A model generated the notes under the pieces. That model saw nothing but the letters and a program-made list of their open reading frames with translations. It ran no database searches and had not been told where the DNA came from. From Macrostomum hystrix (lineage: Eukaryota > Animalia > Platyhelminthes), in contig CATNEN010000034.1 in assembly GCA_950097015.1 (NCBI GenBank), positions 3,906,001 to 3,970,000 of the forward strand: a DNA stretch of 64,000 nt. The letters run 5' to 3'. Position numbers and translations under genes: made by a program. Positions 1 to 64,000 of this stretch are shown piece by piece. Position 1 is the first letter of the stretch. Each line of letters begins with the position of its first letter.

Positions 1-260
1 GAGATCTTGTTAGATTCTGTGAGATCTTGTTAGATTCTGTGAGATCGTGTTAGATTCTGTGAGATCTTTTAAGATTATATGAGACTGTAGATAGAAGGAG
101 ATCCTGTTAGACAGTTGGAGATCCTGTTAGACAGTAGGATATCCTGTTAGACAGTTGGAGATCCTGTTAGACAGTAGGAGATCCTGTTAGACAGTTGGAG
201 ATCTTGTTAGACAGTTGGAGATCCTGTTAGACAGTTGGAGATCCTGTTAGACAGTTGGAG
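1..260. repeat. 20-bp minisatellite (GAGATCTTGTTAGATTCTGT grading into GAGATCCTGTTAGACAGTTG), truncated by the window start
   Basis: Tandem 20-nt units visible directly; two unit variants. Confidence 0.9.
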
Positions 261-759
261 GTCTTCTTTGTTCTCAAAAACTCGGACGTAAAGAATAAAG
301 TAGATTTGGTTATTAATCTAAGCCTAATTACAGAGAATAATGCAACAAACACGGTGTTAAGTGCGGCTGTTAACTGACGCACAAAAACATTAGTCATGCA
401 GGACCAAGACTTCAGGGTACTAGATTATGTGCACTTCCTGTGTAGCTGTGCTGGGACGCGCACGGAGCAAAAAAACTGCGCAATTCAATGCCACAGTCCC
501 AAATCCATGCAATTTTTAAACCATCCCTGCTAGACGAAAGGAAAACGAAAAGAAAAAACTGAAAAATGCTACCAGGCTAAAGACAAGTTCACGTACACCA
601 AAAAAGTAAAGATTAATATTTTTTATAAATTATTCTATTATGCAGTGTGCAAGCTAAATGTAACTGAGACCATAACTAACAGGAGATGAAGCTCGATTGA
701 AGCAGCTATAAAAAACAGCGGTTTTGTTTCTGCTTTCTGCACTGATCCAGTTTCAGCAT

Positions 760-3700
760 TCAGTAGACATTGTGGGTCTGAAACATTATATGCGACTTCG
801 AGGGCCTGAGAGAGAATCTGAAACATGACAGTGGATCAGGTTCAGAGTCAAGAGATGGGACAGGGGAGAGATTAGACATTGGAGAGATGAGACGTTAGAG
901 AGATGAGACAGTGGAAAGATGAGACATTGGAGAGATTAGACATTGGAGAGATGAGACATTGGAGAGATGAGACAGTGGAGAGATGAGATATTGGAGAGAT
1001 GAGACATTGGAGAGATGAGACAGTGGAGAGATGAGATATTGGAGAGATGAGACAGTGGAGAGATGAGACATTGGAGAGATGAGACAGTGGAGAGATGAGA
1101 TATTGGAGAGATGAGACATTGGAGAGATGAGACAGTGGAGAGATGAGATATTGGAGAGATGAGACATTGGAGAGATGAGACAGTGGAGAGATGAGATATT
1201 GGAGAGATGAGACAGTGGAGAGATTAGACATTGGAGAGATGAGACAGTGGAAAGATGAGACATTGGAGAGATTAGACATTGGAGAGATGAGACATTAGAG
1301 AGATGAGACAGTGGAAAGATGAGACATTGGAGAGATGAGACATTGGAGAGATGAGACATTGGAGAGGTGGGATATGGTTTGGGTTAGACAGGGGAGAGTT
1401 GCCGGTTGTTTGGCAGTGTCAATGAGCTGGAGTAAGGACATTGTGGGGTAGTCTCTGGCCCGACCCAGAGAAAAATGCAGAGATTTTCTAATTTAAATTT
1501 TCTAGAAAAAAATGTGTGATATAAAGTGTTTTAACTTCTCATTTCAGTAGCGTTTTGTAAAAGTAAAAAATTATAGAATTTTGTACCATATGTGACAAGA
1601 ACCAGAAAACTAGTCTAGCTACAGGTGGGGTTTGCAGTGCGTGCATCACTGGGGAAAGGCAGAGTGCGTGAGAGGAAGAAAAACAAAAACCCGAAACAAC
1701 GATTTAAATTCATGCGACACTAAAATAATTGAAGTGAAAAACACGATGCTAAGTGCGCGGTTCATACCTCAGCACAGAGTAACCATTCATCTGCATTACA
1801 GGATTATCTTCCCAAGGCGATAGCCTGATGTTTGCAGAAAATGTGTAATACAGTTTTTACAACCACTTAAAAAATATAGTGGTTCAAAATTAATTATTCT
1901 TCTTTTCATACCGAATATGAAAAAAATATAATAAAACTTTATTAAATAAACTTTATATAAGTATAAATTAAAAAAATTGTGTACATTATTTGTTATGCAG
2001 GAGATTTTTAAATGTTACGACAAAGCAAAAAAAATTTAATCGCATTTCGACTCAGAAATTTCAAAATATCTTTTTCTTTTTTTATTAACCAACTTCCAAG
2101 CTTTTGTTAACGCTTTTTAAACGATAATTCTTTCGAGAGATATGGAGCTACAAGCGCCATTCGTGCGTTTACGAATTTCGATAATTACCAGGTTAAAAAT
2201 ATATTTTTGGAAATTTCATTTCTACCTCGAGTCTTATTTGAGACATATACCATCCGAAATAAAAAACAAACTTTATTGCAGTTTAAGCTCGTTACAGTTC
2301 TAGCTCTCCTTACTTTAGACAATTTATTTTTTCAAGCAAAGTGCATTATTAATTAGTATGATTTGTTTTAAAGACGAACCTAACTACAAAGTTTGAATAT
2401 TTTCTTTGATTTTTTCGATTGCTTTCAAGGCAAATATCAAAATTTCGTCGCAGTTTAATTCTTAAAAAGCTACAAAAAATATTTACCATTTGTTTAAACA
2501 ACTCGACTTTGTCATGTTGACACTTTCCATGAAACTATGAAAAAATGTTAATTTGACGTTGGATTGAAAATGTTTTACGAAAATATACACTTTAAAGTGT
2601 ATATGCTTCTTGCAATTGAATAATGAGCACCGAAATCCAGGAGTTCATTCGTAATTCTGAGTTTTTAGATTACGAAATTCTAAATAATAATTCCCAGCTC
2701 TTTGAGTCCGCCGAAAAATCGTTTTTTTGGTTTTAAAATGAGACTTTTTCACCTGAAATCCACAATCAAAAGCGAATGAACTCACGTGTACTTGACTTTG
2801 TCTCGCTCGCCCCTACCACCAGATCGCTGCCGCCACTTCCAGCATAGAACTATCAGCACAATGGCCACAATTAGCGCCACCAAGACTGCCACCACAATGG
2901 CCAGAATGGAAGCACTACTCTCGGCTGGCTGGAGGTTCGGGGTGACGCCTGGCGACTCAGCGCCAGTCTTCCCTGGCGGCTTTGCGGGGCCTTCGGCGCA
3001 CGGGTCGTGCAGCCTGAATGCGTCAGCAACGCGCATTCCAGCCAGGCGCTCCGGTGTGGCGCAGCTGGGTATTGCGAGGGAGGGGGATGGGTGAGATTCA
3101 GACTGGGTGAGATTCAGACTGGGTAAGATTCAGACTGGGTAAGATTCAGACTGGGTGAGATTCAGACTGAGTGAGATTCAGACTGGGTGAGATTCAGACT
3201 GGGTGAGATTCAGACTGGGTGAGATTCAGACTGGGTGAGATTCAGACTGAGTGAGATTCAGACTGGGTGAGATTCAGACTGGGTGAGATTCAGACTGGGT
3301 GAGATTCAGACTGGGTGAGATTCAGACTGGGTGAGATTCAGACTGAGTGAGATTCAGACTGGGTGAGATTCAGACTGGGTGAGATTCAGACTGGGTGAGA
3401 TTCAGACTGGGTGAGATTCAGACTGGGTAAGATTCAGACTGGGTAAGATTCAGACTGGGTGAGATTCAGACTGAGTGAGATTCAGACTGGGTGAGATTCA
3501 GACTGGGTGAGATTCAGACTGGGTGAGATTCAGACTGGGTGAGATTCAGACTGGGTGAGATTCAGACTGAGTGAGATTCAGACTGGGTGAGATTCAGACT
3601 GGGTGAGATTCAGACTGGGTGAGATTCAGACTGGGTGAGATTCAGACTGGGTGAGATTCAGACTGGGTGAGATTCAGACTGAGTGAGATTCAGACTGGGT

Positions 3701-6402
3701 GAGATTCAGACTGGGTGAGATTCAGACTGGGTGAGATTCAGACTGGGTGAGATTCAGACTGGGTGAGATTCAGACTGGGTGAGATTCAGACTGGGTGAGA
3801 TTCAGACTGGGTGAGATTCAGACTGGGTGAGATTCAGACTGGGTGAGATTCAGACTGGGTGAGATTCAGACTGAGTGAGATTCAGACTGGGTGAGATTCA
3901 GACTGGGTGAGATTCAGACTGGGTGAGATTCAGACTGGGTGAGATTCAGACTGAGTGAGATTCAGACTGGGTGAGATTCAGACTGGGTGAGATTCAGACT
4001 GGGTGAGATTCAGACTGGGTGAGATTCAGACTGAGTTCAGGGAAATGAGCAGAAAATTGGATGAATTGGCTGACTAGAGAAGAAATTCGATGCCAAGTGT
4101 TCCCTCGAATTCCCATGCGGAAAATTATCACAAATACGAAGCAGTCAGTCGTGGATGTAGAGCTCATTTTCCTGCCAAATGGACTCAACTAGCCCTTATT
4201 TACTGTGTGGAGAATACTTCTCAGCTAGAATATAGCCTAAAGTCACTCGCCGAACCAGAAAAAGCCATTACGAGGAAGCTTGAGTCAAGTGCAGTTGCTG
4301 CCAGCAACAACTCATAACACTATCTACCCGATAGAATGATCATATTCAGGTCATTGAAAGGGTCATGACCTAGCTGGTTACATAAATTATTAATTGCGAA
4401 ATGTATAGCTAGTAAGTAAAAATATTTCTTAGATTTAGCGAACCAACTTGATCCAAAAAACATTCTCCCACGCTTCTAAAAAGCAATTTTGATGAAAAAA
4501 TAAAGAGCCGAGCAACGGTTCTTTAGCACCGAGAGATTTGTTGCCATGGAGAAGACGCATATTTAAAGCGCTAAGCACAATAAGTATGTGTTGTGAAGCA
4601 CTAAATAGCCAAAAGAACTGGATTTTTGTAAACTTTTTGGTAGTAAAAAACTGATTAATTACTGGTTATTAAGGCCTTAATTCAAGAACTTTAAATGCGA
4701 AAGTTTCTTAAAATTTTGCTGCAAACTGTGCCTAAATGCTTGGATAAAAAAATTGTTTATTACAACTGACCTAGTTGGGTCAGATGTGCAGCCGACAGCA
4801 CAGCCGCAGCTATTGCGCGGCGCATCTGAAGGCTGCGTACTGCTGTTCAGTCCATGGACTGGGGGACGCCACACCCAACTCTCAATTTATCCCAGCTAAC
4901 GATTTGTCTTGCACAAAGGACATGAATTGTTCCAGTGGAGTACGAATCGAACCTGCGACCTTTAAGTCGTAAGTCCGACGCTCTAACCACTAGACTACAA
5001 CCGTATTCAACTTTTTCTGAATCGCAACTAATTTAGCTAGCTTCAATAACTGCGACGTCATTCGTTGCCTGAGATGCATTGGGGAAGGTTATTTAAAGCA
5101 GTTCGTGAAAAAAACTCACCTGGGATCGTCATTGCGGTACACGGCCTTGATCCGGTCCTCGTTGGAGGCCAGCCAGGCGAGCTCGCAGCCGCAGTGCAGC
5201 GGATTGCCGCCCAGCTGGACTACGAAATGCGCCGCGTCCTGGTACGGCCGACCATTCGGCACGTGAGGCACCTGGCGCATTTGGTTGCCTCTCAGGTCCA
5301 CCCGGCTCAGTCGGCTGAGGATGCTGCCGTTGGCCACCAGCGACCAGGACGTCGGCAGCTCCTTGATGGAGGCGCGTGACAAAACCAACAAGGTCAGCGT
5401 CATTGTGGCGTTTTTCAATCTGGAGAAGTCGATGCGCTCCAGGCGGCAGTTCTGCAAGGCCAGTCTGGTCAGCTGCTGGTCAGCAGAAACCAGAGGCAGA
5501 TTGTCGATGTCCGTTTCCATTAGGCTGAAGTCCATCACCGAGTCCATATTGCGCAGCAGATAGTCCGACGCCTCAGGTGGCACCAGGCACCGGCGCAGCA
5601 GCACGCTGTAGGCTTTGGCGTTGCGCAGAAAGTTCGGACTGTGAACGTCGAGCAGTTCAACGCCTGTCAGGACGAGGTGGGCAGGACGCACGCGGCGGAG
5701 GCGGACGCGCTGCAAGCCAGACTCGACGCTGATGCTCAGGTTGCTAAATAGAGTGATCTCGTCCAGAACAAGTGTGGCATCTGGTTGAGCAGCGTCCTGG
5801 CTGACTATCATCTGTCTGGCATTCACGTTGGATATGACGGTGTCCGAATTTCTACACCATGTGCTTTTGACCAACTGCAGCTCAGTAAATTGACCGAAGC
5901 TGAAAGCTGTGCTCAGATCCGAGCAGGCCACTTGACTGAACTCGCAGTCGTAAAAGTACAAGCTGCCTGTGTCCTTTAAAATATATTTGGCGAAAAATTC
6001 TCGCTTGATACCGTGAATGGTGCATCGCTGTAGCTGCAGTTTGGTTAGAAAGGCCTCTGCTGAGGCAGACTGAGGCTCAGACAGAGTCAGGTGAATTCCA
6101 CTTATGTACAGCTCAAACGATTTGGGATTTCTTTTGCCGATCAGCCAGTTCCTGCACTCCTGCAGTATGGAATGTATAGTTGCCTCCTCTGGCGTGACGT
6201 GAATGTCCTGCTTAGCTGAGCAGTGCACTTTTACATCCGGTAGTATGGGCACTCCAGAACAGGTCAGATTGCAGTCGATTGATCCAATGCTGAATGTGTT
6301 TTTGTTTTTAATTGCAGCGGTGCCTGCTGTACAGTGACAGACCGCGATAATGACGGTGGCTAGCAGCGCGCAGGTGAAAGTAGGTGCATGCGGTAGCGCC
6401 AT
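760..6402 (-). CDS. Single-pass leucine-rich-repeat membrane protein: signal peptide, degenerate LRRs, LRRCT cap, TM helix, short tail without TIR; about 539 aa
   Basis: Exon 1 6402-5120 (MALPHAPTFTCALLATV...LSRVDLRGN...GGNPLHCGCELAWL...DDP), GT at 5119. Exon 2 3064-2786 continues the LRRCT (SCATPERLAGMRV...PC) and holds the TM segment ILAIVVAVLVALIVAIVLIVLCW, GT at 2785. Probable exon 3 817-760 (TFSLRPSKSHIMFQTHNVY*). All junctions are GT-AG and phase-consistent; exon 3 is least certain. Confidence 0.85.
850..1372. repeat. 16-bp minisatellite (GGAGAGATGAGACATT / GGAGAGATGAGACAGT) in the last LRR-gene intron
   Basis: Tandem units seen directly; core shared with the 23-bp array at 32640-32910. 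Confidence 0.95.
3090..4035. repeat. 16-bp minisatellite (GGGTGAGATTCAGACT), about 59 copies, next to the 3' splice site of LRR intron 1
   Basis: Near-perfect tandem units ending about 25 nt from the acceptor AG at 3066-3065. Confidence 0.95.
4788..5002 (-). mobile_element. tRNA-derived SINE (family A), central domain partly deleted
   Basis: Minus strand reads GGTTGTAGTCTAGTGGTTAGAGCG (A box)...GGTTCGATTC (B box), then a non-tRNA body shared with 46860-47010 and 37877-38052. Confidence 0.8.
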
Positions 6403-7004
6403 CAGTGCTTCTGTTCTCACTTATTCGGTGAAGTACAAAGCACGCTAGATAAATCTGCCAGATGTACTTTTTATCGGCCTGTTGTTGTCCTTCTCTTATT
6501 TCTTCAAGACTTGGGAAAGAGAGAGAGAGGGCCGCCGGGAAGGGGTCGAGAGCATTCGGTGCACTGAGCGGAAAAGCGATTTTAGAGGCCACAGGAGGCG
6601 CGAGCAAAACTTTTTAGGCCCTGGCTAGTCGGACGGACGACACTTGGGGAGGGGGTTTGGAGTAGCCGAGAGCACTGCCGGGAGTGTGAGTTTCCTAATT
6701 CGCTAGCATTGGATCCCAGACCTGGAGTGAGAGAGACAGCCAGGCGGTGCCCAAAGTAAGGAGTGGCAAGAAGGAGAGAGAGAGAGAGGCAACTTTGAGC
6801 ACAGCGGAGATGCAGCGCGGAACAAGTGAGAGGCCTTGTGCTTCTTACCCTTTAGCAAGGCACCCCTGCTCCTCCTCTTCAGACCGGCGCCATTGCTGAG
6901 CCATATCGACCAATTATTGGTCGCCTCAGAGGCTACCCCAACCCACACCGCCCACCTCCACATATTTTTACGCGCTTTTTGCACATTCGCGTATTCTACT
7001 GTTA

Positions 7005-7255
7005 GTAATGCTGCTGGGGAGAAATTAGTTCTCTGCTGCTGAGGGGAAATTAGTTCTCTGCTGTTTGGGGGACATTGGTTATTTACTGGCGGGGGACATT
7101 GGTTATTTGCTACTGAGGGGACATTAGTTCTCTGCAGCTGGGGGGGACATTGGTCTTTTTACTGATGGGGGACATTAGTTCTCTGCTGCTGACGGAACAT
7201 CGGTTCTCTGCTGTTTGGGGGACATTAAATTAGTTCTCTGCTGCTGGGGGGATAG
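7005..7255. repeat. Degenerate 22-24 bp repeats (GGGGACATTAGTTCTCTGCTGCT)
   Basis: About 10 imperfect units upstream of the LRR gene. Confidence 0.7.
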
Positions 7256-7589
7256 TATTCGCATGTACCTTAGTAGCATTAAGCTGAGTTGTATCAAACG
7301 CAAGTTACTTGTGTAATTCTTAAGAGCCCCGACAGGGGCTCTTGGTGTAAAGACCGGATGTCTCAGAATGTATTCAAGCTCAGACTGACTATTTTTGTAT
7401 TTAGTGAGAATTCAAATTCTCGTTGAATCGCAATCACGTATATTCGCAATCAGGGAAGTTGATACTGACGAAATGAGTTTTCGTTTTGTTTACTTACAGG
7501 CGCGTTTTGTCCTTATCCATTACACAAGATTTTTTGTCTGAACAGTAGTGCCCCCCCTTGGGGGCTTAGCGTGCTAGTACTGTTCTATA

Positions 7590-9700
7590 ATCTCACTCTC
7601 CACGTTTCCCTCCCTCACCTCTGATTCTCACTCTCTACCTCTCCCTCCCTCACCTCCAATTCTCACTCTCTACCGCTCCCTCCCTCAACTCTGATTCTCA
7701 CTCTCTACCTCTCCTTCCCTCAACTCTGATTCTCACTCTCTACCTCTCCCTCCCTCACCTCTGATTCTCACTCTCTACCTCTCCCTCCCTCAACTATGAT
7801 TCTCACTCTCTACCTCTCCCTCCCTCACCTCTGATTCTCACTCTCTACCTCTCCCTCCCTCAACTATGATTCTCACTCTCTACCTCTCCTTCCCTCAACT
7901 CTGATTCTCACTCTCTACCTCTCCCTCCCTCACCTCTGATTCTCACTCTCTACCTCTCCCTCCCTCAACTATGATTCTCACTCTCTACCTCTCCTTCCCT
8001 CAACTCTGATTCTCACTCTCTACCTCTCCCTCCCTCACCTCCAATTCTCACTCTCTACCGCTCCCTCCCTCACCTCTGATTCTCACTCTCTACCTCTCCC
8101 TCCCTCACCTCTGATTCTCACTCTCTACCGCTCTCTCCCTCAACTATGATTCTCACTCTCTACCGCTCTCTCCCTTAACTATGATTCTCACTCTCTACCT
8201 CTCCCTCCCTCAACTATGATTCTCACTCTCTACCTCTCCCTCCCTCACCTCTGATTCTCACTCTCTACCTCTCCCTCCCTCACCTCCAATTCTCACTCTC
8301 TACCGCTCCCTCCCTCAACTATGATTCTCACTCTCTACCTCTCCCTCCCTTAACTATGATTCTCACTCTCTACCTCTCCCTCCCTCACCTCTGATTCTCA
8401 CTCTCTACCTCTCCCTCCCTCAACTCTGATTCTCACTCTCTACCTCTCCCTCCCTCACCTCTGATTCTCACTCTCTACCGCTCTCTCCCTCAACTATGAT
8501 TCTCACTCTCTACCGCTCTCTCCCTCAACTATGATTCTCACTCTCTACCTCTCCCTCCCTCAACTATGATTCTCACTCTCTACCTCTCCCTCCCTCACCT
8601 CTGATTCTCACTCTCTACCTCTCCCTCCCTCACCTCCAATTCTCACTCTCTACCGCTCCCTCCCTCAACTATGATTCTCACTCTCTACCTCTCCCTCCCT
8701 TAACTATGATTCTCACTCTCTACCTCTCCCTCCCTCAACTATGATTCTCACTCTCTACCTCTCCCTCCCTTAACTATGATTCTCACTCTCTACCTCTCCC
8801 TCCCTCACCTCTGATTCTCACTCTCTACCGCTCCCTCCCTCACCTCTGATTCTCACTCTCTACCTCTCCCTCCCTCAACTAGAATTAGAATAATAAACTA
8901 TGATTCTCACTCTCTACCTCTCCCTCCCTCAACTATGATTCTCACTCTCTACCTCTCCCTCCCTCAACTAGAATTAGAATAATAAACTATGATTCTCACT
9001 CTCTACCTCTCCCTCCCTCAACTATGATTCTCACTCTCTACCTCTCCCTCCCTTAACTATGATTCTCACTCTCTACCTCTCCCTCCCTCACCTCTGATTC
9101 TCACTCTCTACCTCTCCCTCCCTCAACTAGAATTAGAATAATAAACTATGATTCTCACTCTCTACCGCTCCCTCCCTTAACTAGAATTAGAATAATAAAC
9201 TATGATTCTCACTCTCTACCTCTCCCTCCCTCAACTATGATTCTCACTCTCTACCTCTCCCTCCCTCAACTAGAATTAGAATAATAAACTATGATTCTCA
9301 CTCTCTACCTCTCCCTCCCTCACCTCTGATTCTCACTCTCTACCTCTCCCTCCCTCAACTAGAATTAGAATAATAAACTATGATTCTCACTCTCTACCGC
9401 TCCCTCCCTTAACTAGAATTAGAATAATAAACTATGATTCTCACTCTCTACCTCTCCCTCCCTCAACTATGATTCTCACTCTCTACCTCTCCCTCCCTCA
9501 ACTAGAATTAGAATAATAAACTATGATTCTCACTCTCTACCTCTCCCTCCCTCAACTATGATTCTCACTCTCTACCTCTCCCTCCCTCACCTCTGATTCT
9601 CACTCTCTACCGCTCCCTCCCTCACCTCTGATTCTCACTCTCTACCTCTCCCTCCCTCAACTAGAATTAGAATAATAAACTATGATTCTCACTCTCTACC
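7590..9700. repeat. 35-bp pyrimidine-rich minisatellite (CTGATTCTCACTCTCTACCTCTCCCTCCCTCACCT) with a 54-bp variant in the distal part
   Basis: 35-nt periodicity; insert AGAATTAGAATAATAAACT appears only after about 8880. Confidence 0.95.
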
Positions 9701-11128
9701 CTGTGCTTCTCACATCAGATTCTCACTCATATCTCCCTCACCCCTGTCTACCATTTAGCCTAGACCGAAATCAGAAGTCGATGAAGTCATTGTTGCTCAG
9801 TTAAATCAAAACACAGCTCTCAAATAGGCTAGGCATAACTTGCAAATCTATTTTGGTTGCTTGGCTTGTGATATCAACAGGAAAGTTTAGTTTCTACGAA
9901 ACTCTGATTTGTACAGCGAACCTGTCCGGCCTCACACTCACTGCTAGAGATAAATTCTTTGATTTTGACAGTCAGTAGGAAAACTTACAAATGTTTTGTG
10001 TGTGTGGCAAAATAGCTCAGGGTGGGTTATATAAAGGTTGACCCAAAGTGAACCTCGTTTTCTTTACTTTTTTATCTACAAATAATGCATTGAAACTTAA
10101 TCAATGTTTGGCTCTGATTTGCACTTTGAGAAGTACTCAATAATACGAGTATAATACGCGTGCACATGCAGTCACCTGTAAGTTTAAAATAATCGTCCAG
10201 TACATAGGTTGAAATTAAAATTGACACCTTTTTGGCTAATTGGCACATCATGAATGTTCCAAGCATGAATATGGGCCAACAGCAACACTAAACAATTTTA
10301 TTAAACTTCACAAAATAAATGGCAATCAAATTCTGTGAAAAGATTGGCAACTGATAGTTTCTCGGTGCGCAAATATTAATTTCCATATCATAAAAGATGT
10401 TGTCAGTTTTAAAAGCTTATTTTACAATAACTGATATATTTCTGGATTCCAAAGTGCGCAATAAATTGTATGAGAAGTTTCACACAAACTTCACATTTCG
10501 TAAACCATTTTTTCCTACTGCATCTCTAAAATTATACTACTTTGAGTAGCAATATGCAGGTTATTAAGAAACTAATTTACTGCAAAACACTTGCAAAACG
10601 AGAGCCAATTCAGTATGGTATATTCTACAGGTAGCTAATGCGCATTTTAGGTAGATTTACTGACGGGGATTTCAGGAAACTGATCGGGATTTTAAATAAC
10701 TCAAATGTATTTCAGGTAACTGACCGGGAGCTTCCATCAGTAAGTTAAGTAACTGAGGTGGGTTTTAGATAATCGATAGAAATATCAACGTAACTGAAAA
10801 GGGATTTCAGATTACTAATATTTGGAATCACATCGCTTAGGGGTTCAGCGGGTGGGAAAGATTTATCCTCGCTGGATACGGCTGGAGTGCCGCCAAATTA
10901 TCTACTGCAGTTACTTTCAGCCCCTCCTATTTTTTATTAATATCATATTATTAAAATTAAGAGAGACTCTAGTTAGCAGTGCAAATAATAAACGATAGCC
11001 AGATGAAAGGCAATTCTTTTGAGTAAAAAATAAGAAAAATTCCATGACCTTGAAAGAAATACAGAAATAAAGCTATAATAATGCGATATAAGCTAACAGA
11101 AGAAATGAATAGAAAAATATAGAACTAA

Positions 11129-13052
11129 CTAGCTTTTTTGCCCGTTGTTTCTGGGGCAGAAATTTAAAGCAAAGCAGTAAGCAATTCACGTCTCTGTATT
11201 AACTTTATAGTGAAGGTCACCATATATTCATTTACTGCATTAATGAAAAGTGAAGAGTTTGTTTAAGGGTGTTTTAAGTAAAAAATAAGTGAAAAGTTTG
11301 TCCAAACAGCCCCCTCTTGATTACTTCTTTAGAAACATGTCTCTTAGCCACTCCTCTATACAGTCAGTGGCAGATCCAGGAATTTTGTTTTGGGGCGGTC
11401 TGTCAGGGGAGCGCCATGAGAAACACAGAGTGGGTGCCAGCGGCCGAAAAAGGGCGCCAGGAGCCAAGAAAGGGCGCCAGCGGCTGAAAAACGGGAGCCA
11501 GCGGCTGAAAAAGGGGCGCCAGCGGCCGAAAAGGGGCGCCAGTCGCAGCACTGGCGCCCCTGGTGGGGGCATCTTATTCCCATGATTAAAATTTAGGGGG
11601 GCGACTGCCCCCCCGCCCCCCCCCTAAATCTGCCTCTGTATACAGTATGCATGTACACGCGTATACATAAGGAAAATAGCCATGGCATAACAATAACAAT
11701 GTCAAAGAAACAAAATTAAACTGTTTCAGAGTTCAGAGTTAGACAGGTCAAGGTCAATTCGTGACTACTTTTCTATTAATTGCTTGCGAGTCACCTCAAG
11801 GCCTGGGGATACACCACATTCTTCGTTCTTCCCCTTGGTGCGAAAATGAATAGGCCAGCTGGAGTTCCAACACGGGAGCAGGCGACATAAAGCTGCCCAT
11901 GCGAGAAGCAAGGAGTCTCCAGGTTGATGCCAGCCACCTTCAGCGACTGTCCCTGAGCCTTGTTAATAGTCATCGCAAAGCACACTCTCACAGGGAACTG
12001 CAGTCGCTTGAACTGAAATGGCAGGTCCGTGGGGATAATTGGAATCCGGGGAACGAACACAGACTCTCCTCTGCCAGATCCAGTCATTATCGTGGCCTCA
12101 ATCACGTGTGGGAAGAGCCGCCTGACTATCAGTCTGGTGCCGTTACACAGCCTTGGCGCATTCAGGTTGCGGAGGAGCATAATTGGTGCCCCAACTTTCA
12201 GCTGCAAGTTGTGCGATGGAGTTCCAGGAGGATCTAGAGAGTTCAGAAACTCAACAGGATACTCCACAGCGGTGTCATCAGTCAACGTTGTATCAATTGA
12301 CTTGTAGGTGAAAACTGCACCTGGCAACTCCTGAAGGAGTTGGTAGTTAATTTCGTTGGCGGCATCATTTCTAGGACACAGAATTGCCCTCTCTGACAGC
12401 CAGTCAACGCCAGCCTCTCTCTTTCTTCTATCCCAGGCTGGCTGGAGAGAAATATCGACCGGAGAGCCCTGCGCACTGGGACGCCACCGCACTCACCGCA
12501 CTCAGTCTCAGTGCTGCTTGGGGGCCAGTAGACAGTCTAGGGGTTTGGGCTGTGTACATTCACGGCTTGAAATGCAATGTACAGTCTGGGGCTTCGGCGC
12601 CCGGGGAAGGGAGGGGGTGGCTGTATTAAAATTTGGCCCGCAGAGTGGCGGAGGGGAGTTGGGGTGGCTGTCCTCGGAAAACAAAAAGTGACTCACTTTG
12701 AGATGATGCAGCTTTGCTCTGGATTGAGTAGAGATGTTCAAAATTGACAGCATTGTTGGAAAACATGTAAAGTGTAAGTGGATCAAATTTGGAGAAAATC
12801 TGACAAAGTGGGGCGACGATATGTCGAATTGAGTGATTTTTTGACGATTTTTGAGCAGTTTTTTGCACTTTTGAGCAGGAAGGAAATGATTTTTCGGGAA
12901 TTTGAGTAGCCTATTGCACTCAGCGTAGGTGGTTTTAGGTATGTGCAAAGTTTGGTGCGATTTGGTTGAGCGGTTTCGGCGTCTATAAAGACAAAAGGTT
13001 GCACACAGACAGACAGACAGACAGACAGAGTTTTCACTTTTATATATATAGA
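11129..13052 (-). mobile_element. Non-autonomous Helitron copy 1 (1924 bp)
   Basis: 5' TCTATATATATAAAA at 13052; 3' TGCCC-loop-GGGCA hairpin then CTAG followed by T at 11129; carries the C-terminal part of a PIF1-type helicase. Confidence 0.92.
11791..12492 (-). pseudogene. Helitron RepHel helicase C-terminal fragment (233-aa ORF, internally deleted)
   Basis: Motifs RAILCPRN, LKVGAPIMLLRNL...LCNGTRL, QFPVRVCFAMTINKAQGQSL, FSHGQLYVACSRV, KNVVY; no Rep domain and no N-terminal helicase motifs. Confidence 0.9.
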
Positions 13053-15342
13053 CTAGCTTTTTTTGCCCGTTGTTTTTGGGGCAGAAATCTAAAGCAAAGC
13101 AGTAAGCAATTCACGTCTCTGTATTAACTTTATAGTGAAGGTCACCATTTATTTATTTACTGCATTAATGAAAAGTGAAGAGTTTGTTTTAGGGCGTTTT
13201 AAGTAAAAAATAAGTGAAAAGTTTGTCCAAACAGCCCGCCCCCTCTTGATTACTTCTTTAGAAACATGTCTTTTAGCCACTCCTCTATACAGTCAGTGGC
13301 AGATCCAGGAATTTTGTTTTGGGGCGGTCTGTCAGGGGAGCGCCATGAGAATCACAGAGGGGGTGCCAGCGGCCAAAAAAGGGCGCCAGGAGCCAAGAAA
13401 GGGCGCCAGCGGCTGAAAAACGGGAGCCAGCGGCTGAAAAAGGGGCGCCAGCGGCCGAAAAGGGGCGCCAGTCGCAGCACTGGCGCCCCTGGTGGGGGCA
13501 TCTTATTCCCATGATTAAAATTTAGGGGGGCGACTGCCCCCCCGCCCCCCCCCTAAATCTGCCTCTGTATACAGTATGCATGTACACGCGTATACATAAG
13601 GAAAATAGCCATGGCATAACAATAACAATGTCAAAGAAACAAAATTAAACTGTTTCAGAGTTCAGAGTTAGACAGGTCAAGGTCAATTCGTGACTACTTT
13701 TCTATTAATTGCTTGCGAGTCACCTCAAGGCCTGGGGATACACCACATTCTTCGTTCTTCCCCTTGGTGCGAAAATGAATAGGCCAGCTGGAGTTCCAAC
13801 ATGGGAGCAGGCGACATAAAGCTGCCCATGCGAGAAGCAAGGAGTCTCCAGGTTGATGCCAGCCACCTTCAGCGACTGTCCCTGAGCCTTGTTAATAGTC
13901 ATCGCAAAGCACACTCTCACAGGGAACTTCAGTCGCTTGAACTGAAATGGCAGGTCCGTGGGGATAATTGGAATCCGGGGAACGAACACAGACTCTCCTC
14001 TGCCAGATCCAGTCATTATCGTGGCCTCAATCACGTGTGGGAAGAGCCGCCTGACTATCAGTCTGGTGCCGTTACACAGCCTTGGCGCATTCAGGTTGCG
14101 GAGGAGCATAACTGGTGCCCCAACTTTCAGCTGCAAGTTGTGCGATGGAGTTCCAGGAGGATCTAGAGAGTTCAGAAACTCAACAGGATACTCCACAGCG
14201 GTGTCATCAGTCAACGTTGTATCAATTGACTTGTAGGTGAAAACTGCACCTGGCAACTCCTGAAGCAGTTGGTAGTTAATTTCGTTGGCGGCATCATTTC
14301 TAGGACACAGAATTGCCCTCTCTGACAGCCAGTCAACGTCAGCATATCGAACCATCAGGTTTGGGTAAACTTTTGCCTTGAGCTCCTGCACTGACTGCAC
14401 AATGGTTCCGATTGTAGCGATCGATGACTGCCCATCCTCGGTGCTAATCTCCAGCAGACCATTGCCGATTCGCAATAGATTGGCAGAGAACTCATGAGCT
14501 GTTTCGTCTCCTTGAATTGTAGCTCTCATGTTTGTTCGTAGGTGCAACTTCACAACCGATGGCCACAGGTGAGATGATTTTAGGCAAGCATTAATCTCAT
14601 CAGCAGGAGTGCCACGCGGAATCACAGGCAGCGTCTGTCTAAAGTCTCCAGACAGCAGCAGAGTGACACCACCCATCAGTTGATCGCCAGCCTCTCTCTT
14701 TCTTCTATCCCAGGCTGGCTGGAAAGAAATATCGACCGGAGAGCCTAGCTGCGCACTGGGACGCCACCGCACTCACCGCACTCAGTCTCAGTGCTGCTTG
14801 GGGGCCAGTAGACAGTCTAGGGGTTTGGGCTGTGTACATTCACGGCTTGAAATACAATGTACAGTCTGGGGCTTCGGCGCCCGGGGAAGGGAGGGGGTGG
14901 CTGTAATAAAATTTGGCCCGCAGAGTGGCGGAGGGGAGTTGGGGTGGCTGTCCTCGGAAAACAAAAAGTGACTCACTTTGAGATGATGCAGCTTTGCTCT
15001 GGATTGAGTAGAGATGTTCAAAATTGACAGCATTGTTGGAAAACATGTAAAGTGTAAGTGGATCAAATTTGGAGAAAATCTGACAAAGTGGGGCGACGAT
15101 ATGTCGAATTGAGTGATTTTTTGACGATTTTTGAGCAGTTTTTTGCACTTTTGAGCAGGAAGGAAATGATTTTTCGGGAATTTGAGTAGCCTATTGCACT
15201 CAGCGTAGGTGGTTTTAGGTATGTGCAAAGTTTGGTGCGATTTGGTTGAGCGGTTTCGGCGTCTATAAAGACAAAAGGTTGCACACACACACACACACAC
15301 ACACAGACAGACAGACAGAGTTTTCACTTTTATATATATAGA
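13053..15342 (-). mobile_element. Non-autonomous Helitron copy 2 (2290 bp), joined head-to-tail to copy 1
   Basis: A|TC 5' end at 15342; its 3' CTAG (13056-13053) abuts the TC of copy 1. Confidence 0.92.
13720..14772 (-). pseudogene. Helitron helicase fragment (350-aa ORF) including the GDFRQTLPV motif
   Basis: MGGVTLLLSGDFRQTLPVIPRG...LRTNMR through to KNVVYPQALR*. Confidence 0.9.
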
Positions 15343-16415
15343 TAATAGATGTATTTGAAACTGCTAAGAACACCCCCGAGTGAGGCGATAGCTGCAGAGC
15401 TGGCCCGACAGCTGACTGAAGGTGACTAAACGAGGCCGAAGCTAAAAACTGCAGTAGGAGAGCAGCAGGACAACCTTAACAACCAAACAAACACTGCAAG
15501 TCTGTGCGGACGGACTGATTGACAGACTGAACGAATTCACAATTTGATACATTTCCGTTTCTGAATTTCATCTATATATAAGTTATAAAGCAACCAGGGT
15601 ACCGATTTTTATACATGCCGAGTCAATCTATTTTCTAGAATTAACGGGAATAAAATATTATCCAATCTTAAACGGCTCTACCATTTGAAGCATGTATATA
15701 TCTTTTGAATAAACAACTTGGCAGAACGACCAAATATCTTTTAGACAGCTGAACATAGGCAACCGAATATTCTCATTATTCTAGTGCTGATTAATACAGG
15801 TTTACACAATCGAAGAGCAATGGACCTAAATGCTAAGAGAAAAAGCTATGAACAAAATAAATATATCAATGGCTGAAAGAGAAAAAATACTTGAATAACA
15901 TTCCAAAGCCTTTTACATTTTGCTATAATTTTGGAGCATGTGTATAAAAATGAAGCGCGCAGATTCAACATGTTCAAAAGTAACTTATTTTAATGATCTT
16001 TATTCACTGTGATTAAGTAGGCCTAGTAACTTTACATTTTGCGTCTTTGTCTTTGCAGTGGTAATGAATACAGACTACAGAGCCGTTACATATTTTTTGT
16101 TCCAGAGCTTTATTGACCGAGTTTAACATGGTGTTCGTTAAACAGAACAATAACGTAAATCAATCACATATAATTTGTAATTTCTATATGAAAAGCAATA
16201 GCTATCCTATGACTATCAGCCTATGCAATATGTTGTGTTCTAAATATCAAAATATGCCACATAAGTTAAAAAGTTATGAATTGTCAATTCCTTTTATAGG
16301 CCTAGATAAAAATATTTTTTTATAAATCATTTGGATTAAAGACATATAATTAATCTTAAAGTATACTTTAGTAAGATACGCACAGCAAGTTACATTTCTC
16401 ATTGCTCTAGTATGC

Positions 16416-17023
16416 ACGTTGGCGACATTTTACCGCGCGGTAAAAACCGCTAACTTTACCGCATAGTGAACTATGCGGTTTTTTCCGCACTGTTTAAATA
16501 CCCTCATTTCAGGCTTTGACTATGCGGTGAACTATGCGGTTTTTTCCGCACTGTTTAAATAACCTCATTGCAGGCTTTGACTATGCGGTGAACTATGCGG
16601 TTTTTTCCGCACTGTTTAAATAACCTCATTTCAGGCTTTGACTATGCGGTGGACTATGCGGAATTTACCGCACTGTTTAAATAACCTCATTTCAGGCTTT
16701 GACTATGCGGTGAACTATGCGGAATTTACCGCACTGTTTAAATAACCTCATTTCAGGCTTTGACTATGCGGTGAACTATGCGGAATTTACCGCACTGTTT
16801 AAATAACCTCATTTCAGGCTTTGACTATGCGGTGGACTATGCGGAATTTACCGCACTGTTTAAATAACCTCATTTCAGGCTTTGACTATGCGGTGAACTA
16901 TGCGGAATTTACCGCACTGTTTAAATAACCTCATTTCAGGCTTTCCGCTTTGACTATGCACTGAACTATGCGGTTTTTTTCGCACTGTTTGAATAACCTC
17001 ATTTCAGGCTTTGACTATGCGGT
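16416..17023 (+). repeat. Left arm: terminus plus about 9 copies of a 61-bp unit (CCGCACTGTTTAAATAACCTCATTTCAGGCTTTGACTATGCGGTGAACTATGCGGAATTTA)
   Basis: 61-nt periodicity; reverse complement of the right arm. Confidence 0.92.
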
Positions 17024-17245
17024 CTCGCGCTCCAGAGGTGTAGACTGGCTTAAGTTTTTGAACGGCGCGCCAGGCTTGGGTCTTCTTGTCCGCGATGATC
17101 ACATCCGGGCTCATCACCGGGACACCCAAGTAGCGGAAGTCGCTGCACGCCGCGATGACCTCACCGTTGGGCAGGGCCAGGGGCGGTGGGTCCTCAAATC
17201 CCAGGTGTAGTACCTCCATCTTGCTGCCGTTGACGGTCAAAGTGA
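17024..17245 (-). mobile_element. Fragment of a non-LTR (RTE-like) reverse transcriptase
   Basis: LTVNGSKMEV...DFRYLG...AWRAVQKL matches the RT C-terminal/thumb region; abuts the inner end of the left arm. Confidence 0.7.
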
Positions 17246-17499
17246 GTGTGAGCCGCTGAGTGTCAAAGAATAAAAATAACTAACCAACTGCTTGGAGCTT
17301 AGACCGTTTGACTAAGTTTATTCTTAGCTGGATAGCTGAGACAATGACCATTACACTAGTCAAGTTAGTAAGTTATTAAATAAAAATAATATATGAAATT
17401 ATTTAATTAAAGGAAGTTAATGTTAATAATTTATTTAAATTTTTCTTATTTATTTATTTCTTATTACTAATTAAGTATACTAATTTACATAATTATCAC

Positions 17500-19157
17500 T
17501 TTCAGCGGCCTTGCATGAAGCCGTAACAACAGATTCCACTGCTCCCCTTAGAGGCACCAATCAAGTTCGAGGACGTCACTTGGGAGCTTGCCCACCTGAG
17601 GGAGGATAGTGCCCCAGGGCTCGACAAGATCCCCAACAATGCCCTCAAACGTGGTCTCGAACACGTCTCAGTGACCCGTATAACCAGTCTGTTCAACGCC
17701 TGTTTTGAACAAGGCCACTTTCCCAGCCCCTGGAAAAAAGCAGTAGTAGTGATGCTACCAAAGCCTAACAAACCCCGAGATGACCCAAACTCATACAGAC
17801 CAATCAGCCTAACATCCTGCCTAGGCAAAGTTTTTGAAAAAATCATTGCGCGGAGGCTAAAAAGCCACCTGGAATCCACGGGCGCACTGGGTGCAGATCA
17901 ATGCGCCTACAGGAAAAATCACTCCACTTATGATAATCTGTGCCGCTTGGTGCAGAATATCATGGTGGCCAAACACAAGAAAAAGAAATTATCCGCAGTC
18001 CTGCTATAGATGTCGAAGCAGCCTTTGACTCCGTCTGGCAGGACGCACTGCGGTACCAAATGATCCAGGCAAACCTCCCGGGGCGGGTTCTTAGTATCTG
18101 CTCCAGCTACCTTCGGGACAGGTTGGTCCTAGTGAGGGTTAACTTAGCCCTCAGCCAGTCGTTTAAACTCAAGGCTGGCGTCCCCCAGGGTGGAGTTATC
18201 AGCCCACTCCTCTATCTGCTCTTTGTGAGCACCATGCCAACCCCAAAAACACCTGGAGTAGAACGAAGCCAGTTCGCCGACGACATGGCAATCTGGGCGT
18301 CGGCGGAAGGTTTCGTTAAGCTCAGGAAAAACCTGCAGCGCTACCTGGATGAAGTCCATAAATGGTGCGGCGTGCAGGGCATCAAAATCAATGCCGGAAA
18401 AAGCCAGGCCATAACCTTCAATTGCAACAAACCCAGGGTAGGGTGCCAGGACAAACGGCCCCAACTCCACCTGGGAACTGTGCAAATACAAAACTGTGAT
18501 GTAGTTAAGTTCCTGGGCATAAAGCTGGACACTAACCTGAGACTTAATGAACACGTAAAATCACAAATCAACACTTGCAGAGCGCAGGTGATGTGCCTTA
18601 GCAAGATTGCAAAAAAGACCAATCTGAAGAGCGACACTCTGAAAATGCTATACCGGGCTTACGTGGAGAGCACCATGACATATGGAGCACCCATTCTAAC
18701 AATCCTAAGCCCGGGAAACAAGAGTGACCTTCCGAAAATTCTAAACATTGCCCTCAGAATCTTCTATGGGATCCCATCCTACATCTCCACCAGCTACTTG
18801 CATGAGCATGCCCAGATGCCCCTGGTAGCGAACAGGATTGATGATCTGGGGACCCGCTGGCTCCTTAAAGCCTGCAAGGCTAAAATCCACACCCTAGACA
18901 GGCGCCCTGATCCGATTAGGATAAAACCGGGGTCCAGAATGCCTGTTCTACATCACCTCTGGGAAATCCTGGAGAGGAGAATAGCTGCTGCTACACCAGC
19001 GCCCAGGGGTCCAGGCAGGACAAACTAAAAGAGGCAGCTGTTGCTGCAACAGCAACCAAAAAACAATCTCCAGCACCCAACATATGCAGCAGTTTATCTC
19101 ATGTTGTGCTTGCTCTTTAGTTTGGCAAAAAAGTGGAAAAAAAATAATAATAATAAC
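17500..19157 (+). mobile_element. 5'-truncated, frameshifted non-LTR retrotransposon (Jockey/I-like RT)
   Basis: SAPGLDKI, WKKAVVVMLPKPNK, SYRPISLTSCLGKVFEKII, frameshift near 18005, DVEAAFDSVW, GVPQGGVISPLLY, QFADD, VKFLGI; one in-frame stop near 17523; (TAA)n-like tail near 19143-19157. Confidence 0.9.
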
Positions 19158-19916
19158 AAGTCCCGGCACTAGACACTAAGCCATCCAGGTATTCCTTTGG
19201 GTCATTTGGCAAGTTTCTTACCAGCTTACTGCAAGTAGGTGATATTGGGGTGAGAAGTGTTTTCTAGGTTTGAGTTACGAAGATTTCAAGCTTGAACTAG
19301 ATTGGGGTGGGCGTATGGGCTTGGGCTTGTTGATTTATTATTTGGCTGAAGCATAATCTATATATATAAAAGTGAAAACTCTGTCTGTCTGTCTGTCTGT
19401 CTGTGTGCAACCTTTTGTCTTTATAGACGCCGAAACCGCTCAACCAAATCGCACCAAACTTTGCACATACCTAAAACCACCTACGCTGAGTGCAATAGGC
19501 TACTCAAATTCCCGAAAAATCATTTCCTTCCTGCTCAAAAGTGCAAAAAACTGCTCAAAAATCGTCAAAAAATCACTCAATTCGACATATCGTCGCCCCA
19601 CTTTGTCAGATTTTCTCCAAATTTGATCCACTTACACTTTACATGTTTTCCAACAATGCTGTCAATTTTGAACATCTCTACTCAATCCAGAGCAAAGCTG
19701 CATCATCTCAAAGTGAGTCACTTTTTGTTTTCCGAGGACAGCCACCCCAACTCCCCTCCGCCACTCTGCGGGCCAAATTTTATTACAGCCACCCCCTCCC
19801 TTCCCCGGGCGCCGAAGCCCCAGACTGTACATTGTATTTCAAGCCGTGAATGTACACAGCCCAAACCCCTAGACTGTCTACTGGCCCCCAAGCAGCACTG
19901 AGACTGAGTGCGGTGA

Positions 19917-20618
19917 GTGCGGTGGCGTCCCAGTGCGCAGGGCTCTCCGGTCGATATTTCTCTCCAGCCAGCCTGGGATAGAAGAAAGAGAGAGGCTGGC
20001 GTTGACTGGCTGTCAGAGAGGGCAATTCTGTGTCCTAGAAATGATGCCGCCAACGAAATTAACTACCAACTCCTTCAGGAGTTGCCAGGTGCAGTTTTCA
20101 CCTACAAGTCAATTGATACAACGTTGACTGATGACACCGCTGTGGAGTATCCTGTTGAGTTTCTGAACTCTCTAGATCCTCCTGGAACTCCATCGCACAA
20201 CTTGCAGCTGAAAGTTGGGGCACCAATTATGCTCCTCCGCAACCTGAATGCGCCAAGGCTGTGTAACGGCACCAGACTGATAGTCAGGCGGCTCTTCCCA
20301 CACGTGATTGAGGCCACGATAATGACTGGATCTGGCAGAGGAGAGTCTGTGTTCGTTCCCCGGATTCCAATTATCCCCACGGACCTGCCATTTCAGTTCA
20401 AGCGACTGCAGTTCCCTGTGAGAGTGTGCTTTGCGATGACTATTAACAAGGCTCAGGGACAGTCGCTGAAGGTGGCTGGCATCAACCTGGAGACTCCTTG
20501 CTTCTCGCATGGGCAGCTTTATGTCGCCTGCTCCCGTGTTGGAACTCCAGCTGGCCTATTCATTTTCGCACCAAGGGGAAGAACGAAGAATGTGGTGTAT
20601 CCCCAGGCCTTGAGGTGA
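19917..20618 (+). pseudogene. Helitron helicase C-terminal fragment (233-aa ORF)
   Basis: Same translation as 11791-12492. Confidence 0.9.
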
Positions 20619-20770
20619 CTCGCAAGCAATTAATAGAAAAGTAGTCACGAATTGACCTTGACCTGTCTAACTCTGAACTCTGAAACAGTTTAATTTTGTT
20701 TCTTTGACATTGTTATTGTTATGTCATGGCTATTTTCCTTATGTATACGCGTGTACATGCATACTGTATA

Positions 20771-21043
20771 CAGAGGCAGATTTAGGGGGGGGCGGGGGGG
20801 CAGTCGCCCCCCTAAATTTTAATCATGGGAATAAGATGCCCCCACCAGGGGCGCCAGTCGCAGCACTGGCGCCCCTTTTCGGCCGCTGGCGCCCCTTTTT
20901 CAGCCGCTGGCTCCCGTTTTTCAGCCGCTGGCGCCCTTTCTTGGCTCCTGGCGCCCTTTTTCGGCCGCTGGCACCCACTCTGTGTTTCTCATGGCGCTCC
21001 CCTGACAGACCGCCCCAAAACAAAATTCCTGGATCTGCCACTG
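20771..21043. mobile_element. GC-rich MITE nested in the Helitron (also at 11365-11638 and in copy 2)
   Basis: Imperfect TIRs CAGAGGCAGATTTAGG / CCTGGATCTGCCACTG, with internal GGCGCC-rich repeats; TSD not resolved. Confidence 0.65.
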
Positions 21044-21659
21044 ACTGTATAGAGGAGTGGCTAAGAGACATGTTTCTAAAGAAGTAATCAAGAGGGGGCT
21101 GTTTGGACAAACTTTTCACTTATTTTTTACTTAAAACACCCTTAAACAAACTCTTCACTTTTCATTAATGCAGTAAATGAATATATGGTGACCTTCACTA
21201 TAAAGTTAATACAGAGACGTGAATTGCTTACTGCTTTGCTTTAAATTTCTGCCCCAGAAACAACGGGCAAAAAAAGCTAGTTTGGTATAAAGGGCAGTTG
21301 TCACTGTCACTTTAGAGGGCAGGGGAGGATGTTCTCTAAGTGATTTAGATAGAAATTGAATAGGCTTAGAACCGCTGGGGGGTCATATTTTTTTGGCAAG
21401 AGTAGGCTATAGAAATTAGGCGGGGTGGTGGGTGTCTGACAGTTTACCTAACAATGGGCCGGAACTGGAAAGATAAAGTACAATTTTTTTAGGGTTCAGG
21501 CTAGTTTATGGGCACGGGACAGTATTGGCTCAGCATTGCAAGGCCCTGCCAGTCCAATTCGCATCACTTTAAGAGTTCAATGATCATTAGATTATTTTAC
21601 TAAAAATTTGCAATGCCCTATGCCCTCCGATACGGAGTCGTTTTTTGCGGACACAAACC

Positions 21660-22030
21660 AAACCAAACCAATTCACCAATGTAAACCCTAGGCTGCTCCC
21701 CTTGTGTGTGATGCGCCAGGACTATCAATCTAGCTTTTTTTCCCATCAATTCTTCTGTCAAACCAATTTACCAATGTAAATCTGTCAAACCAATTTACCA
21801 ATGTAAACCCTAGGCTGCTCCCCTTGTGTGATGCGCCAGGACTACCAATCTAGCTACAAACTCTCAAATAAATTTTTTCCATCAATTTTTCTGTAACCCT
21901 CCAATGCGAAAAAACGCACTACAATCTCAATCTACCTATAACTCACCTAGGCTGCTCCCCTTGCGATGCGCCAAAAGCTATCAATCTAATTACTAAGCTC
22001 TAATCTTTCTGCTAAATTACAAATGCGAAA
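21660..22030. repeat. Degenerate direct repeats (CCTAGGCTGCTCCCCTTG...GATGCGCCA...TATCAATCTA), 3 copies
   Basis: Copies near 21688, 21808 and 21947. Confidence 0.6.
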
Positions 22031-24398
22031 ATGCGATACCCTAACCAATTTGGGGGTTGGCTAGGCTTTGCAAATTCATATGTACTATGCGCTTGTCTTA
22101 GATTTCCTCTTTTATCCTGATGTCCTAATCTTTGTGAGGACCCATTTTTTATCCCAATCATGCGCACTCAATATACCAAAAAATATTTTCCATTCGTTTT
22201 TTTTTATCGTGTAAAATATTTTTCGTCAATCGTATCCAATAAATATACAGTACCTACAGCGGAAGAGCCCCTCCCAGGGCTGACCCGCGGGTCTTAGACC
22301 CAAACCTCTTAAAAAAAAAAAAAAAACAACAGATTCATAGCAGAATGATCTACAATGTACCGCTTCTCAGAGAATAATATTAGGTCACGTGCAAATAACA
22401 GCTTGACAAAAAGAAAATTTGAAGTGCGTGACCAACTTAAAATTATACAACGAAGCTTTAGCTGATTGAATTAAAACAATATTTTAGTAGTGGTGCCTTT
22501 AGAATAATCGGATGCTGCAAAATATTTATTTACCATCGGAATTTTGCAAAACCCAAAATAACATACAAGAAGTAAGTCCGATTCGTCTTATTCTCAGTAT
22601 CACAAAATTCCGGGTCCAATTCAGAAAGCACACGCGAAAAAATGTGAACGAAGGGTTTTGTCTAGAACTTTCGAACCATTTGATCAAAATGCTTAATTTT
22701 GCACAGAGTTGTATAAAAATATGTGCTTGAGGTGGTACAAATGTGGTACAGGCTGTACGAGCGTGTGTATTCTATTTTTGGAGAGAGAAGACCATTTGCT
22801 ACCGGGAATGACTTCATTAAAACTTCAGACGATGATTTCTTACTTATTAAAGCTTGTTCAGATCAACTTTTGAGCTCAAAAGATGCACATTTTGCTGAAA
22901 TTTTATAAATTAAAAAACGGTACAGGAATCTAGTCAAAAGCAAGGACGCTAGTGATCAGCCCAATGCCAGCCGCACCGATTTTTTTAAATCCGGAAATAT
23001 ATTTGAAGGCTTCAAAAGTGACATGAATAGCAATATGAAGATGATTTGACGTGTGGTACAATTAAATCTTGTCAAAATCTATTAGAAAAGACGGATTTTG
23101 CAAGTGGTACAAGTGATTTAAAAAAGTGATGCGGCTGGGTTGCGGCTAGAGACACGTCGGTGCATTGCGCTAGAATATGTCGGATATTGCCGTGCGTTGG
23201 TCCCTGTTGAAAAATGGGATGTTCTAATATCAGCAATCGTCAATATCGGTGCTATGGCCGTGTCAAGACCAAATAATATTTTGTACCTGTTTCTGAAAAT
23301 ATGCTAGTGCTAAAAAGGAGAACCGGTATAAAAGATGTAGGGAAATTCTATAATATAGTTTTTAAGAAAACACACATTATATTAAATAATGTAGTCAGTA
23401 AATACACTATACCAGATATAAGACAGCATATATTGCTTAAGTATAATAGAGTCTGACCAAGCCTAGATTTTAGTTGAGTTGAGTACTTGGTTGTGTATTT
23501 TGTTCTTAATTTAAGCAATTCAAGTCAGATTCAAGTAGGCACTGGTGTCTTTACTCTCCAGTCCTTGCTGGGCGTTTTTAGTAGATCAGATCAGGTCACA
23601 GCCTCAAAAAACTAACCAAAAACTTAAACACATTCTTACTCAGTTATTAGTGATTTGCTTTACGCCACACTGGCGCATTTATTTGTCTCACGTGAATTGC
23701 AGTCCTTTATACACACATTTTTTTAAATGAATGATTTCATTTGACAGAATATTATTGATTATTCTACATACTTCAAAAATTTACTGCATTTAAACAAAGA
23801 GCATGGGTACAAATTTGACTTTTTTATAATAAAAGCATCCATATGCCGGCCTACTACAATCAGTATTTCGTTACTTAACTTTGCATGGCAATATTCAATT
23901 TTTTTAATATCATTTACGTAATAATAATAAGTAATAACTCTCTTTGTAAATGTACGCTACACTGGTGCTTCTAAACTAGATTAGGTGGCGTAAGTACCGT
24001 GTGCGAGCCCTATTAACAAATCGGTAAATAAATCAAGCACCTGATTTGAGACTAACGAATTTGTAAGAACATTGCAGTAAAACGAAGGTACCATAAAAAA
24101 CGTAGCATAAAATAATCAAACTACACTACCACAGTACCTTTCGAAAAAGTATTCCACATAACTCTGTAAAGTTTTAATCGGGGATTTAAAGGAAGAGACA
24201 TTGACTGCAATGTCGCTCCGTCATTTGCAATTCAGTCCGTTGACTAATTTCATAATTTTTGTACCGAAATACGCCTTGCGTCAGCATCCTGCAATTACTA
24301 TTTGCTTACTGTTTTGGCTCTGGACGAGTTTTCGCTGTGGAACTTTTTGTCATTACAGACGTGCACAATGCAACAAGACTAATTACCACGACTGAAAT

Positions 24399-26200
24399 GC
24401 CTGCAATGAGGTTATTTAAACAGTGCGGTAAATTCCGCATAGTCCACCGCATAGTCAAAGCCTGCAATGAGGTTATTTAAACAGTGCGGTAAATTCCTCA
24501 TAGTTCACCGCATAGTCAAAGCCTGAAATGAGGTTATTTAAACAGTGCGGTAAATTCCGCATAGTTCACGGCATAGTCAAAGCCTGAAATGAGGTTATTT
24601 AAGCAGTGCGGTAAATTCCGCATAGTCCTCCACCGCATAGTCAAAGCCTGCAATGATCGAGGATATTTAAACACTGCGGTTTTTTAGATGTTATAAACAG
24701 TGCGGAAAAAACCGCATAGTTCACCGCATAGTCAAAGCCTGAAATGAGGTTATTTAAACAGTGCGGTAAATTCCGCATAGTTCACCGCATAGTCAAAGCC
24801 TGAAATGAGGTTATTTAAACAGTGCGGTAAATTCCGCATAGTTCACCGCATAGTCAAAGCCTGAAATGAGGTTATTTAAACAGTGCGGTAAATTCTGCAT
24901 AGTCCACCGCATAGTCAAAGCCTGAAATGAGGTTATTTAAACAGTGCGGTAAATTCCGCATAGTCCACCGCATAGTCAAAGCCTGAAATGAGGTTATTTA
25001 AACAGTGCGGTAAATTCCGCATAGTCCACCGCATAGTCAAAGCCTGAAATGAGGTTATTTAAACAGTGCGGTAAATTCCGCATAGTTCACCGCATAGTCA
25101 AAGCCTGAAATGAGGTTATTTAAACAGTGCGGTAAATTCCGCATAGTTCACCGCATAGTCAAAGCCTGAAATGAGGTATTTAAACAGTGCGGAAAAAACC
25201 GCATAGTTCACCGCATAGTCAAAGCCTGAAATGAGGTTATTTAAACAGTGCGGTAAATTCCGCATAGTCCTCCACCGCACAGTCAAAGCCTGCAATGATC
25301 GAGGTTATTTAAACACTGCGGTTTTTTAGATGTTATAAACAGTGCGGAAAAAACCGCATAGTTCACCGCATAGTCAAAGCCTGAAATGAGGTTATTTAAA
25401 CAGTGCGGTAAATTCCGCATAGTTCACCGCATAGTCAAAGCCTGAAATGAGGTTATTTAAACAGTGCGGTAAATTCCGCATAGTTCACCGCATAGTCAAA
25501 GCCTGAAATGAGGTATTTAAACAGTGCGGAAAAAACCGCATAGTTCACCGCATAGTCAAAGCCTGAAATGAGGTTATTTAAACAGTGCGGAAAAAACCGC
25601 ATAGTTCACCGCATAGTCAAAGCCTGAAATGAGGTTATTTAAACAGTGCGGTAAATTCCGCATAGTTCACCGCATAGTCAAAGCCTGAAATGAGGTTATT
25701 TAAACAGTGCGGTAAATTCCGCATAGTCCACCGCATAGTCAAAGCCTGAAATGAGGTTATTTAAACAGTGCGGTAAATTCCGCATAGTCCACCGCATAGT
25801 CAAAGCCTGAAATGAGGTTATTTAAACAGTGCGGAAAAAACCGCATAGTTCACCGCATAGTCAAAGCCTGAAATGAGGTTATTTAAACAGTGCGGTAAAT
25901 TCCGCATAGTTCACCGCATAGTCAAAGCCTGAAATGAGGTATTTAAACAGTGCGGAAAAAACCGCATAGTTCACCGCATAGTCAAAGCCTGAAATGAGGT
26001 TATTTAAACAGTGCGGTAAATTCCGCATAGTTCACCGCATAGTCAAAGCCTGCAATGATCGAGGTTATTTAAGCCCTGCGGTTTTTTAGATGTTATAAAC
26101 AGTGCGGAAAAAACCGCTAACTTTACCGCAGGGTAATGTGTTGACATTACTATGCGGTAAAGTTAGCGGTTTTTACCGCGCGGTAAAATGTCGCCAACGT
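24399..26200 (-). repeat. Right arm: about 28 copies of the 61-bp unit with three longer variant units, plus terminus
   Basis: Reverse complement of the left-arm unit; variant inserts near 24650, 25290 and 26055. Confidence 0.93.
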
Positions 26201-26703
26201 CTAGTATGCAATATGACTAGTAAATGCTTTCAAATAGAAAATTTTGCTTTTCTTTTAAGTAGGGGGCCTATATAAGAAGGTTGATTGTACCTTTATCTAT
26301 AATGTAAAATATTTTTGGGATAAATATTATTATATTTTTTAATGTTGTGCTAAATTCAATGTTGCTATTTAGTATTTATGATGATAACTTCACTGTTATA
26401 AAAAGTATAACAAGACAAAAGTAATTTGATATTTCAGTGTTTTAACTGTGATGTACATAATATAGCTAAATAAAATCTTTAAATTATTGGCTAACAATAA
26501 AGGTTTTGCTATTTACATAACATATATTCATTATAACTAGGCTGTGCTTCTTTATTTAGATGCAGGTATTAGCTATCTGAGACTTAAGAAATGAGATATT
26601 TGTAGCCAGCCATACTTGCAGCTTCACCACTATAATCAAATTTCTTTCTGAAAAAGTTTCATTCTTTAAAAACTTTAATTTCAGTGCAAATTTGACAAAA
26701 GCA

Positions 26704-29700
26704 ATGGACTTCTTGCCTTACAAAGTAGTATCTGTTGCTAATCATAGTGAACCTGGCTATGATTGTCTGGTCATTATTGGAGATAATCCAAATGACCTAG
26801 GGGACAGATTTTCTGAAACGGCCACTACTGTTGGTGACTATTGCAAGGTAAGTTGGCAGGCTGAAGTCCATAGTTGTAAGACATTTCAATATCAATTTCA
26901 ATGGCTCAACCCCTGAATAATCCCTATGAACCACCCCACCAAATCAACAGGCGGACGCATCTGCCTTATCCGGCGGCGCCACTATCCTCTTACCGTCAGG
27001 TCCACAGGGCCGCCTCATTTTCAGCAACACCGGCCCTCTGAATCGAGACCAGGATGACGTGCGCCGACTCTACGACGCCTCAGCCGCTGGTCTTTCCCGA
27101 GCCATCAGCGCCGGCTCCAGGCAGCCAATTCTGGCTGTGGCCAAGCTGGCCAGCTTGCCGATTGGTCGGGAGACTTGGGCCAATCAGCTCGTCGCTGAGC
27201 GTGCCGCAATCCTTGGCGCAATGCAGGCTCTGTACACGCCATTGGAACTGCGCGAACTGCCCGGCCGTCCAGCCAAGATTGACCGCCTGGGCTTCCTAGC
27301 CGGTGCCGGCGCCTCCGTGGACGAAGCCGAGACCCGCCTGCGGCTGGCCATCGCCCTGGAGGCGGGCCGCACGCTGGCCAGAGACATCGGCGCCTCCGAT
27401 CCGGAGCGGATGACGGCGAGCCGGGCGGCCGAACTGATCCGATCTGTCATTGGTCCTGGCGTTACCATCGAAGTCGAGGACGCCGTCGACCCGGCCAAGT
27501 ATCCGCTGATGGCGGCCGTGGATCGCGCAGCCTCCGGCATTGCTAGACACGCAGGCCGCATCGTTCACCTGAGCTATCGCGGCTCCGGCGAGTGCCCCGA
27601 GCCGCTGTTCTTTGTCGGCAAGGGCATCACCTACGATACGGGCGGCGCCGACGTGAAGGCCGGCGGCCACATGGCCGGAATGCACAGGTGCCCACAGCTA
27701 CACAACACACCATTGAGCCAGATGTACACCCCAAATTTACCGCGCACTGCAATGGGGGTGTCTAGCTAAAGGAAAAAACGGTTTTACATGGGTGATATTC
27801 GAACTCCTGACCTTTTGGTCAGATTTCCGTACTGGGCTTCAAGCTTCCTATAATAATAATAATTGCAGAAGGGCTGCGGGCAATGTCACATCATTTGGTG
27901 ACACTATACCTGCAGCCAGAGAGGAGACAATTCTGCCCATTTCGCTGACTCCTGAACACACACGTACACCGATACTGTACGCAGGCACACGCTCACACAA
28001 GTCTGTACATCTGCCCTGACTTTCTCATCGTCAGGCAGTGTACAACAACAAACAACAACAAAGTACGCTGTCAGGTGGAAAAGGCAGCGTCACAGTGCAC
28101 GCTTCAGAGCCTGGGCGCGAACAAAGGCCGCACCGCCGGCAGTGTCCGGGGCGCCAGCATCGGCCAGCAGGCAGTCGACGAAACGCCGAGTTCGGGCCTG
28201 GCCGCGCCGGTAGGGTGCCTGCAGCGTTAGCAGCAGCACCTCCTGCACCGGCTGCGGGCAGTAGGACTCGGCGCGGATGATGTGGCCTGCAAGCTGGAGT
28301 CGCCGAAGTCGCAGCAGTTCACTCGGACGGGCCAGGCCGGCGCGACGATAGAGTGTACAGTGTAGTGTACAGTGTACACTCACTCTCATTGTGCCTTGGA
28401 GGTTGGCCCTCAAGGGCGTGAATTGCACGACAAGCCCCCAAGCCTTCTCTCCGCGGCTGCGCCCCAATTTAATGTGGCCTCACGGCGGAATCGAGCTCAG
28501 GGACCTTGGTGCGAGAGGCAAACGTGTTAACCGCTCTGCAACTGACCCCCTTACAAGCCTCCTTGTCTGACTGTCAAGACTTTAGATGAAGAAAAATGAA
28601 ATATAAACGAACTTTTAAAGGGTAATTTAGCTAAATACAATCTCAAGTAATAATTATTCTTAATTCCCACCCAGGGATAAATGCGGCGCCGCAGCCATCG
28701 CCGGCCTGTTCCGCACTCTCCAGCTGCTCCGTCCGCCACGCATTGAAGCTCACGCCAGTCTTGCCTTCGTGCGCAATTCAATCGGCTCGAATAGCTACGT
28801 GGCAGATGAGATCATCACTAGCAGGGCCGGGGTTCGAGTCCGGGTTGGCAACACGGATGCGGAAGGCCGCATGGTCATGGCCGACCTGCTCTGCCTCATG
28901 CGAGAGCGAGCCCTGACCCTGCCAAATCCATCCTCGGCCAGCCTATTCACCGTGGCCACTCTCACTGGTCACGTGATTCGCGCCTACGGAGTCCACTACG
29001 CGGCCGCAATGGACAATGGGCCAGCTAGGCTCAAGGGCACGAGCGGTCGGCTTCAGAAGGCTGGCGACCTCATTGCTGATCCATTCGAGGTAAGAAGCTA
29101 TTTAGGGTGTCTCAGAGCAAAGTTGTTACCGTATTTTATCACCAAGCTTAGATCAGGCTTAAGCGGTAACCCTTCGGGAGCAATATAATTATGCAGCTGA
29201 CCTCCCAGATCCTCAGGATTGGACAGCTGACCTCCCAGATCCTCAGGATTGGACAGCTGACCTCCCAGATCCTCAGGATTGGACAGCTGGCCTCCCAGAT
29301 CCTCAGGATTGGACAGCTGGCCTCCCAGATCCTCAGGATTGGACAGCTGGCCTCCCAGATCCTCAGGATTGGACAGCTGGCCTCCCAGATCCTCAGGATT
29401 GGACAGCTGACCTCCCAGATCCTCAGGATTAGGCAGCTAACCTCCCAGATCCTCAGGATTAGGCAGCTGACCTCCCAGATCCTCAGGATTAGTCAGCTGA
29501 CCTCCCAGATCCTCAGGATTAGTCAGCTGACCTCCCAGATCCTCAGGATTAACTAGGCAGTCAGTTTCAAGGACTATAGAAAGTTGAAAAGTCTAGAATA
29601 ATTAGGGTACAATTTGTGTCTCACAGTCCAACCCAAACTATTCAGATCTCGACGATTCGCCGCGAGGACTACAACATGGTGGAGCCGAAGACCGAAGCCG

Positions 29701-30584
29701 AGGACCTGCTGCAGTGCAACAATGAGGCCAGCTCTGCCACACCGCGCGGCCACCAGTTCCCCGCAGCTTTTCTGATTAGGGCAGCCGGCCTGGACAAGGT
29801 TAGACAAGCTAATATTTATCCCTGTCTCACTCTAGGATTCGCTTCCCCCTATATCCCATACTACTCCTGATTCTCCCAGATCCTCAGACCAAGCCTCCAC
29901 CCTCCCAGATCATCAGACCAAGCCTCCACTCTCCCAGATCCTCAGACCAAGCCTCCACTCTCCCAGATGCTCAGACTAAGCCTCCACTCTCCCAGATCCT
30001 CAGACCAAGCCTCCACTCTCCCAGATGCTCAGACTAAGCCTCCACCCTCCCAGATCATCAGACCAAGCCTCCACTCTCCCAGATCCTCAGACCAAGCCTC
30101 CACTCTCCCAGATCATCAGACCAAGCCTCCACCCTCCCAGATCATCAGACCAAGCCTCCACCCTCCCAGATCATCAGACCAAGCCTCCACCCTCCCAGAT
30201 CATCAGACCAAGCCTCCACCCTCCCAGATCATCAGACCAAGCCGTCACTCTCCCAGATCCTCAGACCTAGCCATCACTCTCCCAGATCCTCAGACCAAGC
30301 CTCCACTCTCCCAGATCCCCAGACTATGCCTCCACTCTCCCAGATCCTCAGACCAAGCCTCCACTCTCCCAGATCCCCAGACTATGCCTCCACTCTCCCA
30401 GATCCCCAGACCCTATTTTATCGCTACCCCCCTCAACTGACAGCACGGCCTGGACTCGGCTAAGCCCATAGCCTACACGCACATTGATGTCGCGGGCAGC
30501 TCTGGTGACTATCCTGATCCTGCCACTGGATCTCCTCTGCTGGCCCTAGCCGAGAGGTACATTCTGCCTGACTTCTCTGGCTAA
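26704..30584 (+). CDS. M17-family leucyl/cytosol aminopeptidase, 5 exons, about 529 aa
   Basis: Exons 26704-26847, 26951-27687, 28675-29089, 29646-29798 and 30444-30584 are GT-AG and phase-consistent. Metal-binding and catalytic motifs FVGKGITYDTGG-x-DVK, MHRDKCG, NTDAEGR, VATLTG, HIDVAG. Confidence 0.93.
27850..28540 (-). mobile_element. tRNA-derived SINE (family B) with (TTA)n tail, interrupted by a LINE fragment, in aminopeptidase intron 2
   Basis: Head AGCGGTTAACACG...GAGCTCGATTCC; body matches the uninterrupted copy at 63105-63470. Confidence 0.8.
28045..28369 (-). mobile_element. 3' end of an RTE-like LINE with (TTG)n tail and TSD CAGTGTAC(A)
   Basis: RRLQLAGHIIR...RRGQART...KRAL*; duplication at 28036-28044 and 28370-28378; empty site in the SINE copy near 63300. 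Confidence 0.8.
29191..29552. repeat. 30-bp minisatellite (CAGCTGACCTCCCAGATCCTCAGGATTGGA) in aminopeptidase intron 3
   Basis: 12 tandem units. Confidence 0.95.
29870..30410. repeat. About 29-bp minisatellite (CTCCCAGATCCTCAGACCAAGCCTCCACT) in aminopeptidase intron 4
   Basis: Tandem units sharing the core CTCCCAGATCCTCAG with the intron 3 array. Confidence 0.92.
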
Positions 30585-31109
30585 ATAGCCACTAGCTTAG
30601 AAACGAATTTGACAAACAATCTTCCCTAACACTGTTCGCCGATCAGTAAAAAAACATTAAATAGCCGTGCTTTTTTCGAGACAATGATTTTCCAGTATTT
30701 TAATTAACTAACAATTGATTGAGTTCTGTTGAGAAATGTTCGAATATATGAAAGACTGAATTTATTGACAATTTATTCCATGATTACCTCAATTTGAATT
30801 ATTTTAACATTTTTTATAATTAAAATAGTCTAGCTTCCATTATTGTGTAATATTTGGATTTTTTTACTACGTTTTCTTTAATCCTTCTAATTAATTCAAT
30901 TCAGTCAAAATGATGTTATTGATTGGGCACATTCAATCTGGTAATCATATTTTGCCATAATTAATAATATCAATTATACACGCTTGCCTAACGAAAACTT
31001 TTTAATTTCCAATTCAACCTATATTGGTAAAAATATTTTATTTCTCGCCTCTTACTCTCATTTTATTTTCATTTTTATATTTTCTCTAAAATAACATGAC
31101 GTTTCTCAG

Positions 31110-31232
31110 GACACAATATCTGTGAGACAGCAGTCGCTCACAGTGAATGTGACAGTGAGACAGCAGTCACCCACAGTGAATGTGACAGTGAGACAGCAGT
31201 CGCTCACAGGGAATGTGACAGTGAGACGGCAG
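31110..31232. repeat. 33-bp repeat, about 3.5 copies (GTGAGACAGCAGTCGCTCACAGTGAATGTGACA)
   Basis: Direct tandem copies. Confidence 0.75.
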
Positions 31233-31747
31233 AATAAGAAGTGCCGGTGAATAAGAAGTCAAAGCCATTGTGACGGAAGCAATAAGGGCAGACAGTTTAT
31301 TGCCGGCTAGCAATGGTCTTTTTTGCAGCAATCGCACCCTGACACGCCTCTAGTCGTTTGGCAGCAAAATTTGACCTAGAAAAGTTTCGAAACGTGCAAT
31401 ATTAGACGTCCTAATCAATTAGAGCATTCTGTGAGACCCCAAAAAATTGTCTGACTATCAGTTGAATGCATAATTATGTGGAGCCCTAAAGCCTAATCAT
31501 TTTAGTTGCTTTCAGCCGTCAGCCATGCGCTTATCATTCAGACGGTGCAAACGAATTTAATTTTCCAGCCCAGCAACCACAGTAAACCAGTTCTTTAGTC
31601 ATGTGCCGCACGCAGTGAGGTGTCTTTCTGGTTGTGAAGAAGCGGCCTTCACTGTGTATAAAAGCTGTGATCCTCGGAATGTAGGAAATAGCTGGCTCTA
31701 GTTCACAGACCAATGCTGGCCGGTCAAACTTAGTATCCGGGGCAGTT

Positions 31748-32083
31748 ATGAAGAGTGTCCGCTTTTGCGAAGTGGTTACCGTACGGACGTTTGTGGTTCT
31801 TCCGCCAGAGCAAGAAGAAGAAGATGCAGAAGAGGAACCGGAAGCGGAACGTGAGGAAGAAGAGAAAAATTCTAGCGAAGAGACGTCGTCGACGGATTCA
31901 ATGGATCCTGCCAGTTCCGATGTCACCGACAGCGGCAGCGCCAACGCACTGGCCAAGCGAAGCTGGCGAGCCATCCTGCGCCACCTGTGGTCGGACGTGC
32001 TGCCGTTGCATCATCACCAGCATCAGCAGTACCAGCTGCACAGGTGCCACAGTCGGCAGGCTTTGCGAATTGTGGCCCAATGA
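31748..32083 (+). CDS. Putative small disordered protein or terminal exon with KSVRF (RVxF-type) motif, acidic tract and His/Gln tract
   Basis: 111-aa ORF in a GC-richer island; the frame is open back to 31685; no family recognised. Confidence 0.35.
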   Translation: MKSVRFCEVVTVRTFVVLPPEQEEEDAEEEPEAEREEEEKNSSEETSSTDSMDPASSDVTDSGSANALAKRSWRAILRHLWSDVLPLHHHQHQQYQLHRCHSRQALRIVAQ

Positions 32084-32339
32084 CCAATCTGAATCTACGC
32101 GTTTCTGGTTTAAAAAGTTTCCTCATATAGTCGAAGTGACTTTATACCGAAACTCCTCACTCGTCGTGCATTGTAATTAAAACTTTCAAAAAAGCCGAAA
32201 TAAATCAACTTTACGGATTTTAAATATATTTACCTTCAAATTACTTCTATCGTAGAATTTTCGTCGAAAACTGGTACAGATGGTACAGCTGGTTGAATAG
32301 AAACACAAGGAAATTGAGAAAATAGTTTAAGGTCAAAGG

Positions 32340-32422
32340 TGGCTTTGCTTCAGCTGAGATTCGAACTCCCGACCTCGCGACTAAATGTCCGAATCTCTCT
32401 AACCACTGGGCTAGAAGCCCCT
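32340..32422 (-). mobile_element. Isolated tRNA-like SINE head
   Basis: GGGGCTTCTAGCCCAGTGGTTAGAG...GAGTTCGAATC; A and B boxes present, cloverleaf not intact. Confidence 0.55.
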
Positions 32423-32497
32423 AATAAAAATATGAAATATAATTGAGTCATACGCCGCAAAATATCTGGTGACTCCGAGGCGAAACACTCTTTAGAG

Positions 32498-33096
32498 CAG
32501 GGGTCGGCAAACTCCGGCCCGCGTGACCTCCAAGCTCCCAAATCCGGTCCGCTGCCCCTTACAACACCTACAGTATCCTGTCTCATCACTCTCTCATCTG
32601 GAGATGTAGAATCTCATCTCTCCTCGGTCTCCTCCCTTCAGTGTCTACCGTCCCATCTCTCCAGTGTCTACTGTCTCATCTCTCCAGTGTCTACCGTCTC
32701 ATCTCTCCAGTGTCTACCGTCTCATCTCTCCAGTGTCTACCGTCTCATCTCTCCAGTGTCTACCGTCTCATCTCTCCAGTGTCTACCGTCTCATCTCTCC
32801 AGTGTCTACCGTCTCATCTCTCCAGTGTCTACCGTCTCATCTCTCCAGTGTCTACCGTCTCATCTCTCCAGTGTCTACCGTCTCATCTCTCCAGTGTCTA
32901 CCGTCTCATCTCTGTCTCATCCCTCCCCTGTCTCGTCTATCCCCTTTCCCATATCTTCTCTGTCTCATCTCTTCTCTGTCTCGTTTATCCCCTGTCTCAT
33001 CCCTCCCCTTCCTCATACTCCTACAGTTAATGCGGCCCGCTGTCGTCTTTTAGGTTCTCTCCGTGGCCCGCATGCTAATAGGTTTGCCGACCCCTG
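32498..33096. mobile_element. hAT (Charlie-like) MITE containing a 23-bp minisatellite
   Basis: 15-bp TIRs CAGGGGTCGGCAAAC / GTTTGCCGACCCCTG; 8-bp TSD CTTTAGAG / CTCTAGAG; subterminal GGCCCGC motifs; internal (GTGTCTACCGTCTCATCTCTCCA)n at 32640-32910. Confidence 0.85.
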
Positions 33097-33267
33097 CTCT
33101 AGAGTATATTATATGCAATGGAGTGAACAATGAAAATGGGGGGCCTATTCAGAATAGAAATAGGATAGAAAGAGACACAGAGAGATGAAAATTCTCTTTA
33201 CAAATGCATGCACGCTAGCATATATAAGCGAAGCAGTGCCGCACACTGCCGTACACTCACATCTGCC

Positions 33268-34771
33268 ATGGAAGCCGAGCGAAAAGTCGCACAGCTGCTT
33301 GAACGACACGGAGCCAGTTTGAGCACTCTGAGTGACTCAGAGCTACTCAGCCTTGCCAATCGATTTCACACTAGCAGCTCAGTCTCCAAATATAAGCTTT
33401 GCCTTGGCTGGACATGCCGTCTAGCTCTGTACCTGCTGGCAATCTTTGTGCTGATGCTAACCCTGAGGTGCGAACTCGTGACCTCCGGCTATGCGACTCA
33501 GAGCACGGCCTGGCTGGCCGCCACGGACCTGGCCATGCAGAAGATGGTTCGCCGAGTGGCGCACGCGTTCGGGCTCTACGACACGGAGGCGGGCCGCCGT
33601 CTGGGCGCCTGCCTGCTGGCGAATCCCTTCAGGCAACCGGCTCCGCTCTGCTGCGGCTGCAGCCGGGCGCGAATAGTAATAGTGCAAGTCGACGCGGCCA
33701 ACCAGTCGACGGTTGCCAACCTCATCGACTCGCTTTACAATCGGGCGGTAACGCCGTTCATAGTTGTCGGACAGCCCGCAAGGCCTCGGCCAGAGGGAGT
33801 GGTCGACTTCGCCACATTGGCCAGCTTTGTAGCCGAAAATCGGCTGGAGTTCGAACGGGGCGCCAACCAGTTCCAGAGGCTGCCGCTGTACAATGCCGAC
33901 TCGGAGCTGCCGGCAGCTGATGTGCCAGCATTTCAGGATTTGTTTCCCAAGGAGACGACGGCAACGATACAACGACCCGAACTGCCACCTCCCGGACAGG
34001 TGATAATGCTGGAACAGCTGCGTTGACTTTTAGGGACTTTTTAGAAATCTTTCAGGGACCTTTCAGGGACCTTTTAGGGACCTACCTTTTAGGGAGTTTT
34101 AGATACATTTTAGGGCTTTCAGGCACTTTTCAAGAAACCCCCTATAACCTTTGAAGAAAATTTTTAATGACCTTTCAAGAGCCTTTCAAAAGACTCTTAA
34201 GGACCTTCTATGAATTTTTTTAGGACCTTCGTGCAATATTTCTGGGATCTTTCAGGGATCTTTCAGGTACTAACTATGGATCTTTGAAAAACTTTTCAGG
34301 GATTCTCTAGAATGCAATACCCACTCGCCACCTGTGCAGGTGCTCCTTTGGAAATTCTCCCACCTGTCGGCCGTGCGGGCCCTCCGCCGGCTGGTGCCCC
34401 GGCCTTCGTACTTCGGCCGACGCACTGAACGGTCTCTCACCGTCTCCCTTCTGCTGGCTGGCCGCTCTCTGCCTCCCAGCCGGCTCTACTCCGTCGGCGA
34501 CTTCGCCGAGACCCGCCTGCTGGCCTTCGCTGTGCCGCTCAGCGGTCGTCTAGAGGCGAGTCTGGCGCCGAAGGCCGCCTGCTGCGATGGCGCGAGGCCG
34601 CCGCGGACGGCGCCGATTCAACTGGCGCCGGGTCGGGCCCTGTTCTTCCCCACCGACTGCTACGAGCTGCTGATTGGCCGGTCAGCGGCCTCTGATGAAG
34701 ACAAGCCGGCACTGGTGCAGATCGGCTTCCTGTACAATGGCGCCCACCAGGCTGCGAGGATGACACCTTAG
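33268..34771 (+). CDS. C6orf89/BRAP-like type II membrane protein with C-terminal cupin-like region, paralog A, about 387 aa
   Basis: Exons 33268-33999 and 34340-34771 (phase 0). N-terminal TM, CLLANP...CCGC, TPFIVV, W..SHLSAVRALRRLVPRP, L.P...CC...L.PG..L..PT. The family call rests on recalled motif resemblance only. Confidence 0.75.
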
Positions 34772-34774
34772 GAT

Positions 34775-35200
34775 GGTGTCAGACGCTGTGTCATCCCTTC
34801 TCAACCTCACCCGGGGTGTCAGACACTGTGCCGTCGCTTCTCAACCTCACCCGGGGTGTCAGACACTGTGCCGTCGCTTCTCAACCTCACCCGGGGTGTC
34901 AGACACTGTGCCGTCGCTTCTCAACCTCACCCGGGGTGTCAGACACTGTGCCGTCGCTTCTCAACCTCACCCGGGGTGTCAGACACTGTGCCGTCCCTTC
35001 TCAACCTCACCCGGGGTGTCAGACACTGTGCCGTCGCTTCTCAACCTCACCCGGGGTGTCAGACACTGTGCCGTCCCTTCTCAACCTCACCCGGGGTGTC
35101 AGACACTGTGCCGTCGCTTCTCAACCTCACCCGGGGTGTCAGACACTGTGCCATCCCTTCTCAACCTCACCCGGGGTGTCAGACACTGTGCCGTCCCTTC
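34775..35200. repeat. 40-bp minisatellite (GGGGTGTCAGACACTGTGCCGTCGCTTCTCAACCTCACCC) starting right after the paralog A stop codon
   Basis: About 10 near-perfect units. Confidence 0.95.
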
Positions 35201-35791
35201 TCATGGTTCTCATTGGTTCTCATTCTGTTCTCATCCCATGCTATGATGGTAAAAATCAAAATATTATACTTCTTGTGAATTAGTACATATAAAAAAATAA
35301 TTTAGTTAAACGAGTTCTCTATTGTACTAATTTAATCAGTTGAGTCAATGGACTGTGGAAGGCGCCACAAGCAATGGGGAATAAAGTGTCTTGATCAAGG
35401 AGCTCACAAAATTGTACTGAGCTTCGAACTCTCGACCACTCGGTCAGAAGTCTGAGCACTGCAGTCAATTCAAAGGGTGAGCACTGCGTGAGCTAACAAG
35501 TTTTGTTGAGTACGAATGACGAATTTAAGTTTCTGTAAAAGTTCTGTCAATCTGTTCAATGGACAGACTCAGAGAGAAGACAAAAAGATGGAACAATGAG
35601 AAGAGCGCGCAACCAGCGTGAGCCAGAAGAAATCGGTGAGTTTGAAGAAAAACGTGCTCAAACCTGCCTAGTGCCCTCCCTTTGAGTACGAAGGCTCAAC
35701 CTCGCTACTCGCGAATGAACAATGGGTCTATATACTCATAGAGAGTAGAATCAAGCCGAATGAGACACTTGTGATTCAGCAGCTCCCAGTC

Positions 35792-37085
35792 ATGCAGCGA
35801 GATCAGCGAGCGGTTCACCTAGTTGACAAGCACCTTCAGGCTGACGTTGCCTCGCCGGAGCTCTGCCAGCAGCTGGTCAGGCGGCTGTCTCAGCACCGCA
35901 GTGCCGGCTTATTCAACGGAATCTTTCGCATCGCCTTTCGCCTGATTCTAATCTACGCATTCTGCTCAGTTAGCCTGCACTGTTTTGAGAACACTTTCCC
36001 GAATGTGTCGAAGTCGGTGCGCACCGGCCGCACCCTGTCCTACCTGAACCTCATCTACCTGAAGTCCTACCGATGGCTGTCTGTTCAGGTTGGCCTCTAC
36101 AAATCCGAGATTTTGCACAGCCGCGACAGGGAAGCCTGTCTGATCCCAAATCCGTTCTACAAGCCGGCTGAGATGTGCTGCGACTGTCCGGAGCCAATCA
36201 GAACTCGCCAGGTGTCGCTCAATAACAAAGCGGGTCGGCTGGCCTATCGGCGCTCAGTGGATCGGCACGTGACGCCTTTTCACGTAGTGGACAGCGGGCA
36301 TCTACCAATCAGCTTTGCCCAGCTGCGCAGAACAGTGAGTGTTTTGGCTGAGACAGGATCTACTACTTGGTACAGCAATGCAAGGATTGCTAATCTATCC
36401 CATGGATGATGGAATAGAATGGATTGCTAATCTATCCAACTTGGATGATGGAATAGAATGGGTTGCTAATCTATGCCAGCACATCGGTGAGCAAGTCATC
36501 GCGTGCTCGAATCCGCAGGTGTTGGACGCCTGGTCGGACGTTAGTGCCGGTTCCAACCGAGTCGCCTCCACGCCAGCCGAAGGTCCGTCGACTCTGGCTG
36601 AACTCGTTGAGGCGGAGCAGCCGTCCGCTGCCACCCGGTTGACCTCCTGGATCTTCGGGCACATGTCCGCCATCCGGGCGATGCGCAAACTGGTGCCCAG
36701 ACCGCCGTTCATCCAGCCGGATGTTGAGACCAGCATGGCCAGGGCCTTCTACCTGCTGACCGGCTCCGAGCACACCTGGCTGGTCGGGGATCTGTCCCAG
36801 TTCCAGGGCCACGCGGTACTGATGGCACTGCACGGTAAACTCAGAGTGACTCTGTCGCACAAGCCAGCCTGCTGTCTTCGAAGCCATGGCAACGCCAGCG
36901 CGGAGTTGTCACCCGGTCAGGCTTTGGTGGTGCCAACCAGTTGCTTCCAGGTGCACTTCAGTCGTCATGACAACGCCGGGGCATACACATTGGCCTATCT
37001 GTTTAGTGTGTTCTCATCGACTGGCATCAAACAGGCGGCGCCGGTTACTGGCCGAGTTCCCGAGAATGATGACGTGGAGGACTGA
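35792..37085 (+). CDS. C6orf89/BRAP-like protein, paralog B, about 369 aa
   Basis: Exons 35792-36334 and 36519-37085 (GTGAGT...CCGCAG, phase 0) join the two ORF-track frames. CLIPNP...CCDC, TPFHVV, WIFGHMSAIRAMRKLVPRP, LSPGQALVVPT align with paralog A. Confidence 0.75.
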
Positions 37086-37269
37086 GTCAAGGAGGCGATC
37101 GATAATACTACCAGAATCACAGACGCTTCGTCGAGAATTCTCAAGTATTCTCGTCGGGGTTTCTGGGGGGCAAAAACTGGCTACTGTTGTCGATTATATC
37201 GTTCATTTTATATTTATTTAACCAATACCGGTTTATATAGAGCAGTATCTGTTGTACTAGACAAGTACA

Positions 37270-37420
37270 GCTGAACATCTCGATGATGTTAACGTCGGAG
37301 GGCTTTGAAAGTTCATCGTACGCTCGTAAGGGGTGTAAAATCGTGATCCATTTGGTGGACTTTCACAAAATCGGTCATTCGGTTTGGGAGCGAAGTAGGC
37401 AGTGGCCCGTGGTCTTTCCC
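37270..37420. repeat. Unclassified dispersed repeat with a second copy near 49570-49720
   Basis: Shared block GATCCA..TGGTGGACTTTCAC.AAAATCGGTCATTCGGTTTGGGAGC. Confidence 0.6.
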
Positions 37421-37612
37421 CGGGGGAAAAATAGCGAAGTCTTTGTACCTGTGTCAACAAAGTTCTATATTATATTGTTTTCACAGACAATTTTTTACAT
37501 TTTCTTGCACTATTGGAAAGTAAGTCTTTGTGCGTGTATTTTATTGGTACATTCAAAGAAATCAAATATAAGTGATTTGCGAGCCAATCATGAACCAAGT
37601 AGCCAATCCGAA

Positions 37613-37705
37613 TCCTGATTGTTTTTTTCGGACTGCGAGGCACCCGCGGCCCTGTAGTGAGGGCGCAGCTATTTAGACGCGCAGTCGTCATGGTTACCAT
37701 CAGGA
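37613..37705 (-). promoter_or_regulatory. SECIS element of SelW paralog 1
   Basis: Minus strand: helix I TCCTGAT/ATCAGGA; core ATGAC...CGAA; helix II GACTGCG/CGCAGTC; AAA 13 nt after ATGA; extra apical stem CCCT/AGGG. Confidence 0.88.
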
Positions 37706-37876
37706 CGCTTGTTGGATTTGTTTGAGCAACAACTACTGGCATGAAACTAATAACAAGAAACGAAATAGGTAGAGCAGATAGATTTTTAACGGCTTTGAAA
37801 TTTGTTATAAATTGTTATAAAACGTGTGATCGAGAAAATAAATCCAATTCTTGGCAATTTAAACTTTTTCAAGCTA

Positions 37877-38052
37877 GGGGCTTGTAGTCTATTGGTTAGA
37901 GCGTCGGACTTGAAGGTCGGAGGTTCGATTCCAGAATCAGTTTGCATCCTTTCGCAAGACACTTAACGCTGCATTGCTTCAGTTAACCCAGCTGTTAATT
38001 GGGTGTTAAATGGTTGTAAACCAGCATTTGCTGGGGTAATTGAGGGTGGGAG
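37877..38052 (+). mobile_element. tRNA-derived SINE (family A) with a CORE-like central domain, antisense in the SelW1 3' UTR
   Basis: Same head as the 5002 copy; CCTTTCGCAAGACACTTAACGCTGCATTGCTTCAGTTAACCCAGCTGTTAATTGGG resembles the MIR CORE consensus. Confidence 0.7.
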
Positions 38053-38146
38053 AGGGTTTCTTAAAAAAGATCCCAGATGAAAGTTCTCAGGATGACAACA
38101 GAAATAGTAATAAACAAATCTGTGTCAATATGCTATTCTCTAAAGT

Positions 38147-41100
38147 TCAACCTTCCCGCTTCTTCAATGCCGCCTCCAAGGCTGGCCAGACATCTTCGAC
38201 CTCCGGGAAGCGGCCTTCGCTCAGCTTGGAGAACACCTGGACTCCTTCGATTGTTACCTCGAATTGGTCAGTCTGCTCTCGCGTGGCCTCGCCTGTCACC
38301 TCGATTCGTCTGGCGGCTCCGGTACCGAGGCGGCCAAGAAGGTCCTGCTTCAGCCGCCTGTACCTGCCGCCATAGAATCAGGAGCCGCTGCGGGAGGGGG
38401 TTTCATAATCGCTTGAGCACTGATTCTGAGGCTCAAACGAGCGTATATTACAGCGTGTGCGATATGAATGGAATGGCTGAGATTTCTGACGTGAGATTTT
38501 GAGAAAACAGTCTGAACATTGAAGAAATCTCAGGTGAGATTTGAGAAACCAGACTAAACCTTGAAGAAATCTCAGGTGAGACTTAGAGAACCCAGACTTA
38601 ACTTTGAAGAAATCTCAGGTGAGATTTTGAGAAACCAGACTTAACTTTGAAGAAATCTCAGGTGAGACTTAGAGAAACCAGACTGAACTTTGAAGAAATC
38701 TCAGGTGAGATTTTGAGAAAACAGTCTGAACATTGAAGAAATCTCAGGTGAGATTTGAGAAACCAGACTAAACGTTAAAAAAGTCTCAGGTGAGATTTGA
38801 GAAACCAGACTAAACGTTAAAAAAGTCTCAGGTGAGATTTTGAGAAACCAGTCTCAACTTTAAAGAAGTTTCGGGTGAGATTTTGAGAAAAGTCTCAACT
38901 TTGAGTACTCTTAGGTGAGATTTTAAGAAACCAGTCTCAACTTTGAAGTTGTCTCAGGTGAGATTTTGATAATCCAGCCTTAACTTTGAAGAAATCGCAG
39001 GTGAGATTTTGATAATCCAGCCTTAACTTTGAAGAAATCGCAGGTGAGATTTTGATAATCCAGCCTTAACTTTGAAGAAATCTCAGGTGAGATTTTGATA
39101 ATCCAGTCTCAACTTTGAAGTTGTCTCAGGTGAGATTTTGATAATCCAGCCTTTACTTTAAAGAAATCTCAGGTGAGATTTTGATAATCCAATCTCAACT
39201 TTGAAGTTGTCTCATGTGAGATTTTGAGAAACCAGACTTAACTTTGAAGAAGTCTCAGGTGAGACTTTGAGAAACCAGACTTAACTTTGAAGAAGTCTCA
39301 GGTGAGATTTTGAGAAACCAGACTTAACTTTGAAGAAATCTCAGGTGAGACTTTGAGAAACCAGACTTAACTTTGAAGAAGTCTCAGGTGAGACTTTGAG
39401 AAACCAGACTTAACTTTAAAGAAATCTCAGGTGAGATTTTGAGAAACCAGACTTAACTTTGAAGAAGTCTCAGGTGAGACTTTGAGAAACCAGACTTAAC
39501 TTTGAAGAAGTCTCAGGTGAGACTTTGAGAAACCAGACTTAACTTTGAAGAAATCTCAGGTGAGACTTAGAGAAACCAGACTGAACTTTGAAGAAATCTC
39601 AGGTCACATTTTGAGAAAACAGTCTGAACATTGAAGAAATCTCAGGTGAGATTTGAGAAACCAGACTAAACGTTAAAAATGTCTCAGGTGAGATTTGAGA
39701 AACCAGACTAAACGTTAAAAAAGTCTCAGGTGAGATTTTGAGAAACCAGTCTCAACTTTAAAGAAGTTTCGGGTGAGATTTTGAGAAAAGTCTCAACTTT
39801 GAGTACTCTTAGGTGAGATTTTAAGAAACCAGTCTCAACTTTGAAGTTGTCTCAGGTGAGATTTTGATAATCCAGCCTTAACTTTGAAGAAATCGCAGGT
39901 GAGATTTTGATAATCCAGCCTTAACTTTGAAGAAATCGCAGGTGAGATTTTGATAATCCAGCCTTAACTTTGAAGAAATCGCAGGTGAGATTTTGAGAAA
40001 CCAGTCTCAACTTTGAAGTTGTCTCATGTGAGATTTTGAGAAACCAGACTTAACTTTGAAGAAGTCTCAGGTGAGACTTTGAGAAACCAGACTTAACTTT
40101 GAAGAAATCTCAGGTGAGATTTTGAGAAACCAGACTTAACTTTGAAGAAGTCTCAGGTGAGACTTTGAGAAACCAGACTTAACTTTGAAGAAGTCTCAGG
40201 TGAGACTTTGAGAAACCAGACTTAACTTTGAAGAAGTCTCAGGTGAGACTTTGAGAAACCAGACTTAACTTTGAAGAAATCTCAGGTGAGATTTTGAGAA
40301 ACCAGACTTAACTTTGAATAAATCTCAGGTGAGATTTTGAGAAACCAGACTTAACTTTGAAGAAATCTCAGGTGAGATTTTGAGAAACCAGACTTAACTT
40401 TGAAGAAGTCTCAGGTGAGACTTTGAGAAACCAGACTTAACTTTGAAGAAATCTCAGGTGAGACTTTGAGAAACCAGACTTAACTTTGAAGAAATCTCAG
40501 GTGAGATTTTGAGAAACCAGACTTAACTTTGAAGTTGTCTCAGGTGAGATTTTGAGAAACCAGACTTAACTTTGAAGAAATCTCAGGTGAGATTTTGAGA
40601 AACCCGACTTAACTTTAAAGAAATCTCAGGTGAGATTTTGAGAAACCAGACTTAACTTTGAAGAAGTCTCAGGTGAGACTTTGAGAAACCAGACTTAACT
40701 TTGAAGAAATCTCAGGTGAGATTTTGAGAAACCAGACTTAACTTTGAAGTTGTCTCAGGTGAGATTTTGAGAAACCAGACTTAACTTTGAAGAAATCTCA
40801 GGTGAGATTTTGAGAAACCCGACTTAACTTTAAAGAAATCTCAGGTGAGATTTTGAGAAACCAGACTTAACTTTGAAGAAGTCTCAGGTGAGACTTTGAG
40901 AAACCAGACTTAACTTTGAAGAAATCTCAGGTGAGATTTTGAGAAACCAGACTTAACTTTGAAGAAGTCTCAGGTGAGACTTTGAGAAACCAGACTTAAC
41001 TTTGAAGTTGTCTCATGTGAGATTTTGAGAAACCAGACTTAACTTTGAAGAAATCTCAGGTGAGATTTGAGAAACCAGACTGAACCTTGAAGAAGTCTCA

Positions 41101-41250
41101 GGTGAGATTTTGAGGCACAACTCAGGTATCAACTCAGGTGAATTCCTAGGTAAGATTTTGAACTGAAATTTCATTGATAATAGGACGTATTCTGTATATT
41201 CAATAGCCACTAACTTACCAATGAACCACATGGACTCTGACTTTCACCAT
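38147..41250 (-). CDS. SELENOW: Selenoprotein W-like (Rdx family) paralog 1, CxxU motif, 90 aa
   Basis: Exon 1 41250-41219 (MVKVRVHVVH+TG, donor GTAAGT); exon 2 38387-38147 (C-GS-U-FYGGRY...FEVTIEG...FSKLSEGRFPE); Sec TGA at 38380-38378; SECIS downstream. Confidence 0.88.
38490..41110. repeat. 43-bp satellite (TCTCAGGTGAGATTTTGAGAAACCAGACTTAACTTTGAAGAAA), about 60 copies, filling the SelW1 intron
   Basis: 43-nt periodicity with blocks of variant units repeated at larger scale. Confidence 0.95.
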
Positions 41251-41842
41251 TGCGAATGCTTCGATTGACCTAAAATTGTTTAACCAAAGAACAGTTGTTG
41301 AGAATTGGCAGAATGTTTTTACGAAATTACAAGTTGTAAAATAATAATTTTCCTTCCTTTCGTATAGAACAGCGAGAGACAGCGATGCGTTTTCTATAAA
41401 ATGTACTTTTACAGTGAAGCTTTTTCTAACTCGCCTCTGTCAGACCTACCTAACCCAGCCTCTGTCCCATCAAACAATGATGTACAGTCTCCAGCTCTCT
41501 ATGCACAGTGATAGTGTTCTCAATCGTGCAAGAAAGAATGAGAAAATGAAGAATAAATTCCACACAGAACCGGTTTTCAACCGGTTCAGAGTTGTCCAGG
41601 TTTGTGTTCCTTAGTTTTTTTGACTAAGATGAAATGAATAATAAAACTAATTAGCAAACAAACAAGAATATTTGTTTAAAACTCTGTTTGCTTAAAAAGT
41701 TAGATTTTAAATTTTAATTTATTTGTTAATGTTGAATAAGCAACTTTTTTGTTAAAATTAATTTTCAATAGCCTAGAATTTTTTGCATAGGGGCTTTCCC
41801 CGAATCAGATCGAGGCACCGTCGGGATATTCAACGCTCCGGC

Positions 41843-41932
41843 TCTGGTACGGCTTGGTCGGACCGCACGGCCAGTGGCTCCCCCCGTCTAGGAAGAGGAC
41901 TGTTTAATCGCGCGGTCGTCATGGTTACCAGA
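41843..41932 (-). promoter_or_regulatory. SECIS element of SelW paralog 2
   Basis: Minus strand: helix I TCTGGTA/TACCAGA; core ATGAC...CGAC; helix II GACCGCGCG/CGTGCGGTC; AAA; apical hairpin CTCTTCC-TAGAC-GGGGGGAG. Confidence 0.9.
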
Positions 41933-42053
41933 TGCAGAGCGGGAACACCCTAAGAGCTCTCACTGAGCGGGTGGAGTTTGAGTTCTAACTATTAGTAGCG
42001 GAGCGTCAGACTAAAGGCGTCTAATTTTTAGTGCTGTTTTCTAAGAAAATCCG

Positions 42054-43144
42054 CTACTTCTTCAGCGCAGCCTCCACGGCGGGCCAGACGTCGCTAACTT
42101 CCGGGAAGCGGCCTTCGCGAAGCTTGGAGAAGGCCTCGACACCGTCGATGGTCACCTCGAATTTCCCGGTCCTCGTTGGCGTCGCCTCGCCCGACACCTC
42201 GATTTTGCTGGCGGCCTCGCTGCCCAGGCGGCCCAGCAGGTCCTGCTGGAACCGCCGGAACCGGCCGCCGTAGCCTCAGGCTCCGCTGCGGGCGGGCGTG
42301 GGTTCGATTCCCAATTTTCAGGTGAGATACTCTCCCTTATCTACCTACAAGACTGACTGGCCAGGTGAGATACTCTCCCTTATCTGCCTACAAAACTGAC
42401 TGGCCAGGTGAGATACTCTCCCTTATCTGCCTACAAGACTGACTGGCCAGGTGAGATACTCTCCCTTATCTGCCTACAAGACTGACTGGCCAGGTGAGAT
42501 ACTCTCCCTTATCTGCCTACAAGACTGACTGGCCAGGTGAGATACTCTCCCTTATCTGCCTACAAGACTGACTGGCCAGGTGAGATACTCTCCCTTATCT
42601 GCCTACAAGACTGACTGGCCAGGTGAGATACTCTCCCTTATCTGCCTACAAGACTGACTGGCCAGGTGAGATACTCTCCCTTATCTGCCTACAAGACTGA
42701 CTGGCCAGGTGAGATACTCTCCCTTATCTGCCTACAAGACTGACTGGCCAGGTGAGATACTCTCCCTTATCTGCCTACAAGACTGACTGGCCAGGTGAGA
42801 TACTCTCCCTTATCTGCCTACAAGACTGACTGGCCAGGTGAGATACTCTCCCTTATCTGCCTACAAGACTGACTGGCCAGGTGAGATACTCTCCCTTATC
42901 TGCCTACAAGACTGACTGGCCAGGTGAGATACTCTCCCTTATCTGCCTACAAGACTGACTGGCCAGGTGAGATACTCTCCCTTATCTGCCTTATCTATTT
43001 AGCAGTTAAACAGCCACTTTAAGTTAGATAGCAACTAAGCAGGTCATTCTACGAGTATAAATCATTTAATGTAACGCTCAGTAGATAAATATAAAACGCA
43101 CAAATAGCTTACCAGTAAACCACGTGAACTTTAACCTTGCCCAT
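42054..43144 (-). CDS. SELENOW: Selenoprotein W-like paralog 2, canonical YCGAUGY, 87 aa
   Basis: Exon 1 43144-43113 (MGKVKVHVVY+TG, donor GTAAGC); exon 2 42285-42054 (C-GA-U-GYGGRF...GEATPTRTGKFEVTIDG...FSK); Sec TGA at 42278-42276. Confidence 0.92.
42318..42990. repeat. 43-bp minisatellite (CAGGTGAGATACTCTCCCTTATCTGCCTACAAGACTGACTGGC), about 15 copies, in the SelW2 intron
   Basis: Near-perfect tandem units. Confidence 0.95.
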
Positions 43145-43569
43145 ATCACTATAACTAGCCTAGTATTTGTTGAGTTTGCGACCTGTTCTTTCTGTAATCT
43201 CAATGCAGAATTTGCGGTGAATGCAGCAGAACTATAGCAGGACTTGCTCCGGCTGAGGCGAGAGAAAACTCACCCAGCCCATTTTTATAAGGCTCTTTGA
43301 GCATATAGCTAGGCATCTCTCTGCCCATGGGACAATGGAGACGAAGTGTACAGTCAGTACGAGTACAGTGCGCAGTGGCCAATGGTTACAAAATGACCAA
43401 TAGTTTGTCATGAAGGTTGAAGTGCAAATGTCTGGAAAAATCTGAAAATGCTCAAACACAGAATGCTAAAGTTTTTTGTTAATTTGAGAGTATAAGAAAA
43501 TTAGAGATAAAAAATTTAGTATCTGCATGAATAAAATATCTGGGTTTGTAATAGTGACAAACATATTAA

Positions 43570-44235
43570 GGTTTGTAGTAATGACAAACAGATCAGGGTT
43601 TAGAGTAATGACAAACAGATCAGGGTTTAGAGTAATGACAAACAGATCAGGGTTTAGAGTAATGACAAACAGATCAGGGTTTAGAATAATGATAAACAGA
43701 TCAGGGTTTAGAGTAATGACAAACAGATCAGGGTTTAGTGTAATGACAAACAGATCAGGGTTTAGAGTAATGACAAACAGATCAGGGTTTAGAGTAATGA
43801 CAAACAGATCAGGGTTTAGAATAATGATAAACAGATCAGGGTTTAGAGTAATGACAAACAGATCAGGGTTTAGAGTAATGACAAACAGATCAGGGTTTAG
43901 AATAATGACAAACAGATCAGGGTTTAGAGTAATGACAAACAGATCAGGGTTTAGAGTAATGATAAACAGATCAGGGTTTAGAGTAATGACAAACAGATCA
44001 GGGTTTAGAATAATGATAAACAGATCAGGGTTTAGAGTAATGACAAACAGATCAGGGTTTAGAGTAATGACAAACAGATCAGGGTTTAGAGTAATGACAA
44101 ACAGATCAGGGTTTAGGGTAATGACAAACAGATCAGGGTTTAGAGTAATGACAAACAGATCAGGGTTTAGAATAATGATAAACAGATCAGGGTTTAGAAT
44201 AATGACAAACAGATCAGGGTTTGGAATAATGACAC
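43570..44235. repeat. 27-bp minisatellite (GTAATGACAAACAGATCAGGGTTTAGA), about 24 copies
   Basis: Tandem units just downstream of the fibrinogen-domain gene stop codon. Confidence 0.95.
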
Positions 44236-44285
44236 AGATAAAGAAGTAAAGAATTTAAAATGGTGCCAAGAATTCCGTACTCCGG

Positions 44286-46162
44286 CTACTGCATCTGAAG
44301 CATCAAGAGGATCTTCTTCAATGTCTTGTAGCTCAGTGCATAGTAGCAGCTCATATAAGCTTGGTTAAAGTTTCTATCAGTACTAGAGTACATTCCATTC
44401 GGGTTGAAGTGACTGCAGCTGCGGAACCAGAAACCGGAGGAGCCATATAATTGGCTGCAAGAACTTGAGCTCAAATCATTGTCGCGATCCTTCGTGGAGA
44501 ACATGCTGCTGTTCACCAACGCCAAGCAGTCACCGGAGGTGTTGGAGTTACTACTCAGATAGGCTGCGTAACTCATGGCATAGTTTGAGTCGGAATTTAG
44601 GATTTTGAAGCCCGAGAACTCTGACACGAAGAATCTGCCATCGATAGTGAGCATTTCGACACGCAGAGTGCGGCCAGTTGGCTGCGTCAGGCTGTGCATC
44701 TGTTTCAGACCTGCGTAATTCATCAATTATCCGAGAATGAGAGAGAGACTTTGAGACTGACCATGTTAACTACTAGTATATTTAACTCATAGTCCGGTGT
44801 GTTTCCTTTTGAAAGCTGAATCGCTTTCCTAAATCTTGGATCTTAGTGTAATTCAGACATTCCTGACACCATTTTCCATACACCCTGTTACCTACCCTCA
44901 TTCCCTACACTCCCATTCCCGACCCCCTTCACTATACCCCATTCCCTACACCTCATTCCCTTCACTCCATTCCCTACACCCATTCCCTCCGACCCATTCC
45001 CACCACTCCATTCCCAACACCCCATTCCCTTCACTCCACTCCCTACACCGCATTCCCTTCACCCCATTCCCTTCACTCCATTCCCTTCACCCCAATCCCT
45101 CAAGCCCATTCCCTTCACCCCAATCCCTCAAGCCCATTCCCTTCACCCCAATCCCTCAAGCCCATTCCCTTCACCCCAATCCCTACACCCCATTCCCTTC
45201 ACCCCATTCGTTAGCAAGAGCTCACCGGCCCAGAACTCGGTGGAGTTGCCGAATCCGGCCTCGTAGTCGGTCCAGCCTCTGTCGAAGCTCACCTGGCCAT
45301 TCTGTCTCTGCTCAATCACCCAGAAGCGTCTCTGGCCAATCAACAGCTCGAACATCGGGTACGGCGGCTGTGGAAACTCTTTGCTGAATACGGAGCCGCC
45401 AGATGGCGCTACACAGAAGCGGGAGCTATCAGAGAGGGTGCAGATTCCGTCGCTAAAACTAAACGATAGCCACCTGTCTGACTGACTGCTAAGCACCGAG
45501 CACTCTAGGTCGCTGCGGGCGATCATCCTGGCTGTTTCAGGGGTGCAGCTGTCGCCAGACGAAGGCACGGCACCGAAGTGGATTGTCTGCACTGAAGATA
45601 AATCAATATGAAGGCTTTCATACTGAGAATGAGTGTAATCTCACTCTTACACTCCCACTCAAACTCACATGATCTCTCATTCTCTCACTCTCACTCTCTC
45701 ACATCACTCACTCTCACACTCTCACATCTCTTACTCTCTCACTGTCACACTTTCTCACTCACGCTGACAGTCAGCACACTCACACTGACAGTCAGGACAC
45801 TCACATTGACAGTCAGGACACTCACATTGACAGTCAGGACACTCACACTGACAGTCAGGACACTCATACTGACAGTCAGGACACTCATACTGACAGTCAG
45901 GACACTCACACTGACAGTCAGGACACTCATACTGACAGTCAGGACACTCATACTGACAGTCAGCACACTCATACTGACAGTCAGGACACTCATACTGACA
46001 GTCAGCACACTCATACTGACAGTCAGGACACTCACACTGACAGTCAGGACACTCACACTGACAGTCAGGACACTCACCAAGTTCAGCATTGACAAGTAGA
46101 GACGGAGACCGAAGAACAGCCGTGTATGCTAGGACAAAGGCAAATGCCGTAAACAGATACAT
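44286..46162 (-). CDS. Secreted fibrinogen-related protein: signal peptide, PAN/apple-like module and FBG domain, about 291 aa
   Basis: Exons 46162-46078, 45591-45226 and 44710-44286 are phase-consistent. FBG motifs VIEQRQNGQVSFDRGWTDYEAGFG, EFWAGL, LRVEM, MFSTKDRDND, C...Y.SSGFWFRSC...NPNG.Y. Confidence 0.9.
44860..45210. repeat. Degenerate (CCCATTCCCTTCA)-like repeats in fibrinogen-gene intron 2
   Basis: Low-complexity imperfect units. Confidence 0.75.
45750..46077 (-). repeat. 21-bp minisatellite (GTGAGTGTCCTGACTGTCAGT) starting exactly at the 5' splice site of fibrinogen-gene intron 1
   Basis: About 15 units; the first unit is the authentic donor. Confidence 0.95.
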
Positions 46163-46859
46163 GTCGTTGCTTGCTAGATTTGCCAACTGCTCGTAAGTCT
46201 ATAAAATATTTTTGAGCTCCGAATTTGACTCTGAAATATTTCTGGGTAAACAGGCTAAAACTAACAGAGCTTTGTTGGCTGCGCTTAGCAACCAAATTAA
46301 TGCTTTTTAGACTTCATTGACTTGTTTACTTTTACTTAGCAAAAATCAACCGTGAACGATTCAATCCCCAACGAAATATCGGGAAAACAATTAATTAACT
46401 CTGCTGCAATTTGTCGCATCACTAGCCTTCACTTTCATGACTTTGAAGGACGCCACATCAATACGATTTCGTGTCACGTTAGTTTATATCCCATCAGCTT
46501 GCTTTCTATCTAGAAACATTCTTGAAAGCCAGACTTAATAATAAGCAGTGTGTGTGGTGGCCCCAGTCCATGGACTGGACAGCAGTACAAATATTTTTAT
46601 CTGGCTATCTGTATTATTAATAAAACGTGCACGCTATTAATCAGTGCTGATTTTTTTTTGACAACAAATATTTTACTGGACAACAAAAAAACATAAAAAG
46701 CGAAGTTTTGTTGGAATCAACTATTGAGCTGGGAAGGGAAAAGCAAAGATAAAAAAATAAGAGCAGTAAAAACACATGGGACACCAGGAATAAAAAATAT
46801 GAAATGTATATTGTTAAATGTTAATGCGAGCTATAATTAATAAATTTAACTGATCGAAA

Positions 46860-47010
46860 GAACAGCCGCAGCTGTTGCACGCGTGCATCTGAAGACTGCG
46901 TACGGCTGTTCAGTCCATGGACTGGGAGGACGCAACACCCAGTGGAGTCGGGAATCGAACCCCCGACCGTTAAGTCGTGAGTCTGACGCTATAACCACAA
47001 AGCCACAACC
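46860..47010 (-). mobile_element. tRNA-derived SINE (family A), central domain absent
   Basis: Head GGTTGTGGCTTTGTGGTTATAGCG...GGTTCGATTCC joined directly to the tail shared with the 4788 copy; a tail fragment also lies near 46560. Confidence 0.8.
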
Positions 47011-47143
47011 TCTAATGCATACTGACAGTCGCTACATACTACTCATATTAAGTCCAATTGAGCAGATGATTAAGAAAATCCTGCGTAAGAACCATTGTCA
47101 GCTGAATGTCATTAAACAGCGATTCCGCAGGTCACAAATTTAT

Positions 47144-48358
47144 TTAGGCATTTCTATATATGCCCAAATTAGCGAGTAAAAATTGCCGGCACTCGTCACT
47201 GCTCTGGTGGCTGCCAAGTGAGCCGCGCCTAATGCACCGCCCGCAGCCGGGACAGCTGACCCGCTTGAACAGGCAGCTGACCTCCTCGTGGCTGGCCAGC
47301 TTCATGTAGGGCATAAAGTACGGACAGCCAGACAGATAGTTGCAGCACCTCACTAGTACGCTGGACAGCTGGAGTCGCGCCTCAGCGTCTGGCCGGCAGT
47401 CCTGGCGCCGGAAGCTGGGCGCTGAGGAGCAACGGGCATTGGCCTGAGAGCCTGAAAAAAAAGAATTGATTATCATCGATCGAATAGGATTTAGATTCGG
47501 CAAGAGATTAATCAAGCATTAGGACAAACACCGACTGTCTGATATGTGACACCTGTCTAACATGTAACACACCTTTATAATATATTACCCACCTGTCTAA
47601 GATGTACCACGGCTGTCTAACATGTAACACACCTGTCTAACATGAAACACACCTGTCTAACATATACAACGCATGTCTAACATGTAACACACCTGTCTAA
47701 CATGTAACATGGGCTGTCTAACATGTAACATGGGCTGTCTAACATGGATACTGCCTGTCTAACATGTAGCACACCTGTCTAACATGTAAAACACCTGTCT
47801 AACATAACACATAACATATGTAAAATTTTCCACATCTAACTGTATATAACACACATTTATAACAAATAACACACCTTTCTGACATATAACACACATAACA
47901 TAGCTATAACACACCATTCAAACATACAAACCACCTGTGTAAATTACCTTTTACCTTACCTAAATTACATCTAAAACACATATGACTAACATGAAAAGTC
48001 TTTCTGATTAAATTCACCATTATATAACCAAGCTGCTATTAATACCTGTACACATGTATACACATGCCTACAGTACAGCATAGTTTTCTAACATATAACA
48101 TAACATATAACACTAGAGCCATAACGGTTCATGATGCAGTAACGAGTACAGTTCACCTGGGCACAGTTGGCCCTCATCAATGTCGAGCAGCTTGACCCAG
48201 CAGAAGCCGCACAGGCGACAGTTATGCGGTGTATTGAAGGCTTCAAAGGCTGGCTGATTGCATGCACTGCAGGCAGGTAGCTGAGCTAGGTGTCGCTTTT
48301 GAATGTCCCACAGCAGAATGTGCGGTCTCAGCCAATTTTCAAACCCAACGGTAGGCAT
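47144..48358 (-). CDS. TRAF-like RING plus TRAF-type zinc-finger protein, apparently lacking MATH, about 169 aa (5' end uncertain)
   Basis: Exon 48358-48157 (CSAC...HNC.LCGFC...CP) and exon 47451-47144 (D...L..V.V.CCN...GC......L..H...C.F..V.CP.CG...R..L..H....C); GT-AG, phase 1. Confidence 0.75.
47530..47830. repeat. Degenerate 20-bp repeats (ACACCTGTCTAACATGTAAC) in the TRAF-like intron
   Basis: About 14 imperfect units. Confidence 0.8.
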
Positions 48359-50411
48359 TGTGAAGCGGAGCCAGCCAGCGGAGGCGGGGTCCTGTGCGCA
48401 TCTTTATACGAGCGTAACCCTCAGAAAATTCTAGAATTTTCTATTATAAAAATAGAAACTGAGTCAGTGATGTGCTGTAGACTGCTGAGCAGCCTCCAGA
48501 CAATCTGTGGAGTCAGCTGCTGTCCTAGGTCTGTGGGAGGGCTGGGGTGTAGGTAGTTTGTGGTTCCCGTGCACATTCACCTCCGCTCGCCACCCCCTCC
48601 TCTTTCTCTCTCTCGTTCCAGCTGTCTGCGCACTGAGTCACATTGCACGCCATGGTGCAATCGCTTCGGTACGGAAGAAGACTGGCAGAATATCGCTCAA
48701 ATGCTCCTACTATAAGTAGAGCACAGTCTGACGAATACACCGGGTGTGGTTAGCATTGTGGAAGCACACTTTCTTTATTTTCATGGCACTGTTTGATCGT
48801 TTGACTCTCATAAGTTAGAAACTGCATTTGTAAGCACTGATTCTAACTTCGCTTTGTGCCTAAGTCCCCAAAGACTAAGGTACGCTATTTACTGAGTAGA
48901 ACACGAGAGAGAACTTGACAATCTGTAGCCTGACTACCAGATTGTTCCACTGCTAGGAAGCATCAGAGTTGAGGCCGGATAATTCCTCTCTGAATCTAGT
49001 TCCTGTCTTGGTTATTTTCACCATTTGTGTGTGCCACGCTACCACAGGTACAACATCAGCAATACACTTCTATGTACGATCTCTTTTTAGTTATCAACCT
49101 TGGGAAGCAAACGGGAGAGAAAAAGAAAAGGAGAAAAGAGTGTATATTGTTACTTAGGCGGCGACAGAATAGAAAGCTAGAGACGACTGAGAAATTAGGC
49201 TGCACATCTGAAGGGGGGTGGATTGAAGAGCTAAAAGCAAAAGACTAACCCCCTTTTAGATCGATGTCGTGTTCACGTGAGAAATCCCGCAGAGGGCCAA
49301 TAGAAGTGCACGAAAACGTTATTTCATAATAAAAGCCTATTTAGCTCGTAACACTTAAATAAAGAGTACGTTGTCTGGCGGTAAAAACCACCAATAAGGG
49401 CAAACATTTTCTGCTCACAAAATTTCATCATGTAATCATATCGTCTATCATTGTTGACTATTTGAGATTGAGTACGAGCTAAATTTGTTTATTTGTCTTC
49501 TTTTGAAACAATACGGATTCGCCAAAAGTTTATAGAGGTTTTAGAGAGAGCATTGTTAGTTGTCCTTGTCACCAGGATCTTCGACAAGAATTGCTGAATA
49601 TCTTGACGATGCTGACTCGGACGGCTCTGAAAGTTAGTTCATCGCAAAGGATTTTGATCCACATGGTGGACTTTCACGAAAATCGGTCATTCGGTTTGGG
49701 AGCTCTCGTGAAGTAGACAGTGGGTAAAGAGGTTTTCGATATCGATATTTACGGTAAAGTGAACATGTACCTAAGTAGAATTATCCGAGTAAACCTGTAT
49801 GGAATCGAACGCGTTACAGCTCTGGCGCTCAACCCTCTTATAGTAAACACTAGAGAAGAAATAAGGAACACATTAAATTAAGATCACATGCTTCTGCTGC
49901 ATGCCCAAGTATTTGAAACACGTCTAAAGAAAGAATGAGTAAGCTTTGCTTTTTATGTTGACAAGATGAGCAATTGACATAACAAGTAGAAACTATATCA
50001 TTAGCGTCTACTAGCACTCGTAAATTATAGTTATCCTGATTTTAAAAAATTCTTATTGCTACCATGATTATGATACGAGTATGATAAAAAGTACGCAAAA
50101 TCATTAGATGGGTAGGGCAACGGTAAATTTTTGGAGCGTTCATTTCCATGGACGTTAAATTCACAAGTAAAGGCATGCTGTGGTCGCTAGCAGGCACCAA
50201 AACTAGATGAACAAACATGATATACAATCAGATTATGAAGGTTTCGGGTTTGTCAAATGATCAACGCTGGAAATAGCTCGCGGAACAATATCAACAAATT
50301 CATGGACTTTATATATACAGGAAATCTAAAGCAACTATCAGAGATCAAAATAGGTTATATTAAAGATTACCACTTGCAGCAGAAAATCGTGACTACGCAA
50401 AGAGAAGCCAA

Positions 50412-52613
50412 TTATTTCTCATTATCCAAAACAAAATCGACTACACTTTCCGGAATCGGTAGATGATCGGCAATCGCACTATCTGGGCGCTGTACAATGT
50501 CCACATTCCCAGCTGGTGGCGACATGATCGATGTGGGCATAGAGAAATCGGAGTTAGCTGGACTCCAGACTGACACGCTAGCCACAGAGCTAGTCAGATC
50601 GCTCATAACATCCATCGACTCAGAGGCACCACCGCGCCTGCGCAGAGGCACATAGCCCGGGACATCTTCCTCCCTTGGAATCATTCCGCGCAGGACAACA
50701 CAATCCTGAAGTGAGCCGGAGCGCTTCACGATCATCGTTCTAGGAGATAGCGGATCGTCGCAGAACTTAGCAAGAGGCGTCGAATTGAAGTAGGTCTCCG
50801 GCTTCGGTGTCAGATTGAGTATTCTAATCGTGCCAGAAGTTTCGTTTGTTGAATAGCAAACAGTCACAGTTGCTGTTGTCTCCGAGAATCTCAGTAATGC
50901 AAAGTCTCTTTTTTCTTTTTCTTTTTCGACGTACTGCTTAATAGTATCGATAGCGTCAGTCTTAGAAATGAACCCATAGAGTAGGTCATTCATCCATAGA
51001 CTATGGGCATGATCTTTTATAAACTTGACGCACGTGTAAACAAAGTCCCATAGAGACTTTCCCTTGCCTATGAATGGTACCTTGATCAGGTCGTCAAACG
51101 TAATACAATTAGGATTTCCCGTTTTTGTCATTAGCTCCTGACACTTCGTCAAAAAGTAAAATCGGTTCTGACGTTCCAATCCGTACCTTGTTTCGTCAAA
51201 AATATAACGGTCCATCAAGTCGACGCACTGATCAGCGCTAATTGACTTAAGAACATCGAAGCCCATGCGAACTGGCATAGGAAACATGTTCTCGTAGGCA
51301 ATACATGCAGACGACTCCATTCTCTGGTTGTCATTTGTGATGAATGTCACGGGCCGAGACAGACAGTCGATCGACAAATCTTTACAATGAGCCCGAAAAT
51401 GGAAAGCAAATTTCTGCGCCCAAACAGGATTCTTTCGCGTGGGCAACTTGGTAACTTGAAGCGATATTTCCGCTGAAAACTTGTTGCCTCGCATCAGTTG
51501 GCGCCCATCTCTATCGCGTAAGGAAATGGCGCTCGCGTTCCTCAACTCATCCCATTTCAGGCTGCTCGCGTTCGCCTCAAGATTGCGGACGCAATCTTCA
51601 TTTAGTAGCGTAACATCGACAATCAATGCTTCGAACTGGAAGAGCTTACTGAAGAAGTCACCGAATAGTAACTCAATGTTGAACTTTACGTGCTTCTTCT
51701 CGCGAATGACTTGGCATGACTGGGTTAGGACAACCAGTGATTTCGATAGCAGGTGCTTTAGCTTGACATTAAAATCTGTGCACCCTAAAGCTTCGCTGGC
51801 TCTGTGGAGCTTCTCAAAGTCAACTGCTTCAACTAAAGAGTTGATTTCGAAGCGCTTTATATCATCGTTGACCAGCTCCCTCTTAGAATGAACGGAAAAA
51901 TAGTTTGCCAATTCATCGACAGCGGTTGTTAAATTATCAAATGATAATTGATTAAGAAATTCGCTCTCATTAAAAGCGCACAGAGCCAGTTCAACATCCT
52001 TGAGTTGGTTAGTGTCCTTAGTGAGACGAATTCTTTTCTGGAAATGTGTGAGTATGATGGCCTTCTCCGACACGCTATCGGAAGACAGTTCCCTTTTAAG
52101 CAATGTAATTCTTCCTGAAAATGCAGCCGGCTTTGAATGTTTCTGGAGCAATGAGGCTTCAAAGTCGAGAATTTTCCTGACCGCAAGCAGGAATGAGTAG
52201 CCATTGTCGGCCAGGAATTTCTTTTTGAACTCAGTCTCATAGCACACTTTTCTGTCTTCAAAGGCTAGCCTCTGGCGATCGGAATTGTTGCTGGAATCAC
52301 AAGAGCATGCCAGCCTATCCATACCCTGATAGTAGCTCAGCACGCGATCATGAAAATCAGTTACAAACGCGTTCATGCCCGTCTTTGGCTGCAGGAGCAG
52401 AAGCTTGTTATTGTCAGCTGAGACATCGATATTGTAATTAAGCAACTCCAGTCGTTCAGCCACAATGCACTCATCAAGGATGCTGCGCAAGTCTCTAGTG
52501 AAGAAATCGCCCATAATTTGCCGGTATAGCCAAAGCAAACTCGGCAGAACGGACCGGTTCTCCGATATCAGCGACTGAATCTTTGAAAACTGACCGCCAG
52601 ACTGACATGCCAT
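50412..52613 (-). CDS. STAT: STAT-family transcription factor, single exon, 733 aa
   Basis: N-domain-like LY...DFFTRDLRSIL; linker PVTFITNDNQ...ACIAYEN; SH2 LWMNDLLYGFISK...ALLRFSET; phosphotyrosine tail PGYVP; Ser/Pro-rich C-terminus. Confidence 0.88.
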   Translation of the reverse strand: MACQSGGQFSKIQSLISENRSVLPSLLWLYRQIMGDFFTRDLRSILDECIVAERLELLNYNIDVSADNNKLLLLQPKTGMNAFVTDFHDRVLSYYQGMDRLACSCDSSNNSDRQRLAFEDRKVCYETEFKKKFLADNGYSFLLAVRKILDFEASLLQKHSKPAAFSGRITLLKRELSSDSVSEKAIILTHFQKRIRLTKDTNQLKDVELALCAFNESEFLNQLSFDNLTTAVDELANYFSVHSKRELVNDDIKRFEINSLVEAVDFEKLHRASEALGCTDFNVKLKHLLSKSLVVLTQSCQVIREKKHVKFNIELLFGDFFSKLFQFEALIVDVTLLNEDCVRNLEANASSLKWDELRNASAISLRDRDGRQLMRGNKFSAEISLQVTKLPTRKNPVWAQKFAFHFRAHCKDLSIDCLSRPVTFITNDNQRMESSACIAYENMFPMPVRMGFDVLKSISADQCVDLMDRYIFDETRYGLERQNRFYFLTKCQELMTKTGNPNCITFDDLIKVPFIGKGKSLWDFVYTCVKFIKDHAHSLWMNDLLYGFISKTDAIDTIKQYVEKEKEKRDFALLRFSETTATVTVCYSTNETSGTIRILNLTPKPETYFNSTPLAKFCDDPLSPRTMIVKRSGSLQDCVVLRGMIPREEDVPGYVPLRRRGGASESMDVMSDLTSSVASVSVWSPANSDFSMPTSIMSPPAGNVDIVQRPDSAIADHLPIPESVVDFVLDNEK

Positions 52614-53333
52614 GCGACCTTGTGATCTGAAGCGTTTAAAAAAGGCATGTGATTGGCTACTTGATTAACTGAAGAAAATTCACTTAGAATTTCTCAAGAA
52701 AATTAGACTAAAGTGGATTATTTAACAACTATTGCAAATTCCTTTTTTAATTGACCTTTAAACATATCAAAATCGCTGGCTTTGTAAAGATTGAGACTAA
52801 AAATAAAAATAAAAACAAAAAATTATTGTTGCAGATTTTAACAATACGTATTTCTGTGTGCAACTTGAAAAGCAAAAATTACGTACGTTACTTTGAATCG
52901 TATTATTTTTTTATTTTTAATTATTAGCCATTACTTCACAACTCTAACCCTGTAAAATCAGAACAAATACTTAATATGTCATCACTAATAATGCAGCCAA
53001 TGAAAATAGCCAGTAGTGCGAGAACAAGTATCATCAGCTGTTCTTACCTAGCCAATACTACTCTGAGTACTCTTTGATGCATCATGCCTTCTCTTATGAA
53101 AAAACCAACATGCTGCTTTAGAAGCATAATTGTGTAAGAAATAGGAATTTAACCTAGGATTTGAAACATACTAAACAAGAACAGAAGAAGACAACAGAAA
53201 ATAAGCTTAAACTAACAATAAGCACATCGATTACAATAAAAATGCATACAGTCAGTGTGCCAATGTGTTCACCAGAATTCAGTTTAGTGCTTTCAGTCAG
53301 AGAATTTTTTACAGAAACCAGTAAAGACCCAAA

Positions 53334-55928
53334 TCAGCTGAGGCCTAGGAAGTCGTCCATCAGGGTGCCAACGCCGAAGATGTCGCTGGCGTCGACTCGC
53401 ATGCCCATAATGCGAATGCGAATGTCGTCGTCCTCCTGGATGACGCTCTCCTCGTCTTCGGTCTTGTAGCACGGCGGATTGCTGGTCGGGTCAAACTTCA
53501 TGTTGCCCGGTATGCTGTGCCGCGAGATGAAGACGGACAGGGGCCCGACCTCTGTGAAGATGCCCACCTTATTGACTTGGGTCACCACGGCGTCAAGCAC
53601 CTCGCCTTTGAATGGTCGGAAGACAACGGCGTTGTATTTAACCGGGTAGAGCACGAAGCCTCGACCTGGTTGGATTATGCCATCGCCGACGTGAGTAACT
53701 CGGCTAACGCACACAATAAATCCGTACCTGGAAGCATTAGAGGAATATTATTATGAACGGCTTGTTGTTGCCAAGTCATCTGGATTTATTTAAGTATATG
53801 TAGGGCCAGAGAAAGAGATAAAATAAGAACTGAAGGTCTGAATATGGCCTGAGGAAAGGCTGGAAGCCACTCATAATGGCCATGATGCCACCATTTAAGG
53901 TATGATGCCACCTTAATGCCACTTATGAAGGCTAAGATGCTTTTTTAAGCTTAGATGCCACTTTAAAAGGCCTGAGGAAGAGGCTGAAAAGGGCCTGAGG
54001 ATATCGTCAAGTCAATAAATTCACTCACTTTCCATTACAGGTGCCTTCCACCTCAGAGTGGAGCTTTTTGGTAATGATCTGTTGGATTTGTGGCCCAAAG
54101 TATCGCGGATGCAGAAGGATTTCATGCTCCAGAACAACCTGACCAATTATTAATTATTAAGAAAGATTTTATTTAATGGCAAATAAAACGGAATCTAGCT
54201 TAGTTTTTAGGCTTCAAGAAACAATATATTGTTTAATTCTACATCTGAAAATGCAAAAGAACAAATTACAAGTGTACACTGTATTTTCATACTCAAAAGA
54301 AAACACTACAGATGGTAGTACAAGGTTGCAGTGGAAGATCCATACAATACTTGTGATAAAACATTCAGTTTCACGTGTACTTAAGTCAAGCAATAGGGTC
54401 TCTGGCTATTTGGCATACCATTTGTGCCAATTTATTTCCTTGAGTGCATTCATGTAGAAATATTTCTCTAATAAATATATTATCACCTTAGTGGCAAACA
54501 AATTCTTTTCTTTTATTTATTGAAAACAATTAACTAATGTTGAACACATCCTTTTTCATGTTTATATGTGAAAAGCGATGCTAGTTTTTTTACAAAAAAG
54601 CATCTTAATATACCTATTTTCATGTATCTAGTACATATATCTATGCAAGTACAGAATGAGCTTATTAGCTTTGCTATAACATCAGGATCAAAGAGTCTTC
54701 AGGGAGACAATGCAATAACATTATTACAAAGTAGAATAGCCAAGAATTATTTCGTTATCAGTTAATTTTTTCCATTTTGCAAATGTATCTACTCTTACCC
54801 TCCTAATCCTTCTAAACAATATAATAATGGACTTGGCCTCATGGACTAATGGATTGGCCAGTTAGGAAGAGTTGTTTTTCTTGTTGACAAGTTATAAAAT
54901 ATCCCTGCTCCATTTTGAGTATAAGCAAATCCTATAACTATCATCTATCTTTAACTTATCAGACAACTTGTACACTTCTTGCTCAATATTCCTGAACTCA
55001 TTTCTTGTCCTGACCAATAAGCTATTTGTGTGTTTCCTGTGTGGTGCAAACACATTTGAAATTCAAATTGTCAAGTGAATATATGTTGATATCATGCAAT
55101 AGCTAGATAATGCATTAGCAAATAGAGGCTAGGTGACCAAGAAAATACTATGGGTGAATTAAGCATGTGAGCTCTGCTACTGCTCTACTGATATTTAAAT
55201 GATTTTCTGTCCATTGAAATTTGAATTGAGAGGCTGAAATATAAATTAGTCTCAATTCTCAATTAAGAGGCTATTATTCAAAATTGTCAGTCAAATTCTA
55301 TCTATAAATTGGCAATCTAGGTCAAAATCAATGACTTAAATGACTCAATGGTTTAAAGTCTAGAAAATGAAGTTACAATAATTGTCAGATGAAAGAGTTA
55401 AAAATGGAAAACATACGTAAAAATGATAATATAATCTAATAATATGCCTATTCAACAAAGTGGTTAGTACAAGATATTTCATCAGATATATTCAATTTTG
55501 AGTAAAATGAGTATAATGAGTATACTTTTTGCTATTTAAAAAATATTACACATAAACAACATAGCCACATAAAAAGCTGACAGAGGCCATCACAGTTTGT
55601 AAAGCTTTTGGAAGCTTTGAAACACAAAAATACATAATGTTTTTCAGGATTTGGGTTTTAAAATACTTAAAACATTTATAAACAAAAAACATAGCATTTA
55701 AAAATTAATGCTGTTTGCTTGAATGTATACATTGTTTTCACAAGATTGTCCTATATATTTGGCTGATACTATATGTATGCACAATGGTAAGTTGCCCGTC
55801 TTAAGTGCATATTTTATACAGTTAATTGTCAGTTAATACTATGAGAAAAAATTATAAAAGTCATTCACTTAATTCTGATGCGAAATATTAACTTTACTTA
55901 ATAAAATATTACTTACAAAGTAGAACAT
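53334..55928 (-). CDS. POLR2G: RNA polymerase II subunit RPB7, 171 aa
   Basis: Exons 55928-55917 (MFYF, donor GTAAGT), 54138-54029 ([16 protein letters not shown]...VEGTC) and 53727-53334 (YGFIVCV...[14 protein letters not shown]...GPL..FIS.H.IP...GTLMDDFLG). Confidence 0.95.
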
Positions 55929-57419
55929 TCTCTTCTTGTTGATTGCCACAACAAAAATAATCTTGCTTAGGCGCACACTACAATTGACAATTGAAAAGTA
56001 TAACTTTTTTGTGTCGTTGCGAGGCTGAAATTTCAGATAGAAAAATAAATCTGCATATAACAGATGAATAATCCTGTGTTATGCCGAAAAATTCAGGACA
56101 CTTCGCTAGTAGGAAAGTGATTGACGTAAGACAGCCGACAGTAAAGGTTCCTTTGAGAAAATCCTTTCTATGAAACAGCGCTATTCGTATTTTATAAAAA
56201 AGTTAAATGAATTTTTTAAATTCACTTTAGGTGGTTTAAATCACTTTAACCACCTTATAAGTGAACTTATGATAAAAAAGCAAAATTTCGCTTTATAATT
56301 TATATGTTTAATTTAGATATATGGATTCAAGTATCTCTCTATCGACAGTTGGATTAGTTTCGGACGTTTATCCCGCACAGTTTATAAAAACTTAAGGTAT
56401 CAGATCAGCGTTTTTTATTTCAATCTTAAAAATAACGACGGAAATGCAAGATGTACAAAAATGTGCCCATTAAGGATTTAAAACAATTATGAATCAACTT
56501 GATAAACAGATCGGTGTCAACTGTTTGAAATTTCACACCCTAAGAATGCAAATGATGCGTTCCAATCGGTGGAAAATATATATTTCGTCACATTTGGGAC
56601 CAAATCTGGTCTAGAAAACCGAATGAGAAAACAAGACTAGTTTATAAAACAAAAATATTTTTATGTTCTGCTTCTTATAACTAAGGCTTTTTCATGTCTA
56701 AACAAAATATTCGTCACCGCTATCATTTTGCCAAATCACTCCAGGTCCCACAGGACAACCATCCCCTCAAACATCGGGGGGCCGGAAAACATTGCCAGAC
56801 GTTTCCTCATTGGTTGGCTCTGGTCGTCTTTTTTCCTAACCCTCCAAATGCTTTATTCTAAACTTGATGCTTCAGATTTAGATACAACGACAACGAGCCA
56901 ATGCTTAAGTTAAGGTCCAAATTGGTCTTTGTTTAAATAATGTCTCGAGTCTTGTTCGATCCCCTAAAAGCTCTCTTCTAATTTGCGAAAGACAACCCCA
57001 AATTTGGCTTGCTACTCTGGACCGATCATTCTCTCTCTGTCACCTCATTTGCGTTCGCTTCTTCTTTCCTGTCCCAGACTCCACCCGTCGCCCACCCCCT
57101 CCACCGACTTACCAGCCTCAAAGCTTTTAAACACACAACCCACCTCGGTCACGATTGCATGCAACAAAGCAGGAACAAACTAATTGTCAAGGCTGATGAG
57201 AGCCATTTAATCAAAAAATTTCAGAAAGTATCCTAAAGGTGAAGTTTTTGCAATCGCTGGTAGCACAACGGGGACAGACGTCAAAGTTATTCATTCTCTT
57301 TGTGTAAGTTTTAAGCAGATTTGACTTTCATTGCCATAATTTTAATTTCCTTTTCCCATCGTCAGCCGGCTAATTAATCAGTCTTCAAACCTGAGACCAA
57401 ACTGCCACTCCAAATCCTA

Positions 57420-58140
57420 GCTACGCTCCCAATCCCACTGTCCCAATCCCACTCTCCCAATCCCACTCTCCAAAACCTACTCTCCCAATCCTTCTCTCCC
57501 AATAATCCCACTCTCCCAATCCTACTCTCCCAATCCCATTCTCCCAATCCCACTCTCCCAATCCCACTCTCCCAATCCCACTCTCCCAATCCCACTCTCC
57601 CAATCCCACTCTCCCAATCCTACTCTCCCAATCCTACTCTCCCAATCCCTCTCTCCCAATCCCACTCTCCCAATCCTACTCTCCCAATCCTACTCTCCCA
57701 ATCCCTCTCTCCCAATCCCACTCTCCCAATCCCACTCTCCCAATCCCTCTCTCCCAATCCCACTCTCCCAATCCTACACTCCCAATCCTACACTCCCAAT
57801 CCTATTCTCCCAATCCCACTCTCCCAATCCCACTCTCCCAATCCCACTCTCCCAATCCCACTCTCCCGATCCCACTCTCCCAATCCCACTCTCCCAATCC
57901 TACTCTACAAATCCTACTCTACAAATCCTACTCTACAAATCCAACTCTCCCAATCCTACTCTACAAATCTTACTCTACAAATCCTACTCTACAAATCCAA
58001 CTCTCCCAATCCTAGTCTCCCTATCAAGCTCTCCCAATCCTAGTCTCCCAATCCCACTCTCCCAATCCTAGTCTCCCAATCCCACTCTCCCAATCTCCCT
58101 ATCAAGCTCTCTCAATCCTGCTCTCTGAATCCCACTCTGT
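57420..58140. repeat. 14-bp minisatellite (CTCCCAATCCCACT)
   Basis: About 50 tandem units. Confidence 0.95.
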
Positions 58141-58569
58141 GGTAATAATCGGACATTTAGCATGCACCATTGCTCCCATGATTTTGCCATTGCTTTTGCT
58201 TGTCTACCTCCTTCTGTGTACACTTGCGCAAAAACTCTCAGCTATACCGAAGAAATGTCAGTTATTCGCTTTGCGCAGCACAAAATAGGGTGTAAAGGTC
58301 CTTTTCAATCTGCGTAAACCGAGCAACTAAAAAGGATTAAGGAAATAGCCCACGCAGAAAAATGCTGCGCTATCGTTTCCTGTACCCGCCCCAGTGTTTT
58401 TCTTTCCTATCCACCCAGGCAGTTTTTAATCCCGACCCCCATCCCCACTCCACATTGCAAGAGGATCTAGAATTTTCCAACCGGAAGTTTGAGTCCTTAA
58501 ATGAGTCAAAACACGCACTCACGAGTGGAATTATTTCAAAAAGACGGAAATCTATATCTGAAAAAATAT

Positions 58570-58725
58570 GAATAATAACATGAGTTAAAAAATAGGAATA
58601 TTAACATGAGTTAAAAAATAGGATTATTAAAATGAGTTAAAAAATATGAATAATAACAGGAGTTAAAAAATAGGAATATTAACATGAGTTAAAAAATAGG
58701 ATTATTAACATGAGTTAAAAAACGA
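58570..58725. repeat. About 27-bp AT-rich repeat (AACATGAGTTAAAAAATAGGAATATT)
   Basis: About 6 units. Confidence 0.8.
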
Positions 58726-60439
58726 ATTTAGGACTTCAGCAAATTTGTAAAATGCCAGCAATGCAGAAAAAACGGAAAATTGTGCAAACTGCAGTTTGGC
58801 CAATTGATAGACTTGGGTTCTCGTCCAATCAGATTCCGCTATGCTGGTACCTACCCGCCTCAGTCATTCTAGCTTTTCTTATGAGCTTAATCCTGTCCAA
58901 ATCTTTAAAAGAGCCAGTTTTTTACCGCGAGAATTTCTTCGTAGTATTTACGAAGTATTACGAAGTATAAACGTAGTATTTTTAGAGTTGGGTAGGTGTG
59001 CAGAATACTGCGCGAATAGAATCGAATATTAATCAACAACTTCCTGCAAAAGCAAAGAGTTTTCTTCTACACTACCTTCCAGACGGGACTTGATCCCGGC
59101 CAAGCCGTCATGACAACAATGTCTGGAAATCGTGACTTTCTACGACCCTGCGATAGTACACCGTTTCATCCGTACAGTCCCTCAGCTTCCAGGGCTTTCG
59201 CAGCTGCGGCAACCGCTGCAGCTTCACGTGACTATTTTGGTGAGCGATTAAATATGCTAAGAGCAGTCGATCCGACAGTTTAAATCATTAGACAGACCAC
59301 CCAGGTGACACTCACAGCCAAAATGTACTTTTAAACATTTGGCCAGAAGTACTTTTATCAGCAAGTTATTGTAAAAGAATATATATATACGAAAAGCCTG
59401 ATGCGCAAACAGAATGTTCTTAGCAACAAAAAAGCGATCGCCACATTTGTTGCAGCAATTTTGGCACGTATCTGCGACGCAAAGTAAAACAAAAAAATCC
59501 GTTAGACTTATGGACATTCCTGGAAACACACCCACTACGCAGTACCCACCCCCCAAGGCTAAACCGCAAACTGCACTATCAATTCTCTTTCTCCCTTCTC
59601 CCTGTCTTGTACAATTCTTCCTCTTCTTTGCTGCTTCTGTTGTGGGGCATATTTTCGCTTGGCAAATCCCCCTGATCCCCAAGCCGAGTTGCTGACTGTA
59701 AAAAGTAGTTTTTAAGTATTTTCCCTTCTTCCCCTCTCCCTTAACAGCACGGTGATGATGAGTCATCGCAACCGTAATCCCCAAATACACCAGCCAAAGA
59801 GGGGAGTTTTTTCCCAGGCCCCTTTTGCCGCCATCTCCTGACTGGCTGGCAGTCGGCCAAACCGCCTGTACCCGCAATCTGCGCGTTGTCCTCGAGATTC
59901 ACTGGAATAGCAGAACAGCAGGCACCCCATGTCTACCGTCTGCATCCCCAAGCCTTATAATTCTTCCACTTTCCTGTGACTCTCAGCCTCCAAGCAGGAC
60001 TCATTTCATTCAATTCATTCTAACTGCATATCAACAATAAATGGAGGACTAGCTATATACCACTAATAGTATAGTGTCTCTGAGTTTCATGAGGCTGAGG
60101 ATAAGAAAATGGTTGGCTAAATCCCTTGTTTATTAGGATAGTATACATCAGATATAATTTATTATTCATTCCAAGCAGCTCACTGGCTGTACTTATATCT
60201 TATATCTTCTAATATAATATAATACGAATCCTACCACACATTTATCAAAGCAGCATCTCATGAATACTAAATTTGAGAAGTTCATACTCAACTGTCCCAC
60301 TGAGTGTAAATAATCATCAGTTTAGCTCAGCGCAACGCTTTTCAATTCTAGATATAAACAAGTTAGTGAATGGGATATTAGCGGCACATCGATTGTGGCT
60401 TATCTTATGAAGATTGGGATTTAGGAGTTGTAGGATTAG

Positions 60440-61280
60440 GGGTTTGTAGGATTTCTGGTTTGTGGGATTTAGGGTTTATGGGATTTAGGGTTTATGGGAT
60501 TTAGGGTTTATGGGATTTAGGGTTTATGGGATTTAGGGTTTATGGGATTTAGGGTTTATGGGATTTAGGGTTTATGGGATTTAGGGTTTATGGGATTTAG
60601 GGTTTATGGGATTTAGGGTTTATGGGATTTAGGGTTAAGGGATTTCGAATTTGTGTGATTTAGGGCTTATGGGATTTAGGGTTTATGGGATTTAGGGTTT
60701 ATGGGATTTAGGGTTTATGGGATTTAGGGTTTATGGGATTTAGGGTTTATGGGATTTAGGGTTTATGGGATTTATGGTTAAGGGATTTCGAATTTGTGTG
60801 ATTTAGGGCTTATGGGATTTAGGGTTTATGGGATTTAGGGTTTATGGGATTTAGGGTTTATGGGATTTAGGGTTTATGGGATTTAGGGTTTATGGGATTT
60901 AGGGTTTATGGGATTTAGGGTTTATGGGATTTAGGGTTTATGGGATTTAGGGTTTATGGGATTTAGGGTTAAGGGATTGCGAATTTGTGTGATTTAGGGC
61001 TTATGGGATTTAGGGTTTATGGGATTTAGGGTTAAGTGATTGCGAATTTGTGTGATTTAGGGCTTATGGGATTTAGGGTTTATGGGATTTAGGGTTAAGG
61101 GATTTCGAATTGTGTGATTTAGGGCTTATGGGATTTAGGGTTTATGGGATTTAGGGTTTATGGGATTTAGGGTTTATGTGATTTAGGGTTTATGGGATTT
61201 AGGGTTTATGGGATTTAGGGTTTATGGGATTTAGGGTTTATGGGAATTAAGGTTTATGGGATTTAGGGTTTATGGGATAG
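60440..61280. repeat. 16-bp satellite (GGGATTTAGGGTTTAT) containing TTAGGG in each unit, with periodic longer variants
   Basis: Tandem units; variant AAGGGATTTCGAATTTGTGTGATTTAGGGCTTAT recurs about 5 times. Confidence 0.95.
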
Positions 61281-63104
61281 TTAGAAAAGTAACTTTAGCG
61301 AAATAGCGACTCCCGTTGTGAGTGCATGTTTCTTTTCGGCCCTAAACTAGTCGACCCGCGAATCTAATTCTCTCTCCAGCTTTTTAAAATGCGCCTTTGA
61401 ATAATTTTCATCCACTCCAAATCCACTTATTCGGGAGGCTGGATCTAGTGGCAGGTCAAGTGGCATCAGTGCCAACTGCATCAATGAATGCCCTTTGACT
61501 TCAAGGATCTGCTCAACCTTAAATTCCGAATCCCAAAGCGCCCGCCTGTCTTTGTTGAGACCTCAGTTTTATAAAGGTCGCGTGGCTGTACCGATGCTTC
61601 ATAAAGAATCATATTTTAATAATAAAATATGACGCCAAGCGATCCTCAGATGATGAAGTGTAAAAAACAAAAAATATATTGTAGAATTTTTTATCAGATA
61701 GAATAATAGGCATTTTCAGTCTCCAATAATTTAGCTGTGTTTCACCGTGTCTGTGGCCTCGTCACGAAACTGTTGCCTTTCCATATTGCCATTTCCTATC
61801 TCCCACCAGCCCAAGCATTTTCTTTTTTTTGACAGCACGTGATTAACTTCAGCCTCACAAACGAGTCCCGCTAACTTCTAGAAGCGATTGAAAAAACAGT
61901 ATAAGCCAAAGAATGAATGGAAGACCGCGTCGGCTGCGGGGCTGCTGCCATAGTGGGGGGGGGGAGAGAGAACTCGTCAACATGTCGCTGTTCAAAGGCG
62001 GCACTTTACCGCGCCGACAAAAGCATGCCCCTATCCCGGCCTTTCTATATTCCACTATTTTTCAATCTCAATGTTTATTCTAAGTCTTCTATAAAGGCGC
62101 ATTTTGGGACCCTTCCCAAAAAGGAGGTCTCTTCCCCGACTCTCTTTCTGCTCCCTACTGACTTTGCGAGTGCCAACCACCGCAGAGGAGCAGCGACCTG
62201 TCTACTTCCTCTATTTTTTTCACAGATCCCCACCATCCATGCTTTCCAACAAAATCTATACATTTAGCATGTGTGGCGCCGTAGATTTTGCTAAACAAAG
62301 TCAGGTACTGCAGCCCAAATTACTAGGAGCTATTTATTGGCCTAACCCCCAATACAGAACTGTGAGGTCAACACAACTTCAATTCGTTGTTCTTGTTCTT
62401 TGAATCAGTATATAGTAGCATTCCAAGCTTAATTGCACTGGGGAGGGACTAAAATCCTCACTTTAAGCTAGAAGAACCAGTAATTAGCACAGTGATTAGA
62501 CGATGATGTCAGAATGTTAAAAGCCTGTATTATGGATTAATTGGGTGTAGACAAGTAGTGCATTGCGACCTGGGAAATCGATGTGGAATGCTTCTCGCGT
62601 GCACAGCCATTATTTGAAATGAAAATATAACGAAAGCAATAATTAGCTCATTATCCCAATAGGACAGATCCCAATGTTCCGCTTCATTGACCAGCATTCC
62701 CTAGCCTTGTATTCAGTAAAAAAACACGTCTTTATTTGGTGCTAGCCCCAGGGCCCATCCCCTACTACCCTGGGGGGTCGGACGAGAATAATACAAAAAT
62801 ATATCCCAATGAAGTGAAAGTTAAGCAGAATAGACATATGGAGACACAGGTAGAGACTCACCGAGGCTACACAAACTGGAAACCCGATACCAGGTTTGGT
62901 CTCATTGGATCTTCATTCCGTCTCACAGTATGGCTGCTCGTATCTTATCCGCAATGGACCATTTGGGTCTCCATGGTGACACTGCGGCCAGCAACCAATA
63001 GATTCCGAAGGGAAGTGAGAGCAAATTTGGATGAATAAGCTGGGTTTTGGGATCAAATTTTGGTTCTAGTAAATGGAACCCACTTTCCGTTTGCCATATG
63101 AAAA

Positions 63105-63470
63105 TATAATAATAATAATAATTGCAGGAGGGCTGCGGGCATTGGCACATCATTTGGTGACAGTAGACATGCAGCCAGCGAGGAGGCAGTTCTGCCCATT
63201 TCGCTGACTCCTGAGCACACACGCACACAGATACTGTACGCAGGCATACGCTCACACAGGTGTGTACATCTGCCCTGACTTTCTCATCGTCAGGCAGTGT
63301 ACGCTCTCACTGTGCCTTGGAGGTTGGCCCTCAAGGGCGTAAATTGCCCGACAAGCCCCAAAGTCTTCTCTCCGCGGCTGCGACCCCAAATGAATGTGGC
63401 CTCGCCGCGGAATCGAGCTCAGGGACCTTGGTGCGTGAGGCGTCAGCGATAACGCTGACCGCTCTGCCAT
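63105..63470 (-). mobile_element. tRNA-derived SINE (family B), uninterrupted copy
   Basis: Collinear with 27850-28540 minus the LINE insert; (TTA)n tail. Confidence 0.8.
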
Positions 63471-63584
63471 TCACTCACTCAAATTATGCTAAATAGCTCT
63501 TTAAAAAATTCCCAATTTCCCAATTATCTTTGTTGCTAGGCTAAAGAAAACGCGGACCACACGTAACTTACGCATTTCCCACAG

Positions 63585-64000
63585 CGCCACCGGCGCACCC
63601 GCCACCGGAGCAACGCACTGAAGCCGCAGCGGCTGTGCCACCGAGTCCGCCATTGCTGGCCCCGAAGCGGCAGTGCCGCTCGCTGACGCTGCTCCGCGGC
63701 GGCCTCCACCGGCCAGTGCCGCTGCGGCCGCCCGGTCCGCTGCTCGAGCTCGGCCTGCGAGATCTGCGCCTCTACGGTGAGGCGCCAGCTGCTCCGCCTC
63801 CGCCTCCGCCTCCTCAGCCGCCGGGCAGTCCACCTGACAGCCTGTCGCCGAGAAGCTTTCCTAACTCTTCTCCGGGTGGATCTCCCCAGCAGTGGCATCA
63901 GCAGCTGCTTCTACCGGTGCCACCGCCCCCGCAGCCTTTGTCGCCAATACAGTTTCAGCAGCAGCAGAGACGAAGGCTTCAGCGTCAGCAACGTCAGTCA
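63585..64000 (+). CDS. Partial Pro/Gln-rich exon running off the window end
   Basis: Acceptor TTTCCCACAG at 63575-63584; frame PPAHPPPEQ...LLELGLRDLRLYGEAPAAPPPPPPQ...QFQQQQRRRL is open to 64000; the overlapping minus-strand ORFs look like its shadows. Confidence 0.55.

Follow-up and report, generated by a model that had tools for sequence, protein, structure and literature searches.

Foldback transposons with modular, tandemly repeated arms are known from flies and beetles. Rehavkus elements combine a 9-bp target-site duplication (TSD) with long terminal inverted repeats (TIRs), a PHD finger and minisatellites (PMC6446971), and those of Tribolium carry variable subterminal arrays that have sometimes been blown up into satellites (bioRxiv 10.1101/2024.12.02.626372). 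In Drosophila virilis, the non-autonomous foldback element Tetris makes TSDs of 8-10 bp, and no autonomous copy of it was found (PMC4079207). Here we describe an insertion in the flatworm Macrostomum hystrix, located in a stretch of 64,000 nucleotides that was analysed as a whole (the window), at positions 16416-26200. The insertion is very probably one copy of a non-autonomous foldback DNA transposon that belongs to the NOF/Rehavkus branch of the Mutator superfamily. The family, which we refer to by the 61-bp unit of its arms, is a new one, decayed and non-autonomous, with a design that was already known. The first-pass annotation, which had called it probably undescribed, was thus right at the level of the family, and not at that of the kind, which has been described in beetles and flies (PMC6446971; bioRxiv 10.1101/2024.12.02.626372; PMC4079207).

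With Mutator, NOF and Rehavkus elements the window copy has in common a TSD within the 8-11 bp range and long inverted termini with subterminal tandem repeats; it does not have a MULE-type DDE transposase of its own, of which the family holds fragments only. The 61-bp unit and the termini show no sequence kinship to anything that could be compared, and the likeness to Rehavkus (a Repbase group, with Rehavkus-1_TC and Rehavkus-3_TC from Tribolium) is one of design; unlike those elements, the window copy is without a transposase and the 61-bp family makes TSDs of 8 or 9 bp. Drosophila FB-NOF and Tetris share with the 61-bp family the foldback design, modular tandem-repeat arms and mostly non-autonomous copies, and the link to NOF runs via a sister family with a 170-bp unit in the same genome, the transposase of which falls into an Atlas cluster named after the NOF-FB protein. 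A further difference concerns satellites. Tribolium TCsat12 is an array that expanded into a satellite, and the Tetris repeats also gave rise to one, whereas no such free expansion was seen for the 61-bp repeats. The earlier proposal that the element also seeds a satellite is not supported, since all of the 61-bp array matches that were checked adjoin a family terminus and sit in element arms, the longest being the right arm of the window copy (1.66 kb). Summed contig depth over the 61-bp unit, a poor proxy for copy number, was at most about 100x that of the single-copy flank in one study.

The window copy is one insertion of 9.8 kb with two inverted ends, and its parts are listed below in order of position.

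16407-16415, no strand: left TSD, CTAGTATGC, the identical 9-mer being present at both ends
16416-16467, plus strand: left 52-bp terminus, starting with ACGTTGGCGACATTTTACC, a 52/52 inverted match with 26149-26200
16466-17023, plus strand: left arm, a 61-bp array of 9 units (Tandem Repeats Finder), inverted relative to the right arm
17024-17536, no strand: family core, part 1, a gene-less mosaic of other dispersed repeats, 96-97% identical to the sister copies on C8 and C3
17537-22324, plus strand: nested 5'-truncated LINE, with RVT_1 in the open reading frames 17671-18009 and 17940-19028
19357-21280, plus strand: non-autonomous Helitron of 1.9 kb inside the LINE, with a Pif1 2B-domain fragment (Pfam PF21530 at 2e-19)
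22325-24395, no strand: family core, part 2, an AT-rich mosaic, 99% identical to the C3 and C8 copies
24399-26058, minus strand: right arm, a 61-bp array of about 26 units, in which a variant block occurs three times and a higher-order period of 243 bp is seen
26059-26148, minus strand: right subterminal segment, the outer part of which forms a palindrome with the inner terminus (arms of about 27 bp)
26149-26200, minus strand: right 52-bp terminus, from base-by-base comparison with the left end
26201-26209, no strand: right TSD, CTAGTATGC, the same 9-mer as in the left flank

The boundaries of the element are sharp. Base by base, the outermost 52 bases on the left agree in inverted orientation with those on the right at every position, and the 9-mer abuts both ends directly as a perfect TSD, a flank match with a chance probability of about 4e-6. 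The base A stands directly before CGTT in 29 of 30 termini of the 61-bp family, and the window copy is hence taken to run from A to T, with a TSD of 9 bp. Of the two lengths given at first for the direct repeat, 9 and 11 bp, the shorter one stands; the 11-bp reading, TCTAGTATGCA, is an artefact, as its additional A and T are the end bases of the element itself. A TIR starting at C, with a TSD of 10 or 11 bp, fits more poorly than ends of the form A...T with 8 or 9 bp. With identical termini and a target duplication of 9 bp, the window copy represents one insertion, as had been supposed from its two arms, and the same arms and interior recur at two other loci.

The two arms are far from equal. 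According to Tandem Repeats Finder, the left array comprises 9.0 units of a 61-bp period with 93% matches, and the right one 26.2 units of the same period with 82% matches. The two blocks, which had been described as mutual reverse complements, proved to be so over up to 458 nt at 96-98% identity in the repeat finder; of the asymmetry first given as about 9 versus about 28 units, the left count was confirmed and the right one is nearer 26. The subterminal palindrome of the right arm is common to most copies of the 61-bp family and has been deleted from the left arm of the window copy. In the arm beside 17024 we counted 9 units in the window copy, about 18 in the C3 copy and 12 in the C8 copy, and in the opposite arm 26, 3.5 and 2.5 units, respectively. 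Given that homologous arms differ so widely, array length changes fast relative to point mutation. Each 61-bp unit holds a stretch of 31 bp that is 84% like the inner part of the terminus, while per-position conservation across the unit singled out no short binding motif.

Half of the interior of the window copy consists of a later insertion, a LINE with a Helitron in it, which the first-pass annotation had missed. The LINE segment (4.8 kb) ends in an A14 tail at 22311-22324, is flanked by a 12-bp duplication, AACAACAGATTC, at 17525-17536 and 22325-22336, and is absent from both the C8 and the C3 sister copies. The Helitron has a 5' TC and a 3' CTAG that follows a hairpin, and is inserted between A and T; at least dozens of matches at 97-100% identity are among those listed, and the same LINE without the Helitron interruption was found at C1:19125629-19128471. 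The greater length of the window copy relative to its sisters is thus due to a LINE that landed in it and to a Helitron that landed in the LINE afterwards. What remains is the family core, in which no open reading frame of 80 or more amino acids was found (17024-17536 and 22325-24395). Sub-segments of its first part match other repeat families, and the first 830 bp of the second part, together with one 300-bp segment, belong to other repeat families as well. A Pack-MULE was considered and rejected, as the interior matches dispersed repeats, the LINE and the Helitron, and not host exons.

The search of the genome with the terminus and the tabulation of TSDs, which had been suggested as a check, yielded many inverted pairs with their own duplications of 8-9 bp. 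The first 60 bases of the terminus match 46 places in the 220-Mb assembly, a 36-mer of the terminus with up to 3 mismatches is found at 33 places versus 0 in the control, and an 18-mer end with up to one mismatch at 63 places; family ends carry ACGTTAGCGAC. Overall the family comprises about 100 termini in the 220-Mb genome and most of its copies are MITE-sized, many of the matches being inverted pairs 42 bp to 1.6 kb apart (MITE-like) and a few being pairs 3-18 kb apart. Inside solo termini on C3, C38 and C5 there are host genes (an AIG1 GTPase, a PUA domain) or ends that are truncated, and no transposase. The flanks of about 30 inverted terminus pairs were examined for duplications: a perfect TSD of 9 bp is present in 8, a perfect one of 8 bp in 6 and a 9-bp TSD with one mismatch in 5 (the fifth after by-eye correction of one disrupted end), and about 7 are without a TSD. 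On the strength of this tally, end position, inverted pairing and TSDs are features of the family as a whole and not a local coincidence. TSD length is mixed, at 8 and 9 bp, which is a point against the superfamily assignment.

The two sister copies, C8:1705199-1709792 (in opposite orientation) and C3:9547652-9551864, share 96-99% identity with the window copy and carry different TSDs, each its own. Judged from them, the basic element is a gene-less repeat mosaic of 4.2-4.6 kb. No transposase sequence is present in the window copy or in the two sisters, the search of the window being blank. Since the mosaic is common to three copies that differ in their TSDs, the gene-less unit of 4.2-4.6 kb has been mobilised in trans as a whole, and the 61-bp family has moved repeatedly.

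The element of the 170-bp family at C34:1953527-1973722 has ends that begin with ACGTC and an 8-bp TSD, and 7 of 11 pairs of the family (the fetched element and 6 of 10 further ones) have a perfect 8-bp TSD, with no other TSD length given. The family has intact open frames of 962 or more amino acids, and several of its transposase genes are 100% identical. Pfam returned nothing above threshold for the 962-aa protein and aligned no MULE domain in it; at its C-terminus there are weak matches to PHD (0.026) and Ulp1/C48 (0.024). The best Atlas cluster for it is 'protein in NOF-FB transposable element' at 0.98, followed by a MULE cluster, and a protein search with this NOF-type protein returned only four unnamed relatives. 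An ACGT tip, 8-bp TSDs and inverted subterminal arrays are common to the 170-bp and 61-bp families, and the NOF-type transposase is 30% identical to a relic open reading frame of the 61-bp family. However, the 170-bp family is autonomous and has arms of 5-17 kb, whereas the 61-bp family has arms of up to 1.7 kb, is mostly MITE-sized and holds gene fragments only; after the fourth base the terminal sequences of the two are unrelated, as are their subterminal repeats.

Coding relics of the 61-bp family were found in two places. None of the 41 genome matches to the MULE transposase domain PF10551 lies near a terminus of the family. The genome search with the 962-aa transposase, on the other hand, placed one match inside the copy at C7:6774511-6792333 (E 4e-24, 30% identity, residues 130-422), and by tblastn this copy has colinear matches, all on the same strand, to residues 130-536 and 814-917, those to the C-terminal part being weak (E about 1e-3 to 1e-4, in small searches). 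With about 50 such protein matches in 220 Mb, we estimate the chance of one falling inside a given 18-kb interval at about 0.5%. The C7 pair was considered as an autonomous copy and rejected: at 17.8 kb it is a decayed relic without a TSD and with only 44 bp of the right terminus, its coding fragments are split by a LINE and by a Copia element (LTRs 99.6% identical), and the pair is perhaps not a single intact element. Its relic open reading frame of 296 aa has ten best family-bearing Atlas clusters that are all MULE, although Pfam aligned no MULE domain in it. The closest paralog of this frame is 47% identical and has a stop codon, and in view of the lack of a close paralog the assembly is without a working transposase of the 61-bp lineage. 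A 3-kb copy at C1:27108742-27111780 has both termini and an 8-bp TSD, matches the C7 copy at 95-96% identity along 2.3 kb, and has kept an Ulp1-type Cys box and a PHD-like motif, CDSCRMWCHTVCA, in the same order, with weak E-values. The putative coding link of the C7 copy to the 61-bp family rests on position, colinearity and the match to the TSD-flanked C1 copy. In place of the copy encoding a MULE transposase that had been sought, the C7 and C1 copies carry NOF/MULE-like fragments and no intact gene. The colinear relics, the MULE Atlas clusters, the C1 copy and the low chance of coincidence together place the family in the NOF/Rehavkus branch. The original reading of a non-autonomous Foldback/Mutator element agrees well with the TSD-flanked family copies and with the NOF/Rehavkus-type gene fragments in the relics.

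Two other readings of the locus deserve consideration. The arms could be the ends of two separate elements, or an inverted segmental duplication, that happen to lie on either side of unrelated DNA, as might be suggested by their very unequal length (9 vs 26 units), by the left arm lacking the subterminal palindrome and by the interior being a patchwork of other repeats. Against this, a perfect 9-bp direct repeat stands at both ends and the same arms and interior are found at two further loci with TSDs of their own, and we regard this reading as extremely improbable. It is also very unlikely, if somewhat less far-fetched, that we are dealing with a member of some other superfamily that duplicates 8 bp of target (hAT, P or Zisupton/KDZ) and acquired a foldback appearance on its own. 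Different lineages can give rise to foldback structures (PMC4079207), and six pairs do have TSDs of exactly 8 bp; but 9 bp is the commoner length, the ends are long and modular, unlike those of hAT, and the sole coding remnants inside family copies are NOF/MULE-like. In addition, the NOF-type 170-bp family, which shares the ACGT tip, itself makes 8-bp TSDs.

A different question is which enzyme moves the family. The 61-bp family might still be mobile through the transposase of the active 170-bp family and not through its own decayed enzyme. In favour of such cross-mobilisation, three copies are 96-99% identical and have perfect termini while the lineage has no intact gene and the best paralog of its relic frame is 47% identical and interrupted by a stop; in the 170-bp family, by contrast, several transposase genes are open and 100% identical to one another, and both families start with ACGT. 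Nevertheless, termini and subterminal repeats are unrelated beyond these four bases, the 170-bp family gave only 8-bp TSDs where the 61-bp family has mostly 9 bp, and an autonomous 61-bp copy may simply be missing from the assembly or have been lost recently. On balance, we consider cross-mobilisation of the family unlikely, and rather doubtful in its narrower form, namely that the three near-identical copies without a working gene of their own were mobilised by the transposase of the 170-bp family with only ACGT in common.

For the preferred reading of a NOF/Rehavkus-type foldback element, we propose a mechanism modelled on current knowledge of Mutator and foldback transposons. A DDE transposase, provided in trans, would bind the 52-bp termini and probably also the repeated motifs in the 61-bp units, cut the element out and reinsert it with cuts that are staggered by 8 or 9 bp. 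A higher number of units may increase binding of the enzyme, as has been reported for another foldback-type element (Liu and Wessler 2017, cited in bioRxiv 10.1101/2024.12.02.626372). The 61-bp arrays would change in length by unequal exchange or slippage, and the enzyme for the young copies might come from an autonomous copy that is missing from the assembly or from the active 170-bp family.

The DNA to the left of the insertion occurs only once in the assembly, and accordingly no empty site was found there. In contig-level data from one study (three runs), the contig that covers this flank breaks off at 16416, where a repeat begins and a break is to be expected, and none of the contigs spans from one flank to the other. 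Downstream of the element, a Peptidase_M17 exon lies at 27059-27769, and a likely first exon of this aminopeptidase gene has its ATG at 26705 and a GT donor at 26849. The predicted start codon is located 496 bp after the right TSD, which agrees with the distance of about 500 bp noted at first, and the window copy could affect the gene.

For the annotation of this locus, the reverse transcriptase and helicase matches inside the window copy are to be seen as nested passengers and not as genes of the element itself. More generally, the 61-bp family is a second, independent foldback family in a flatworm genome that also has a very active 170-bp one, and it shows the usual life cycle of such elements in one place: an autonomous element falls into decay, its short derivatives become numerous and further transposons insert, while the arms of near-identical copies vary from about 3 to 26 units. 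Should cross-mobilisation turn out to be true, end recognition in the NOF/Rehavkus branch would need very little sequence, and the amplified subterminal arrays would be interchangeable landing pads.

Directly upstream of the window's foldback element, at window positions 11127-15346, lie several full or partial copies, head to tail, of the 1.9-kb Helitron with a Pif1 fragment that is also nested inside that element; among the matches listed by the sequence search were the following.

Helitron match 1, C34:3917127-3919059
Helitron match 2, C34:3919052-3920343
Helitron match 3, C34:3920685-3921346

The decayed 17.8-kb copy of the 61-bp family on contig C7 (L036) contains another mobile element, with an open gag-pol frame and a pair of LTRs.

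Copia-type retrotransposon, L036 1463-6107 (C7:6775862-6780506)

Its gag-pol frame is open over 1291 aa and its 255-bp LTRs share 99.6% mutual identity; the retrotransposon looks young.

Members of both foldback families lie close together at C38:17424679-17428382 (L010, L075 and L076), where the 170-bp family is represented by a copy of 2.9 kb that has an 8-bp duplication and lies about 700 bp from a 61-bp-family terminus. A further 170-bp-family element, 8.6 kb long, has its ends at C24:5478921-5478950 and 5487564-5487593 (L081 and L082), and its 20-bp flanks are exact reverse complements rather than a direct duplication; an inverted duplication or rearrangement of larger extent may be centred on this copy.

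Within the 61-bp family, a terminus that ends abruptly after about 66 bp occurs at C38:22522045-22522095 (L002) and at C3:7236446-7236496 (L008), and since its flank and interior are the same on these two separate contigs, it lies within a segmental duplication or a redundant part of the assembly. Copies in the C29:1426177 (L016) and C39:8507470 (L027) regions have in common the terminus variant ACGTTAG-GCCC-TAGCGAC, whose four additional bases mark a subfamily of the 61-bp family.

Follow-up and report, generated by a model that had tools for sequence, protein, structure and literature searches.

Two adjacent, predicted SelW-type selenoprotein genes with long-apex SECIS-like elements in Macrostomum hystrix

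Sequence analysis led to two adjacent two-exon genes, A and B, on the minus strand of the window (the whole stretch of 64,000 nucleotides that was analysed), with predicted proteins of 87 aa (A) and 90 aa (B) (Table 1). Judged from their sequence, both are very probably (about 0.88) functional paralogous genes for small SelW-type selenoproteins, which would be spliced and have an in-frame UGA recoded through a SECIS. The evidence supports reading each as an intact Rdx/SelW-type selenoprotein gene under purifying selection with its own conserved SECIS-like element. A sequence-only reading had proposed two 2-exon genes absent from the ORF track, and all of its coordinates check out in the sequence; a plain ORF scan finds only GTG fragments of 47 and 50 aa at the exon-2 regions. 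It had also described first exons of 32 nt that end in TG and splice to C-GGN-NNN-TGA, resulting in CGSU and CGAU; the splice signals and frames match this predicted splice. Downstream of the predicted Sec TGA, 73 codons follow in gene A up to TAG (42056-42054) and 76 in gene B up to the terminal TGA. Between 38300 and 46000 on the minus strand the only TG/GTRAG sites are the donors of the two genes, and alternative first exons of this form were rejected, none being present within about 7.7 kb. The antisense ORFs at 38040-38375, 38077-38502 and 42031-42273 were likewise rejected as genes and regarded as shadows of the GC-rich exon 2.

Table 1. Features of the locus (positions in the window; a slash marks a predicted splice boundary)
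Feature	Position	Strand	Details
Gene A coding exon 1	43113-43144	-	32 nt, ATG at 43144; Met to first two bases of Cys codon; beta-strand 1; ends TG/GTAAG
Gene A phase-2 intron	42286-43112	-	827 nt, GT-AG
43-bp minisatellite array in intron A	42319-42991		15.7 copies; repeat analysis
Gene A coding exon 2	42054-42285	-	Acceptor CAG/C at 42285; end of Cys codon, Gly-Ala-Sec, Rdx domain, TAG; CGAU
Gene A in-frame TGA, predicted Sec	42276-42278	-	GGA GCC TGA; aligned with TGA in homolog loci L005, L006 and L010-L013
SECIS A, type II, long apical stem	41843-41932	-	AUGA 41922-41919, AAA 41905-41903, GA 41859-41858; folding z -3.45
AATAAA, candidate poly(A) signal of gene A	41718-41723	-	Sequence motif
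Gene B coding exon 1	41219-41250	-	32 nt, ATG at 41250; ends TG/GTAAG
Gene B phase-2 intron	38388-41218	-	2831 nt, GT-AG
43-bp minisatellite array in intron B	38491-41114		61 copies; repeat analysis
Gene B coding exon 2	38147-38387	-	Acceptor CAG/C at 38387; end of Cys codon, Gly-Ser-Sec, Rdx domain, terminal TGA; CGSU
Gene B in-frame TGA, predicted Sec	38378-38380	-	GGC TCC TGA; same position as in gene A and homologs
Gene B terminal TGA	38147-38149	-	456 nt upstream of SECIS core
tRNA-derived SINE-like fragment (A and B boxes)	37875-37938	+	Antisense in gene B 3′ UTR
SECIS B, type II, long apical stem	37613-37705	-	AUGA 37691-37688, GA 37629-37628; folding z -2.09
AATAAA, candidate poly(A) signal of gene B	37540-37545	-	Sequence motif

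The pieces downstream of the UGA scored 36.9 and 33.9 bits with Pfam Rdx (PF10262, cut-off 22.6) and 47.9 and 43.0 bits with TIGR02174 (cut-off 34.2), which bears out the Rdx/SelW fold that had been proposed downstream of the CxxU. These searches were run exon by exon; the 32-nt first exons are too short for a separate search. A structure model of exon 2, which comprises the protein without strand 1, had a pLDDT of 78; the top 22 Foldseek rows retrieved with it were all SelW or SelW-related Rdx proteins (TM about 0.6, E 0.04-0.8), with no row reaching E 0.001. Named eukaryotic matches of the profile search were mostly SelW and the best PDB sequence matches were mouse SelW and C17orf37, while a single-sequence word search gave no match. 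Each product would be a single small domain that lacks a signal peptide, a membrane insert and a long N-terminal extension. In both genes the CxxU, composed of the split Cys codon and GGN NNN TGA, follows strand 1 as it does in the homologs, given the predicted splice. The claim that CxxU together with a SECIS defines eukaryotic SelW was too narrow, as this combination marks the whole Rdx group and is common to SelW, SelT, SelH and SelV (PMC13437758). The assignment to the SelW type, as against SelT, SelH or SelV, is based here on size, homology and intron position.

The UGA is aligned with the Sec position in both copies and in all homologs checked, with conservation on both sides. TGA occupies the same place in three uninterrupted homolog contigs (L005, L012 and L013) and comes after the same TG/GT intron boundary in Bulinus (two genes), Hymenolepis and Lucifuga. 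In these snail, tapeworm and fish genes, as in A and B, a short first coding exon is followed by a phase-2 intron that splits the Cys codon. Owing to the conservation of the TGA in homologs, a pseudogene with a nonsense TGA was rejected. The NCBI models of the Bulinus, Hymenolepis and Lucifuga homologs drop the Sec codon or mis-model the N-terminus; at the Bulinus locus (L006), where two SelW genes are adjacent, both keep the Sec codon and each has a SECIS-like hairpin, the model fuses the pair. Such faults agree with the earlier expectation that automated annotation would truncate or miss genes of this kind, and the main gain of the present work is one of annotation, namely two selenoprotein genes missed by ORF-based pipelines, as in these three public models.

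Exon 2 of A and B has 77% DNA identity and 72% protein identity (dN 0.175, dS 0.75, ratio 0.23), and an allelic or assembly duplicate is ruled out because of this dS. Outside the minisatellite arrays, the alignment of the two genes is confined to the two coding exons and 31 nt of the SECIS. In the tree they are each other's closest relative (support 99/94), as local duplication predicts, and an old local duplication appears to be the best explanation of the pair. The lineage-specific duplication with Sec kept twice that had been suggested stands with regard to the sister pair and to the UGA and SECIS-like hairpin of both copies, but the word lineage-specific has a relative meaning, a metagenome scan having returned no close relative. 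Tandem duplication of SelW is ordinary and of a kind already known: zebrafish SelW2a/b is a published tandem pair in which both are selenoproteins (PMC3316567) and Lottia SelW1_a/b a published adjacent pair, SelW1_a being reported without its first exon (PMC3828610). A and B add one more to these adjacent paralogs and to those of Bulinus, Sec being kept in both copies in zebrafish and Bulinus, and all are probably independent duplications. The SelW family expands in aquatic animals, and Schmidtea has six SelW. Between the two copies, B has the longer tree branch (0.26 vs 0.07), lacks the conserved Gly after Sec, which is replaced, and has a changed TG-K-F loop. Together with the less strongly folding SECIS B (z -2.09 vs -3.45), the mismatches in its upper helix II, the SINE-like piece in its UTR and the known invertebrate clusters with inactive members (PMC3473315), these traits could mean that only one copy is an efficient selenoprotein gene, and that its partner, more probably B than A, has low expression or is in early decay. 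We find this unlikely, given that B retains its open frame, splice signals, UGA, poly(A) signal and a SECIS core with paired changes; the low dN/dS and a conservation confined to functional islands point to long selection, although a pairwise ratio is compatible with very recent decay.

Each 3′ UTR bears one SECIS-shaped hairpin made of helix I, the A-UGA core, helix II, AAA, helix III and GA, and none of 2000 dinucleotide-shuffled versions of either UTR contained such a hairpin. The UGA/GA core, the only invariant part of the SECIS core (PMC2647825), is intact in both, the purine before it is A, and the apical AA and helix II are present. Between A and B, 19 of 20 cells of helix II stay paired; one change is two-sided and two are one-sided, in a comparison of two sequences only. 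The apical part (AA-to-GA) measures 43-44 nt in both hairpins vs 17-32 nt in homologs and a published limit of 15-39 nt (PMC2375036), and the 3′ core reads CGAC/CGAA instead of KGAW, the K position being occupied by C and the core containing a C-C pair. The size range and the KGAW consensus are typical of SECIS elements rather than strictly required. Rfam gave no SECIS match for either hairpin even at E 10, and a published loose SECIS pattern misses both. Of the complete SECIS claimed for each 3′ UTR, all parts were recovered and chance formation is disfavored by the shuffles, while the long apex, the C at the K position and the lack of an Rfam match count against it. A reading in which translation ends at the UGAs, or in which the genes are pseudogenes or stem from an assembly duplication, with hairpins formed by chance, would be in line with the two failed searches and is extremely improbable in view of the UGA at the homologous Sec position, the purifying selection on the coding sequence downstream of it, the dS value and the conservation of hairpins that shuffling does not produce. 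Additionally, Sec codon and SECIS are 354 and 687 nt apart, more than the minimum of 51-111 nt (PMC3753652), which counts for SECIS-driven recoding. The long mini-stem SECIS of Ostreococcus, Chlamydomonas and Dictyostelium are likewise type II with an extended apical helix, such long stems being rare in other organisms (PMC2375036), whereas here the host is an animal, A precedes the core and C stands at the K position. The extra-long SECIS hairpin is the only unusual feature of the pair. Tentatively, the long-apex, C-core form may be the normal one in this animal, in which case standard SECIS finders would undercount its selenoproteome. An animal SECIS with such an apex and a C-C core pair offers a test of how large an element SBP2-dependent recoding and SECIS search tools can accommodate.

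Concerning the position within the family, A and B share with SELENOW/SelW1 (mouse 2NPB; Bulinus, Hymenolepis) a length of about 87-90 aa without signal peptide, the HVV(Y/H)-CGxU N-terminus, the phase-2 intron in the Cys codon, the GEATP..TG.FEV segment and an AUGA/AA type II SECIS. However, SelW1 ends in HSKK.GDGFVD and not in FSKL..GRFP, its SECIS apex is 19-28 nt in Bulinus and Hymenolepis, and it has 4-5 coding exons against two here, so that Sec lies here in the last coding exon. The SELENOW2/MIEN1 (Rdx12) branch (PMC3316567, PMC13134290) shares CxxU, the position of the first intron and an FSKL/SKL..FP C-terminus, but in A and B the loop that precedes the FEV strand is longer and SelW1-like, and strand 1 reads HVV(Y/H), where SELENOW2 has NIEY. 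The best tree, from which the MIEN1 and mouse SelW sequences of PDB are absent, places the pair outside the SelW1-like clade and beside bacterial Rdx rows (95/86), on a long branch and with an alignment of about 70 columns. This placement, the FSKL..GRFP terminus, which is bacterial or SelW2-like, and the intronless exon 2 would suit a bacterial Rdx gene grafted between a eukaryotic first exon and a eukaryotic SECIS. Such an origin has next to no probability: by the AU test, a placement with eukaryotic rows of SelW1-like or SelW2-like type is not rejected (p 0.149; the single SelW2/MIEN1 marker being P0213 of Lucifuga, assigned by features), the GEATP..TG.FEV segment has its eukaryotic form, homologs from algae and protists likewise end in FP, and the exon-2 GC3 (0.86 and 0.71) matches that of a host gene (0.81 in RPB7). 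The best matches of RPB7, at 79-80% with none identical, indicate an animal, though not its phylum.

In the proposed mechanism, removal of the phase-2 intron from each pre-mRNA would complete the Cys codon and bring the UGA in frame three codons on (CxxU). The UGA/GA kink-turn core of the SECIS in the 3′ UTR would bind SBP2 and recruit eEFSec and Sec-tRNA, and the UGA would be read as Sec. The two products may be thiol/selenol redox proteins whose CxxU acts on protein partners, an example for mammalian SelW being 14-3-3. Next to the observed frames, domain, motif, intron position, purifying selection and conserved hairpins, the expression, splicing and Sec insertion of A and B are predictions, and their redox role and partners are extrapolated from mammals. 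Mammalian SelW mRNA drops sharply in low selenium through junction-dependent decay; since their Sec codon lies in the final coding exon, the mRNAs of A and B are predicted to escape it, and a SelW of this layout lends itself to testing whether exon arrangement determines the selenium sensitivity of an mRNA. The shared strand and intron phase, the distance of about 470 nt between the poly(A) signal of A and the ATG of B, and an AG acceptor-like site shortly upstream of both ATGs could also fit a single locus with alternative outputs, where exon 1 of A is spliced to exon 2 of B or co-transcription is followed by trans-splicing. This is very unlikely, each gene having its own start, donor, stop, SECIS and AATAAA, and it would alter the transcript structure, not the selenoprotein reading. 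The terminal TGA of gene B is most likely a plain stop. There is a slim chance that it is partly read as a second Sec, generating a selenium-controlled, membrane-anchored SelW isoform. Such readthrough would lengthen the protein by at most 46 residues, in a segment that contains another UGA and a hydrophobic run; the best Kyte-Doolittle mean over 19 residues is 2.0, which 1.4% of base shuffles equal, a percentage that was obtained post hoc and is optimistic.

The 43-bp arrays of the two introns were not accepted as proof of common origin, their whole-unit identity being no better than that of shuffles (p 0.87); a 10-mer common to both beats shuffles (p 0.002), and GTGAG/CTCAC cores are also found in other arrays of the window. 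A tRNA search of the 64-kb window found none, and copies related to the SINE-like fragment are located near 4944-5000, 32387-32423 and 46945-46976.

Genes A and B, the tandem selenoprotein pair, share an identical layout on the minus strand (see the table), and their models were searched one exon at a time. The sequence-only reading had described two hidden two-exon genes of selenoprotein W (SelW), each with a Sec-TGA and its own SECIS; this pair proved to be real and correctly described, and we put the probability that it is so, and most likely functional, at about 0.88. The split codon is completed as TGC, leading to CGAU in gene A (87 aa) and CGSU in gene B (90 aa). On the minus strand between 38300 and 46000, the TG/GTRAG motif occurs only at the two exon-1 donors, both at equal distance from the ATG and within sequence encoding the same beta-strand. 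A plain ORF scan over the two genes detected just short internal fragments. Additionally, AG acceptor-like sites lie just 5' of both ATGs (43145-43160 and 41251-41275, minus strand) and could mark trans-splicing or an intron within the 5' UTR.

Coordinates of the selenoprotein genes, their SECIS cores and ordinary neighbouring genes
Feature	Position or length	Strand	Remarks
Gene A coding exon 1	43144-43113	-	32 nt, ends TG/GTAAG
Gene A intron	827 nt	-	acceptor CAG/C, exon 2 from 42285
Gene A exon 2	from 42285	-	Gly-Ala-TGA, then 73 codons, TAG 42056-42054
Gene B coding exon 1	41250-41219	-	32 nt
Gene B intron	2831 nt	-	
Gene B exon 2	from 38387	-	Gly-Ser-TGA, 76 codons, terminal TGA 38149-38147
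SECIS AUGA	41922 (gene A), 37691 (gene B)	-	
RPB7	53334-53714	-	ordinary neighbour
Leucyl aminopeptidase	27059-29188	+	ordinary neighbour
Fibrinogen-domain gene	44286-45592	-	ordinary neighbour
Leucine-rich-repeat-like gene	5116-6420	-	ordinary neighbour

The post-UGA pieces exceeded the curated cut-offs of both Pfam Rdx (36.9 bits for gene A, 33.9 for gene B) and TIGR02174 (47.9 and 43.0, respectively). Mouse SelW and C17orf37 were the top sequence matches among solved structures (E 0.007, weak alone). For the gene A piece, an AlphaFold model with pLDDT 78 gave SelW or SelW-related Rdx proteins in all of the best 22 Foldseek rows, with E-values of 0.04 or higher throughout. The closest library proteins are ~50% identical over partial length, so that no close relative is on record. 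Both genes would encode small redox proteins of the CxxU type; in mammals, SELENOW uses its Sec to bind 14-3-3 (PMC8508763).

Three homolog loci (L005, L012 and L013) read uninterrupted through Tyr-Cys-Gly-Ala-TGA-Gly-Tyr. In the genomic homologs of the snail Bulinus (two genes), the tapeworm Hymenolepis and the fish Lucifuga, the first exon is the same and stops at TG/GT, and the next exon opens with the last Cys-codon base and GGN NNN TGA. Judging by these loci, the UGA of genes A and B would be read as Sec. Exon 2 is 77% identical between the genes in DNA and 72% in protein, with a dN of 0.175 against a dS of 0.75. This divergence is too great for alleles or an assembly duplicate, which are ruled out, and the comparison shows purifying selection downstream of the UGA. 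Arrays aside, what can be aligned between the two genes is confined to exon 1, exon 2 and the SECIS. The arrays of the two homologous introns (42319-42991 in gene A, 38491-41114 in gene B) consist of 43-bp units with only a 10-mer in common; their common origin is possible but unproven, as similar GTGAG cores are present in other arrays of the window. A B-box remnant (42301-42311) directly precedes the gene A acceptor, and dispersed tRNA-derived SINE-like fragments were seen at 4944-5000, 32387-32423, 46945-46976 and 37875-37938 (+), the last one antisense within the gene B 3' UTR.

In each 3' UTR there is a single hairpin, made up of helix I, the AUGA, AAA at a spacing of 13 nt, helix III at the apex and a GA at its close. 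Folding z-scores were -3.45 (SECIS A) and -2.09 (SECIS B), and comparable matches appeared in 0 of 2000 shuffles of each UTR, with limits that had been relaxed after the elements were seen. Helix II pairing is kept across one two-sided and two one-sided changes, which, coming from two sequences, is only suggestive; helix III folds in both despite largely different sequence. The two elements are nevertheless atypical. Specifically, the AA-to-GA length (44 nt in A, 43 nt in B) is above the limit of 15-39 nt (PMC2375036) and above the 17-32 nt of candidate SECIS measured equally in six homolog genes, and the 3' cores are CGAC and CGAA versus the KGAW consensus, although UGA/GA is the sole invariant part of the SECIS core (PMC2647825). 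An Rfam search of the region reported no SECIS. SECIS with long mini-stems occur in Ostreococcus, Chlamydomonas and Dictyostelium, but are said to be rare in other organisms (PMC2375036). A further GTGA..AA..GA hairpin at 44409-44464 (+), antisense to the fibrinogen-domain exon and with no upstream selenoprotein seen, fits the published pattern, probably by chance.

Concerning recoding, SBP2 on the kink-turn core, with eEFSec and Sec-tRNA, would have the UGA read as Sec, following the established mechanism (PMC3753652, PMC2792357). The UGA-SECIS distances (354 nt in gene A, 687 nt in gene B) exceed the minimum of 51-111 nt (PMC3753652). Compared with at least 4-5 coding exons in the homologs, genes A and B have two, which places Sec in the last one, a structural difference of possible consequence. 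In one study, human SelW mRNA showed the highest selenium sensitivity, a response linked there to nonsense-mediated decay and resisted by Sec codons in last exons (PMC4105750); if this mammalian rule holds and the 3' UTR carries no intron, the mRNAs of both genes are predicted to escape such decay. Gene B also stops at a UGA followed by A, and readthrough would add 46 residues including a hydrophobic stretch. Such an extended protein is very improbable, given that gene A has no equivalent and that hydrophobic stretches arise easily from T-rich UTR; in Dio2 a second UGA serves mainly as stop (PMC3316567).

Genes A and B pair in trees (support 99/94 and 98/96), so the duplication is later than the split from every sampled relative. 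The AU test (p 0.149) rejected neither the SelW1-like nor the SelW2-like grouping; the N-terminal strand and GEATP segment are like SelW1, whereas the FSKL..GRFP end is like SelW2 or bacterial Rdx. Duplicated SelW is already well known, and this pair adds another case: zebrafish SelW2a/b are tandem and both selenoproteins (PMC3316567), Lottia SelW1_a/b are adjacent and Schmidtea has six SelW genes (PMC3828610), while selenoprotein clusters are common in invertebrates (PMC3473315). That the tandem arrangement is ordinary is shown by Bulinus truncatus (L006 3001-11100, JAGDYQ010000298.1), where two SelW genes of five coding exons lie in tandem, both carrying a 25-nt Sec mini-exon and a SECIS-like hairpin of normal size (4630, 11052). 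The NCBI model KAH9489531.1 merges both as one hypothetical protein, which bears out the earlier warning that automated annotation would probably truncate or miss such genes; for the SelW-type selenoprotein genes of Hymenolepis weldensis (L010 4259-4740) and Lucifuga dentata (L011 3172-5870) the NCBI models omit the Sec codon and have a wrong first exon. What remains of interest in genes A and B is modest: SECIS of excessive size, a layout of two exons and, in gene B, a terminal UGA.

Two genes without Pfam matches adjoin the locus (33208-34771 and 35620-37085, both plus strand), the second with a conserved-looking domain interrupted by a 39-bp mini-array intron. Three near-identical, Helitron-like PIF1 helicase fragments, one inverted, are located at 11791-14772 (-) and 19917-20618 (+), and a LINE reverse transcriptase fragment (17940-19028) lies inside a region bounded by inverted 61-bp arrays. 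Finally, a single-exon ORF of 733 aa at 50412-52613 (-) has no Pfam or NCBIfam match; read by eye, the C-terminal half looks similar to a divergent STAT, with linker and SH2-like stretches.
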